DNA from: Cyanidioschyzon merolae
Taxonomy: Eukaryota
DNA: 64,000 bases
Reading direction: 5' to 3' (one strand)
Assembly (NCBI GenBank): GCA_000091205.1
Contig: AP006501.2
Part shown: positions 1-64,000 of the stretch, piece by piece
Layout of the letters: each line of letters starts with the position of its first letter
Position numbering within the stretch: the first letter of the stretch is position 1
Translations under genes and position numbers: made by a program
Notes under the pieces: model-generated
The model's input: only the letters and a program-made list of their open reading frames with translations
The model's database searches: none
Told to the model about the DNA's origin: nothing

Positions 1-764
1 CCCCCCATTCCCCCCCATATCACTCCGGCCGGTTGGTCAAAGCGGAAAAGCGTCTGTTAATTCTATGTCTATTGTTTCAGATTCAATAGTGAATTTCCTT
101 CCGCGCTACAGCCGGAATTTATGCCATCTGTACTAGCGACCTCTGGCCCAGCAGAAGTACTACCGATTTTATCTTGCGATACTTTCTCTTTACATATGTA
201 TGTGTAGGAGCATCGCTTGGATTAACAGTATCATTAGGGAATTCTCTCCAGTTCTACCTTTGTTCACAAAAACTTTCTAGTTTCCGGCTATCCCAGGTTG
301 CCTGATCGATATTTGCTCTCGTTGCGGCGTCTATTTTTTCGAGCATTATTTTGAGCTGCCGTCGCTGTTCCCCACTCTCGTCTGCACTCTTCTGTTTATA
401 CATATTATCGTGCATCGGTATCGAGCCTTGAGCACTCGCCGTGGCATCTCCGTCGCTGGTGTGGATGCACTACGGAACAGATCAGCTTTCGCATACCACT
501 AAGCGCTTCGGATTTGGCTCGTTGCTCGCGACACGAAATTTAGACTTTTCATATATGCTGGGTGTCTCCAAGCTGGACAGGCAGTCTCTCTGCTGCGATG
601 GTGCGACGCGGTCTACTATTCGTCTACCGCAATCTAGGTGACGCTTAGACTCTAAAAAGCAGATCCAATTTCCAGAATCTATTGTTTTTCGATTGAGATT
701 GTAAGGTGGGTTGCATCACTCGCAACATTGTGGTCACCCGGACTAGAGGCTGGTAGAGTCTCGC

Positions 765-3410
765 TGCTCGCCGACCCTCCTCCCAAATGTGATTTTTTGA
801 CCACATGCGAATACTTCTTTCTGTTAACGTCTACAGTCAGTGGCGTTTGTATTTGCTATTCCGTTTTTCGATATTGTCTCTCTTTGGTATTTTCTATATC
901 GTCCGCCCTGGTAGCGCATCGCGAATTCTTGCCGTTACGTTACACTCTGTGCGTCTCGCCGATCATGGGGAACGTGTTAATGACCTCTTCTAGAGCGACT
1001 GCTCCATTGGGGCCACTTGCATTCTTAATCGAATGGTAGCAAAGTATAGTTTTGTATTCAATGGCGTTTCTAACTTCTAGTAAGAGTATTCAACTGATTT
1101 TCGCCATTCAACGCAGAGGTGTCCGACGAGTTTTTTGCTAAAAAATGTCAGACTTTTGTAATATGAGGTTGTGTGTTATGGATGGCCGTTGTTGCCGAAT
1201 ATCGGGAAAAAAGGTGACATAGTAGCTAATTCCAGAGGACTAGGAAAGAAGTGGAAGCGAAATGGGGAGGTGCTACGACGAACGCTGCACTAGTTTCGTG
1301 TCTATGTCGATATGGTTGTGGAATCCTGTCGTCTCCAACATATCAATGTTCCGTACGACTGAACGCTCCAAGATGCAATCAGAAACTGCGTCGACTCGCA
1401 CTCCAGGAATGATTGTTACTCTCCTTTAGAACTGACGCATTTGGTGAGCGAGCTCCATCGCGACGTAACGCACATCGCAAAATTGATCTTTCCGGAACAC
1501 TTTTTCAAAACAGAGTTTCATCTACTATCTGAATGCTTGCAATGGGGGCGCATCGCGGGGAAACTAGCGGGCGGATGCCTACGTCAAAATTTACGACAAA
1601 TACCGCATCAACGGTGCTGGACACAGGAGTGACGCAGATATTTACGAATACAGGGCAATTAGGTGCCTCATGAATGTGAGGAACCATAGGATCCTAATCC
1701 TCGATTGTATCATGATACGCGTTGTCATTGTGCTGTACCCGGGCCTGTTTTGCGAAGGGATGCTGGCAATCATCGATGGTATGAAGAACGATCGCCAGCA
1801 TGAACAGGAGATCATATTTGTCGACAAGAGAACATCACACAGGTGAAAAAATAGGTATTCTGTTATCCACGCAAGTATTCAAAAGCATCGTTCGGTCTCG
1901 GGACTTGCCAACCCAAGAGAAAAACCTGTCATGTATGGAAAATATGAAGAGAGATGTTCCTTCCTCATCTTGCCCTACTTCATGGTTTTTGGATCGAGAT
2001 CTCGAACGCAGGGCCGAAATGGAGCTGAGTATGGATACAATGGAGTATTGGAGAGTTGGCACTGAAGAACTCCTCCAGTTGCGCTTTTTTCGACCGGTTA
2101 TGCGAATTCCTGTCACATGTTTTGATTTTTGACTTTAGAGTTCTTTTCGCCTTCATGGAAGAGGTTTATCCAGTGCCCGATGGAAGCGACAGAGACGTAA
2201 CCGGCGAAGACCGGGATACCTACTAGATGCGGAAGTTCGAGTTCAAGCGTCCGAAACCGGCCAGTAAAAGGTATTCACCGGGGCCATGGATAACGATCGG
2301 GTATACATATATGTACACTTTCAGCGGTAGCAGGCATTTGTCCCATCCCGTCTTCTTTACCGCCCTCGCCGAAGCACGGAAACAGGAAGGCCGGCCATGG
2401 GATATATAATCCCCACGAGGACGACCTCGTCGTCGGCCTCAAATCCTGGAATACTGATTTTATAACCATCGTTGTTACAAGCGTTCGGAATATTTTACTG
2501 AATGTAGCTTACGTCGGAATGACAGGCGTCTTTTGAGGTTCTAGAGATCGACGTTCTACCCAGAAGCGGGAATCGTGAATACGAGGAAGAAAATTGAGAC
2601 TTGGGATGCAAAAGTGGAAGAGCATCTCGAAGTTGTGAGCGAGGTGAAGAGCCGAGGAGCGGATTTTCAGGCTTTTCAAGATTTCATGGATGTTCGTTTT
2701 GCTCATTGGGATGCGCTGTGGAAGGAGTATACAAAGCCCCGGTGGGCTTTTCTACGTGCGAATCTATACTGTCGGAAGCAGCATGCATTCGCGGACTTTT
2801 TCAATGAGTTGAGCTCCTTGAAGGAGAATGAAAGTCTGAGGCTCGTAGTAGCATATTGAGCATGGAGCTGGGCGTCGAGAAAGGGGACTACGCGTGCCCC
2901 AACGACAAGGACATTCAAAAAGTGTGCACGGCGTCTCGTTACGGTAACTGTAGATGAATTTGGAGCTTCGTATACACACCACGAGCTGTGATGTACACTC
3001 CACAGGGGCGAGATGGAAAAGTGCCAACGGAACCCTGAGGAAATAGCAAAGTACGGACCGCTGACGGAAGAGCAAATGGAAATGAGGGCAAAAGTTCGTG
3101 GACTCCTTGCATTAGTAGGTACAACGAACGATGGCGAGAAACGGATGGAGTTAATGAACCGAGACTTTAACGCCGCTATCAGTATCAGTAGATGTGCGGT
3201 GCTGGAGAAGAGACTTGCAAAGTAGACAAGAGACAACTTTGTTGGACAACCTCACAAAGCCGAACTATATGAGAGAAAGTTGGAAGCCGTAGTGGGTGGC
3301 CGGTCGAAAACGGCGGGGAGGCGTCTGCACATCAGCTGGAGACGTTATGTCTCGGGCGCCGGTGGCCACTACTGTACACGACCGGCGTTGTTCGACTTAG
3401 AAAGGCGTTT
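765..3410 (+). mobile_element. Fanzor/TnpB-like element copy 1. Heavily degraded, with an internal deletion that removes the RuvC-I segment; the left boundary is approximate.
   Basis: Frames at 1441-2130 are homologous to the N-terminal and middle region of the other copies (compare LVKEMRDDVTGIKTV / FFGKTFIRHLMLG). ORFs 2575..2859 and 3013..3225 carry HWDALWKEYTKPRWA, VDEF..SYTHHEL and MNRDFNAAISI. The conserved 3' tail ends GAAAGGCGTT at ~3401-3410. Confidence 0.6.
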
Positions 3411-3520
3411 CGCCGCGTAAGCTTCGCGAACCAGATCATCAGGAAACTTCAGGGCGCCGCGCTTAACTCGAAGTGCGCCGTACCTTCGGACTTGCTCGGA
3501 ACATCCGATGCGGATGAAGC

Positions 3521-5455
3521 CTAGCCGCAGGCACGACAACCACTTTGGGACGCGTCGCTCGAGCGTGGCAGAGTGATTGCTGGATTTTCATCAAAAAATC
3601 CGTATGGCTGTAGCATGAAGCCAGTGCTCATTGCCGGCTGCACTGGAAAGTCCTCCGGTCTCGGCAAGTGATGAATGCCGAACACGTGCCAGAGCACAAG
3701 ATCCGTATCCTCGATGCATCGATTCTGAGACACAAATCGAAGGATGCCGTCCTGTCCGTCCGAGAGATTCACGAATTCACCAGCTGGAAAGCGCTCTTCC
3801 GGGTCATAGGCTGTCACCCACAAATGACGACGGATAAAGCCGGAGCGCTGTCCAGAGGGTGAGTCCGGGTCAAGGAACGACGTGAGCGTATGTGCCGGTT
3901 CTAGTTTGTAGGCGACTGGCATATTAACACGATTCTTTTTGTTCGGATTCAACACTTTCCAATACCGGTGGCTGGCAGGATTCGCACAGCGACATGCCTC
4001 CAGCTCAGTTCGTAGCAGCGTCTCGGTGACGTAGTACGCATTCCCGTAGGGATTCGCAGCTGCATCCTCCGCTCGCGTATTACACTCTACAACAGAGTTG
4101 CGATCCCCGTCTACGCTGAGGTCCATCCGCACGCAGAAGTAATGCTGGTGAATGTGTCCTTCGACGCCAGGCATAACCTCAGTACCGTAGCGGCTCGGTC
4201 TGCCCGGCTCGCAGGCCACAGTGCTGATGACGCCAGTAGCCCGCATTTCGTACTCAATGGCGCCGTCCTGACGAAAATACCAGTATGAGGCGTACTCGTA
4301 ATTGCAAACCGTTGAAATGCTGGAGATGACGAGGCGTCTACCGCGCCGCGTTTCTGCACGGTCGGTGCGGAAATCCCAGTGCTTCCAGAGCAGGCCGGCA
4401 TCCTCTTCGTGAATGCAGATGGCGTTTGGTATGGTCAGCGGCTCGCCGTGCATCGTGGCAATGTGGGCGTCCATATAAACCACGCAACCGGTACAATCAC
4501 AATTCATCCGTAGCGAGTTCGCTAGCTTACCGATCCCGTACTCCCCAATATCAAAAACATTCTTTCGAAAGTGGGGCTCCACTGGCGTGCCGTACGGCAC
4601 GACCATCTCCACCAGGGAGAGCCTGCGAGCCACTGGGCGTCCAGCAAACCGAATATCATGCAGCGTGATACCCTCGCGTGCATTGAAACCAATCACCAGA
4701 GACCATTGATCCCAGGCAATTGTATGATCGTTCAGGACAAAGCTCGGTCCCTGGTCCTGCACAATGCGCAGCGGCTTCAAGGGCTTGCGAATATCAGTTC
4801 TCAGATTCGGTTCGTAATTGCATTCCGTTCGCGGTACGGGGATATTCTGCAGATCATAAACTTTGAGCACTTTATTGCCCAGGACATCCACCATCGCGTA
4901 AAGTCCTTCAACTGGGTGTGCATAGAGGTTGTCATCGGCATGATTCCGTACCCAGCAGAAAGCCAACGCAAGGTGGTGATCCTTCTCCTCAACGGAACCG
5001 AACGCCCCTGCCGACCACGGATCAATACAAACTAGACTCATGTCTTCGATACCGTGTTTCCTGCACGCAGCCTGGAACTCCGGACACGCCCGTACAGCTT
5101 CTTCTATAGCAGTGAACTGTTCAAGCTGGAGCATAGGGCGAGCGTTCGGGTAGTACTTTTTGGCGATTACGATCTCTTGCGAGAGCGAAACGATCAGCTT
5201 CCACACGCCAATAGAGCTTCTCCGGAAGATGAAGACCTCGGCCTCACGTTCGGTGGGCTTGCCGGCCACCCAGAGCTCTTTGGGTGGCTCGTGGAGCTGA
5301 ATTCGCTCAAAGAGCGGTTCCTCTGGGAAAGGTGCGCCCTGGCGGCCGATGCTGGCAGCACGTAAAATCTCCGCTGGCGTGAGCGGCGTCAACGGGTGCA
5401 TAATAGAGGTGTCCTGCCTCTTGTGCAGTACTGCAAAGACAACACGAGCAACCAA
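3521..5455 (-). CDS. Copper-containing amine oxidase (TPQ quinoprotein)
   Basis: 644-aa ORF. Carries the TPQ consensus N-Y-E-Y (CNYEYASYWYF) and copper-ligand histidines (GHIHQHYF). An alternative start is MHPLTPL at 5401. Confidence 0.8.
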   Translation of the reverse strand: MVARVVFAVLHKRQDTSIMHPLTPLTPAEILRAASIGRQGAPFPEEPLFERIQLHEPPKELWVAGKPTEREAEVFIFRRSSIGVWKLIVSLSQEIVIAKKYYPNARPMLQLEQFTAIEEAVRACPEFQAACRKHGIEDMSLVCIDPWSAGAFGSVEEKDHHLALAFCWVRNHADDNLYAHPVEGLYAMVDVLGNKVLKVYDLQNIPVPRTECNYEPNLRTDIRKPLKPLRIVQDQGPSFVLNDHTIAWDQWSLVIGFNAREGITLHDIRFAGRPVARRLSLVEMVVPYGTPVEPHFRKNVFDIGEYGIGKLANSLRMNCDCTGCVVYMDAHIATMHGEPLTIPNAICIHEEDAGLLWKHWDFRTDRAETRRGRRLVISSISTVCNYEYASYWYFRQDGAIEYEMRATGVISTVACEPGRPSRYGTEVMPGVEGHIHQHYFCVRMDLSVDGDRNSVVECNTRAEDAAANPYGNAYYVTETLLRTELEACRCANPASHRYWKVLNPNKKNRVNMPVAYKLEPAHTLTSFLDPDSPSGQRSGFIRRHLWVTAYDPEERFPAGEFVNLSDGQDGILRFVSQNRCIEDTDLVLWHVFGIHHLPRPEDFPVQPAMSTGFMLQPYGFFDENPAITLPRSSDASQSGCRACG

Positions 5456-6070
5456 GATTACCTCGGTTGCGCTTCAAGGCGCCTCAGCGTCTATCGTACC
5501 AAGGACTGCAACGGAAACCGGGAGCAATGAAGGAATAAATTCCGTTGAGCGATCAACTTGCGACATAGATGTACAGAACGTACAGGAGCAATCTGGGTGT
5601 CGGACACGTCTCCTTCATCGAGCGGGGAGGCGTCTCGCGCAGTGCACGCATCGCTCTCGGTGAGCGTATACCTGGGAAATCAGGCAGTCAACTGACACGA
5701 TGCGTATGCCGTTGAAGCGAAACGCGATCCTGATCAGTAGGGTGTTGTTCAACCGGAAAAAGTTGGATTTCAATTCAGGTCGTAGCCAAGAACATTTTTT
5801 CACTTCGTATTTGTTTCAACCTTCAAACAAGTCTAGACAAGTGGTTTTTCGCAGTATATGACAGAAGCGTTCAAAGAGCGTTGTTTTTTTAAAAAAACCT
5901 AAAAAAGGAAAGCTTTGAGAAAGCAAGTTGACGATCCTGGAGGCCCAGGGTCGCCGGCCGCTAGAGACAAACAAAAAGCAGTGCCGAGTCCAGAAGAAAA
6001 GGAAGAGAAGAAGAACCGAAAGCGGGATGCCCTACGTCGGAGGCGGCAAGAAACATGACTGTAGAACGAG

Positions 6071-8310
6071 ATGGAGGTGAAAACCTTTCTTCTTGGACAT
6101 ATCAAGGATCCCTACAAGGAAAAGTTGCGAGAAACTATCGAAAAACGTGTCGACTCGTACTCCTTGAGGATTATGAAGGTTTCTTCATAACTATTCCATT
6201 TGGTGAAGGAGATGTGTCGCGACGTAACCTAGATGGAAATGGTGGCATTCCGGACAAGTTTTTCGATAAGACCTTTATTCGTCACTTGATGCTTGGCACA
6301 GAGAAAGCGCGGAAGGAAAATGAGCGGGTGTATGCGCTCCACGAAAAACATCCCTTTTACAGCTTCAAGGGTACTCGGTACAAGGGTGACCGGGATGTTT
6401 ACGACTATGGGGCGATGAAGTACCTCACGAACCTGAAGAACCATTTGACAGAGAACCTCGAACGTTCCATGATACGCGCCGTGATTGCACTCTACCCGGG
6501 CCTGTCTCGCCAAGGAAAATGGGCGATTATCATAGGCATCACCAAAGATCGCAAGCATGAAGATGAGATCGAACTCGTCGACAAGAAGACATCACGTAAG
6601 AGAAAGAATGAAGCTTCTGTCATCCGTGCGGCCATACAAGTGTACCGTGCAGTCTTGGGGTTGGCAAATCCGACAGACAAGATATCAGAGTTGAAAAAAG
6701 ATAAGGAATGATACTATCGCCTCATCCTGCGCTATTTTGTGTTTCTGGACCGAGAACTCAAACGCAAGGCAGAGGCGAGGCTGAGTGGGGAAAAAATGAA
6801 GAGTGGGAGAGACGGAAGCCTTTCCTAATGGGTAAGCGCTTCGACGTGGTTCCAATGTGCAAGATCAAGTCATATTTGTGACTATTGACTCCGGCGTCCT
6901 TCACGCCATCATGAAGGAGATCAGTCCGGATTTCAGTGTCAGCGAGGAGGAGTTCTCCGGTGAAAACCGGGAGACGTACTGGAAGAATATCTTCGGTTTC
7001 AAACGCTTGCGAGTGAGCAAGGAAACGTTGTTCACCGGAATGATTGATACCGATGGAGTAGCCTAGTGTGTACACTATCGGCGGTTCAAGAAAGATCGTC
7101 CTGGTCCGCCGTCGGCTGTGCCCGTGACGAAGGATAAAGAAAAGAATGAGGCGGATCCTGCGACGCTGGTGGTGGAGGAGAACGAACTTATTTTTGACGC
7201 GGCGAAGGATGAAGAAAAGAATGAGGCGGATCCTGCGACGCAGGCGGTGGAGGAGAACGAACTTATTTTTGACGCGGCGAAGGATGAAGAAAAGAATGAG
7301 GCGGATCCTGTGACGCAGGAGGTGGAGGAGAACGACCTTATTTTTGACGCGGCGAAGGATGAAGAAAAGAATGAGGCGGATCCTGTGACGCAGGAGGTGG
7401 AGGAGAACGACCTTGTCGTTGACGTGGCGAAGAATGAAGGAAATACGGAGGCGGATCTTACAATGCAGAAAGTGCAGGAGAACGACTTTGTCGTTGGTGT
7501 GGACCCTGGAAATACGAATATCATAACCATCGCAGCACCCAAGCGCGCGGAAGATGGTACTGACGGCAACTTACGTCAGAAAGACATGCGTCTTTCGAGG
7601 TTCTCAAGAGCTAGATATTACCGAGAATCCGGTGTAATGAATGCAAGGAAGAAAACCGAGAAATGGAATTCAGGAATGAAAGATCTCCCGGAACATTTGA
7701 GCGGGGTGACGAGCCGAGGAGCCGACTTTGAAGCTTTTCGTAAATTCGTGGAAGTTCGCATGGCGCATTGGGATGTGCTGTGGGAGGAGTATACCATGCC
7801 CCGGTGGGCTCGTTTGCGTGTGAAACTGTATTGTGGGAAGCAGCGGGCGTTCGCCAACTTTTTCAATCAGTTGAGCGCCCTCAAGGAGAATGAAAATCAG
7901 AAGCTTGTAGTAGCGTATGGGGCAGGCCACTGGAAGACCCAAAAAGGAACTACGCCAGCTCCAACGACAAGAACGTACAAGGAGTGCGCACAACGTTTCG
8001 TTGCGATACCTGTAGACGAGTTCCGAACATCCTATACACACCATGAACTGGGATGTACACTTCAGCGAGTCGAGATGAAAAAGTGCCGGCGGATCCCTGA
8101 GGAAATCGCCAAGTACGGACCGCTAACAGAAGAGCAAATGGAAAGGAGCGCGAAAGTTCGCGGACTCCTTGCGTAAGTAAGTACAACCAGTGGTGGGAAG
8201 GAACGTATGGAATTCGTGAACCGAGACTTTAATGCCGCTATCAATATCCGAAAATGTGCGGTGCTGGAGGAAAGACCTCCAGAGAAGACAAAAGGCAACT
8301 TTGTTGGATA
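6071..8310 (+). pseudogene. Fanzor1-like (TnpB-family, RuvC) nuclease pseudogene with frameshifts and a nonsense codon
   Basis: Starts MEVKTFLLGHIKDP (compare MVVKTCLLAHIKDP in copy 4 and MAVKACLLQHTKDP in copy 3). Frame changes near 6200, 6711 and 7066, and a stop at 8177. Ends after CAVLEERPPEKTKGNFVG*. Confidence 0.65.
7130..7504 (+). repeat. In-frame tandem repeat, 5 units of 75 bp (25 aa, acidic: [25 protein letters not shown]), inside copy 2 immediately upstream of RuvC-I
   Basis: The units are visible directly in the translation of 7118..8176. Copies 3 and 4 have a single unit at the same position. Confidence 0.85.
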
Positions 8311-8579
8311 GCCTCTAAAAGTCGAACTATATGAGAAAAAGTTGGAAGCAGTAGTGGGTGGCCGGTCGAAAAAGGCGGGGAGGCGCCTGCGCGTCAGTTG
8401 GTGACGATTTGTCTCAGGCGCGGTTTTCCCGCCACTACTGTACATGGCCGACGTTGTTCGACTTTCGAAAGGCGTTGATCGCGCGCGAATTTCGCGCTCC
8501 ACCTCTGTTCTTTGGCGCTCTCGCAGACCTGCGTGTGAAGTAGTTTCTGGATTCTCGACGCAAGTTTCGATCTCATAGT

Positions 8580-10091
8580 ATGAACCACCGTACGCCTCTT
8601 TCGGCTCGAGGTGAAGCACGGGCTGCCTATGCAGCGTTTGTACCCGCTACTGGAACAGTGTGGTCAGCGTCGAGACACCGGTCACTTGGCCGGAGCTATT
8701 TCACGGCGTCGCGTCCCGGAACGCTCCAACCACACTGCAGCAGTCGCGGAAAGAGACACAACGTAGACTGGCTGCGCAGTGCCATGAGGGTGCAAGCTAA
8801 TGGAGCGTCGTACCCGGGACGAGGCAACGACCGCCAACTGTCTTCGTTGCCGTTATCCAGCGACAGTTCGGCCCCGCCGTGTCTGATTAAAGTTATCGGC
8901 GTCGGTGGTGGTGGCGGCAACGCAGTGAACCGTATGGCAGATACAGGTATTTCGGGTGTGGAGTTCTGGGCGATCAACACTGACGTGCAGGCGCTGAAGC
9001 GCTCGGCGGCACACCATACGCTGAGCATCGGGAATAAGCTGACCCGTGGTCTCGGAGCTGGCGGCAATCCCGAAGTGGGTCGCAAAGCCGCCGAGGAATC
9101 GTGCGACCAAATTGCAGAAGCCGTCCGTGGCGCCGACCTGGTGTTTGTGACTGCCGGAATGGGCGGCGGCACTGGTTCCGGAGCCGCTCCAGTAGTTGCA
9201 GAGGCTGCCCGCGAGCAAGGCTGCCTAACCGTGGGCGTTGTCACCAAGCCATTCGCGTTTGAAGGCCGGAAACGCATGAATCAGGCGCTGGAGGCTATCG
9301 AGGCCTTGCGCGAGAGCGTGGACACGCTGATTGTCGTGAGCAACGACAAGCTGCTTCAGATAGTCCCTGAGAACACACCATTGCAGGACGCATTTCGAGT
9401 TGCAGATGACATCCTGCGGCAGGGTGTTGTGGGCATCAGCGATATTATCATCCGCCCTGGTCTCATTAACGTAGACTTTGCCGACGTCCGAAGTGTCATG
9501 GCACATGCGGGATCGGCCTTAATGGGCATCGGCACCGGCAGTGGCAAGTCCCGGGCCCATGACGCCGCCGTGGCAGCGATTTCCTCACCGCTGCTGGATT
9601 TCCCTATCGAGCGTGCCAAAGGTATTGTTTTCAACGTCACCGGTGGAGAAGACATGACCCTGCACGAAATCAACCAGGCCGCTGAGGTAATCTACGAAGC
9701 AGTCGACCCCAACGCGAATATCATCTTCGGTGCCCTTATTGATCAGCAAATGGAAAGCGAGATATCCATAACGGTGGTTGCCACAGGCTTCCCTCAGCCT
9801 AACGAGAGCGCCAACAGTGGCGGCTCCTCATCTACATTGAATGCTACGGCAAATGAGTTTTACCAGGCTGGTGCGGCACCGTCGTCACCAAAGCTTGGGG
9901 GAACGAGCCGCCGCGGCGGCATTGCTGCGGATACCGCCACTCACTTTGGGCGTGATGCGGGCGCTCGGCGCCCAGCTCCGGGCCCTCAAGTGCCGCCTCC
10001 CAATCGTCAGGTCACACCTCCGCCACCACAGCCGGGACCGTCGCGCACCATAGGGAACATTCCGGATTTTCTGCGTCGATTCCAAAAGTAA
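8580..10091 (+). CDS. ftsZ: FtsZ, organelle-type (probably mitochondrial) division GTPase, with an N-terminal presequence-like extension
   Basis: Tubulin/FtsZ GTP-binding signature GGGTGSG ([14 protein letters not shown]), [15 protein letters not shown], and the C-terminal conserved peptide IPDFLRRF. About 110 aa of Ser/Arg-rich N-terminal extension precede the GTPase core. Confidence 0.85.
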
Positions 10092-11334
10092 GTTTGGCTC
10101 CGTGCTCGCCCAGTGCCGCGAAGCGCATGCCCAAGTGCTCTCCGCCAGCTGGACGGATCTGAAACGAATTGCATTCGCTCGGTGCGCTCGTGCCCCGCCG
10201 CTCCTCCGTCCGAAGTGCTGCTGTATATGTTTCCATGAGCGACTTCAAAAGCGCGCACCGGTTACCCATAGCTCACTTCAAACGAGACGACAAGACGAGG
10301 CGCGAGCGCTGGGTCTGAGGTAGAGGTTTCTAGCATTCAGGAATGTCCTAAAATCGTGTTTTGAGGGTCAGTCTCCACCAGATATCCATCCTTTTACAAA
10401 ACAGACAACATCTGCTGCGCGCTTTGCCTGGCACGTGAATCTCGAGTCCGCGCTATCGGACGCGTCTCTGTCGACACGTGGATACTGCGTGCGCGAGAAG
10501 AGGCGCAGGCCTTGCACCGCCGATGCGTTTCCGTCGCGCAACGCGCCTAGCGCCCATCGCAGCATCCACAGCGTGGAACGATCACACCGGCAAATACATC
10601 GCATTCACGCAATGTGACGTCACAAAACGCATACGCACGGATACGTACACACACGCACACGCGCGAAAACAGAACAACATGTGCATGCGTGCAAGCGTCG
10701 ATCTGAGGGTGTGCCCGACTGCTGCCGCAGAGGCGCTCCAGCGCGTGTCCATGCGAGCATCGTCGGGCATCGTGAATCAGAACTGCGCCCTCATGGAAAC
10801 GGGCTACGTAGAGTTTTTCCATGTAGGCTCGGATCTCCGTGCGTCTGTTACAGAGTCGTCGAGCGCATCTGTCAAAACAGGTGACGTTTGAGGGCAAACG
10901 CACCGCACCGGGTTCACGGGAGATCGCTCGGGGCATGCGGATCGTTCAAGCGAGCAGCCGCTGCCAGCCTTGAGCGCCATCATAACGCGATCACACCAGT
11001 AGGTGCGTCGCGTTCCCGCGGAACCTGTGCGCTGCAGGTCAGCACACAGACACACGGTCCATACGCGGTGCACTGATGATGCTCGGTGCTACGCAGCGGG
11101 GATACCTCGCGTCAAGAGAACCGGCTGGCGAGCAACATCCTGGCGTCTGGCGTGAAACGTGCCTTGTCCAGCGCACAGAAAGTATCCCGGTGGAATGGAG
11201 AGATGCTCATCAGTCAATCTTCGAATGCGGTGGCAGTCACGGTACCGAACGCACTTTGTGCGCCAGCGTGCGCCCCGGGGATGAAGCGGCACCCGCCTAG
11301 TGCGACGCTTCGGCACCGGGTCACGTAGTCGCAT

Positions 11335-12312
11335 TCACTGCTGCTGCAACTGTTGCACAACGACCGAGTTCAAAAGATTCGCCTCTGCGAGTGTCTGTGA
11401 TTCTTCCTCTAGCGTTCGTCGTGGTAAAACCGTTTGGAATACGAAAGGTGTACCGGCATAGTCCGCGCGATGAGAACAAACGAGACTTCTGAGGTCGCGC
11501 ACGCGGTGCGTGGTATTCAAACGCATGACCAGACGGGATCCATCAGCTAGACGAACCTGGACTTGCGTCGTGGGTGCGTCAGGGTCCAGGTCATCGGGCT
11601 CGACCACATCGCTGGTGCACGTGTTCGCCGTTCGCTGCGACGTCGCAGCGGGTTCCTTGGGAGGCTCCTCAGCTGCCTCACCAAGGCGATATCCTCCACC
11701 CTCAAACGGCCGCCGACGGCTCGCAGCTGCCTTATCCGAGGGTGCAGTGTAGTCTTCGAAAGAGCGGTCGACAAGATTGACACTAAGCTCGCTTAGGTCG
11801 GGCTCTTCGAGTTCGCGTGGTACAACCCCTGCGTGGATATCAGCAAGAAACGCTGCTTGCGCGGGGTCGTCCAACCTTCGAAGCTCTCCGTCATCCACAA
11901 TAAAACCGTTTCGATAGAACGTAATTGTCTTTGTAACGATGCGCGTCCGAGCGGGTGTCGGAGCGCCTGCCGGCTCGTACGCATCGCTCCCCGGTGACTC
12001 CGTGTCGCCGAGTCTGTATCCCGTGCCGTGGAACGCTCCACTTGGACGAGCTGCACTCCCAGCGTCCGCAACCTGCGGTTGCCCGAGCTGCTGACGGGCC
12101 CGATCCAGAATAGCGGAAACTAGACGGTGTCGTGAACTACCAGACTGACGCGCAGCCGAGTTACGCCGCGGGTCTTGTGCTGGGTTACCTCGGATCGTCT
12201 GACCACTGGATTCGCCTCCGGCATAGTACTCGTTGTCGGAGCCGTCCTCTTCAACGTCTTCGTCTTTCTGTAGGTCAGCTAAGGTTTTAAACGGCATGTT
12301 CTCAAATAACAC
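11335..12312 (-). CDS. p47/Shp1-like cofactor of Cdc48/p97 (SEP + UBX domains)
   Basis: SEP-like segment TITFYRNGFIVDDGELRRLDDPAQAAFLADIHAGVVPRELE. UBX-like C-terminus QVQVRLADGSRLVMRLNTTHRVRDLRSLV...PFVFQTVLPRR. Confidence 0.7.
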   Translation of the reverse strand: MLFENMPFKTLADLQKDEDVEEDGSDNEYYAGGESSGQTIRGNPAQDPRRNSAARQSGSSRHRLVSAILDRARQQLGQPQVADAGSAARPSGAFHGTGYRLGDTESPGSDAYEPAGAPTPARTRIVTKTITFYRNGFIVDDGELRRLDDPAQAAFLADIHAGVVPRELEEPDLSELSVNLVDRSFEDYTAPSDKAAASRRRPFEGGGYRLGEAAEEPPKEPAATSQRTANTCTSDVVEPDDLDPDAPTTQVQVRLADGSRLVMRLNTTHRVRDLRSLVCSHRADYAGTPFVFQTVLPRRTLEEESQTLAEANLLNSVVVQQLQQQ

Positions 12313-15300
12313 TGCTAACTGTCTCGACGCTCCTGGCAGAACTGCTCGCCAACTGCGCCTGCGTTACCAGACAGTAAAAAGCGTATCTTCGACAAATGTC
12401 CGGCTAGCGCTGCTGTGTGATGCTATTCAGCGCTGCTGGCGACGCGGTCCAGCCGTTCAGCGAAGCGGCGCGCTCATTCGCAGCAAGTTCAGTCATGCTG
12501 CAGCCGGTATGCGAAGCGAGTGCTCCCAGACAGACTCGACCTGAGCAGGGTCACTGGATCGACCAAACCGCTGCTTCCGTAGGGAGGGCTGGTCCATGAT
12601 CAGGGGAGCATCGCAACCTCCACAAAGGCGCGGTAGTCGCTTTCATAACTGCCGACATGCATCAAGCAGCCGAGAAATTCTGGTTGAACGTATCCGTCTT
12701 ACACGGTAGAGGTGAACGGTATGCCGCCATTCGCGAACCCATGGAGTAGTGTCGATTACCTCTACTTCAGCCAGCGCTGTATGGGCTCCGGGACGCAGCT
12801 TCAGTTGGTTCTGATCGCTCGTCTAAATGTTAGCCCTAGTCCGTGGAAAAGCTCAGAAACCTCTACAGTACCTGAGAACATGCTCGGATTCCGAAATAGA
12901 CTATTCTCTAGGGGTTTCCGGTAATCAAGTCTATCAGCGCACCAAACGCGTGTTTGGGATAGAGGCTGTCGCTGCCGTGGAAACGTGCGCGCATACGCAA
13001 CAAAGTGTTTTGTACGCGCTGCACGGAGTGTCTAGTCCGCGTGACCGCCAGTGCCCTACTCAACCACCTGGATACAGGGGTTGTGGTTCATTCACGGACT
13101 GGGATGCACCGGTGGCAGCGACAGCGTCCCAGCTGCTGCACGGTGCGATGCATCACACCTCGCCGCCTAAGTAGATATATTGAGCCTTACAGGATGCACA
13201 CACTAGAGAAAACTACCTCATCTAATCTTCAATGGCCCCCATGGGTTTGTGCTGCGTCCTAGTTCCGGGTATCCGAAACTCCAGTCAGCATGGCAAGTGT
13301 GCTGCGCGTGGTGCGTTCTCGCACTCCACCGACACCCCAGCGCAAGTCGATGCCTTCAACCGAAGACAGGGACGGGTCTCGTCGCTGTTTTCATTTGGGA
13401 CCTGCTGTGCCATGCCCTTATCGGGTCAAAAAGAATCTTCAGCCCTAGGTGGCATCACCAAATTTGCTGATATTTCGAAGAAGCCCTGCAGGTATCTCTG
13501 AAATTGTCCACAGCGCGCCAAGTGTCGCAGAAGCACCCGAGGCGCAAGACGCTGGTCGTTGGCCTGCGCGCGGGTCTAGCGGCTTCAGAACGGGGATCAT
13601 CATCTTTGGCAAGCATTTTCGAAAACTGTCCCCGGATGCGATGCTGTATGCGAATAGAGCGCTGAACCCATCGCGCTGGTCTGTTGAACGAGCCCGCTGA
13701 CCTGCAACCGATCGTTCACGTGGCCTGTGCATTGGAGAGCAGGTCAACGACAAGTTCCATTAACGAGGACGACTCCCACGTGGGAAGCGCATTAACGACT
13801 GAAGACGACTGCTCCCAGTGAGATGCAACTTTGGGCGGCTCCGCTGGCTGCCAGGTCTCGGTCCGCATCCAAGGAGTACAAGTTTACCACGTATCCGGCC
13901 GGAAAAGAGTACATCATAGACACGAAGGAATGCGGCTGGGATAAAAGGTTCTGCTGCAGCATGACGCATGCCCTACCCTATGCCCGAGTTCTTGTTCGGA
14001 GCTCCGTATTCGGATACGCGGTGTGCATCCGCCGACGCGCTCAGGAGCGCACAGTTCGCCCCAGACCCCATCCTCTAAACAAGCCTCCGTACGGGAAGCA
14101 GCTCTATCTTGTTGGAACGGGCAGTACGCAGTGGCATCTCGTAGGCCGCTGATCTCGCTTTCCAGGTCACTGGTGGCACTCGCTCATTCGTAGAATCATG
14201 ATACAAACCTTCGTTCCTCCAGCATCACCATAACCATTATCATTACCATCCGCGCTGGACCTGGGAGGCGCTTCGCAGCTCGGAAAATGCCTCCCGAGCC
14301 CGCGCACTGCATCCAGTAGGGGTGGCGTGCTCGCGAATCACGAGGTCGCTGCGATGCGCGGTGCAATGATCATGCTATTGAAAAAGAACAGAGACTAGCC
14401 ATTAAATAGCACCGAGATGACGGTTTCTTTTCCCCTCTAGGGTAAACGTTAAAAAGGGCAAGAGGCTTCTATATTGTCGAAAGCTTACCTTATGCGTGGA
14501 ATTTTCCCAAAGCTTGACGAGTCTGCTAGGCAAGTGCATTTGCTCCAACCAGTGGCAGGTGCTTTCCTAACACCTGAGCAGCTCACCCGCAATACAGTTT
14601 ATTCTGGGACTAGACGCAGTAAAGCTGCATATGGGCGTCGCCCGGATCGCAGTAGACCCCTAGCATATCGCTTCGCGCTGCCGCAGGCAACAGGCTTGTC
14701 TGCGCAGCTTGCTGGCTCCCAGAATGATTACGCACTCCGACCCCGTATCAGATGCACCACACCTCGAGCCGTCCCCATCAGCAGTATGGCGAAGCGGTTC
14801 CGTCTCCGTGCCGCAACCGCACCAGCGGTATAAGCGCTACGACGAGTGCTCTCGAAAGGCACTCGGCGCAAGATAGAACGTATCCAACGACCAGTACACC
14901 CGAGAGGAACTGTGATTGGTGGAACTCGCATGCAGGCTGCATCATGATGGACACTTTCCTGAAAGCCATTATCCATTCCGAATTGTGGGATCCTTGCTCA
15001 TTGTAAACAATCTGTCGAACAAAAACACATGCAATGAACGTACGCGAGAGCGACGCTGGCGAGGAGCGCAACGCTGCGCTGCGTTTCCTCCAGCTCGAGT
15101 CTAGCCTGCGTCCAGTATTCGTGCTTGTCGAGCGGATGCGAGTCGCGACGCATATAGCGGCTTTCCAAGCGAGTCCTCTGCGAAGCTTGCGTTCGCTTTC
15201 CGTGAAGGGAGGCTCTACGACCGGGTTGAGTTGTTGCTCTATTGCTTCAGCGCGGCAAGCTGAACACTTATCGTGGCGAGCGAACGTCTCCACAGGTTGC

Positions 15301-15399
15301 GCTCTGAGGAGTCAGCTTCTCGGGCGTGCAAACCCAGCGTCGTCGAGTGCAGCACCGCGTACTGCCCACGCACTCCGGCTTCTAGCCACTGTGAGCGCT

Positions 15400-15990
15400 A
15401 TGACCACGAAGACAGCGCTCGTTGCTGTTGCGAACGGGAGCGAGGAAATCGAGACGGTCACTGCGGTTGACACACTGGTGCGCGCGGGGGCTCACGTGAC
15501 CCTTGCATCCGTGGAAAAGGAGCTACAGGTGACCGCTTCACGAGGCGTCAAACTAGTCGCTGACCTCCTCATATCTGATGCGTCGTTGCGCTCAAAGCAG
15601 TTCGACGCAGTGGTGCTGCCGGGGGGCATGCCTGGCGCAGAGCACTTACGCGACTCGCAACCACTCATGGACCTGGTGAAGAGGCACTTGGAAACGGGCA
15701 AACTCATCGGGGCTATTTGCGCTGCACCTGCGGTGGCGCTGGCCAGCCACCACCTTCTCAACGATGTCAAAGCGACCTGTTATCCAGCGCCGAATTTTCG
15801 GGCGAAACTCACATCCCACGCCCACATCGATGATCCTGTCGTCCGTGACGGCCAGTTTATTACCTCTCAGGGTCCAGGGACAGCTATGGCGTTCTCTCTG
15901 GCCTTGGTGGAAGCGCTTTTTGGTCATGAGCAAGCTGAGAAAGTCGCCAAGGCGATGCTCGTAACGCTGCCAGCCGTTTCCAAACGCTGA
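15400..15990 (+). CDS. DJ-1/PfpI (ThiJ) family protein
   Basis: MTTKTALVAVANGSEEIETVTAVDTLVRAGAHV...GAICAAPAVALASHHLL, with a nucleophile-elbow Cys in IGAICAAP. The ORF is open from 15034; the upstream 122 aa is Arg/Ser/Ala-rich and may be a targeting sequence or non-coding. Confidence 0.75.
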   Translation: MTTKTALVAVANGSEEIETVTAVDTLVRAGAHVTLASVEKELQVTASRGVKLVADLLISDASLRSKQFDAVVLPGGMPGAEHLRDSQPLMDLVKRHLETGKLIGAICAAPAVALASHHLLNDVKATCYPAPNFRAKLTSHAHIDDPVVRDGQFITSQGPGTAMAFSLALVEALFGHEQAEKVAKAMLVTLPAVSKR

Positions 15991-17490
15991 GCGACGCCAC
16001 CTTTTAATGCACTGCATAGCGCCATCGCTGCGTAGAGCGCGTTGCTTTGTTAAAGAACGCTGCGGAAGCGAGACGGCAACGGCACGTTCGCGTTGCGCCC
16101 GCGCACCCAGAGACAGCGCCCAGGGAAATGTGTGCAACGTGACTCGAGTTGGTATGATCAGGTGAGAGGCATTGTATAGAGGGTGCCTTTTAAGCGCGAA
16201 CGAATCAGGATGACAATAGAATGGCGAAACGGCCACCGGGCAGGTCGGGATTCCAGGACAGAGCATTTCACTTGAGAAAGCGTGCCCACATTAAAACACG
16301 GGTTTCGAAGCGAGTAAATCTTTTCAAGAATATCGCTGAGAGAGCACGTAAACACCACGATTGCTTCCAGAGCGATATCCGAAAGATGAACCTACCATCA
16401 GCGCTGCATACCTCTACGCGAGTCGATGCGCAACACCAGCGACGGCAATGCACAGACGCGACGGGTCGGACAATCCTGATACTGCACATACCACCTGGTA
16501 CGCCTAAAACGTGTGCACAAGTATGGCGGCCACTGGCGGAAGAAATCATGATTTGCAGAATTGATGCCCCAGGGGTCGTGCTACGGGGCTTTGTCCTTCG
16601 GATGCGTTGCACAAACACCGATGGAGATAGACGCGTGCGAGCGCCGCCTTCGTATTGCACCAAATGCAGTTCACGCGCCTGCTCAGCCAACAGGCAGCAC
16701 TCGTTTCAGCTGCTGGCGATGGTGAAGAATCAGGGGTCCCAGGGGTGTCGCTCGTGCCGGCGCTCGGTGTAGCGATATGCGCCACAAGGAGGCACGCTGG
16801 TCGTCGTCTTGCACCAGCGTGCTCACCGAAAGTCGCTGCAGCAACTCGCAGCGATCGCCCAGGAAGCAAACTGACGCACTGAAGCACGCGTCGGGTCACA
16901 GCATCTTCATCGCAAACGAGTAAACAGGTGCACAAGATTGGGTAAAGGAGGTAGTGAACGCTACGCTCGGAATCAATTGTCCGTTGAGGTGATCGCTCAG
17001 CGGCGCATCCCCTGATGAACACCCTGCCTGCCAATACAGGGCGGTGTGCCGCGCTGCATCATTGCCTTTCGCTACGCAACAGAGGGCGTCTGAAGCGGGG
17101 CATCGTAACAAATCAGGTTCACTGATGGAGGCTCGAGCCGCGTATCCCGAAGCGGCTCCGAGACCGGGGTCCGCTTAGGCGGCATTATCAGGATCACGAA
17201 TGTCGTGCGCTTCACTGGAGGACCTTTCGGAATATGATCCTGCCCGCCTAGCGCGGGTGCCAGCAAGGCGGCGAGCGTTACCACGAATTGTGCGACGTCT
17301 GCAACCCGGCAGTGATTCCCGAGCCTGGGATATATCTTGGTTCACACACTGCTCGCACGCTGTTACGTAGTGCTGATTTATCATCGATATGAGCTTCTGG
17401 ACAGCCTCGTGCACTGATGAATACACGCAAGTTCGTATCAGTAGGGTGCTGTATGTGATCTGCCGCAGCGCTAAACACACGGAAGGTGCA

Positions 17491-18804
17491 CTACACCAGA
17501 GCCGATCGCAGCGCATCGTCTTCTGCAGCAACTTCGGGGTCGCGGCGCTCCGTGGCACGCTCCACAGGAATCACCTCGACCATGTGTAGTCCGATGCGCG
17601 ACAAGTTCCGCTGTACCCGATCGCGGTAACCCATATCCACACACTCCACTTGCAGGGCTCGAGCGATAAGTGCACGGATGTTCTCCGCGTAAAGACGAGG
17701 ACGTTCCATCTCAGTCGGTGATGGTTCATACAAGGGTAGATGGTGCACAGTCAACGACATCCACGGCTGGGCGAGTATGCAGGCCAGGCGCCACGGCGTC
17801 AAACCAACAAACGCCGGATCAAAATCCCAGAAGCCGTACCGCAGGGCAAGCGGGCGCACCGGGACTCCACTCAGAAAAGCGCCGGAGTGGAATCGCAAAA
17901 GTGCATCACCATTGGAGGTCGTTCCCTCGGGGAAGAGTACCAGCGGCGGATAGGCGTTGGCGTCCGCCGAAGTCAGACGCATCCGAATGAGCTCCGCTGT
18001 GCCGCCGGTTCGTGATCGCTCGCGGTCCACAAAAATGCTCTGCATCGCGGCAGCAATGGTGCCTACGAATGGAAGCCGCAGCACTTCTTTCTTTGCGACA
18101 AAAGCTGGGGCAAAGGCATAGATAAAGTACAGAATATCGAAGAAACTCACGTGGTTGCTGACGATCAGTGTACCACTTGAGAGATTCTGGCGCGAGCCCA
18201 GGTCACCAAACTCCCGAACGCGCCAGAAACCGTAAACTAGGAGTAGGAAACGCGAGAAGAAGCGCAAGACTCCAAAGACGATCCTTCGCCGCCATCGTGG
18301 CAACGGGTGCGCCGCCAAACTCGCACGCGAGACGCCGAGCGTCACCAAGAAAACCAGAATCCAAGCGAAAACGAGACAGCCGACGCTCAGCAACAATCGA
18401 ATAGGCAAAAGTACTATGAGCCCAAAGACTAGGCGAACGAGCGTACCAACACGAAAAGTACGATCACGACGAACAAACGGGTTCCGCACCAGTTTCCTAC
18501 AGCTGTCGCTATCGCCACCGCCGAAGCCGCAGCCGTCGACGCCTTTGGTAGTACCGTTGAGCGCTGCACCGGCAGCACTACGCCTTGGTAGCGTTTCATC
18601 AGACAGAGCGCCTGCGTTTTCCATAGCATCAGTTGACCTGTGGTCCGTGGCTCTGGTTTCAGCACAAATTGCTTCTGTTTGCGGTTGGATACGCGTGTAA
18701 CGTCCACGGTGAGCAGTGCGGGCGAGTTGGTGCATACCTGTCTGCGCTTGATACCTTTGCTCCAGTAGAGGTGCTGTTTCCATCAAACCAAGAACGGAAA
18801 ACAA
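17491..18804 (-). CDS. Lysophospholipid acyltransferase (LPCAT/AGPAT-type, PlsC domain)
   Basis: NPFV then TM helices. Acyltransferase motif I SNHVSFFD, motif III FPEGTTSNG, and PLALRY. The true start is uncertain (alternative MENAGALS). Confidence 0.7.
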   Translation of the reverse strand: MFSVLGLMETAPLLEQRYQAQTGMHQLARTAHRGRYTRIQPQTEAICAETRATDHRSTDAMENAGALSDETLPRRSAAGAALNGTTKGVDGCGFGGGDSDSCRKLVRNPFVRRDRTFRVGTLVRLVFGLIVLLPIRLLLSVGCLVFAWILVFLVTLGVSRASLAAHPLPRWRRRIVFGVLRFFSRFLLLVYGFWRVREFGDLGSRQNLSSGTLIVSNHVSFFDILYFIYAFAPAFVAKKEVLRLPFVGTIAAAMQSIFVDRERSRTGGTAELIRMRLTSADANAYPPLVLFPEGTTSNGDALLRFHSGAFLSGVPVRPLALRYGFWDFDPAFVGLTPWRLACILAQPWMSLTVHHLPLYEPSPTEMERPRLYAENIRALIARALQVECVDMGYRDRVQRNLSRIGLHMVEVIPVERATERRDPEVAAEDDALRSALV

Positions 18805-18887
18805 CCCCTCATTGATAACAAATTGCCCCTTAGGTACTCACAGTTTTTGAACGTGTACCAGAAACGGCGGTCAACAGCTTACCAGCG

Positions 18888-20369
18888 TTGCGTAGACAAG
18901 AAAGCGCAGCTGTAGCGAAGGAAATGCCACGTCACCGTTGGCGACACTCGCGCGAGCGCTCACCGGGAGCCGGGTCAACTGGTACGCGCTCGCGGGTGCC
19001 TATTGGGGTTCCTATCGATCGAACTGGGTCAGAAACCTGCGAGACGTTGCCGGCAGCTGTTGGGGACACCTCTGCGGTCGCTGCAGAGAGCGCCTACGAA
19101 CTGAGGATGCGCAGGTTTGACTTAACCGTTTCGCAAGAGCCGCGAGGCGCTTTGTGGGGCGTGCTCCACACACGGACAGGCTTTGTGAGCACTAGTGGTG
19201 TGTTTCTGGAAAGACGGCCCAGACAGCGTGCGTGCTACGCCACTCGCGGCTGCAGTACAAGTTTGCATCGTGCAGGAGTCAAAATGTTGGCCAAACCTCG
19301 GTCCAAAGGCAAGAAAGGGAGCAAACGGCCGGCCGTGGGGAAGCCCGCAGACGGCAACGCAGTCCAGAACGCAAACTCGAACGTAACACGAGAAACGGAC
19401 CACAAGGCAGCGAGAGCAGATAGCACAGATAGCTCGCCGAGGACGATGCCCTTCTCGGGTCCGATTGCTCCTTACTTGCTGAGAAGTGCGGGGTCACTGC
19501 AGCAACGGTCTCAGAGCGCTTCTTCGTCTGAGGATGCGCCCGGGGGTGCTGCCCCGGCAGCTCCGTCTCCAGCCACGGCGGACGCTTCCGAGAGGCCAGT
19601 CTCGGAAACGGCGACACAAGACCAAAAGCCCTCTAAGGTGGGCAAACAAACATCAAAGCGGAATTCTTCTGCGAAACTATCGCGCCCGGGGACAAAGAAG
19701 GGTACAGTTTCGAAAGAGACGACTGCATCGAACTCAGCTGCAGAGGCACGGGATCCCGCAAACGTGGAAGTTGATACCACATCCGGCGCAGGTGAAGGGG
19801 ATCCAGACGCGGCTTCTGTTTTAGAGCTTGTCGAAGCGTTTCGAAAAGACAAGCGACCAAAAGATCGAGTCCTCGGAAACGACGAATCTGCGACAGGGAA
19901 TACGAAACCGGGCAAAGCGAAAGCGGCAGCGGACCTGCAGCGCTATCTCATCAGGGATGTCGAGCAAAACCCGGAAACTGGTTACGATCGGGTCGCCGCT
20001 GTTCTCGGAAAGGGCCGTCCATCAAAGCGCTTTTTGGGAACGCTGCTGGGACCTTACCTCCAGAACTCACATCTGGTTGGCTTGGTTACCGTGTTGATCT
20101 GCACTTTTGGATATGATGCTGGTAACCCGTTGACAAATCTCAGCGAAGACGTGCGTGATAAGCTGCGGAAGGGCCTCCTAATTGTAGCGACGGTGAACCT
20201 GGTGATGGCTGTGCAGGCCTACATAGAAGCTCGTCGACGCAATCAGTCGCCGTGGTTCTGGTTCGCGAAAACTATGGCGCTCGGCGGACTAGCACTGGGC
20301 GAGTTGCTCGAGAACGTTCCCCTCTCTTCGAGTTCGCAACCCGATCCGCACGAGCGTCGGGAACAGTAA
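18888..20369 (+). CDS. Hypothetical protein with a low-complexity Ser/Ala/Lys-rich region and a C-terminal region of 2-3 TM helices
   Basis: Long ORF. C-terminal hydrophobic segments LVGLVTVLICTFGY, LLIVATVNLVMAVQAYI and TMALGGLALGELL. The start is probably MLAKPRSKGKK at 19284, since the ORF start at 18888 is only 84 bp from the divergent acyltransferase. Confidence 0.4.
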   Translation: MRRQESAAVAKEMPRHRWRHSRERSPGAGSTGTRSRVPIGVPIDRTGSETCETLPAAVGDTSAVAAESAYELRMRRFDLTVSQEPRGALWGVLHTRTGFVSTSGVFLERRPRQRACYATRGCSTSLHRAGVKMLAKPRSKGKKGSKRPAVGKPADGNAVQNANSNVTRETDHKAARADSTDSSPRTMPFSGPIAPYLLRSAGSLQQRSQSASSSEDAPGGAAPAAPSPATADASERPVSETATQDQKPSKVGKQTSKRNSSAKLSRPGTKKGTVSKETTASNSAAEARDPANVEVDTTSGAGEGDPDAASVLELVEAFRKDKRPKDRVLGNDESATGNTKPGKAKAAADLQRYLIRDVEQNPETGYDRVAAVLGKGRPSKRFLGTLLGPYLQNSHLVGLVTVLICTFGYDAGNPLTNLSEDVRDKLRKGLLIVATVNLVMAVQAYIEARRRNQSPWFWFAKTMALGGLALGELLENVPLSSSSQPDPHERREQ

Positions 20370-23065
20370 TCGATTCCGCGATCGCAGCACGGAGGAAGAG
20401 GATCTTGGGTATGCCTGCTTAGCGAGACCGCACGAGGGGTTCCCCGACTAGACTGGCGATTCCGAGCGAAGACGACCAACCGAATCGGTGCAGGTGACGC
20501 TGCTGCATCATGCTTTCCGGGAAATCGCACCGCCGAGGCCAACACGAGGCAGGGTGGCAGGACGCCGGCATCCTCCGCTGCTGATGAGCACCATACAGAG
20601 CACTGTGAAAGCATCACCTGCACGGGATGTTGGCTTCGTATTCGGGTTTTGGGCTACGACGGGCTTGACACGCTCAGAGGAATTCCCGAAAACCCTCTGC
20701 AGGGAATGTGCGTTTCTCCCGAGGGCTGCACAGCGCCGTCAAGAGCGCCAATGAACGAGTCGCGCCGCTGCTAAACGCTGGTTATTGGCGTAGGTCTGCG
20801 CACCTGTAGAGCAGTGCAGCTCCGCGTCCATGTACTGCCTGAGCGTTGCCGCTGCCGCAAACGTCAATACACGGCTCGCAATCGTGGGATGTTCGTAGTT
20901 TGCAGCATCTTTGTCTAAAAACCGGCGCTGTCGCTGTACGCCCGGACAGACATTCCCGAACAGCCATGCGACACAAGCTTACCGTACCCAAGAGATGTGT
21001 CGCTACTCGTGGAATTCCCAGAGCATGTGTCGTCAAAAACACCACGATCTGGCCAATGTCATACAGGTGCGATCGCAGCGGTGCGCATGGATCGGTGTAG
21101 AGTCCCTGGTTGGGCGTCGTACATTCATTTCGGAACAAGATGGAAGGGATCGTCGTATCCAACTCGGGCCATATACTAAAGTTGGGGTGGATTCGCCCTG
21201 GCCTTAGACACTAAGCTTTGCGGGCTTTTTCAGCGACTGCCTCCTATTGCTCTCTCTGATCCCGGGCTCTAAAAGAGCCAGCCTCTGCTGGCCCCCCAGC
21301 TCCAGTGCCAGCAGCCAAAGGAGCTTGATGACTGCTTTTGAATCTCAATTTTGTGGCATCTAGCGACGCTCGATGCATTTCGCATATAGGTAGTCGACGC
21401 GATGTACGCATCGCTTGCCATTTTCATCTGGTTTGGATACATCCTCGGTGCATTCTTTGCAGCCGTGATGCGTGACTGGGGTCGGGAGCTCTCACCACTC
21501 CACGACGCCTTCTCTTCACTGGGCTGCACTGTAGCGCGGTGACACATGCTTCATCGATCCGTGCATGGACTTGATGGGTAGAGAGGGCTCGCCTTGATGC
21601 CATCCACTGTTTCGGCACCTGGTGCGGCTCTCTTAAATCACGGGTTGGTCTGGGTGATGCTCTTGTCGACAAAGCTGGACGCTGCTCGCACAGTCACACG
21701 CGAATACACGCTACAGAGAATTCGTGAAACGAACGCTTATCATTGATGATACGGGTATCGGAAGGGAAACGCGCGCTAGAGAACAAGCCGAGCGGGCTCG
21801 ATGCGTCTCTGCTGCCTTTGTGCAACGAGGCTACGCATTCTCTAGAGGACGCGATCGCTGCAATGACTAAAGTCCGAGTACAAGACTCTTTTCCATGCAA
21901 TGAAAAGCGACTGGCGCCTTTGGGGCCATATCCCATGAATTGCACGTTGCCGCCTGCAAATGCCGCTTCGTTGATATCCTCAAAGGAGAGAGCGAATCAC
22001 CTTTCGAACGCGTTCGATTATCAGTTTACGTGACAAGTTCAGTCAGCCTGCGGCTTGAGCTTGTAATCCATTCGTCAAGCAACGAAGTCGAATATACGTT
22101 CCCCGCCAGTCCTTCCGCGCGAGCTGCTGCGCACACGCAATGCCCTGGAACGGAAAGATCCAAAAGTTGAAGAACGCGTTTTTCGAGCATGCTAACCGTA
22201 GCGAGAGGAGCATTGTAAAGAATTTTATATACGCAGTGGATGAAAATATTGTTCATGTTACGAATACATGTTAAGGCAAGTCGCGAATCATGTTTATTCC
22301 GGTCACGTAACGAACGGCAGCGGCAGAACTTCGAACCAGCCACCCCGGATTTTCGTCGAACAATCCTATATGTATGTATGCATCCGCAAGTCCTGATCAC
22401 TGTACTTCGAATGCCAAGTCTGTGCGTCTATGAGAAGATTCTGAAAATATCTCAAGGAGGGAACAGAGCATGAGCACCTCAGCGTTCCATGATCATGAGA
22501 CTCTACTGCAGATGCTCTGCTATTTTAGCGGATTTTCGCGATACCCCAGAATTTTGCTCTCTTCGAATAAGAAATATTTAGCCTAGTTCTGGGTTTCAGC
22601 GGAGCATAAGGAATGGATTCAGTCTGGAGATTAGACGATTTTTGAGCAATTCGCTGACGAAGAAACGAAACGGGCGGTACCTATCACACACCAAAAAGCA
22701 TCGCATGCTGTATACCGCGCAGTTTCATGGGCTGTTCAGGACAGAGCGCTGTTGCTGTGCAAGCCGCGTAGCCATTTGGCGCTGGCCTTTACGGATACTG
22801 CTTGTGAACACCACGCAGAATTGTAGTTCAGAACGAAAAGCGTTCATTCATGAAGCATTGCATTGACATTGCAATCCGTGCACGCTTGATGCAAGCGGCA
22901 ATGGGGTTTAATTACAGGGAAAAATCGCGATTGGTCGCGAAACTCCGTGAAAACATGCGTCATAGAGTCGGCGTGTGACGCTGACCAGTCTGTCACCAAA
23001 TCCGCACAAATCTGCAAGATATGCATGAATGAACGACGATTCATTCGTGCAAGGAAGACGTCCAA

Positions 23066-25090
23066 CTACGCACCGAGGGTCGCGCATCCTGCCACAAAGT
23101 CACCTAGCGCAGAGTATGAACGAAGGATACGTCGAAACGACGTTTTCGACAGGCTCACTCGATCTGTCTGCGACTCTTCGAGCTGCTTCTCCACAGCCGG
23201 TCCCCAGAACCAGAGCTCGGAGTCCCATACGAAACCCATGCGAGGAATGCGCTCGGGGAACATACAAACGAGGCCACCCGGCAGATGCAGCAGGCGTCGC
23301 GCTACAAAACCCTCTTCGACATTAGGAACCAGACACACGCTGTCCCCGTTCACGACGTAGAGGCCATCAACTGTTTCAAATCGTGCAATAGAGCGCCGAA
23401 GTCGATGGGTGCAAGGCGCAGTTCGGGCTGCCTCACGCGCGAGCAATGCTTCGATTGTACGTCCGAGGCGGCCTTTGCGGCCTTTCAGCTTCATCGATCG
23501 TGGCGTGCGTAAGAGCTGTATGTCTGATCCAGTGAGATCGGGATCCTCAAAGCTGCTCCGATCTAAATCGACTTCAAACCGCGAGAGCGTCTCCGGTGCA
23601 ACTGGCCTGGAGTCAATCGGTTCTAGAGATACTTGTGAGGCGTGCCAACAACACGGCATCTGCGGATAAAGCGGAAAAATGCAAAAAGCCGACTCCTCCT
23701 CTGATGGGAATTGGATGCGTTCAAGAACGCTTGTCGCCTTTTGTTCCGCGGCGTTCGTCGTGGATGGCGTCGATGTGCCAAGCATCCGAGCTGAGAATGC
23801 ATCACTGGCTTGCCGCCAGCCTTGCGAGGTCGATGCTGTCGCTCGGGAGACGGGCGTAAGCCAGCGCACTCGGACCGCTACAGCGGCACGTTCGCGGTAC
23901 TCAACAGCTACATCAAGAAGGCCAGACGAGCAACCACATCGCTCGGCCTGTTCTGACGGGATCACAAAACCAAAATTAAGCTCAAACGGTGTATGTGCGG
24001 GCGGCACGTAATGCCGACCCACAGCCGACTCGACATGAACCGCAGGAACGCCACCAGTATATGAGCCGTCAGGGAATACAACCGTGCCAAACGGCATGCA
24101 CCAGTCGTAGCGTGAATCCCGCTCGGTGCTCGAAGTCTCCGGGGATTCGAGTTCCAAGGGAACGAGATCCGCTTCCTCCGGAAGCAACGATGACGGCCGC
24201 ACATGATGCAAGAACTTCCGCTCTATCAGTGAACCGCTGGTGACATCGTAACGACAGCTCCAGCCATTCCAGGCTTCGTGAGCAAGGCGCGGCTTTTCAA
24301 AAGAGAGCACCTGCGGAGGCCAGTCGGCACGGCGGAACGTCGGGTCCCGACCCGGTGTCTGACCCAGCTGCTGCCGATACTGCTGCAGAGCCTGCCTTAG
24401 CGTGCTTCGTGGGGGCAAAAAATCTGCAGCCTTCTTCGGCGGACCATCCAGTCCTAGCTTCTCGGCATGCTCTGCGAGGAACGCGGCGACTTGCTGGTCA
24501 AGCGCCAAGTCCTCAGGAGAGGCGAGCGGCTCGTTGGCGAAAAGCGTGCCCTCGTTTTCCACGAGCTCCTGAAGAAACCGCTGAAATCGTGGGTTATCGA
24601 GGTTGATCTCTTCATCAGGAGGGACCGATGCCCACTGTTCTGCTACCTCCTTTCCGTAGCGCTGCTCGAGGTCTCGGCGCACCATGTTGCAGAAGAGTTC
24701 GTGAAGGCGCCGCAGCTCCGTGAGCTCGTCTGGCGCGCTCTCGGATGCACTGCCCACCGCCCGCTTACCGTGAATGGACGCTGTCAGTGGCGGCTCCTGC
24801 TCAGGCCCGCTCGAGAGCGCGCACCCGAAAAGCGTCGACCCAGAAGTACATCGCCGAAGAGCCCGTTTTCGAGAAGCGCCTCGCCGCCTGTAGCAACAGC
24901 GCCCTGACTGCACCGGAAGCTGTGCCTGGCGCTCCACCCGACTCAAGCTGCAGCGTTGAGCTTGCACACCTGCGGAAATTCCAATGAACATGTGATCCGT
25001 AAACTTGGTGTCCACTGAACACGATCGATTCCAACTGCAAGCCAGGAAACGCGGTCCAGCGCAGCACCTGAAGCTGCGTTGGAAAGTCAA
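23066..25090 (-). CDS. Hypothetical protein (674-aa ORF), no confident family assignment
   Basis: Long uninterrupted ORF with GC3-biased codon usage like the neighbouring genes. The N-terminal limit is uncertain. Confidence 0.4.
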   Translation of the reverse strand: MTFQRSFRCCAGPRFLACSWNRSCSVDTKFTDHMFIGISAGVQAQRCSLSRVERQAQLPVQSGRCCYRRRGASRKRALRRCTSGSTLFGCALSSGPEQEPPLTASIHGKRAVGSASESAPDELTELRRLHELFCNMVRRDLEQRYGKEVAEQWASVPPDEEINLDNPRFQRFLQELVENEGTLFANEPLASPEDLALDQQVAAFLAEHAEKLGLDGPPKKAADFLPPRSTLRQALQQYRQQLGQTPGRDPTFRRADWPPQVLSFEKPRLAHEAWNGWSCRYDVTSGSLIERKFLHHVRPSSLLPEEADLVPLELESPETSSTERDSRYDWCMPFGTVVFPDGSYTGGVPAVHVESAVGRHYVPPAHTPFELNFGFVIPSEQAERCGCSSGLLDVAVEYRERAAVAVRVRWLTPVSRATASTSQGWRQASDAFSARMLGTSTPSTTNAAEQKATSVLERIQFPSEEESAFCIFPLYPQMPCCWHASQVSLEPIDSRPVAPETLSRFEVDLDRSSFEDPDLTGSDIQLLRTPRSMKLKGRKGRLGRTIEALLAREAARTAPCTHRLRRSIARFETVDGLYVVNGDSVCLVPNVEEGFVARRLLHLPGGLVCMFPERIPRMGFVWDSELWFWGPAVEKQLEESQTDRVSLSKTSFRRILRSYSALGDFVAGCATLGA

Positions 25091-25290
25091 CCGCCGTCGG
25101 CCGCATGCCCGTGGCCGCTTGTGCAGCTCTGGTACCGCCGAGTAGGGTCAGTGTGCTGGGTAAACGTTCTTTCTTAGCGAGCGTTGTGTGGGCTGTCGTG
25201 TGTTTGTGTGTCCTTTATCACACGGAAGGTTGTCGCAGTGGGATCAGAGCGAACATCGTAGGTCTTGAGCGTAAGTTGCTGAGACATTGT

Positions 25291-25319
25291 ACAACAACAA
25301 CAACAGCAGCAGCAGCAGC
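25291..25319. repeat. (CAA)4(CAG)6 trinucleotide microsatellite
   Basis: acaacaacaacaacagcagcagcagcag. Confidence 0.9.
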
Positions 25320-25488
25320 TGAGGCCTGGGGTTCGCTCGGTGGAGAACACGTCGTCTGCTGCAGGCTTGCCGAGGCGCACATCTAGCGGCGAGGTACCTC
25401 CCTGCTAGCACCTAGACTTGGGCTGAATTCTTCCAGGACGTTAACTGCACCCTCACCGGTCACACTCGATACAGGTACTAGCAGTACT

Positions 25489-27717
25489 TTGGCTATGGTT
25501 CGTTTGTCTCAAACTGCTGCTGGACGGAAGCGGAGGCGTGGGAACGCGGGTGGACGTGATAGCGCGTACAGTAGCGACCAAGTGCAGGTCGTCGAGCACG
25601 AGATCCCACTTGCACCTGGTGAGGGCATCATTGGCGTAACCACTTCATCTGGTGCTGACCTTGTTGTCGTTCGAGAGAACGGCTTGATCGAGTGGCGCTC
25701 GCCACGATATCGCTACCACGCAGAGAGCGTACTCGCTGCGCACGCTGCAGTTCGGGGCAACCGAACGATAACGGCTGCTGCTTTCCTCGCAGTTCCTGGA
25801 GGACTGCTGCTTGCACTAGGTGACGCTCAGGGGCAAGTTCACTTTTATGACGCTCTGCAGGCTGTGCTCTTGGAGTCTGTGTGGACAACCCGCGGCACAG
25901 CAGTCGCAAGTTTAGCGTTTCGCCCGCTCGGTGAACGGCTCGAAGAAGAGGCGGTCATCGCCTGTGCGTCCAAGGACGGCAAACTACGCCTATTTCGGGG
26001 CCCTGCAGCCGTCGGAGATGCATATCATGCCGCACGCGGTGTCATGCAGGCGGCATGGTATCTCGAACGGACGCTGCTGATCGCACCAAACGTACCGTTG
26101 CAATGTCTCGACTGGTCCCGCAGTGGTGATGCAGTTGCAGTGGGTACCGCTGACGGTCAGGTTCGGCTGCTGTCACTGCCGTCGGGAAAGAGTGAAACCA
26201 TCGCTCTTTTGAAAAGCGCCGGTAAAGCGCTCAGCATTGAATCGCTCTCCTGGAATGGTGCGGAGACGGGCGGTTTCCTCGCCACCGGCGATGCCTCTGG
26301 TCGCGTTCTGTTCTGGTCTCTGGACCCGTGGACACGCGGAAAAGCGTTAGCTGTCTGTGAATCCTTCGAAAACTGTCATGGAGCTATCACACACTTGCGG
26401 ATTCTCGGAGCGAATCTCGTGTTGTTTGGCTCGGCAGATGGGAGCGTCGGATTCCTCCAACGACTGGAGGCACGGACGCCCTGGTTCGTGAGCGGGCGCC
26501 CTCAGCGGCTGCATCGACGTGCCGTACGCACCTCGTGTGCAGTTCGACCTGCATGCAGTGACGCTTTCGGCATCGCCACTGGTGCCGACGACGCGCTGCT
26601 CTGTCTGATTTCGGACTTGGCTCGACATTTGGAGTCGCCGGAAAAGGTGACGCGCCACGGAGCACTTCGGGCCCCTGGTCAGCTCCGCGTTTCCTGTTGG
26701 CCTAGTTCGGAGGGGAGCTGTTTCGTGGCGGACTCGCCTGTCGAGCGCGTGTTACTCCAATGCAAGGCGAATACGCGCTGCGAGTTGTGTGTCGATCGCT
26801 ATCGATTCACGACTCAGGCTTTGTTGGCAGCGGGAGACAACGGAAGCGCCAGCCTCACACTGGGTCATCCACAGGGGGCGTTCTGCTTGTTTGTACACAC
26901 AGGAGGCGCAGCGCTGTACGCGCTACGGAAACATAGAGCTGAGCGCATCCCGCTCTCAGAAAAGAAAGCCGGAATACTCAAGGGAGCGATGATGGGGGCT
27001 GCGGTGCACCCCGACACGTTTGTGGTGCTCGCGAGCGACAAGATTCATTTGCACGTTTTGTTCGTTCAGGAAACCAATACGACGTCGCAGTGGAAAACTC
27101 GAGTACGTTCGCTGCGGCTGCAACAAGCGGACGCTTGTTGTTTATTGGGTGCTGGTGAGAACGAGCTCGCCGTCGCGTATCGAAGCGGCGTTGTAGAGCG
27201 ATTTACACTGGAGATCTCGGAGAATCACCATCCAGAGTTGAGGACTCAACAGAGGATGCTGCTAAGCGCACCCGCATGCGCGCTCTTCCTAGATTCGCCT
27301 CGTGGTGCGCTATGGACCATAGATTCAGATCACATTCTGGCGGAAAATGGTGAAAAAAAAGTGCAACTCCCACAGCCAACCGTTGGATGCTACTATCTTC
27401 TGCGCGGCGGGCCGGGGAGCTCGCTCCTGGCGGCGACGCGCTCCTGTGTGCTACAGATTGACGTGCCATCATGTGGCGCATATCGCAGCCTCTATACCTG
27501 CCGAGACTGCATCTGGGGGCTGAATTATGCCTCTGCAGCGAATGCGCTTCTGGTTGTACACGGTGCCGATTCGTATGCTGCTGATTTGGCTCTGGACGAA
27601 GCGCTCGGGCGGAAACGTTTCGGCATGGAAAGGCGGTTTCGTGGACGCCACACCTACATTATGAAATCCGCGACAGCTCGTCCACGGCGTGCGCGCTCAT
27701 CCATGATTCGGTCGTGA
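25489..27717 (+). CDS. WD40-repeat protein (742 aa)
   Basis: Recurrent WD-like blades: GDAQGQVHFYD, CASKDGKLRLF, GTADGQVRLLSL, TGDASGRVLFWSLD, GSADGSVGFL. Confidence 0.55.
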   Translation: MAMVRLSQTAAGRKRRRGNAGGRDSAYSSDQVQVVEHEIPLAPGEGIIGVTTSSGADLVVVRENGLIEWRSPRYRYHAESVLAAHAAVRGNRTITAAAFLAVPGGLLLALGDAQGQVHFYDALQAVLLESVWTTRGTAVASLAFRPLGERLEEEAVIACASKDGKLRLFRGPAAVGDAYHAARGVMQAAWYLERTLLIAPNVPLQCLDWSRSGDAVAVGTADGQVRLLSLPSGKSETIALLKSAGKALSIESLSWNGAETGGFLATGDASGRVLFWSLDPWTRGKALAVCESFENCHGAITHLRILGANLVLFGSADGSVGFLQRLEARTPWFVSGRPQRLHRRAVRTSCAVRPACSDAFGIATGADDALLCLISDLARHLESPEKVTRHGALRAPGQLRVSCWPSSEGSCFVADSPVERVLLQCKANTRCELCVDRYRFTTQALLAAGDNGSASLTLGHPQGAFCLFVHTGGAALYALRKHRAERIPLSEKKAGILKGAMMGAAVHPDTFVVLASDKIHLHVLFVQETNTTSQWKTRVRSLRLQQADACCLLGAGENELAVAYRSGVVERFTLEISENHHPELRTQQRMLLSAPACALFLDSPRGALWTIDSDHILAENGEKKVQLPQPTVGCYYLLRGGPGSSLLAATRSCVLQIDVPSCGAYRSLYTCRDCIWGLNYASAANALLVVHGADSYAADLALDEALGRKRFGMERRFRGRHTYIMKSATARPRRARSSMIRS

Positions 27718-28736
27718 TACGGCTTGTGGGCGATTCGCTTCGCAAGGCGCCAAGTGGACGCGCAGTTCAAGTTCTTCTTCTGCGTCGATGGATGTGCTCG
27801 CTGCCTCGCTTGGAACTGGAGCAGATCAATACACTTGAAATTGCGAGCAAACCTATCGATTCGTGATAACGACGAGCCCGACTCCAATCGTACCATCGCA
27901 TCAGCGCTCAGAAAGAAGCGTACGATCGCGTCCATCGCTTCTTCGTGTTGCCTGGAAGCGTGTGAAGCGTGCTTTCCAGGTGGACATGCTCGCGGGACGG
28001 CGACCGCAACGCTGCAACGCAGCAGTGCGCCACAATGACCCAGACACAGCACTTTGGCGCGTATTGTGATTAGCGGGATCCACTGCCGACGCTTTTGTGC
28101 TCGTCACCGATAGGACTGCAACGTAGATCGCGAAGATAACGGGCATTCAACGGACGCTCGGCTCGTAAACGCTGAGATGCTACCAGATCCGAGCGTTCAT
28201 GGAGCGCCAACCATTCATGCCGATGGTCTGGGCCGACGCTTTTTCGACAACATAAGCGCCATTCGCTCCGTCGGAGCACATGCTCAGAGGAACGGATATC
28301 GCTTGTTCCGTAGAGAGCGATCCATGGCGGGCCGCGATCCGAGTGATCGACGCGCATCGGCCTCGAGATGCCTCATCGGCACGCACTGGAAACAGCGACG
28401 ACATCCTTGCCACGCAGAGAGTTTCTGCAAGGCTCTTTCGACAGCAAACGACCGCACAGACGCGCTTTGCAAAGAACGTTATGTTGGCATCGTGCGCTGT
28501 TTACGTGATACCCAATGGTAGCGCCCTGCACCAGGGTTGCGCTACGGTGCGCATGCATGACGTCTCAGGAGGTACACGTGTCCGCGGCAGCGATCTGAAT
28601 CGCGTATTTGTCCTCTTTATACAGTCTTATACACCTTTGCAGCAGACTCTCATGCGTGTCGGCCTCGTACAACGTCACAGTCGTGCAGCGAACGCCTTTG
28701 GGGCGCCTCTCCGACGGTTCATGCCCCCGGCTCCTT

Positions 28737-30080
28737 CTAGCTGGGAGATACGGTTCGTGTGCTGAGCCACGCCAACTGGCCGGAGCGAGTGACGAAAATA
28801 AAGTCGCTCGCGCTTGTCGCCCAGCATCCCGTTGTCATCGTGATCATGGAGGCGGCAAGTCGCTGACTCAGACGTGAGAGCCCCGTGGCCAGCCTTCTAC
28901 TTGGTGTCGTTTCGGAGCCGTCCGCAACACCCCCTGCCTGATGTGCCGACCCTGGCTGACCTATGTCTGTGGATGATGCCCCGCTCTCGATGGAGATCCA
29001 TACGGGCACGGGTGCGTCGCCGCCCACCAACAGGCGATCGTCGTTCTGCGCTCTCGCGAATGCACAGCAAAAGGGAAGCGATTGTCGATGGAGCGTTCGG
29101 CCGGTGTCCAGGCTCGTGAGTGCAACCTCGCCAGGACGCGACGCAGTGCATACGCATCGCCAACGCTGCCAGAACAGCACATCCACGATCTCCTGACAAT
29201 GCATCCAACCGAGAAAGTCGATTTCTGGATGCATCAGCTTTCCGCGGATGAGCAGGAGGAAGCCGGCTGTGTATCCGACGGCCACCACCAGAGGCGAATC
29301 GCTCTCGCGAACTGGTTCCGTGGCGGTACCGTTCCGTCGGGCTTGCTCGGGTGATGCAGCCGCGTTCGCCGTCGTAACCAGCGCCGGTATCGGTGCCTGC
29401 ACAGCTAGCGCCGAGACACCAGCGACAGGCGCAGCAGCGCCCAGCCATTGCCGTATCCGCTCTGGTGCGACCAGCGAGAGCGGACCTGCGTGCCACGCTG
29501 CGTCCAGGTAGGTCACCCGCCCGGAGACGTGCCCAGCGATGACGGCACCACTGGGCAATGGGTGTAGCTTTGTGACGTACTCACGTTCGGCCGGCGACGG
29601 CACGGTGGTTTGGTCGTCGAGGACGAGAATCGTGGAACGGGTTTCAAAGCCGAGCTCACCGCTCTCGCATGCGTAGCAGCGCAAGGAGAGGTCCTCGTGG
29701 GCTACAAGAACCTCGTTGCTGGAGGCGAGATAGGTTGCTGCGGTAGCCCGCAACACGCGAGCGCCCGCTAGCCCTCCGAGCTGAACGACGCCGCTTTGCT
29801 TGCGCTCCGCACGGAGTCGCTCGGGGCACTCGAAAACGACGCATAGCCGGCGGTCGACGAGCTTATCCTGCCATCCAAGCTCTGGATTCCAGCGGAACGC
29901 TTCGATTGACGTCTCTGTTACCACGAATACTGCTTGGAACTCGGCATGATAAAAAGTGCACAGTGCGTGAGCGCTGCGAAGACGAGGTCCCAACACAGCC
30001 GGCGACAGCTCAGCGGCTCGCTGCACCTTTAGCAAGGGCGTGGTTGCCCACTCCATGCCCGAGTCCCTAGGTAGTGGCAA
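28737..30080 (-). CDS. Hypothetical protein (447 aa)
   Basis: Long ORF with a compatible codon bias. No recognisable motif. Confidence 0.4.
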   Translation of the reverse strand: MPLPRDSGMEWATTPLLKVQRAAELSPAVLGPRLRSAHALCTFYHAEFQAVFVVTETSIEAFRWNPELGWQDKLVDRRLCVVFECPERLRAERKQSGVVQLGGLAGARVLRATAATYLASSNEVLVAHEDLSLRCYACESGELGFETRSTILVLDDQTTVPSPAEREYVTKLHPLPSGAVIAGHVSGRVTYLDAAWHAGPLSLVAPERIRQWLGAAAPVAGVSALAVQAPIPALVTTANAAASPEQARRNGTATEPVRESDSPLVVAVGYTAGFLLLIRGKLMHPEIDFLGWMHCQEIVDVLFWQRWRCVCTASRPGEVALTSLDTGRTLHRQSLPFCCAFARAQNDDRLLVGGDAPVPVWISIESGASSTDIGQPGSAHQAGGVADGSETTPSRRLATGLSRLSQRLAASMITMTTGCWATSASDFIFVTRSGQLAWLSTRTVSPS

Positions 30081-31163
30081 CTACGAAAGACGCCAAAAAG
30101 GCAGCGTAGGCCGCAGACTCTGTCGTTCTGGAAACGGCAGACGGAAACGCACTCATAACCACGAGCAGCGGAGCCAGCGCCAGCATGCCGCGTTACCTGG
30201 GAGGGCGTTCGAGTTGCGAGCAGGCGCCACGAAGCAAAACGCCGTTGAGCTCGTTTTGGACGCTCCAAAACTGGCCGCAACGCGCCTTTTTGGCTGCTCT
30301 CGTTCTGATACTAGTGACCCGACAGTGACGCCGAAAAGACCTGGACTCGTTTGTGTGTTCTACGCTGCTTGCCAGAATCGACGCGTTTGACGGTGCTTGC
30401 TGGTCGGCGCGAACAGGCTCCCGCGCCCAAACGGCACACGAAAGCGCGGTCTCTCCGGCTGGTCAGCTACAGACGCAGTGCTTCAGTCGAGACACGGAAG
30501 TTCGACAGAGTAATTTGCAAGTTTCATAGACGCGATGAGGAACCAGTTGCGGATGCTGTTCGCTTTGCGTCGTTCCAACGCAGCTATCGGCTTTGTAAGT
30601 GCGCGCAACCTATTCTGGAACCGGAAAAGTCTTTCACGGCCACTGTGCGCACCCTGAAGCGCTTGGAGCTTTCATCAAACTGCATATCAACGCATCCTGC
30701 GACTTGTCAACATCACTGCCGCCCGATATCGACCGGCTGCTCGCTCGCAGCCGTATCATGCCAGCCAGCCAGCCAGCGACTCCGAGACAGCGACTCGATA
30801 TCAATAGGACGCAGGGACAAACTCTCTGGTTACCATATTACAAAGGCTCGGGAAAAGCACGTCAGCGAGAGTGTAGCGAGCCTCGATGACCCGAATCGAT
30901 GCGATGCACGTCACCGCCCGTATGGCTATCCATAAGGCCGCGGATGCGATTCGGAACGCTGTGGGCGTGGTGGCGCATCAGGCGCACCGCGGGAAATGCA
31001 GTGCGCTGTCCCAGTTGGATATGCGTGCAACGTATGCGTGCATGCGTGCAATGGACAGCACTTGAAACAGCGCCTCCGAGCGCTTCAGCAGTGCTTTCCG
31101 TATGCAGGTTACTGTCCAAAGGGTCTGGAATTGCAAGTCTTTGCACTACGGTGAAAGTGATTC

Positions 31164-33062
31164 ATGGTGCTCCCGACGGATCCCGAGTTCCCGTTTCCGA
31201 TAGACGCTCTGGTGCGCATCGAGCTGGAGACTGGGGAAACCCTATGGGTGCGTACGCGAACACACGACGTTGTGTCGAAGAGCGATAGCAACGGCAAGTC
31301 GTGGACAGCGCGGCTGCGCTGGCAACAGCACTCGCAAAGGGTCGTGATCCGTCCGAATGTGCGAAATCCTCAGCACCCCGTGGTAACACGGATGCGGGAT
31401 GGGAAGCTGGTTCTGTGGAGGCAGCTCGAATCAATGCCTACTCGTGCGGCATGTGGAAACGTCGCGGAAGCTCCTGTGCGGCCGAGTCGAAGCAAGCGTC
31501 GTCGCACGTCGTCGGCTCCTGTTTCGAGCGCCCCGCAGTTGAAAGCACAAAAGTCAAAGGAAATTGCGCACGAGGTCAAAGACTCACATGATGTCGAGAG
31601 CGCTGCTCCAGGAGCAGCGGTCGCGACAAACACCAGAGCCACTGCAGTGCGTGAAGCGCCCCGTGACGAAACTCCCGAACATATGCGTCGGCAGCGTCGC
31701 TGCCGTACGCTGCCCGAACGGCCAGCAGCATCCATTGCCACGGTGCCAGCATCTGCAGGCAGCGTCTCGACGCCGCGGATCAGCGCGTGCATACGAGAAA
31801 CGAGTCGTAAAAACGCGGAGGAACCGAGCTCCGCACGAAGCACGCCACAGAACCGAAACGCATCGCGCATGCCGCGTCCGATACGGAAGACCGAATCCAG
31901 GTGTGCCTGTGCCTCGACCCGTAACCCGTGTCCGAGGCTCGCAAAAGCGCCGCACGCGAATCGTAAGGATTTAGAAAATTACAATCTGCACAGCACTGCT
32001 GCTGCTGCAGCTGGAGCTGCTGCCGCTACCGGGGCACCAGATACGGACCTTGTGGAACGAACGGATACGGAGACAAGGATGGCTCTGCTCGATGAATTGC
32101 GCCATGCACATGCCGCCGCCGCCGCTGCTACCAGCTCCAGCATGATTCATGGGCATCCCGTGCCCGCGACGGATCGCCGTTCGGTGAAGTACGGGCCGCA
32201 CTGGCGATTCGCACCGCTTGCAGCCATTGCCGCGCACGCGCGCAGCCTCGCGACCCCTGGGGTTGTCACGGGAGTCGGCGAAACCGCATGCTCGACGCTT
32301 TCGTTACTGAAACTGCTCGCGGAGGATACGAGGCGATTGGTTGACGAGATACTGATCCTAGCTTCTGGTACCGACGAAGCGGAAACAACAGAGCCGGCAA
32401 AGCGCCTGCCCGATCGCGATACAACCACAGAGACGCTTGGACGCATTTTGCTTGCGTACGCACAGGCCTTGGTTTCTGTGGCGGAGGCGCAAGCAGGTTC
32501 CGGAGAGTCGCAAAACACTGTGATGCATGACCTGGGAAAGACCGCTCTTCAGGCGCTGATCCAGGCTGAACGATCGGGTATTCGAGAACCCCATTTTCGA
32601 CATGCACTCCGAACTTTGATCCGAGGCTTCGTACCCGCGACAGCATCAGCGGATTGTGTCGCTGCTATCAGCGCAATACTCGAAGAGCATCTTCCGAGCG
32701 GACGCATAGAGCGAGAATCCCACCGCTTAGAGCTACTGTGTCAGGTGGTTACCCTGGGTCCGGATCTGCTTGCCCTAGCATCAGTATTGAGGCGTGCGAG
32801 CCGTAACCAGACGTCCCACGTCCTGTCTGCGGTCGCGTGCCCTGACCTGAGGGCTCCTTGTTCTACCAAATGGTACAGGCAGGTCGTCCAGCTCTACGAA
32901 ATCGGGGCCAGAACCATCGCGAATCAGCTAACTGGTTGTTGGCCGGCGGAAGACCTGCAGGAACACACCGCTGATTTCCTCGTCAACGGGGCGATGCAGT
33001 TGCCTTTGCTTTGTACAGGAAACCTATCAGAACACGATTCAACTGTTGCGCCTGTGAGATAG
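31164..33062 (+). CDS. Hypothetical protein (632 aa) with a low-complexity Ala/Ser/Arg-rich centre
   Basis: Long ORF. Poly-Ala/Ser stretches (STAAAAAGAAAATGA; AHAAAAAATSSS). Confidence 0.4.
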   Translation: MVLPTDPEFPFPIDALVRIELETGETLWVRTRTHDVVSKSDSNGKSWTARLRWQQHSQRVVIRPNVRNPQHPVVTRMRDGKLVLWRQLESMPTRAACGNVAEAPVRPSRSKRRRTSSAPVSSAPQLKAQKSKEIAHEVKDSHDVESAAPGAAVATNTRATAVREAPRDETPEHMRRQRRCRTLPERPAASIATVPASAGSVSTPRISACIRETSRKNAEEPSSARSTPQNRNASRMPRPIRKTESRCACASTRNPCPRLAKAPHANRKDLENYNLHSTAAAAAGAAAATGAPDTDLVERTDTETRMALLDELRHAHAAAAAATSSSMIHGHPVPATDRRSVKYGPHWRFAPLAAIAAHARSLATPGVVTGVGETACSTLSLLKLLAEDTRRLVDEILILASGTDEAETTEPAKRLPDRDTTTETLGRILLAYAQALVSVAEAQAGSGESQNTVMHDLGKTALQALIQAERSGIREPHFRHALRTLIRGFVPATASADCVAAISAILEEHLPSGRIERESHRLELLCQVVTLGPDLLALASVLRRASRNQTSHVLSAVACPDLRAPCSTKWYRQVVQLYEIGARTIANQLTGCWPAEDLQEHTADFLVNGAMQLPLLCTGNLSEHDSTVAPVR

Positions 33063-33344
33063 ATTCATACTGCCTGCTGTTTTCGCGAATGGAGGCAGTA
33101 TCGTGGACAAGTTGCCTCGTGTTGGCGCGTTCTGTGGCGGAGCGGACCACGCCACCACCAGGAAATCCATGATGACGCCCTATGGAGACCAACGGAGACG
33201 CCGCATCAACCCTCATGCGCAGACAAGGACGAAAACGATCCGAAGCGAGCGATAGGATGCACTGGTGGCGTCTGCTTGCGCGCCGTCTCCACCGGCCGCA
33301 TCACGTCGCCCGCAACAGAACACCGGTTGCAAGCATGGTTGCGC

Positions 33345-33737
33345 TTACAAGTCACCAGCGCGGGCCGCGCTGTGCTGTATGCCGCCTGTAGCCTGAGGCC
33401 GCTGCAGCCTCCGGTGCGCAGAACCCGAGCGATTCTCGAGAACTGCCACGTTACGCGGACACCCGTTTCTACTTTTCAGCAGAAGGACACACTCCCGACA
33501 GAACATAGCCTGGTACTTGGCGCCAGGGGCGTTGCAGCGACAGCAGCGCGGCGTCTCGCCTCGCCGTTGTGGTTGCTCGACAAGCAGAAGCGCACAGTCT
33601 GCGCAGATGCGAGCAGGTTCGAATAGCGCGTGCACTGCTTCACAAGTCACGCACTGACCGTCGCAGCGCGCACATAACAAGCCGACTTCACTGCCCTGTG
33701 TGCGGCCGCACTGAGCTCCGGTATGTTTCAGGGACAT
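33345..33737 (-). CDS. Divergent PHF5A/Rds3-like Cys-rich protein (SF3b component-like)
   Basis: MSLKHTGAQCGRTQGSEVGLLCARCDGQCVTCEAVH...RICADC...CCRCNAPGAKYQAMFCRECVLLLKSRNGCPRNVAVLENRSGS is colinear with the PHF5A layout (..FCRKQAG..GRLCEKCDGKCVIC..RICDEC..RCVICGGPG..YYCKEC..DGCPKIVNLGS). Contains extra inserts and some Cys substitutions. Confidence 0.5.
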   Translation of the reverse strand: MSLKHTGAQCGRTQGSEVGLLCARCDGQCVTCEAVHALFEPARICADCALLLVEQPQRRGETPRCCRCNAPGAKYQAMFCRECVLLLKSRNGCPRNVAVLENRSGSAHRRLQRPQATGGIQHSAARAGDL

Positions 33738-34501
33738 TTGCGGTGCGCTCGAGCGTCTCGCTTTCGCCTCCTGAGAACGCGACGGCCAACTGCACGCACA
33801 GTTCACAGGTTCAGACTCGTAGTTGTCGTGGGTTTCGTCAACTAAGCACCGCTGCGCCTTTAGACGGTGCCAGCGCGTCTCCAAAGCCGCCTAACGGGGA
33901 ACTCAGGAACCAGTTCGGTGTCAGACTTGGAGCAAAACTTTCAACCAGTGCGCTCGTTCCACACGTTGCAGTACCGTCAAATCAAAAGGTTGAGCACTGG
34001 CTTATCGGGTACGCTGAAAGACTCGGCTAGTCCAAGCGGACGCGTGTCTGCCAACGTAACACTGACTAGAACGCGGCCCTGTTTTGGTACTTGCTCCGGG
34101 GCTCGGTGGACCGCGATGGACCACGCGACGAGCGCGCTCTGGCAGGCAGCTGCACAGCGATGAAGTCAGAGGCCTGGGAACGCGCACAGCGCCGCGGAGT
34201 TAATCCGACGCGCGTCCGGAACGCCACAGCGCACCGTTTATGCCGCAAGTTGCAGAGCGCCTGCGAGCAGGCCGGCCCAATGAGCAGCTCGCCACAAGTC
34301 CATGAACTGAACGGGCGTTCAGCAGGCTCGGAACGTGCACAGCCTCCTGCTGTTGCGGATTCGACGTTAGCAAACGAGTTAGAAATCGACCAAAAGCCGC
34401 TTTACAACGAATGCACCGCATTTTCTGCATTTAGGCCCCGTTTCATGCCGTATATGTATGTCAACGCCAGTGCTTAGTCGCCGCACCGTCTCGGCAGCGT
34501 T

Positions 34502-35761
34502 TCAAGGTGATTCGGGTTCGGGTTCGGATTCGGGTTCCAGTTGCGCAACGATAACGCTCGCATCGTCACCCTTCCCAGGACAAACAAGTCTCGGCATGCG
34601 TTCCGATATGTAAGGATCGCAATTGGTGCAGCTGGAGAAGTTATGTGCGAGTTGTGCCAGTTGATAGCTTAACAACACTGGATCTATGTGGGTAAAGGTG
34701 CCCAAGCAGGTCCGATTCGCCACCGCCAGATTCGAATCATACGCAGAAGAGACCGGACACACCAGCGCGAGAATCTGGCTCTCACTGATATTATCGAAAA
34801 GGCCATCCGTCCCAAATATAACCGTATCGTACGCTCGTAGTCGGAACACGTCGAGGTAAATGGGCACCACATCACCCGTACACGTCTCGATCGTGATGCT
34901 GGTGCGTTGGGTTTCCGGATTCCCCTCGATGCCGTTGAGGCTCGAGAACACAATTGTTTGATCACGAATCACGAGGAACCCGATATTGCCTGTACGCACG
35001 GCATAGAGCAGATTCCCATTGTTTGCGAGACATGCCGCCAGCACCGACACCGAACGCACTGCTTCGGGCGGCCGCATATGCGTCACGGCATCACGGAGAC
35101 AGCTGAGTAGTTCGAAGCGTGGTTGCCAGTTTCGTCCTCGAGCGGTGTCTTGCTCCGATTCAGAAAAAAGCACCTGTTCAATGAACCCGTCTAAGATGTT
35201 GCGCACATGGTACTGCGCCGTGTACATATGCGCCAGTTCTACATCGCGCGTGTCCTTAATCGGTGCGAATGCCGCGCGAACAACACCACGCTCAGTGGCG
35301 TAGAGAACGTGACCGCAGTCCGCAAGGCCCACCGCGCCCTTCCCCTCGCAAACGAAGACCGTGTCCGTCGACCCCGAGAGAAGCAACGCCTCACCAGGAA
35401 ACGTTGTACCTTGTTCCGCACTAGGACGATCGCCGATGATCTGGTACGTTCCACACCGAAAGACGCACCGCTGCTCTGAGACTGCAAGCGGACGCTGCTC
35501 GTTGTGCGGCTCGCTCCGCAACGACAGTTTCGCCACGCCGCACCGCCGCTGTGCCTCGTGTGAGTGCTGACCGCGCAAACACCTCAGTGCAGACGCCGAC
35601 GAGAAGAGGCTTCCGCGATAAACACACGTGTTAATAACGAACTGCAACGGATTATCAGGTTCAACTGGCTGCCGCAACGAGCTTGGGGTTTCTTTGAACA
35701 GAGTGCCGCCTCGTTGCCTGCCGAGCGACCGCATGGCGAAAACGTACCGCCTGCTTGGCAT
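34502..35761 (-). CDS. PP2C-family protein phosphatase, PTC7/PPTC7-like
   Basis: VIFGTDGLFDNISESQILALV (compare PTC7 ..SDGLFDN..). Also GSTDTVFVCEGKGAVGLADCGHVLYA and LLYAVRTGNIGFLVIRD. The N-terminus is Arg-rich and presequence-like. Confidence 0.65.
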   Translation of the reverse strand: MPSRRYVFAMRSLGRQRGGTLFKETPSSLRQPVEPDNPLQFVINTCVYRGSLFSSASALRCLRGQHSHEAQRRCGVAKLSLRSEPHNEQRPLAVSEQRCVFRCGTYQIIGDRPSAEQGTTFPGEALLLSGSTDTVFVCEGKGAVGLADCGHVLYATERGVVRAAFAPIKDTRDVELAHMYTAQYHVRNILDGFIEQVLFSESEQDTARGRNWQPRFELLSCLRDAVTHMRPPEAVRSVSVLAACLANNGNLLYAVRTGNIGFLVIRDQTIVFSSLNGIEGNPETQRTSITIETCTGDVVPIYLDVFRLRAYDTVIFGTDGLFDNISESQILALVCPVSSAYDSNLAVANRTCLGTFTHIDPVLLSYQLAQLAHNFSSCTNCDPYISERMPRLVCPGKGDDASVIVAQLEPESEPEPESP

Positions 35762-35845
35762 AGACAGTGACCGGAAAGCTGCACCGAAAACGCCGTTGTG
35801 CTCTTCTCGAGCCTGTGTTCCGAGACCTGCACGCCGCCTCCAACA

Positions 35846-38553
35846 AACGCCGTTCTAAAGAAAAGGCTGCTGTCACCAGTGGTACAGCAGTGGCGCGCCA
35901 CGCGCCCCCCAGACAAAACGTCTCGAGCAGATGCGCAGATGCCCTTCAGATTTCTTGAACCGGCCACCCAATACTGCTTCCAACTTCTTTTCATATAGTT
36001 CAACTTTGAGAGGTTGTCCAAGAAAATTTTCTCTTGACAGCTGTGGAGGTCGTTTCTCCAGCAGCGCACATTTCCTTATATTGATTGCGGCGTTAAAGTC
36101 ACGATTCACAAACTCCATATGTTTCTTGCCATTGGTAGTTGGACTCACTAGTGCAAGCAATCCACGAACTTTCGCCCTCCTTTTCATTTGCTCTTCCGTC
36201 AGCGGTCCGTACTTTTTTACATCCTCAGGGCTTCGCTGATATTTTTCCATCTCGACCGTCTGAAGTGTGCACCCCAGTTCATGGTGTGTATAGGACGTTC
36301 GGAACTCATCTGCAGGTATCGTAGCGAAGCTCCGTGCGCACTTCTTGTACGTTCTTGTTGTTGGAGCTGGCGTAGTTCCTTTTTTGGGTCCTCCATCGCC
36401 CTGCTCCGTATGCTACTACGAGCCTTTGACTTTCATCCTCCTTCAAGGCGCTCAACTGACTGAAAAAGTTGGCGACTGCAAGCCGCTTCCCACAATACAG
36501 GTTCATAAGCAGACGGGCCCATCGAGGCTTTGTATACTCCTCCCACAGCGCATCCCAATGAGCAACGCGAACTTCCATAAACTCCCGAAAAGCGTTAGAG
36601 TCCGCTCCTCGGGTCGTCACCTCGCTCAAAGCCTCCAGGTGCTCTTTCATTCCTGAATTCCATGTAATGATTTTCTTCCTTGCATTCATTACGCCGGATC
36701 CTCGGTAGTATCTCGCTCTCGAGAACCTCAACAGACGCATGTCTTTCTGACGTGAGTTGCCGTCAGTACCATCTTCCGCGCGCTTGGGAGCAGCGATGGT
36801 TACGATATTCGTAACCCCAGGGTCCGCGCCAACGACAAAGTCGTTATCCTGCACTTTCTGTGTGGCACAATCTGCCTCCTTCTCATCTTCATGCTTCGTC
36901 ACGGACACTATCGAAGACGGAACTGGACGATCCGCCTTCAAGCGCCGATAGTGAACACACATGGCTACTCCATCGGTTTCGATCACCCCTGTGAATACCT
37001 TTTGTTTGCTCACTTTCAGACTTGTGAAATCGAAGATATTCTTCCAGTACGTGTCCCGGTTTTCACCGGTACTCTCCTTCCTGCTGACATTAAACTCGGG
37101 GCTGAACTCCTTCATGATGCCGTAAAGGATTCTGGAATCGATAGTCACAAAATGTGACTCGATGTTGGACAACGGAACGACGTTGAAGCGCTTACCCAGA
37201 AGCGCAGCCTTTCGTCTCCCCCACTCTTCATTTTTTCCTCACTCAGCTTCATCTCTGCCTTGCGTTCGAGCTCACGGTCCAGAAACACAAAGTAACGCAG
37301 GACGTGGCGGTAGTATCTTTCGTTATCTTTTTTCAACTCTGATATGTTTGCTGCTCGGTTCGCCAACCCCAGTACCGCACGATGCTCTTGTATAGCCGCT
37401 CGGATGACGGAATCCTCATTCATGCTCCTGAGTGATTTCTTCTCGTCGATGAATTCAATCTCATCTTCATGCTTGCGATCGTTCGTGTTGCCATTGATAA
37501 TCGCCCATATCCCCTGGCGAATGAGACCGGGTAGAGTGCAAAGATGGAGCGTATCATGAAGTTCTTGAGGTTCATTGTTAAATGGTTCTTTAGACTGGTG
37601 AGGTAGTTCATCGCTCCGTAGGTGTAAATATTCGAATCCCCCCCTGTATCGAGTACCGTCGAAGCGGAACTCGGCGTAAATTTTGTGGAGGGCATGAACT
37701 CGCTCATTTCACCTAGACGTTTCACCGGTGCCAAGCATCCGGTGATGAAAAACGGTTTTGTTGAGAAAATCTTCCAGAATATGGACTGTTTTGATGTCCG
37801 TAACGTCATGATACCATTTTCTTAGGAAATCCACCATTCCTTGAGAAGCGTCACGAACACCGCTGGAGTTCGGCTCGACACGGTTCCAGATTGCCTCTCG
37901 AACGTTTTCCCTGTACGGATCCTTGGTATGTTGAAGAAGACAGGCTTTCACCGCCATCTCGTCGTACCGTCATCTTTTGCGTAGCCTTTGACGTAGGGCC
38001 TCCCGCTTTTACTTCTTCTTCTTATCCTGTTCCTTTGCACTTGGCACTGTTCTTCATTTTTTCGGGCTGCCGGCGACATTGGCGCCCAGGATCCTCCACT
38101 TCCCCTCCCGTAACTTTCCTTTTTCAATATAAAAAACCGAAACAACTTTGGATGGTACAGCTATTACGCATAAAAAAGCACTTGAATACATTAGTGTGAA
38201 GGTTGAAACACGATTGAGGACAAACAATGGGCTTTTCTACGACTTGAAATCGTTAAAATTTGTACGATAGAGCTACATGCTTCATTTTTCCGATGGAAAA
38301 ACACTTACATTGACAATGGATCCCAGATTGTGCTATAAATGGGTATCGGATTTGGCGAAAGCATCCATCATGCTGCATTCTAACTCCAGATTCCATTACG
38401 TATACTTCCTTTCAGATGTACTACTCGTCTCGTGCTTCCTGTCATTCGCCGGGTGCATGCGTTGATGCACCCGCCTTAGCGTCTAATCCGCTGATGCCGA
38501 TGCATAACAGAGACAGGACAGCGTTGCCGTACTACTGAGGGCGTCGGATCGAG
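35846..38553 (-). mobile_element. Fanzor/TnpB-like element copy 3 (pseudogene with frameshifts), head-to-head with copy 4
   Basis: ORFs 37709..37957, 37420..37809, 37145..37423, 36306..37172 ([16 protein letters not shown]; HWDALWEEYTKPRWARL) and 35873..36250 (MEKYQRSPEDVKKYGPLTEEQ...FVNRDFNAAINIRKCALLE). The left end (reverse complement) at 38553 is homologous to the solo left-end repeats (cctcgatccgacgccctcagtagtacggcaacgc). The right-end motif (reverse complement) ttagaacggcgttt lies at ~35846-35860. Confidence 0.7.
35873..37957 (-). pseudogene. Fanzor1-like RuvC nuclease pseudogene (copy 3)
   Basis: Colinear with copies 2 and 4. At least 3 frameshifts. Confidence 0.6.
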
Positions 38554-38682
38554 GAATGCTCCACCTGACACAGAGTCGGAGTATAGGATCATTCTGGGAG
38601 CCAGCAAGCTCCGCAGACAGACACACTGCCTGCGATAGCGTGAAGCTATATACCAGGACTCCACCGCGACCAGATCGACGCC

Positions 38683-41476
38683 CAGATGCAGTTTAACTGC
38701 CGCTAGTACCAGAATAAACAGTGCTGCAGACGAATTGCTCAGATTTCTATGCAGCACCCGCCACTGGGTGGCGAGCACGAAGCACGTGCCTGGGGTACTC
38801 GTCTGGCTCGCGGGTTTTTCCGTCGAGAAATTCAACTTTCGACAAAACGGGAACCGTGTTTCCTTTTTATCGTTTATCGTGCAGGGAAGATAAATTGGTA
38901 TATCGTTGCTAGTTAATGGTTAGTCTCTGTTCTTTGCTCTGTATGCTGCGGTCGGTTAGCGCGCCGGGGAGATCAGGTCGTACGAGACAAGACGCACGTG
39001 TCGCCGTTGAAAGGAAACGCGAAATTGTGAAAATCCGTTTTCTTATTGTTCTACCGTACAAGTTGTATTTGCGTTAAAGTCGTAACAAAGTAAAGTTGTT
39101 TCATGCAATTGTGTTTCAAACCTCAAGTAAGTGTATACAAATGATGTTTGGCAATTCAGATCAGAAGCGTCGAAAGAACCTTCTTCTTCTTCAAAAATAA
39201 AAAAGGTTATGGAAAAGAAACTGGAGGATCCTGGACATCTGGTGTCGTCGACTGCCGGAGACTGACGAAAAACATGGCGGAGCTAAAAGGAACATGAGAA
39301 GACGATGGAGCAAAAGAGGAAGGCCCGAGGTCAGAAGCTGAACGAACCACGACAGTACGACAAGATGGTGGTGAAAACCTGTCTTCTCGCACATATCAAG
39401 GATCCGTCCCGGCGAAGGCTGCGAGAGGCCATCAGAAACCGTATCGAGTCATACTCCATGAGTGTTATGATGGCTTCTGCAGGTATAATGCATTTGGTGA
39501 AGGAGATGCGCGACGACGTAACGGGCATCAAAACAGTCGAGGTTCTGGAAGAATTTTTCGGCAAAACCTTTATTCGTCACCTGATGCTTGGTACAGGGGA
39601 AACGTCGAGGAGAAATGAGCGGGTGCATGCCCTCTGCCAAAAATACTCCTTCTACAGCTCCAACGGTACTCGAGACAGGGGTGACTCGCATATTTACACC
39701 GTCGGGTTATGAAGCACCTCACGAACCTGAAGAACTATTTGACCATGAGCCTGGAACGTTTCATGATACGCGCCGTCTGTACGCGCTACCCGGGCCCCTC
39801 TCGCGAAGGGATATGGACCATCATCGACGGCATCACAAACGATAGTAAGAATGAGCAGGAGATCGAATTTGTTCACGGGAAGACATCACGCAGGAGAGCA
39901 AATGAGGATTCTGGAATCCGTGCAGCTATTAAAGAGCATCGTGTGGTCTTGGGGCTGGCGAGTCCAGCAGAAAAGATATCCGAGTTGAAAAAAGATTCGG
40001 AAAGATACGATCGCCTCATCTTGCGCTATACCATATTCCTGAACCGACAACTGAAATGCAAGACCGATATGGAGCAGGGTGTTGAAGCAAATGCAGTGTC
40101 GGAGAAACGGAAAGCTGCGCTTCTGGAGAAGCGCGTCAACGTCGTTCCGTTGTGCAACATCAAGTCACATTTTGTGAGTATCGACTCCGAAATCCCTTAC
40201 GGCATCATTACGGAGATCTGTCCAGTGTTCGATGTAAGCAACAAGCAGTTCACCGATGAAAACCAGGAGACGTACTGGAAGAAGAATATCTTCGATTCCA
40301 AACGTCTCAGAACGAGCAAGAAAAAGGAATTCACTGGGATGATCGAAAGTGATGCGATAGCCATGCGTGTACATTATCGGCGCTTGAAGGCGGATCGTCC
40401 AGTTCTGTCTTCGTTGCCGTCGCTGGCAAAGCGTGAAGAAAACAAAGAGGCTAGCCCAACGACGCAGGAGGTGCATGAGAACCACTTTGTCGTTGGCGCG
40501 GGCCCTGGGAACACGAATATCAGGACCATCACAACACGCAATTGCGGGGATGATGGCATCGACGACAACCTACGTCAAAAAACACATGCGTGTTTTAAAG
40601 CTTTCAAGAACGAGATATTACCGAGAATTCGGTGTGATGAATGCAAAGAAGAAAAGTGGGGCGTGGAACGCAGGATTGAAAGAGCACCTGGAAGCGATCA
40701 GCCAGGTGACGGGCCGGGGAGCGGACTTTCACGCTTTTCGGGAGTTTATGGAAGTTCGTGTTGCTCATTGCGAGGCGCTGTAGGAGGAGTATACAAAGCC
40801 CCGGTGGGCTCGGTTGCGTATGAATCTACACGGTGGGAGCCAGCGTGCGTTCGCGAGTTTTTTCAATGAATTGAACGTCTTGAAGGAGAGCGACAGTCAG
40901 AGGCTCGTACTAGCGTATGGAGCAGGGCGATGGAAGACCCGAAAAGGGTGTACACGAGCTCCAACTACAAGAACGCACAAGGAGTGTGCAAGGCGTTTCG
41001 TTACGATACCTGTAGATGAGTTACGAACGTCGTATACACACCATGAACTGGGTTGTACGCATCATAGAGTGGAGATGGAAAAGTACCAGTGAAGCCCTGA
41101 GGATGTAAAAAAGTACGGAGCGTTGACGGAGGAACAAATGGAAAGCAGGGCGAAAGCTCGTGGACTACTCGCATTACTGTGTACAAACAAAGATGGCAAG
41201 AAACGTATGGAGTTTGTGAATCGTGACTTTAACGCCGCTATCAATATAAGGAGATGTGCGGTGGTGGAAAGAAGACCTCCAGAGTGGACACGATAGAACT
41301 TTGTTGCGCAATCATTCAAACTGGAACTGTATGAGAAAAAGTTGGAGGCAGTAGTAGGTGGCCTGTCCAAAAAGGCTGGGAGGCGTCTGCACGTCAGCCG
41401 AAGACGATTTATCTAGCGCGGGTTTCTCGCCACTACTGTACACGGCCGCCGGCGACGTTCGTCTTTTAGGGCGTTC
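38683..41476 (+). mobile_element. Fanzor/TnpB-like element copy 4 (pseudogene; the RuvC-I Asp is replaced by Gly)
   Basis: Left end ccagatcgacgccc at ~38683. ORFs 39305..39712, 39709..40869 ([16 protein letters not shown]) and 40814..41092 (VDELRTSYTHHELGC), then FVNRDFNAAINIRRCAVVE. Right end cgtcttttagggcgtt at ~41465-41476. Confidence 0.7.
39365..41290 (+). pseudogene. Fanzor1-like RuvC nuclease pseudogene (copy 4)
   Basis: Starts MVVKTCLLAHIKDP. Frameshifts near 39712 and 40780. D>G at RuvC-I. Confidence 0.6.
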
Positions 41477-41763
41477 CTTGTGTCGGCGATACCACGGACC
41501 AGCAGCAGGCGACCGCGCCCATCGCCCGAAAGAAGCAACCGGTTTCGCGAGCTGGACGCAGTACGGCGCTCTGCCCTGTGCGCCTTTTGTGGCTTTCAGG
41601 TACGCGGTCTACCGCTCCGGACACTGCTCCAACAGTCTGGCCGGTCCTTGATTACGACAAGTAGCGCTGAAAGCAAGCCTTTCGTGCACGGAAACTGAAC
41701 GCGAGTCGGAGCACTGTTCGTCACACAAGTGCTGGGTTATCCGTTCTCGTCCCTATCATAGAC

Positions 41764-42165
41764 GTGTGTGTGTGGGCGTGCGGGTGGCTCCGCTTTGCTC
41801 CTCGAGATTTTCCCTTCCGTGAAACGGGGACGTGTCTGCAGGATTATGTGACGTACGCGAGTTTGATCGGAAGACAGTTACTGTCAGGAAAGCGCTGGCT
41901 GGAGCTGCCCGCAAGACGACTGGTCGCAGGAGGTGTTTTCGTGGTAAGCGTCACCCTCGCCGGCATCACGCTTTACCACGGGTGGTATTCCAACACACAA
42001 AGCATTCAAGACGATCATGTCCGGAATGGCTCTGTGGAGACGTGCGACTGCGCCCCGCTATGGAGATGCATGCAAGCGTTCGGTAGCGAGCACGCACCAG
42101 AGTGCGCAGCGGAACGAAGCAGCCTCCTGCGCTGCATGGCGCACAGCAAGCCTTCTACATCATAA
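41764..42165 (+). CDS. Small predicted membrane protein with a Cys-rich C-terminal tail (one TM helix; CxC...C-x11-C...C-x9-C)
   Basis: 133-aa ORF. TM segment LVAGGVFVVSVTLAGITLY. Tail CDCAPLWRCMQAFGSEHAPECAAERSSLLRC. Confidence 0.3.
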   Translation: MCVWACGWLRFAPRDFPFRETGTCLQDYVTYASLIGRQLLSGKRWLELPARRLVAGGVFVVSVTLAGITLYHGWYSNTQSIQDDHVRNGSVETCDCAPLWRCMQAFGSEHAPECAAERSSLLRCMAHSKPSTS

Positions 42166-42217
42166 ACATGAAGGGGCACCATTGGCGGCCTTTATGTGAC
42201 TGTGCAAAGAAGTGACA

Positions 42218-42853
42218 TCATGAAACTTGCTCATGGAGAATTTGGTCAACCATCCAGTACAAACGCGGACGGCGTGGTGCACGTGGAGCGCCTGGCAACG
42301 CTCGGCGGCTGAGGCAAAACCTGAAAACGGCAACGTCGTCCACGCTCGAGAGAACCTGGATACGGCAGTGGTAGAGGTATGGGGTGACTCGCATTGAGCT
42401 AAGCACGCATCGACTCTTGTGACGGAGCAGCGCGGAATACGGCCTCGCCATCATGATGCGCTTAAAGCGTTCAAACTGACCCAAATCAATGCGCTTTCCG
42501 AAGAACTCATTCTTGATCGACCAGACGTCAAAGTTCGCAAAGGCATACAACGCTTCAATACCCTCATCACACTCCTGCGCGGTGGTGAGTGCCTGTCGAC
42601 GCGAGAGACCTTCCAGTAAGTGCTCCACAGTTTGTTCAGCGGAAAGCTGTGCATAAAGCGCAACGGTATCACGCCAGCGAAGCGAGTCGCCCCCGGCCGG
42701 TCGAGGTGCACACGCGTCGAGCTTGGCGGGACCTGCACCCCGGCGCGCGTTTGCGAGGCGAAGCCGTTCACAGCGCGTTACCCGCACTGCTTTGGCTGGG
42801 TAACGCAAATAATTCAGACCCAAAGAAGGACTAGAAGCAAGTGATACCAGCAT
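42218..42853 (-). CDS. Hypothetical protein (211 aa)
   Basis: ORF with host-like codon bias. No family recognised. Confidence 0.35.
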   Translation of the reverse strand: MLVSLASSPSLGLNYLRYPAKAVRVTRCERLRLANARRGAGPAKLDACAPRPAGGDSLRWRDTVALYAQLSAEQTVEHLLEGLSRRQALTTAQECDEGIEALYAFANFDVWSIKNEFFGKRIDLGQFERFKRIMMARPYSALLRHKSRCVLSSMRVTPYLYHCRIQVLSSVDDVAVFRFCLSRRALPGAPRAPRRPRLYWMVDQILHEQVS

Positions 42854-43427
42854 TGATGGCGGTTCACGCCTCCAACAGGCACCCTTTTGGAGTCGACCTC
42901 AGTGCAGCAGCGTAGCGGTACCTGGGGGGGAGAATTCGCTGCACCCCACACAGGATTCCGTTGCGCGAGCTGTGCACGCACTTTGGCGAGCATTCGCGCT
43001 ACCTCGATGGCCAGCGCGCGCAACCGAAAGCGCAGCAGCGCCTCTGGCACGAATGGCGCCACCAAACTGCCTTCCGCAGCTTGCATGGTGGATGGTGTCG
43101 GATTGTCCAGGTTATGCGCTTATGCTAATGTGCGCGACGCGCATCGGCATCAAGGGTACCTTCTGGGCGCAAGGTCCAGCGAATCGGATACGCATACGGG
43201 GCCAGTGCGCTTTCTGCGCCTACCCACTGTGGTGGGTGTCAAGCACAAACCCGCATTGCCAACCGACAACAGCGCATTCCATGCATGATCACGAAGGAGA
43301 GCGGCGGCTCCCAGCATTCATCCTAACAGCCAAGTTTCTCCAGCGTGTCGTTCAGCAAAGGCAAGCCTGCATCCGCAGACTGTCCGAGCACATACCGACG
43401 ACGAGACCCGATTCTACGTCGGGTGAA

Positions 43428-43745
43428 GCACGCCTCAAGCCGACGCCCTCTCGGGTATAGAAAAGCTGTTCTAGCTCTATGAACTATCTGCTCTAGCATT
43501 TAAGGTCCAAAGGCGGATACGGAACGGCAGGCACTAGGCACACCCGATGGGACGTATGAAACGGCCGGAATATCCGAGAAGAGGTATCGGTAATGTAACT
43601 TGGAGGTTCGGGGGTTTGATGGACACCTTACCGCCCACTGAAAAAAACCACAAAAAAAGTAAGAAACAAATGCGCTTAATCGGAGAACGCTGGCCGAAGT
43701 AAACGTGTTGTCAGTGAAAAAAATCCGAACGTGCTGCTGTGGTGG
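43428..43745 (+). repeat. Solo left-end fragment (~320 bp) of the Fanzor-like element family (repeat A)
   Basis: ~80% identical to 50483-50812. Also homologous to the left-end regions of copy 3 (reverse complement at 38553 and below), copy 4 (38683+) and copy 2 (5459+). Begins CCTCAAGCCGACGCCCT. Confidence 0.75.
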
Positions 43746-44049
43746 CATATAGATACCTAATGATATATTTATCAATATTTATAGTACTATAGATTCATGA
43801 TGGTGCGTAAATGGAGAGGTGCATACCGTTTCGGATTGCGTGCGCGCAACTGCGCCAGCGCAGGCGGAAGAAAACGTGCGCCTGTGCGGACGCTGTCCGT
43901 TGAAGAGCAAAGGCTGGGTGTGCGGACTTGCGTATGCGCGTGTGGTATCACGAGCGTCAGACTCGAGCGCTCGTGTGACGCCAAACGTCAGCCGATGGAC
44001 TTGCAGTGAACGATAGCTGTTTGTTGGGGTTGCATACACCTCCGATGGT

Positions 44050-44475
44050 ATGGACAGTGCACCGTTGGTGCCGGTACTGAGCTCCATGGCGGCGATTCAA
44101 CAAGCACTGGCTGAGGAAACCGAGCGTCTGGTTGCCCTGCGCTTTAGCAGCGATCCAGCAGCCGTAGATTGTGTCTTCATGGACGAATTCCTGGCAAGAT
44201 CAGCAGCGCGCGTGCGGCGGTTCGCAGTGGTGTACGATGTGGACTTGCGGCAGGTTCCGCAGGCTGCGCGGCGCTTCGGCGTTGAGGCGTGGCGACCCCT
44301 GTCGCTCCAGTTCTATTATCGAAAGCGCCTCATCAAGGTGGACTGTGGTACTGGAGACACGGCGCGTCTGACCCGTCCGGTGCCGAGCGTGCAGCAGGTG
44401 GTGGACCTCTTCGAAGTCGTCTATCGACAGGCGTTGCGCGGAAAGGGTCTCGCGATGGCGCCGTTCCGACTCTAG
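44050..44475 (+). CDS. Divergent Dim1/TXNL4-family thioredoxin-like protein (U5 snRNP 15 kDa-like)
   Basis: Colinear with Dim1: VALRFSSDPAAVDCVFMDEFL...RFAVVYDVDLRQVP...LQFYYRKRLIKVDCGTGDTARL...VDLFEVVYRQALRGKGLAMAP. Compare VVIRFGHDWDPTCMKMDEVL..NFAVIYLVDITEVP..FFFRNKHIMIDLGTGNNNKI..VYRGARKGRGLVVSP. Confidence 0.6.
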   Translation: MDSAPLVPVLSSMAAIQQALAEETERLVALRFSSDPAAVDCVFMDEFLARSAARVRRFAVVYDVDLRQVPQAARRFGVEAWRPLSLQFYYRKRLIKVDCGTGDTARLTRPVPSVQQVVDLFEVVYRQALRGKGLAMAPFRL

Positions 44476-45359
44476 CGCGGACTGTGGACGTATGCTGGCG
44501 GCCTCGGAGGTGTAGGATGCAAAACGTCAGCCCCGCAGCTTCAATGCATGGCGGGATTCGCTCGTGCGTCATTCGTGCAGCATTCCATATGCTTTGATGG
44601 CTGCTGCGAACGTCGACTCATGCTATGAAGCTCCCGAGATCGTAAGAATGCCAGGTCCAGGGCGCTGCATCGCCCAAGTGGACCGCAGTTGCCACTCACG
44701 AGGGAGCGTGCGTCGACCACGTATACCGAAGCGCGCGAACGCAGAAAGCTCCCCGTCTGTGGAACAGCTGGAGCCACAAGGGTGGACACGGCAGCGCGAG
44801 CCGCACCTGGCCACGAAATGTTCATGAGTGCACGGGTACGGCTCGCTGGGGAACGCCCGCTCACCGGTCTCGCGGCAACTGACATACTGCGCAAGGCGTC
44901 GTAATCACTGGCCAGTGCCTAGACGTATGTATGCATGGATACATGTGCGCGTACGTGCGCTCAAGCGTCGCTCACGCAGTCTCCTGGATACATTCGACAC
45001 CAGTCTGAGACCAAGAAAAGGCGTCATCGACTATATCAACGGGAACGATGTGCGGTACACTGCACGCAGACGGCACAGCGTGCTACCACATCGCCGTAGT
45101 GCGCGCTCAGAATGAAACCTTCGGATGCTGCGTCAAATTTTGGTGTCTGGATTTACCCCGGATACTTCAAATGCTTTGTCAGGTGCGCCTGCTTCCTATT
45201 TGTCGCACGTATCCACATTCGAGACTCGTTTCCTATTCATACTGAGAACAGCGTGCTTCTTGTCCTACCATGCATCAATCGGCAGTGTAGATGCGCGTGC
45301 ACCTTCCTCGGCTTCCGTTCGGGCTCGGAGCCCGTCAGCGGCACTCATGCAGGGTAGCG

Positions 45360-46529
45360 CTACCACCATCGCTGCTGGTCATACACAGCCAGTTGCTCCT
45401 GTGGGCGAACTGGATTTATATCGCACCACGGGATCGCAAACTGACCCAGGCTCGACGGTGACAGCTCCGGTGCCTCGCGGGCGATGAGCTCCAAAATGGC
45501 ATCGTAAACGAAGCGCTGACCTCGATCACTCAGGTGAAGTCCATCGATGAAGAGGCCGGAACGTTCCGCTGGAGGCAGCTGCTCGATTTGCGTAAAGAGA
45601 TCTAGGAGCAAGACTCGATCTCGGGGTCGAATCTGCGCAGCAACACGGCGACAAGCAGCCGCGTACTGTCTAGTTCGTGCACACATACGATCAGACTCAG
45701 TTCGTTGACCTGAGTCCGATGGCTGGTGGGCGTCGGGCGCAGCGCGCTCCGCTGCGAGACTGCTTTGGATATGGCGCCGCCGAGCTTCCTCGTCTACCCA
45801 CGGTGGCGTCATCAGCAGAACACGAGGGTATCGAACAGACTCTATCTCATTCGCCTCCGATGCATCAGGTGCCGGTGCCGCTGCGAGCGACGGTGGCGTT
45901 CGACCGTGCTGCTGCCGCTGTGGACGCCTCTCGCTGGTCAGGGTCAGGGATGCGTCGTGCGAGCGCTCCAGTATGAGCCGAAGCATCTCGTAAACATTGC
46001 TTGCGTATTCATCCAGTGGAACGTACTGTGCAGTACCGGGTGCTGCGGCATCATTCGCTCCAAACCAGATCCCAACGAGCAGCAGACGCTCCTGTGCCAC
46101 ATCCGACAGGTGATGCCGGACCACTGGCAGCGCCCACCGCGTGTTATAACCCGACAGACCACGAAAGATGCAGTCCGCCGCACCGTTATATGCGTGAACG
46201 AGTCGCAGACCCCAGCCAACGGAGGTGTATCCAGCGTATTCGTTGATATCGAGGCCGCGACGTGTCAGCGAGTCACCCAGAAATAGCAGCACTGGAGTGG
46301 CAGCGGCCATCCGGCGCGCAAAGAGAGCCCGAAACTGCTCGGTAATACCGCCGTGAGCCCTGGACACGACGCCGCCCAGTGCGTTGAAGGTTCGTTGCCA
46401 GCGTAGCTGCCATGGTAAGCGCTGCTGCGAAGCTAGGGCGCTGACCGGTCGCTCCTCCGACTGGTTGAAGGTTGCCGCGTCGCGCGCTTGCGCGGGGTCT
46501 TCGACGCCCGCAGGCTGCTCGGATGCCAT
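45360..46529 (-). CDS. SGNH/GDSL-family hydrolase (IAH1-like esterase) with low-complexity inserts
   Basis: GDSLT block (LLFLGDSLTRRG), GxND block (WFGANDAA) and catalytic DxxH (IDGLHLSDRG). Confidence 0.6.
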   Translation of the reverse strand: MASEQPAGVEDPAQARDAATFNQSEERPVSALASQQRLPWQLRWQRTFNALGGVVSRAHGGITEQFRALFARRMAAATPVLLFLGDSLTRRGLDINEYAGYTSVGWGLRLVHAYNGAADCIFRGLSGYNTRWALPVVRHHLSDVAQERLLLVGIWFGANDAAAPGTAQYVPLDEYASNVYEMLRLILERSHDASLTLTSERRPQRQQHGRTPPSLAAAPAPDASEANEIESVRYPRVLLMTPPWVDEEARRRHIQSSLAAERAAPDAHQPSDSGQRTESDRMCARTRQYAAACRRVAAQIRPRDRVLLLDLFTQIEQLPPAERSGLFIDGLHLSDRGQRFVYDAILELIAREAPELSPSSLGQFAIPWCDINPVRPQEQLAVYDQQRWW

Positions 46530-46742
46530 TAGCCCAGCTCAGTGCACTCAGTGACAAGCGTAGAATCCATAAACCGCACCAGCATAGCAGCACTCGAGTC
46601 GCTGAGCGGACAGTCGGACCTAAGGACGTTACGCTTGCAAGGCGTATGCGCTCGCACTCGACTGCAGTTGGTGCTGGCGCTGCGGCATGCCAAGCGGCAT
46701 GCGCTGCGTACCTTGCTCGAGCGCACTACGTTGAAGCAGCGC

Positions 46743-47204
46743 ATGGACGAGACTGCTTCATACGAAGTACGTGAACTATGCGAAACAGATCTTGAGCACG
46801 GGTTTCCAGAGTTGCTTGCCCAGCTTACACAGACGGGTACGCTGCCGTTGTCCTTTTGGCGCGAACGCTACCGCCTTCGCCAGCAGCTGCCGGGCACGTA
46901 CGTGACGCTGGTGGCCGTCGAAAGTGCCACAAAGCGCGTAACAGCGACAGCAACGCTGCTTATCGAGTACAAATTCACGCGAAGCTGCGGGCAAGCCGGT
47001 CACATTGAGGACGTTGTGGTTGACGCAGCGTATCGGCGGCGGAACCTGGGCTCACGCCTCGTTCGAGAGCTGTGTGCACGAGCGCGGGACCAGTTCAAGT
47101 GCTACAAGGTTACCCTGGACTGCGTCGAAGAAAACGAGGCCTTTTATGCGAAACTCGGTCTGGAGCGGAAAGGTGTCCAGATGGTGCGCTACTTCCGTAT
47201 TTGA
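46743..47204 (+). CDS. GNA1: Glucosamine-6-phosphate N-acetyltransferase (GNAT family, GNA1-like)
   Basis: GHIEDVVVDAAYRRRNLGSRLVREL...CYKVTLDCVEENEAFYAKLGLERKGVQM. The ORF is open from 46542; MDETASYEV at 46743 gives a typical ~153-aa protein. Confidence 0.7.
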   Translation: MDETASYEVRELCETDLEHGFPELLAQLTQTGTLPLSFWRERYRLRQQLPGTYVTLVAVESATKRVTATATLLIEYKFTRSCGQAGHIEDVVVDAAYRRRNLGSRLVRELCARARDQFKCYKVTLDCVEENEAFYAKLGLERKGVQMVRYFRI

Positions 47205-47894
47205 GGCCCTGCACTGACCCAGCATCCGGACGCAAATAACCAGTGCCGAGAGGTGTACTCGTCGTTGCTGCGACTCCTGAACTTTTCCAGACGATCTAGC
47301 ATATCGCGGATGACACTGAATGCAGGCGAGAAGCTTCCCGTGATCAAGTCTAGAATTCGCAAAACCTTTTCATTGCAAGCAGCAACATGTCATAATGTTG
47401 CACGAGTATAACCATCGGTTTTCGTATTGCAGCGCACGAGGGACGACGACCCGTCCGCCCAGGAGGCTTGCGGGCACGCTGCTGCGATCGCTGGCTCGCT
47501 CCTGGTGCTCAACGCGAGCGCCCCGGATTCTCCATATGTGTGGGATCACGAGCGTACCCAGTCGCTCGTTTCCTGGATGAAACGTGTGTGCACGAAGCCG
47601 CGCTCTCTGTGGTCGAATTCGCTACCTTAACCGTTGGCAGCGAAACCACCAGCTCGATACGTGTACTGAACTCACCGGTGTCGTGATGAAAACGCATTTT
47701 ACGAGTTTTCGAGGGTTTGTGCAAGCTCGCACACCCTCGACAGCAAATGCTCGTTACCGATCATGCTTCGGATCACAACATGGATACGTTCAGCGTGCTT
47801 CTACGCTAGATGCCGCCTTTCTTCATCTGGATCGCCGCTTACACATGCGGGATATTCGGCCAAGGACGCCCGCATCGCGAACCCTGATCGCTCC

Positions 47895-48220
47895 AACTTG
47901 GTATCATGTATGTTCAATAGAGCGAAAACGTTTCGCAACCATGTAGGTTCAATGAATACCCAGGCGCAGACGCCTCCCAGCCTGTTTTGACCAGCGGCCT
48001 GCTATCGGTTTTGATTTACCCAGGTGCACCTGTAGTCTGGGAGGCTGCCCACAAAGTTGGATCGCGTCAGTTCTGCGGATCTGGCCTTCAGCACCGCACA
48101 TCGTCTGATATTGATGGTGGCGTTGAGGTCTCGGTTCTTGATCTCCTTGCGTGCAGTGCCACTGGTTGAACGCACGATTGCAAGAAGTTTTAGAACTCGT
48201 GCTCGCTGTGCCACTAGAGG
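47895..48220 (-). mobile_element. Truncated Fanzor-like 3'-end fragment (copy 7)
   Basis: ORF 48002..48214(-) reads ..LLAIVRSTSGTARKEIKNRDLNATINIRRCAVL..NFVG. Frameshifted continuation ..AGRWSKQAGRRLRLGIH (compare VVGGRSKKAGRRLRVSW). The 3' tail is deleted and degraded. Confidence 0.55.
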
Positions 48221-48726
48221 CTCGCCTATCCAACACCTCTTCTTCTGCTTCTTCGTCGTCGTCGCTTGTGCTTCTTCTTCGCTCGATCGTCAGCAAGAAG
48301 AGGATTTTTCGGCAGCGGACGATAACGGCCCTTCAGGATCCCCGACTTTCACGCCCATAACTTTCCCTTGCACTCCTTATTTCTTCAAATGAACACACCT
48401 TGAATGCATCAGCGCTAACCAGCGAGACAGCCTTTGATGAAACGCATCTAGGGATTGGAAAACAATTCAGGAGCATGTCAAGGACACGACGATGCGGGAA
48501 TCGCGCAGGCATCGATCGGGCGACGCAGGCGGGTGCACACGCTCCAGTTCACACTGAAACGTAGGAGCAGGCGGTTGAAAGGCCCTCGCGTGGGCAACAA
48601 CGTGCTCTGCGTTGCTTCGGTGGCGTTCATAGCAAGCTGTTCAGGTACGGGGTTTGTGAGGTCTGGCTTGGCCCAGGTGTGAGCAAGCTCTGCTCATAAA
48701 CGTTATCTGTAGTCGGTACGAAGACG

Positions 48727-49122
48727 ATGTTCTTGAACGCAGGCTGTGTGCCACGTCGTAGTGGGCCTGGGTCTCAGGCACGCCCCGTACGAGGTCTCGG
48801 ACGTGAACGCAAGCTGCGCTGGAGCGCCCGGTTCGCGAGGCGACGAGTGGCGTTTCTTGACATGCTGGTACTTCCCAGTGATATGCTGAGTGAACTGGGA
48901 CCACAGCCAGTGAGCCCAGTCATTTGGGTTGCCTCTTTGTTGAGCACGGTCCCGTTCTTCGTCGGACTGGTAGTGTTTCTGAAGGCGATAGCGCGACAGC
49001 GATCCTGTGCGACGTGCAAGGGCTCGGGTTTGGTCGCCACCGACTCAGCGAAGCTAGAACGCTGCCCACGGTGCGGCGGTTTTCTTCCATGGCAGCACTG
49101 GTGGCGATTTTTCACAGGATGA
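48727..49122 (+). CDS. Possible small TM + zinc-ribbon protein (two CxxC motifs)
   Basis: VIWVASLLSTVPFFVGLVVFL then CATCKGSG...CPRCGG. The probable start is MLVLPSDM at 48862. Confidence 0.25.
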   Translation: MFLNAGCVPRRSGPGSQARPVRGLGRERKLRWSARFARRRVAFLDMLVLPSDMLSELGPQPVSPVIWVASLLSTVPFFVGLVVFLKAIARQRSCATCKGSGLVATDSAKLERCPRCGGFLPWQHWWRFFTG

Positions 49123-50482
49123 CTTGTCGCTCTGTAGACCAGGACTCAGAAAAGGATCAAGGCCCCTGGGCGTTTAGATATGCGTCTGCCCAGCATCCAA
49201 GAACAGACTTGATCGGTGAGCAACAAATGCTCGGCGATACTGCGGAGATATTCTGTGCTCCTGTCGCTTGGTGCGCACCGCTCTAGGCCGCCTGAGCGTT
49301 GCAGCGTCCAGATTGTCTGGGGCGCGCGTCAGGCACTGCTGGAAGACCCGTACCAATGCCCTGCGAGCTGGTAGGCTGACACCATCCCTGCTACAAGAAT
49401 GATGATATCAAGCATGATGCGTACCCAGCGTTTCTCTCGCTCAGACGCTAGCATGAAATATGGCTGAAACGTAGAACAAGCATGCGAATATCTCCGCGAG
49501 ATTTGCGTAAAGGAAAACGCTATGCGCTCTGACGAACCAGAATGGCACTCGAGCTGAGCATTCCCTGACGCCGTGACGGACGGTGCTCGGTGGACCAGTT
49601 CGGTACGCGATCAATGGGCAGGCAAGTCACCCATCTGGTGGTGATGTCCTTGCGTTGCGGGGTGGTCGCAGCTGCCCAAAGTGCAAAATCCACTCTGACC
49701 TGGTTTGGACTTGCTCGGAAAGGCGCTCCCACAGAGCACATGCTGTTTTGTTCTCGAGTTGCAGCAAACACCGGCGTGCTCCTGTAATTTGAGGGCAAAC
49801 GCTCCGTTGTCAGCAGTTGCCGCGCTAGCGTCACGCGGTTGCGAACGAAGGCTGGTTTCCAGTCAGGCCGATCCCGAGGCTGCCTCGCAAACTTGGTACC
49901 ACGACGAGTACGCACGATCTGAACATTCAGGCGCATTCTGGATTTCGAACCTGTCCAAGTCGGTGGTGCAGAGCAGACTACACGGACGCGCACCCACAAT
50001 GAGGCCGGCTGCCGGGAGCTCAGTCTCTCTGCTTCCGCAAATGCAGCCGCGCTGCCCTCGCCTCCCGGAGCGCCTCGCTGCCCTGTGGAACAGAGCCATG
50101 TACGCACCGGCGACGTTTCTTACGCCAAAACTTTCCGAATTGTTGACGACTATGCACAAAGTGCGCCACTGCACCCGCCACGCGGCGGCGACACGGGCAC
50201 GTCAGCCACAAAGAACCCGTAGCGTGCTTCGCCTGGATGCCTGCCGCCGGTACCTGGATATCAAGGCCTCGTCGATACCGCGCCAAGCGTTAGCGGTGCG
50301 CTTAGCACGCATCGATTCGTTCAATGGATACAGATCCAGATCCGTAATACAGTACCCAGCATGGTACATATCCTAGCGCTGGAGGAGGCGCTCACGTCTC
50401 AAGTTGTCGCGCGCCCGCTCATCATATTCAGGCAAAGCGGCCTGTAACGGCGCTGTGATCGCAAAATGCGCATACAGGAATC

Positions 50483-50812
50483 GCTACCCTCGAGCCGACG
50501 CCCTTTGTGCGGTACAGCAACGCAGCGCTAGCTCTATGAACTATCTGCTCCAGCGGTTCAGGCGCAAAGGCGGATACGGAACAGCAGGCACTAGGCACAC
50601 ACGAGAGGACGTGAGAAACGACCAGAATATCTGAGAAGAAGTATAGGTAATGTAACTCGGAGGTAGGGAATTCGGTGGATACTTCACCGCGCACTGAAAA
50701 AAAAACAGAAAAAGAAAAGAAAGGAAAAAGCGCGTAATCAGAGAACGCTGGCCTAAGTAAACGTTCTGTCAATGAAGAAAAATCGAAATCGCTGCTTGCC
50801 GGTGGGCGCTCA
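50483..50812 (+). repeat. Solo left-end fragment (~330 bp) of the Fanzor-like element family (repeat B)
   Basis: Pairs with 43428-43745. Begins CCTCGAGCCGACGCCCT. Truncated at the same internal point as repeat A. Confidence 0.75.
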
Positions 50813-51041
50813 GGCAGCGCTTCGTGGTACGCGCTGCAATCACAGCGGCGGCGTTACAGGCACGCGGCGCGCATGCAGCGCACGTCACGCTCGGGACAGC
50901 GGTTACGGTTGCGGGAATTTGAACCCGGCGCATGGATCGCGTTGTTGTTGAGCCTGCAGCCGTTGCAGCTGCGGGCGAGCGTGCGTATCGTTGCGCGTTG
51001 TATTTGCTCTCCGGCTCTTTCAAGCAGTCTCAACAGATAAC

Positions 51042-52004
51042 ATGTCTCTGCAGACACCTCCGCACTATCGTCGTCCTCAGGGAATGCGCTCACCACTTGC
51101 GTACGAAAAGGAGAATGTGCGCTTGACGCCGAACAATCTCACGCGAATGAACGAGTCTTTCGCTACGCCGTTCAAGGAGCTTGCAAACTCCCCGATGCGG
51201 CTGGAGGACAAAGCCTTGCTCGTCAAAAGGATACAGGAGGAAGCCTATAAAGCGAAGCAGCTCAAGCTCCTGAACGCTACGCTCATTTCTCGTCTGAGGG
51301 AAACCACTCTCGAGCTGGAAGGAAACAGGGAGAGGCTGCATCAAGCGGAGCAGCGCGTGACGCACCTGGACCAGCAGGTCAAGACACTGGAAGCGCAGCT
51401 CCACGACAAAGACGTGGATCTCGTCTCCGTTAGCAAACAGCTTGCACTTCAGGAGCAAGCAAATCGCGAGCTCCAGGCCTACATGCGGGAGCTGGAAGAG
51501 CTCAGGCTCGAGGTCGTTGCCTTGCGTGAGTCAAAGCAGCAGGTGCTGGTGGATATGGAAGGACTGCGTTTCGAGAAGGATCACGAAATGGAGCTACTTC
51601 AGAATGACATGGAAAAGCGCCAACAAGCTCGAGAGAGGGAGCTCGCCGAGTTACTGGAGACGGTCGCAACATTGCGGCGCGAGCAGGCACAGCTTCGGAG
51701 CACGCTTGAAACCATTGAATGCAAGAAAAATGAAGTTGCTCTTACTCTTGACCGCATGTTTGGCGAAGTCCGAGTCTACCGGGAGGCGTGTCAGCTGCGC
51801 GATCAAGAAAATCAACAGCTACGCAACAGGAACCTGGAGCTGGAAGGCGAGCGCACCCAGTTACTCTTGGAAATAGAGAGGCTTGGCAAGCAGATTGAGG
51901 CCCTGCGTATGGATCTGGAAACGACGCGTCTCAAGAGCACGTTGTATTACAAAGTTCGCAGTCTGTTGGGTAATCTATTCACTTACTTTACACGCAGTAA
52001 CTAG
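51042..52004 (+). CDS. Coiled-coil protein (heptad-rich, Leu/Glu/Arg/Gln)
   Basis: LEGNRERLHQAEQRVTHLDQQVKTLEAQLHDKDVDL...ELEELRLEVVALRESKQQ...RNLELEGERTQLLLEIERLGKQIEALRMDLETTRL. The ORF is open from 50991. Confidence 0.55.
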   Translation: MSLQTPPHYRRPQGMRSPLAYEKENVRLTPNNLTRMNESFATPFKELANSPMRLEDKALLVKRIQEEAYKAKQLKLLNATLISRLRETTLELEGNRERLHQAEQRVTHLDQQVKTLEAQLHDKDVDLVSVSKQLALQEQANRELQAYMRELEELRLEVVALRESKQQVLVDMEGLRFEKDHEMELLQNDMEKRQQARERELAELLETVATLRREQAQLRSTLETIECKKNEVALTLDRMFGEVRVYREACQLRDQENQQLRNRNLELEGERTQLLLEIERLGKQIEALRMDLETTRLKSTLYYKVRSLLGNLFTYFTRSN

Positions 52005-54506
52005 ACTCATTGAGAAAGATACGTAAACGGCGCGTGCGCTCCACGCCAGACCGAGGCGTAGCAGCGAATCATCCGTACATGGCCCCCGATGGGACACGCT
52101 ATTTGTGGCAGCGGTCCGCGAGAAGAAAGCGATACCGTCGCGCTCGTACTTGCTGCTTTTATGCGTATATGAGTGGATGACGCAACCCAGGCGATCGAAA
52201 CGTCTACAGCCCGGGCGCGAAAAATGAAGCAGACTGAGGGTAACGGCCGTTTGCGGATCAATCGCAAATGCACCCTGGAGGCGCACCCTGCTGACGTCGT
52301 ACGATCACGTTGCCGGTCCAGAAAAGTGGGAATTCACGCGAGGCATTCCTGATGTGTCGACAGAGGCAAATGACAGGCTGGTGGCGGTGGAGGAGCTCGA
52401 AACGCTTCCGACTTTGGACGGGACATCGTCGCCAGCGCACGAGTCGCGTAGCTGCGTCCGAGTTCATCGTTTGGCGCTCGGCCTCGGGCTGACGGATATC
52501 GTATCGTAAGGCTGGTTTACGCATCATGTCTGTCTTCGTTGCATCTTGCGCTCCTACGTGTTCCTCAACGGACCCGTATAGAGCAAAGCAGACGACGCCC
52601 TGTCCGAATACTAACGCCTCGCCGCCACATGCGTTTCTTCTACGCGTCTCCCATATGTCACATCAAGGGTAATGATGGCATCGTAGACACGTTTGACCTG
52701 CATGGAGTCACCAGGGATCGACGGCCGGCCTCTCCGAGCAAGAAACAAGCATTCGACCGGCGTCGCGAAGCGCATGGACGGTGCTTATCCCAGGTCTCTC
52801 GTTCACAGATACAATGCGGAGCGAATGAAAATCCATATACAGGCATTTCGTGAAATCTCGACCCGAGTCGAGCAACGAGACTCATTCTCAGCCGCTCACC
52901 GTAGATGAAGAGATGGACCTGGAGATGCCGGGCTGAAGAACCTCATTGCCGTCGATGCAACGCTGCGTCAAGGAGACACAGCTAGAGACCTGAACGGAAA
53001 ACAGATGAAACGAGGCAACGTTACCGGGGCTCGTCATAATCCGTAGTCGGGCATGGCAGATGCCGGGACGCATACCAACAAATGGGATGAGGTCGTCGAG
53101 ACCGGTCTCGACACTCTCGACATCGTACTGAATAGTGGCACATGGCTTGTGCGCTTCATGTAGAGAGACTATCAATGTGTAAATCGCTCATGCGGACGAG
53201 GTTTTTGGCAGGACAACACGAGACCGCGCCAGAACACCAGCGATTTCAGTTGTTCAAGGGCGAGAAGCTCGCATTCGCCTACTTGTTCAATGCCTTGGAA
53301 AAGCAAGTAACTGACAAGTCGCGTTGTTAGGTAGTGACCCACGGCGCCGAGCACGCTGTAGCGCGCAAGGGCTGCTTTCGCGCTACCTCGTCCATAGCCT
53401 GCAACGAGCACGGGGATCGATTCGAAACGATTCCCATGGATGCGTCCAGGACGGCATCCATGAATCATGAGCAGGAGCGCACGCTGCAACAAATAGAGAA
53501 GAAGAGCGCCAAACAGAGACGGTTGCAAGAGGTGATGTAGAATACGCGGACCGGACCTCAAATGGCGAGACAATCGTAAGCGAGAGGCTTGCTATGGAAT
53601 GACTCCAGAGCTGGCAAGCATGCGCGCAAACGTGCTTCGCACTCAGCCTTGAACGCGTCAATGAACATCCAAAAACATGTCGTGCTTGCAGAGCGCCCAG
53701 CGGCTCTGTGTCGAGGCAAGTCTCTGACGGAATCGTTCAGTACCCAGTTTGGGCATCGTGCAGAAACGTTGCGATCTGGCGATGAGCGAAAATCACTGGT
53801 CACGAGAGACGGGATTGGATCCTCGCCTGGAGCAAGGCATTGGCATGGTCGGGTTCCGCTCTGTCACGAACCGCTGGAGCACCGTCTTCACACAACGGGA
53901 ACGATTTTGCGGGGTTACCGGTCGACGAAAATTCGTGCCCCATGGTTATCGATAACCGATTCCAGCACACTTGTTCTTCACGCCGTATCAGAAAAGAGGC
54001 GCGTCTCATATGCAATGCTCGTCATATCGACGCATTCCACGACGGGGTCCAGGGCCTGGGCGGGTCCCCGCTGAGCCTCGGCGACGACGACGTCGCGCGC
54101 ACTGTGCGCAACGGCACGAAGGCGGTTGTGCGGCACGCCTCAGAAATACAGCGCGTACGGCACTTTTGCCGTTTCGCATACATATCCACGCATCAGAGAC
54201 GCGGTCCTTACCGAGTACCTGGGCAGACTCGCGTCCTGCACACGACGCCAGCACAGAGTCACGTCGACGGATCGCAGCCGATGAGAGCAGTTGCAGAGGA
54301 TGCCTCCGAGGACCCGTGAGCGATTCCTCCACAGCAGCCGCCACAGCAGCCGCCACCACGGCCACTTCCATGTACGATGGTTCCGCGAACGATACCGGGA
54401 ACTGGCCCCCATCGGGCCGTGTTACGCGTCAAATACAACGCGGAGATTCTCTCGACAGCGTCTACCGACAGCAGAAGAAGCAACGCGCATCCGCGTTTCA
54501 TCGACG

Positions 54507-57170
54507 TCAATCGCTCGCCTCTTCGACAAGCGCGGCATTTATGGCAGTGCCAACCTTCACGTAACGCCGCATCTCAAAAACCAGGGCCGCATCATCCACG
54601 AGCAGCGCTCCAAGTTCGGATGAAGCGTCATAAGGCAGCAGCCGTTGCAGGTTCATGTTGTAGCGTCGAAGTTCCTGAAATGAACGTCTCAGAACAGATG
54701 CACCGATCTCCCAGTTCGGAAAACTCCGCACGATAGCCTTACACACGAGTTCGAGCTGGGCCTTCCACTCCGAGCGGAACTCGGCCAACACGAGGCGCCA
54801 GTGCTCCGTCGACGGTGCGTTCGCTCTCGGTGACGATTCGGCCTTGGAGGAGGCGAGCGTCAGAAACTCCCCGAAACTGCCCATGAGCACCATCGCCGCC
54901 AACTGATTCGTACACGCCTCGAGCTCCAGCTCGAATTCCCGCTTCATTTCTTGCAGCGTTTCGAGGCCAGCGTCGGTGACCGGATCGCGCTCACGCTGAA
55001 CCGAGGACGCCACCCGAGTCAGGCGTTGAACAATCGTTCCTAGCTGATTGATGAGGAACGCGTTCCTGTTCTGAGCCGTCTGAAAACGCTCCGCCATGCC
55101 ATGCAAAATGCGATGCATCTCTCGTTGCTGCACGTGCAACGACTTGAGCACCATCGCATCCGATGAGGGCACGCGTAGCGCCAGCGTGAGCAGTATCTGC
55201 ACGTAGTCTGCGTAGCGTTGCACAACGGCATGTATGCGCCGTGCGAGCTCAGTCTCCGGATCCTGTTCAGCACTGTATGCAGCAGCAGATATTTCGAATA
55301 GGAGCCGTGGATCCGCTTGCGCAAGGCTCGTTTCGTTCGCATCCAAAATTTCCTTCAGACGCGGAATGATCGCTAGTTCGACACGCGAGAAGAATATCTC
55401 GAGCAGCGCGAGTCCATTTGCACGTGCGTCGTCTCGCTGCGTCTGTCCGATTCGGGTGCACAGCAGGAGACCAACCACATCTGTTGTCCGGGCGAAATAT
55501 TCTGAGAATCGCTCCGCCACATAGTCTCTTGCCTGCAGCATGACGTGCTCCAGCGTGGGCGACTCAACAGGTCCGAAAAAGTCCGCGAGAAAGTCCCTTT
55601 CAGAGCTGCAGATCGTTAGTAGCATCCTTCCAACCGACCAGAAGATGCGTTCTGGGGGAATGAGCCGCCCCTCGGCCTGAGCGACGGCGAGAACTAGTGG
55701 AGGCTCGGCCAGCTCCTCCAGAACGGCTAGGCGCTGGCCGAGACCACTGGGAGTGGCAGCGCCAGCCGCGGTCCGGTCACCTGCCGCAGCGCTACCAGCT
55801 GTTGTACCAGCGCTACGCATTCGATCACCGCTGGTGGAGGTGGCGGCTTTGCTGTTGGACATCCAGGAGCTCGTGAACATCGACGGCAGACGAAACGACG
55901 TCGCGGTTGGCAGCAAGCGCTGCCAAACCGCCCCAAGGGAGCTCGACATTGACGGTGGAATCAGCAAGGTATCTTCGAGATTCTGGTCCGGCTCGTGAAG
56001 GGCCCAGAGTCCATCCAGGTACTGGCGAAAGAAATTCAGATACACCCGACTCTGCGTATTCTTATATGTTTGCGTGATGCTCTCAACCGCCTCCGGTGCA
56101 ACGTCTTGCAGAAACTCGATGAAATACCTATATTTCAGGAGCATATTCTGTTGCAGAATCTGAATATTCGTATTCGGCTCTTCCAGACGACTCATTTGAC
56201 CCAGCAAGAACGCCTGCAACCGAGCGACCACTCGACGCTGCAGCTCGTGCAGGATAGGTCGCAGGTCTTTGTAGGCCGCAGTTCGCTGTACATCCGGAAG
56301 GCTGGCGAACGCTAGCTTACTGCGAAAGCGCTTCACTTCTTCGAGGTAGACTTCATCGATCTGTGGGCGTGCTGTGAGCCTGCGTACGAGCGCTGGTGGT
56401 AGCACGACCTCCAGGGCGAAGGCTTGCAGGTGACCAGCCGCTTCGCGTGTTGTGTGCACGCGCTCGTTCCAGCGCTGACTTTCTACTTCATCGAAAGCAA
56501 GCCGACGTCTGCGGTCGTCCAGTTGCCCTAGAACTTGACAGAGTCTTTCTTCGGCGTCGGTGAAGAAGCCCTCGCAGCGAGCGAGTTCGGTAGCGGTAGT
56601 CTCGAGCAGCGGCTCGTCGGCAGCCACTCGTTGCAGCAGCTTCGATTCGAGCGCCCGCAGCTCTTGCTCGTACTGTAAGTAGAGTTCTTGCACGTGTTGC
56701 AGGGTGTCCAGAGACAGCGGCCTCTCGACCTGTGGCGCGTCGTCGAGTTCGCGTGCGAGTTTCTCCAGAAGCCGCCCTAAGTCGTCATCGAGTGCATCTT
56801 TCCCCAGAGGCGCTAGTGGTTCCTCCGGTTGGGCGATTCGCCAAGCCACGGCAAAGTCTTCCTCAGAGAAGAGGCTTTCTCCCATAAAGAGAGGTCGGTG
56901 GCTCTCGTTCGTGTCCCCCGAAGAGAGACCGCGTCGCTTAGAGCCAGAGTAGAAAGGCTTCCGCACGGAGTTTTCGAGGCCTACGGTCGACGACTCTACC
57001 AAGAGCACCCTGGTTGTGCAAGTGCTACCAGTAACCAGCGAAGACAAAGCCGTCCTCCTTTGGAGGCGTCCACGTTCTACCAGCCCCAGTCCAGGCGTGC
57101 AGCTACGCACTGGTGAGGCAGGCGTTGCATTCGTTCGTGACGGGCCGCCCGCACCATACGGGTGCCACAC
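54507..57170 (-). CDS. VPS52: Vps52 (GARP tethering complex subunit; Sac2 family)
   Basis: NIQILQQNMLLKYRYFIEFLQDVAPEAVESITQTYKNTQSRVYLNFFRQYLDGLWAL aligns with human VPS52 NYQIPQTALLKYRFFYQFLLGNERATAKEIRDEYVETLSKIYLSYYRSYLGRLMKV. An alternative start is MGESLF at 56885. Confidence 0.65.
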   Translation of the reverse strand: MWHPYGAGGPSRTNATPASPVRSCTPGLGLVERGRLQRRTALSSLVTGSTCTTRVLLVESSTVGLENSVRKPFYSGSKRRGLSSGDTNESHRPLFMGESLFSEEDFAVAWRIAQPEEPLAPLGKDALDDDLGRLLEKLARELDDAPQVERPLSLDTLQHVQELYLQYEQELRALESKLLQRVAADEPLLETTATELARCEGFFTDAEERLCQVLGQLDDRRRRLAFDEVESQRWNERVHTTREAAGHLQAFALEVVLPPALVRRLTARPQIDEVYLEEVKRFRSKLAFASLPDVQRTAAYKDLRPILHELQRRVVARLQAFLLGQMSRLEEPNTNIQILQQNMLLKYRYFIEFLQDVAPEAVESITQTYKNTQSRVYLNFFRQYLDGLWALHEPDQNLEDTLLIPPSMSSSLGAVWQRLLPTATSFRLPSMFTSSWMSNSKAATSTSGDRMRSAGTTAGSAAAGDRTAAGAATPSGLGQRLAVLEELAEPPLVLAVAQAEGRLIPPERIFWSVGRMLLTICSSERDFLADFFGPVESPTLEHVMLQARDYVAERFSEYFARTTDVVGLLLCTRIGQTQRDDARANGLALLEIFFSRVELAIIPRLKEILDANETSLAQADPRLLFEISAAAYSAEQDPETELARRIHAVVQRYADYVQILLTLALRVPSSDAMVLKSLHVQQREMHRILHGMAERFQTAQNRNAFLINQLGTIVQRLTRVASSVQRERDPVTDAGLETLQEMKREFELELEACTNQLAAMVLMGSFGEFLTLASSKAESSPRANAPSTEHWRLVLAEFRSEWKAQLELVCKAIVRSFPNWEIGASVLRRSFQELRRYNMNLQRLLPYDASSELGALLVDDAALVFEMRRYVKVGTAINAALVEEASD

Positions 57171-58535
57171 TGTTGCGATCCCGCAACAAGCGTCGTGTGT
57201 TCATCCAAACGACAGGTCCGCTGATACAGGTCACGCGCTTTCTTGATTCGTACGTGATGCTGCGGCGTGCATAGCCTGTGTTTACGCATACGATTTGCGG
57301 TGTCAGGTCAGGCATGTCTGAGCACAGGATGCACGCTGGTGGATGCTTCTCATCGACACGCGCGCCGTCACCAGCACATAACGTCGCATATATCGCGTTT
57401 CCCAGAGCGAGTGCCCGTTCTCCAGCACATTCGTCGCATCTTTTGAACAGGAAGAGCGCTGTTCACGCATCTGCTGGCCGGATCCGAATCCACCGAAAGC
57501 ATCGAACGATGGATTCACCGGCATGCAAGACAAGTACCAAAGGCGCTGCTGCACGTTCCACACATCCACAGAGGAAGAATGAGACGAAGAAGAAATAACC
57601 GGTGAGGCGTACCCTGGCAACATTTGCCGATGATTTGGGCGCATTGCCTGACACGCCCATGATACCGATCCGAGAGTTGCAGCGTCATCCTGCGCCAGCG
57701 AGGACGGGTGCAATGCACCATGTCATCCTATATCCAATTATGTCTCATGAGCGAATCGGGTCATGCGTGACGCCTCGGCTGTCGACGGCGCGCGGGTGGC
57801 AGCGTGCACCCGCACACCAGGCGGCACGATGAGGTGTCGCGAGTCGTGCCGTTGACGAGCACCCCTAAACCGTTGACGAACGGTACAGCAGCGCTGGGCC
57901 GCTCAGTGCATCACTTGACACCACGCGATGCCTCGATCAGCGACAGTTTCAGAACGAGCCTTCGCTCATGAACCCTGTATACTGCCTGGTGCTTTTGCCA
58001 TGCGCGAATATCAGCGTCGATGCTACGGCACTGCACCACGGAATTGGAAGCAACTCGTAGAGTCTCTAGGACGATGTCGTGACATGCCCGAAATATCGGT
58101 GTAGAATATACACAGGATCTCGATTGAGCGGTACAGCGGCAGCGATCAGGGTGCTGAACATGGCTTGTTTGCGATCGATCACCGACCCTCGCAGGGATGA
58201 TGATGGTGCATCGCGCGGCGAGCGGATACTTCATCGATTCCAGAATGAATGACCCGTTAGGCGTCCGTGCGAGGCTTCACAGCCGCAACCAACGGATTCC
58301 GGAACTAAAACGTTCCAGAAAACCTGGCGTTTGTGGATGCGCAAACGCGGCTGGTGATCAGAGCAGCATCCTGACGGCTCCAGCAGATGCCTCAAGGTGA
58401 CATTTCCCTCTACGCAGTACCATTGCGTTCCCATCAGGTGCGCTCATGGAATCGACCAAGACGCCTGCGGAATCGCATTCGCTGCCAATGATAGAGGCTG
58501 CATACGCATCGCTGCTGCAGAAGCGCCTCGCTTTG

Positions 58536-58608
58536 GCACCAGCACCAGCACCAGCACCAGCACCAGCACTAGCACCAGCACCAGCACCAGCACCAGCACT
58601 AGCACCAG
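58536..58608. repeat. (GCACCA)n hexanucleotide microsatellite, ~12 units with two GCACTA variants
   Basis: gcaccagcaccagcaccagcaccagcactagcaccag... This creates the poly-(AP) and poly-(LV) artefact ORFs. Confidence 0.9.
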
Positions 58609-58993
58609 AGCACCTCGCCCGATCCGCAGACGCTCAGCAGCGAGGCGCAGCGGCGTCGATGCTGGCGCCACCGCGCGGCCGTTGCCCGGAGTGCGTACTG
58701 ATGTAGCGTTTCAGTACGGCCTGCACGTTCGACCTTATCTGCGCCTGTGGAGGCGTCGGCGGCGGTTTCGTAACACTCCAGCCTTCCTCGAGGACGATCA
58801 GCAGACACCGTGACTCGTGGTGGTGCTGTGCGGTGCTGGGCTTCGTAACGGCACGCAAAGCAGCATCAACGTAGCGGCGCTAAGGTTCGGCTCACACGCG
58901 GTCTGGGCGCCGTTCGAGCTGCGACACGGCGTGTGTGCCTGGGTCGTGAAAAGCGCGCGTGGGACGCTCGGACTTTAGATCTGCGGAAGATTC

Positions 58994-60742
58994 ATGGAAA
59001 AACCCGTAGCCGACGGGCTTGAGGGACTTGAGCTCGAAAAAAAGCAAAGTCATGCACCAGATTCCGTCGCGCTCGGGAAGGAAAAGCCGGCTCGCTCTGC
59101 TGCAGCGCAGGGATCCGTGTCTGCGGAGACAAAAAAACGTGTCGAGCGAGAGACGAAAGAAGGAATAGATTGCCGCAAGGCAGATAACTTTAGTGCATGG
59201 TACCAACAAGTGGTGATCAAAGCGGAGCTCATTGAGCTCTACGATATCTCCGGCTGTTACATCATTCGACCATGGGCGTACGCCGTCTGGGAGAAGATCG
59301 TCGAATTTTTCGACGCTGAAATCAAGAAACTTGGCGTCCAGAATGCGTATTTCCCTGTCTTTGTTTCCGAACGTCGTTTGCGAACAGAGCAGGAACACCT
59401 GGAAGGGTTTGCCGCCGAGGTGGCCTGGGTGACCAAAAGCGGCTCCAGCGAGCTCGAAGAGCCGATCGCCATCCGCCCGACGTCGGAAACGATCATCTAT
59501 CCGGCGATGGCGAAATGGATACGATCGCACCGGGATCTACCCTTGAAGCTGAACCAATGGAGCAATGTCGTGCGTTGGGAATTCAAACACCCGACACCCT
59601 TCATTCGTTCACGAGAATTTCTGTGGCAGGAAGGCCACACCGCCTATGCCGATCGATCAGCAGCTGACGAGGAAGTGCTCCAGATTCTCGAGCTCTACAG
59701 GCGCATCTACGAGGAGCTGCTTGCGGTTCCCGTGATCAAAGGCATCAAAAGTGAGCGGGAGCGGTTCGCTGGCGGCCTGTACACAACCACCGTAGAGGCA
59801 TTTGTGCCCGCAAATGGCCGTGCTGTACAAGGTGCAACGAGTCACTCCCTGGGCCAGAATTTTGCCCGCATGTTTGGAGTGTATTACGAAGGCAAAGACA
59901 GCGGAGAGAAGCTCATGCCTTGGCAAAACTCATGGGGTTGCACAACACGCACCATTGGTGTTGCCGTTATGGTCCACGGAGACGACAGAGGCCTCGTATT
60001 GCCCCCACGCGTGGCACCACTGCAAGTGGTCATCGTGCCCATCATCGTGAAGAACGCCGCAGCAAACGTATCCCAAGTATGCGAGGTTCTCTGCCTGCGA
60101 CTCCAGCGTGCAAACCTGCGGGTGAAATTCGATGATCGCCCCGAGAAGACCCCGGGATGGAAATTCAACGAATGGGAGCTGCGAGGCGTCCCGCTGCGCA
60201 TAGAAGTCGGCCCTCGGGATGTGCAGTCGAAGACGATCACCATTGCACGCCGAGATACCATGGAGAAGCGAAGTATCCAGTTGGTAGATTGGGATGCGCT
60301 TGAAGCAGACGACAGCTTTGGCAGGGAAATTGCGAAAATCCTCGACGATATCCAAAAGAGCATGTTCGAAAGGGCTTCTGCTGAGCGAAACGCGCGCATT
60401 CGCTGTGTCGCAAGCTGGGAGCCGTTCATGAAAGCCATCATCGAACGTTGCCTGGCACTGACACCATGGTGCGCTGAAACCAACTGCGAGGAGCAGGTTC
60501 GTCAGAGAAGCATGCAGGACTCTGTGAGCTATCGTGAGCGCCTGGCCAACGAAGTCGACCCTGCCGCCGCGGACACTGTCCTCTCTGGTGCAGTGAAAAC
60601 GCTTTGCATGCCCTTCGCGTCCGAGCTGGAGCGGCTGCGTCTCGTTGACCGGTCAGAGTACGAGGCGCCAGCGCCTGGCAAACAGTGTTTTGCATGCGAC
60701 GCAGCAGCAAAGCGCTGGGCACTCTGGGGTCGTAGCTACTAG
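58994..60742 (+). CDS. Prolyl-tRNA synthetase, eukaryote/archaeal-type class II
   Basis: The class II core is collinear with the eukaryote/archaeal type: AWYQQVVIKAELIELYDISGCYIIRPWAYAVWE, FPVFVSERRL, IRPTSETIIYPAMAKWIRSHRDLPLKLNQWSNVVRWEFKHPTPFIRSREFLWQEGHTA, GATSHSLGQNFARMF and the C-terminal Zn-binding domain. Confidence 0.85.
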   Translation: MEKPVADGLEGLELEKKQSHAPDSVALGKEKPARSAAAQGSVSAETKKRVERETKEGIDCRKADNFSAWYQQVVIKAELIELYDISGCYIIRPWAYAVWEKIVEFFDAEIKKLGVQNAYFPVFVSERRLRTEQEHLEGFAAEVAWVTKSGSSELEEPIAIRPTSETIIYPAMAKWIRSHRDLPLKLNQWSNVVRWEFKHPTPFIRSREFLWQEGHTAYADRSAADEEVLQILELYRRIYEELLAVPVIKGIKSERERFAGGLYTTTVEAFVPANGRAVQGATSHSLGQNFARMFGVYYEGKDSGEKLMPWQNSWGCTTRTIGVAVMVHGDDRGLVLPPRVAPLQVVIVPIIVKNAAANVSQVCEVLCLRLQRANLRVKFDDRPEKTPGWKFNEWELRGVPLRIEVGPRDVQSKTITIARRDTMEKRSIQLVDWDALEADDSFGREIAKILDDIQKSMFERASAERNARIRCVASWEPFMKAIIERCLALTPWCAETNCEEQVRQRSMQDSVSYRERLANEVDPAAADTVLSGAVKTLCMPFASELERLRLVDRSEYEAPAPGKQCFACDAAAKRWALWGRSY

Positions 60743-61346
60743 ATACATGTTTTAATCAATTTAAATGAGGCTCGTGACCTGAAACCCACACGACATGCTG
60801 CACTCCTTGTCTGAACAGACGCGCGACGCCGAGCTATGCGACATGAAGCTGTCGCTGCGAAGCGTCGACACAGCGACTGTATACGCGGTGCTCGCGTGCA
60901 ACAGAGGCACCTTTCTGGCGTCCGCGAAAGGACCACGCTTTCAGCAGCGATGCTGTTTTCGTGGTGGTGTCTCGGCGGATGCACCCGGATGCCGGTGGAT
61001 GCGCGCCAGCTAACGGTCACTGGGCAAACGGCTGTTATTCCTTAACCGACACGTTTACGTTCCGCAAGCGCGAACCCTGGATTTCTCATACAAACTCATT
61101 CTTGGTCAATCTGGTAAGCAGACAGCATTGTTAGACAAGCACACGCAGCCGCGCGCACCGCGGCAGTCGACAGACGCAATACATGGGCGTCAGCGCTCCC
61201 AGCCGGCGAACAACAACTGTGCTGGACGCTCCATGAAGCAGCGCAAACCGGCAGCTGTGGCGCGATTTACCAGCGCTTGCTCGCAAAGCGGCCCGCACAC
61301 GCTGCACCGGCTTGTCTGCTCGCAAAAGAACCGAGAACACCAGCTC

Positions 61347-61598
61347 CTATACCCGCGTAGCGGCTGGTGCACAGACCGGAACCGCTCTGCTGGGACACCA
61401 CGCCTCTACGTCATAGATGACCCGGATGCGAAGCGAGCACGACGGGCACTTGGCAATCTGTTCCCCACGCCGCATTTCTGCGACTGTGAGAACGAATAGG
61501 TCCCCACACGGGCAATTGTACGTGTACCTCTGGGCATCTTCTTCATAGTTCATATCTTCGATCTCGACTTCGTCGTATACATTAGTCTCTGTTTCCAT
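61347..61598 (-). CDS. DPH3: DPH3/KTI11 CSL-type zinc finger (diphthamide biosynthesis protein 3)
   Basis: METETNVYDEVEIEDMNYEEDAQRYTYNCPCGDLFVLTVAEMRRGEQIAKCPSCSLRIRVIYD matches DPH3 (HDEVEIEDFQYDED..YFYPCPCGD.F..T.E.L..GE..A.CPSCSL.IKVIYD). Confidence 0.75.
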   Translation of the reverse strand: METETNVYDEVEIEDMNYEEDAQRYTYNCPCGDLFVLTVAEMRRGEQIAKCPSCSLRIRVIYDVEAWCPSRAVPVCAPAATRV

Positions 61599-61671
61599 TC
61601 CCTGGTCGTTATCCACGAAGCGTTCGCTCGAATGACGCACCCGGTGAATGCGAAGACAACCCTGAAAACAA

Positions 61672-62194
61672 ACCCCTTTCAAAAGAAAAACGTTGCTGCC
61701 AACGGTGTACGGTAGTGGCGACCAGCGCCTAAGCCTTGACGTCTCCAACTGACGTGTAGACGCCTCGCCGTCTTTCTGGACCGGCCGCCTACAACTGGTT
61801 TCAATTGTTTCTCATATAGTTCCACTTTGAGAGGGTGTCCCACAAAGTTCACTCTTGTCCACTTTGGAGGCTTTTTCTCCATCATCGCACATCTCCCTAC
61901 ATTGATTGCTGCGTGAGAGTCTCGGTTCGCAAATTCCATACGTTTCTTGCCATCACTGGTAGTACTTACTAGTGCAAGCAAACCACGCACTTTCGCTCTC
62001 CTTTCCATTTGATCTTCCGTCAGCGCTCCGTACTTTTTTATATCCTCAGGGCTCCGCTGGCACTTTTCCATCTCCACTCTCTAAAGAGTACACCCCAGTT
62101 CATGGTGTGTATAGGACGTTCGGAAAGCATCTACAGGTATCGTGACGAAACGCCGTGCACACTCCTTGTGCGTTCTTGTCGTTGGAGCTGGTGT
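61672..62194 (-). mobile_element. Truncated Fanzor-like 3' half (copy 5a), inverted with respect to copy 5b
   Basis: Reads ..APTTRTHKECARRFVTIPVDAFRTSYTHHELGCTL*RVEMEKCQRSPEDIKKYGALTEDQ..FANRDSHAAINV..NFVGHPLKVELYEKQL.. on the minus strand. The tail ttttgaaaggggtt ends at ~61672, 74 bp upstream of the DPH3 ATG. Confidence 0.65.
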
Positions 62195-62615
62195 ACACTC
62201 CAGAGGGTGGAGATGGAGAAATGCCAGCGGAGCCCTGGGGATATAAAAAAGTACGGAGCGCTGACGGAAGGTCAAATGGAAAGGAGGGCGAAATTTCGTG
62301 GATTGCTTGCATTAGTAAGTACAACCAGTGATAGCAAGAAACGTATGGAGTTTGTGAACCGAGAACTTAACGCGGCAATCAAGGTAGGGAGTTGTGCGGT
62401 GATGGAGAAAAGACCTCCAGCGTTGACCAGAGAGGATTGTATGGGGCAACCTCTCAAAGTGGAACTATTTGAGAAAAAAATGAAACCAGTAGTAGCTTGG
62501 CGGCCCAGAGAGGCTGGGAGCCGTCTGCACCTCAGCTGGAGACGATTTGTCCAAGGCGCGTTCGCCGCCACGACTACACACCGCTGGCGGCAGCGGTTCT
62601 CTTTTGAAAGGCGTT
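62185..62615 (+). mobile_element. Truncated Fanzor-like 3' fragment (copy 5b)
   Basis: CTLQRVEMEKCQRSPGDIKKYGALTEGQ...FVNRELNAAIKV...PLKVELFEKKM.. The tail tcttttgaaaggcgtt ends at 62606-62615, 28 bp upstream of the ATG at 62643. Confidence 0.65.
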
Positions 62616-62642
62616 ATCGGACTAGCCTCTGATTCATCAAGG

Positions 62643-63440
62643 ATGGTGCTGTTTGAAATTGAATATCGAGTGCGGCTTCCTCGGGAGGAGATGTGGAGCC
62701 TGCGAGAAGACCCTGAGTTTTTGCGTTGGCAGTATGAGCACTCCTCCGATATGAGCAACCTGGAAATTGTGGAGAAAAACGTCGACGCAGCCGACCCCGA
62801 CCGCATAACCGTGACGTGGCGGATAACACCTAGCGTGCCGCTGCCGCAGTTTGTACTTGCGTACGTTGGCGAAGGTGCTGGCATCTACATCGAAGACGTT
62901 CACGAATACCGCCTGTCGAAGCCGTACTACATCAACTTCCGCAGCCATCCGAATATGTTTCAGGAGTACACCGAGACCAGGGGTGAGTGCGAGTTCGTTG
63001 ATGAACCTGCTGACTCCGCGGATGCCCAGGCTGGAACACGCGTCTGCATCCGAGGAGAGGTGATTGTGAACGTCCCGCTTGTGGGGCCTTACGTCGAAAA
63101 CTTCGTGGTGAATAACTTGCGGAACTTTTACACGGGGTTTCCAGACCTGGTGCATTCATATGTAGCGGCCAAAAATGGACGTTTGAACCCCGACGACAGT
63201 CAGATGTGGTTGAACCCGGAGTCATCGGTGCATGTACAACCGAATACCGCAGAGGCAAACGAGGCGAGTGCCATCCACGGGGCTGGCGCGGATGTGGCCC
63301 CTGCTCTGGCGGCTCTGCAGCGCTCGCTACCGCCATCGGTCGACGCGTCACTGGCATCCGTGCCAGTGGCTTCTGGCGCCCCTGAAGCGATCCCAGAGTC
63401 CATACAAGCGCCAAGAAGATCATGGTGGCCATGGCAATGA
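62643..63440 (+). CDS. Hypothetical protein (265 aa)
   Basis: The ORF is open from 62547, but the first 32 codons overlap the Fanzor fragment tail, so the start is taken as MVLFEIEY at 62643. No family recognised. Confidence 0.4.
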   Translation: MVLFEIEYRVRLPREEMWSLREDPEFLRWQYEHSSDMSNLEIVEKNVDAADPDRITVTWRITPSVPLPQFVLAYVGEGAGIYIEDVHEYRLSKPYYINFRSHPNMFQEYTETRGECEFVDEPADSADAQAGTRVCIRGEVIVNVPLVGPYVENFVVNNLRNFYTGFPDLVHSYVAAKNGRLNPDDSQMWLNPESSVHVQPNTAEANEASAIHGAGADVAPALAALQRSLPPSVDASLASVPVASGAPEAIPESIQAPRRSWWPWQ

Positions 63441-64000
63441 ATTGCGTACCCGCCGGTGCCTTGTGGTGCCTCTGAAGTGGCACCAGAGACCGTGCACGTC
63501 CCAAGCTGATCACGCTGACCATGGCGCTGAACAGGCGGCGCAAGCCACCGTTTGAATCGATTGTCGTGGTATCATGCATACATGACGCAATATTTATTGG
63601 GGGCAATCATCGAAATGTGAACGAGAGTATTGGGCTACTCGCGTGCTTGTGGAGCACCAATGCGCAGAACTCTTGGAGATGGGACGGTGCGAATCAGAGG
63701 CTCTCCATTGTAGCGTATGCTCTGCGAAGGGTTGATTCCGCTTGCGATTCCCGAGCTGCGAGCACCAAGTACCCTGATGTACGCTATTGCTTAGGCGGGG
63801 AACGGGAGCGTTCACTCGTCGTCGAAGCGAATTCTCCCGCGACAAAGATGAGTATTCGCATGGAGCGCGCACCGCGAGTCGCCTGCGCAGTCTGTATGCC
63901 GCCATCCTGTCCCCGGAGGATCAACGAAAGCGCGAACCACCAGCAGTTCAGTCAGAGACGTCATTACCATCGAGCTGGGGTTTAAGAACGCACGAGAAAT

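Follow-up and report, generated by a model that had tools for sequence, protein, structure and literature searches.

Introduction

CMe-1A is a Fanzor1 (eukaryotic TnpB-like) family of Cyanidioschyzon merolae, for which ~150 copies of ~3 kb have been described that are ~80% identical to their consensus (Bao & Jurka 2013, Mobile DNA 4:12, PMC3627910). The element carries no terminal inverted repeats, its target-site duplications were left undetermined, and its 5' 635 bp are common to TE-N2_CMe (Bao & Jurka 2013, PMC3627910). Two Fanzor1 nucleases, SpuFz1 (PDB 8gkh) and Parasitella Fz1 (PDB 9cf0), have been characterized experimentally with their omega-RNA (Saito et al. 2023, PMC10432273).

We analyzed a window of 64,000 nucleotides, by which we mean the whole stretch of DNA under study, in which two 3'-end fragments of this family are joined head to head between the divergent genes DPH3 and CMS026C. 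The family is already known; this locus and the head-to-head arrangement are absent from its description (PMC3627910). We consider it likely that the pair is a decayed remnant of two 5'-truncated CMe-1A copies, which inserted separately, lost their inner parts and were passively co-opted as promoter sequence by the neighboring genes.

Results

Gene context and architecture of the inverted pair

Exact protein matches identify the window as part of chromosome 19 of C. merolae strain 10D (CMS locus tags); they include FtsZ2-1 (8580-10091) and prolyl-tRNA synthetase (58994-60742, BAM82674). The DPH3 coding sequence (CMS025C) occupies 61347..61598 on the minus strand and specifies an 83-aa protein with a CSL zinc finger (Pfam PF05207, E = 1.9e-23; exact match to BAM82675 / XP_005538711). 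On the plus strand, 62643..63440 encodes CMS026C, a DUF2505 protein of 265 aa (PF10698, E = 3.4e-11; exact match to BAM82676). The gene starts at 61598 and 62643 given in a first-pass annotation of this DNA agree exactly with these NCBI proteins. A search of the C. merolae literature for the locus tags and for transcription start site data returned nothing usable.

The intergenic region contains two 5'-truncated CMe-1A (Fanzor1) copies in opposite orientation. Fragment 5a (61650..62196, minus strand, 547 nt) runs from approximately consensus position 2012 to the 3' terminus of the element, and fragment 5b (62191..62615, plus strand, 425 nt) runs from approximately position 2113 to the motif GGCGTT. 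Alignment with other copies reveals that both fragments share 6 bp at their junction, GGTGTA at 62191..62196 (TACACC on the 5a strand). Fragment 5a reaches ~100 nt deeper into the element than 5b, and 95 nt of it (62095..62189, minus strand) are without a counterpart in 5b and form the loop of the palindrome. The first-pass annotation had described two 3'-end fragments in an inverted join, and both the inverted repeat and the match to longer copies in the window bear this out. A repeat finder returned inverted arms at 61725-62094 and 62190-62559 that are 83% complementary, together with an outer inverted segment (61671-61728 and 62558-62615) that is 78% complementary. A pairwise alignment of 5a with 5b spans 425 columns, of which 349 are matches, 74 mismatches and 2 gaps; the arms are thus homologous as proposed, with an identity of 82.5% rather than ~85%.

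The outer limits of the fragments required some adjustment. When the arms are aligned with other copies, the element is seen to run 11-12 nt beyond GGCGTT (TGTTTCCAGGGG in one subtype). The element-terminal TGTTTTCAGGG is found beyond 61671, and 5a consequently ends at 61650 and not at 61672, whereas 5b stops at GGCGTT and lacks the final 11-12 nt of the element. The earlier end point of 5b at 62615 was correct, but the junction lies at 62191-62196 instead of ~62185-62194. Element sequence accounts for 966 of the 1,044 intergenic nucleotides (92.5%), so that a region first read as consisting entirely of element tails retains two short non-element stretches: 51 nt that separate 5a from the start codon of DPH3 (61599..61649), where homology to other copies stops at the terminal TGTTTTCAGGG, and 27 nt that lie between 5b and the start codon of CMS026C (62616..62642).

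A stretch of 964 nt folds into one long imperfect hairpin with an energy of -651 kcal/mol (shuffled sequences, -306 +/- 9.5; z = -36), and the inverted repeat is therefore not due to chance. The same inverted pair is present in all 10 hot-spring metagenome contigs that cover the locus; these contigs derive from several projects and are 99.2-99.5% identical. Breaks in metagenome contigs tend to fall within copies of this repeat, which could raise the suspicion that the palindrome is an assembly artefact; chance or convergent similarity would be another trivial explanation. We regard either as having virtually no probability. Both the finished 10D chromosome and 10 contigs that were assembled independently contain the structure; with differences at 17.5% of positions, the arms do not represent a fold-back chimera made by an assembler; and homology to dozens of copies extends over 425-547 nt, with blastn E values down to 1e-134 against copies in the window.

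The arms belong to the CMe-1A family of Fanzor1 elements

Six CMe-1A copies are found in the window. Four of them are longer versions of the same repeat, namely copy A (~1225-3400, plus strand), copy B (5745-8490, plus), copy C (35830-38248, minus) and copy D (38283-41490, plus), the last being 3.2 kb long. Fragment 5a is 78.5-80% identical to copies A-D and 5b 75.5-78%, and 5a shares 98.9% identity with the orthologous copy at a metagenome locus (L040). More than 400 matching stretches occur in Cyanidioschyzon metagenome contigs, of which we sampled the best 80. Identity of individual copies to the consensus ranges from 78 to 89%. The 3' end is kept in all copies of the window and 5' ends are variably truncated; solo 3' fragments of several lengths exist at other sampled loci, and a 5' part of ~650-660 nt, corresponding to the start of copy D, is also found alone at four of them (L080-L082 and L090).

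We translated a 704-aa element protein from a majority consensus rebuilt from the copies. It carries the motifs VVGVDPG (RuvC-I), VDEFRTS (RuvC-II) and NRDFNAAINI (RuvC-III), which supply an Asp, Glu, Asp triad whose positions are invariant or nearly so among 13 homologues. A database search returned 56 relatives of the consensus protein, mostly from JGI metagenomes and some just 29-43% identical; PF26935 is a precomputed domain listed for many of the homologues. When compared with solved structures, a profile built from the 13 homologues matches Parasitella parasitica Fanzor1 (9cf0, E = 2.4e-16) and also SpuFz1 from Spizellomyces punctatus (8gkh, E = 2e-8). RuvC-I, -II and -III of the family align to these Fanzor1 structures, with VDEFRTS of the consensus corresponding to IDEFRTS. 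A search of the PDB with the single consensus sequence gave no match, and Pfam searches with single element ORFs and with the consensus gave none of significance (for the consensus, PF07282 Cas12f1-like_TNB at E = 0.59, far below threshold). Both arms are copies of CMe-1A.

Coding remnants and terminal hairpins

Fragment 5a begins just upstream of RuvC-II and 5b begins past it. In 5a, the RuvC-II remnant (62114..62134, minus strand) reads VDAFRTS, with the catalytic Glu replaced by Ala, and the RuvC-III remnant (61898..61927, minus) reads NRDSHAAINV and aligns to NRDQAAVLNF of Parasitella Fanzor1. The RuvC-III remnant of 5b (62357..62386, plus strand) is NRELNAAIKV. Both RuvC-III motifs had been read correctly and called mutated; this holds for 5b, in which the catalytic Asp has changed to Glu, but 5a keeps its catalytic Asp. 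RuvC-I and ~80% of the protein are missing from both arms, which are thus dead by truncation alone, and neither fragment encodes a complete, potentially active Fanzor.

Both arms remain open from an internal Met to their end in 11 of 11 haplotypes (frames of 130 and 139 aa). The last 112 codons are open in 35 of 85 sampled family copies (41%), a frequency at which two open frames are expected in ~17% of pairs, and we therefore rejected the open frames as a sign of selection. A low dN/dS to the consensus (median 0.26) is common to open and closed copies and thus reflects selection in active lineages before insertion.

A terminal hairpin is conserved in the family, with at most one mismatch in 50 of 57 sampled copies and a compensatory pair (G-C in 24 copies, T-A in 16). 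In 5a it is located at 61663..61682 (minus strand) and reads CGTTTTTC-TTTT-GAAAGGGG, with 7 of 8 pairs formed in a stem that we read by hand. The counterpart in 5b (62594..62613, plus strand; CGGTTCTC-TTTT-GAAAGGCG) is degraded to 6 of 8 pairs and does not form in the minimum-energy fold of the tail. Compared with the rest of the family, both hairpins rank among the more degraded ones. The tails of 5a and 5b fold no better than shuffled sequences (z = -0.79 and -0.28, respectively); z is -3.5 and -2.2 for the tails of two copies that look intact. Across 53 copies, RNAalifold produced no consensus structure for the terminal 200 nt, and no Rfam family was matched, the sub-threshold miRNA-like matches being caused by the hairpin. 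The conserved terminal hairpin might belong to an omega-RNA at the 3' end or, just as well, act as a signal in the DNA. A bacterial promoter scan, which is inapplicable to a eukaryote, gave terminator-like matches that led us to the terminal hairpins.

Orthologous spacers and position relative to genes

Cyanidiococcus yangmingshanensis, a third lineage and Cyanidium caldarium each possess an orthologue of CMS026C (62%, 60% and 54% identity, respectively). The gene order Vps52-ProRS-DPH3<>DUF2505 is kept in Cyanidiococcus and in the third lineage, but not in Cyanidium caldarium. The spacer between DPH3 and the DUF2505 gene measures 922 bp in Cyanidiococcus and ~731 bp in the third lineage; in both, blastn and tblastn found no match to the element, and there is no inverted repeat longer than 27 nt. 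The first-pass annotation had named one result that would speak against it, the same intergenic sequence in relatives without the element, and this is not what the orthologous loci contain, their spacers being unrelated. The pair is specific to the C. merolae lineage. As the spacers are of similar size and just 51 and 27 nt in C. merolae are free of element sequence, the ancestral spacer has either been replaced or is no longer recognizable. With so little non-element DNA remaining, and with an unrelated spacer in the relatives, the promoters and 5' untranslated regions of both genes presumably now lie in or beside the element tails.

The observation that each tail points at a gene start was borne out for 5a and DPH3 as well as for 5b and CMS026C. 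We placed it in the context of the family by clustering the downstream tail flanks of 79 further loci and of the window, drawn from the best 80 of the more than 400 stretches, into 49 distinct sites. When the closest ORF with a length of 150 aa or more was considered, it was directed away from the tail 30 times and towards the tail 13 times (p = 0.014, with the DPH3 case corrected by hand), and the first ATG is often located 2-60 nt from the tail. Element heads face gene starts too (18 versus 6, or 14 versus 6 without repeated neighbors), and we thus rejected the idea that tails are specifically aimed at gene starts. CMe-1A thus resides for the most part between divergent genes, in intergenic regions that contain promoters, and in such a region both tails of a head-to-head pair necessarily point at gene starts.

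Polymorphism and retention

We compared 11 haplotypes of the locus, 10D and 10 environmental ones, with 63 segregating sites in 5.1 kb. SNP density reaches 42/kb in 5a and 19/kb in 5b. In the three coding sequences it ranges from 4 to 16/kb, and from 5 to 13/kb in the remaining intergenic DNA; relative to the rest of the locus, SNPs are enriched in the fragments with an odds ratio of 4.0 (p = 2e-7). Among the 11 haplotypes, three SNPs fall into the non-element stretch 61599..61649 and none into the junction at 62191-62196. Diversity in 5b is near the synonymous-site level of the neighboring genes, and in 5a it is approximately threefold above that level, with clusters of linked SNPs. We looked for a paralogue that might have donated the 5a SNP block 61735-61860 by ectopic conversion and found no match among the sampled paralogues. 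In an alternative haplotype, the block 61960-62010 most resembles the other arm, from which it differs by 2 mismatches, a similarity that does not decide the matter. Exaptation under purifying selection finds neither of its expected signatures here, since SNP density is fourfold higher rather than reduced and there is no conservation in the spacers of the relatives.

From the altered motifs, the first-pass annotation had concluded that both fragments are kept for a role unrelated to nuclease activity. Such an independent role might be played by an omega-RNA-like transcript running into the gene starts, a small protein encoded by the two frames or a regulatory hairpin. Some observations fit such a role: both frames are open in every haplotype, the pair is fixed across the sampled strains, and polymorphism in the two frames (12 synonymous and 16 non-synonymous changes) includes somewhat fewer non-synonymous changes than a naive neutral ratio predicts. 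Open frames are common in the family, however, and low dN/dS is a family-wide property of dead copies as well. The fragments hold the highest SNP density of the locus, their hairpins are degraded and their tails fold no better than shuffles, and the searches of Rfam and for a consensus structure were negative. A long hairpin RNA would moreover enter no known siRNA pathway, because C. merolae is reported to be without RNA interference machinery (PMC11376382). The pair is also missing from the orthologous spacer of Cyanidiococcus. Together with the facing of gene starts by both ends of family copies in general, these points leave the proposed non-nuclease retention unsupported, and we consider a selected function of the tails very improbable. 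For truncated transposon fragments in general, such a conclusion is not a safe one. There is no evidence of upkeep as coding sequence, RNA or transposon ends, and the pair drifts without detectable constraint. We infer that it was passively co-opted rather than kept for a conserved function of the element: it is an ordinary relic that now probably serves as upstream sequence of both genes.

Origin of the head-to-head pair

The pair entered the spacer between DPH3 and CMS026C once the C. merolae lineage had separated from Cyanidiococcus. In a first step, two copies may have inserted with each 3' tail beside one gene start, in the usual position and orientation of CMe-1A, to give a head-to-head pair resembling copies C and D of the window. 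These complete copies, on the minus and plus strand, respectively, lie head to head ~35 bp apart, are 76% alike and thus offer a possible precursor arrangement. In a second step, the inner (5') parts would have been lost and the break rejoined at the 6-bp microhomology. As the pair stands today, neither fragment can yield a nuclease and neither has a good element terminus.

The same architecture could in principle result from a single fold-back, in which a 5'-truncated copy, or a replication or repair intermediate, snaps back and primes itself at a palindromic microhomology ~100 nt away. This would generate a tail-loop-tail palindrome with initially identical arms that have since diverged to 82.5% identity, again leaving a relic today. 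The geometry of the locus fits such an event well: there are inverted arms, a single-copy spacer of 95 nt and a 6-bp microhomology, both outer ends lie at the element terminus with unrelated flanks, and the breakpoints at approximately 2012 and 2113 are nearly symmetric. Two independent breaks in 3-kb copies are expected to fall as close together as ~100 nt in ~7% of cases. In a neighbor-joining tree of 85 sampled tails, 5a and 5b are sisters (135 of 200 bootstraps, 67.5%), and they have 22 derived states in common, 2 of them exclusive, which is more than with any other sampled copy. The sample comprises the best 80 of more than 400 stretches, and closer paralogues of either arm may thus exist.

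The divergence of the arms argues against a common source. It equals that between random copies of the family, and the distances fit a star phylogeny. Private changes of 5a comprise 11 synonymous and 14 non-synonymous substitutions, above the neutral synonymous expectation (p = 0.013-0.049), and in-place decay from a copy identical to 5b is therefore not expected. The private changes of 5b (8 synonymous, 21 non-synonymous) fit neutrality, and a dN/dS of 0.45 between 5a and 5b was likewise counted towards two sources. The weak synonymous excess in 5a could alternatively reflect ectopic gene conversion rather than a separate source copy. A fold-back at a chromosomal break would duplicate the flank, but no flank duplication is seen, and the 76% identity of copies C and D also speaks against this route. 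It is thus most likely that the pair arose by two insertions followed by inner loss, in the order that we infer above, and a single fold-back appears clearly less probable, if still worth entertaining. The pair is a relic today under either route.

Recurrent head-to-head pairs

Palindromic CMe-1A junctions are also found elsewhere among the sampled loci. A junction that joins consensus positions 1535|1489 is colinear and 83-90% identical across at least four distinct loci, among L057 (= L058), L087, L089, L069 (= L079) and L032; their flanks are unrelated and homology ends exactly at the tail. An independent palindromic junction, 1559|1529, is present in L051. All contigs with these palindromic junctions break inside one arm. 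The near symmetry of both junctions (L051 and the L057 group) would be in keeping with fold-back events. Yet the arms of other palindromic loci are 75-76% identical, where the family median is 83.6%, and rank between 31st and 38th among 71. We looked for sister arms at the other palindromic loci as general support for fold-back and did not find them.

The recurrence of one junction in unrelated flanks hints that a palindromic CMe-1A derivative may have spread. We thus considered that head-to-head dimers are a mobile or recurrent form of CMe-1A for which the 3' end is the sole requirement in cis, with the DPH3/CMS026C pair being one such insertion that acts as a bidirectional promoter. Taken as a whole this scenario is a long shot. 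If it were true, the 3' terminal region, comprising the hairpin and the presumed guide-RNA end, would suffice in cis for a family without a transposase, and insertion of a dimer would have replaced the ancestral spacer and would now drive DPH3 and CMS026C.

Discussion

Taken by itself, the locus is a routine transposon relic of a described family. Its interest lies in two conserved genes whose common upstream region is 92% Fanzor element, where the sister genus has an unrelated spacer of similar size. As C. merolae is amenable to gene targeting by homologous recombination, promoters made of transposon tails in a very compact genome are directly testable. The family also bears on the question of how a Fanzor1 element moves without a transposase or terminal repeats; the relevant pattern comprises the retention of 3' ends, a hairpin with a compensatory pair, adjacency to gene starts and recurring head-to-head pairs.

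Fold-back inversions and palindromes form by microhomology-mediated template switching or end joining. Our locus resembles this class of rearrangements in its inverted arms, its 95-nt single-copy spacer and its 6-bp junction microhomology. It differs in that the arms are no closer to each other than unrelated copies are, that transposon termini form the outer ends and that the flank is not duplicated.

Transposon-derived promoters and insertions in the 5' regions of genes are a general phenomenon in compact genomes. The DPH3/CMS026C region fits this picture, as element sequence takes up the region ahead of two start codons and copies of the family mostly face gene starts. Here, in contrast, polymorphism gives no indication of sequence constraint, and promoter activity of the tails is suggested by their geometry.

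With SpuFz1 and Parasitella Fz1, the CMe-1A consensus protein shares an alignment across RuvC-I, RuvC-II and RuvC-III. The two fragments, by contrast, lack RuvC-I and have a mutated RuvC-II (5a) or RuvC-III (5b), and no omega-RNA structure emerged from the 53 CMe-1A tails analyzed.

The closest comparison is with CMe-1A itself. The pieces at our locus differ from the described element in that they are the last 547 and 425 nt alone, head to head and without nuclease coding, and its description (PMC3627910) covers neither head-to-head pairs, nor a terminal hairpin, nor the position of copies relative to genes. In other respects the repeat resembles CMe-1A: it comes from the same genome, matches Fanzor1 in a profile search with RuvC-I, -II and -III, and agrees with it in copy number, identity, length and the lack of terminal inverted repeats, and its separate 5' part of ~650 nt matches TE-N2_CMe.

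Results and Discussion

We examined where copies of CMe-1A, a transposon family that carries a Fanzor1 gene, lie relative to genes, both in the window and at 79 further metagenome loci (L012-L090). Most copies were found in divergent intergenic regions. Across the same set, 30 element tails (3' ends) face gene starts against 13 with the opposite gene orientation, and for the heads (5' ends) the corresponding counts are 18 and 6. Many tails stop just 2-60 nt short of the next long ORF's first ATG. In the window, a gene at 34502-35761 starts ~85 nt beyond the end of the tail of copy C (35830-38248, minus strand), a Fanzor1 element whose 5' end is separated by ~35 bp from that of copy D (38283-41490, plus strand) of the same element. 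The two copies are arranged head to head, and they are only ~76% identical. Copy C has the short 5' form also seen in copy B, and copy D has ~760 nt of additional 5' sequence, within which the segment 38283-38940 resembles TE-N2_CMe, an element with which CMe-1A shares a 5' part. Weak element-like matches are located at 47966-48184, 14383-14977 and 50488-50666; one is a ~170-220-nt piece with 67-69% similarity to the element 3' region, and two resemble, at 68-72% similarity, the TE-N2_CMe-like segment at the 5' end of copy D.

A palindromic derivative of CMe-1A, composed of two inverted 3' halves of ~1 kb each and joined at positions 1535|1489 of the reconstructed consensus, occupies the first ~1.7 kb of each of L057/L058, L087, L089, L069/L079 and L032, with each contig ending within one arm. 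Four or more loci whose flanking DNA is unrelated share the palindrome colinearly, and it may thus itself have spread. Its "minus" arms are 95-97% alike from locus to locus; compared with its own "plus" arm, a "minus" arm is only 75-76% alike. A separate palindromic junction, at consensus 1559|1529, is present in L051 (positions 1-520), whose contig likewise ends within one arm. In the window, fragment 5a, the minus-strand member of the tail pair between DPH3 and CMS026C, has a SNP density ~3 times the synonymous-site level of the adjacent genes (61711-61997, compared with the environmental haplotypes L002-L011). The SNPs form linked clusters: two haplotype groups differ at 7 sites in 90 bp, and four changes private to strain 10D fall within 22 bp (61864-61885). 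None of the sampled copies was identified as a donor paralogue for these clusters, which may stem from ectopic conversion, from conversion of one arm by the other or from palindrome-associated mutation.

The Fanzor ORF contains a tandem repeat with a 75-nt unit encoding 25 residues of acidic character, found at 7118-7500 in copy B, and also in P0001 and at many loci (consensus 1484-1563). The number of units varies by copy, from about four in copy B to one in copy D. For the last 112 codons of 85 tails, the median dN/dS against the consensus is 0.26, alike in copies with and without stop codons, which indicates that most between-copy divergence built up while the protein was under selection. 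Insertion ages in CMe-1A are consequently overestimated when they are read from percent divergence to the consensus. Many homologues of the CMe-1A protein bear the precomputed Pfam label PF26935 in the database match table; a Pfam scan of the same proteins did not return this family.

A conserved hairpin closes the CMe-1A 3' end (for example 8450-8488 in the window, L089:1670-1712 and L019:3165-3206). It occurs in two subtypes, CGTCGTTCG-ACTTT-CGAACGGCG and CGTTTTTC-TTTT-GAAAGGCG, distinguished by a compensatory pair that is G-C in 24 copies and T-A in 16. The element ends with TT and then a subtype-specific terminal stretch, either GATGGTG or TGTTTCCAGGGG. The terminal hairpin region may serve as the cis signal of this unclassified transposon.
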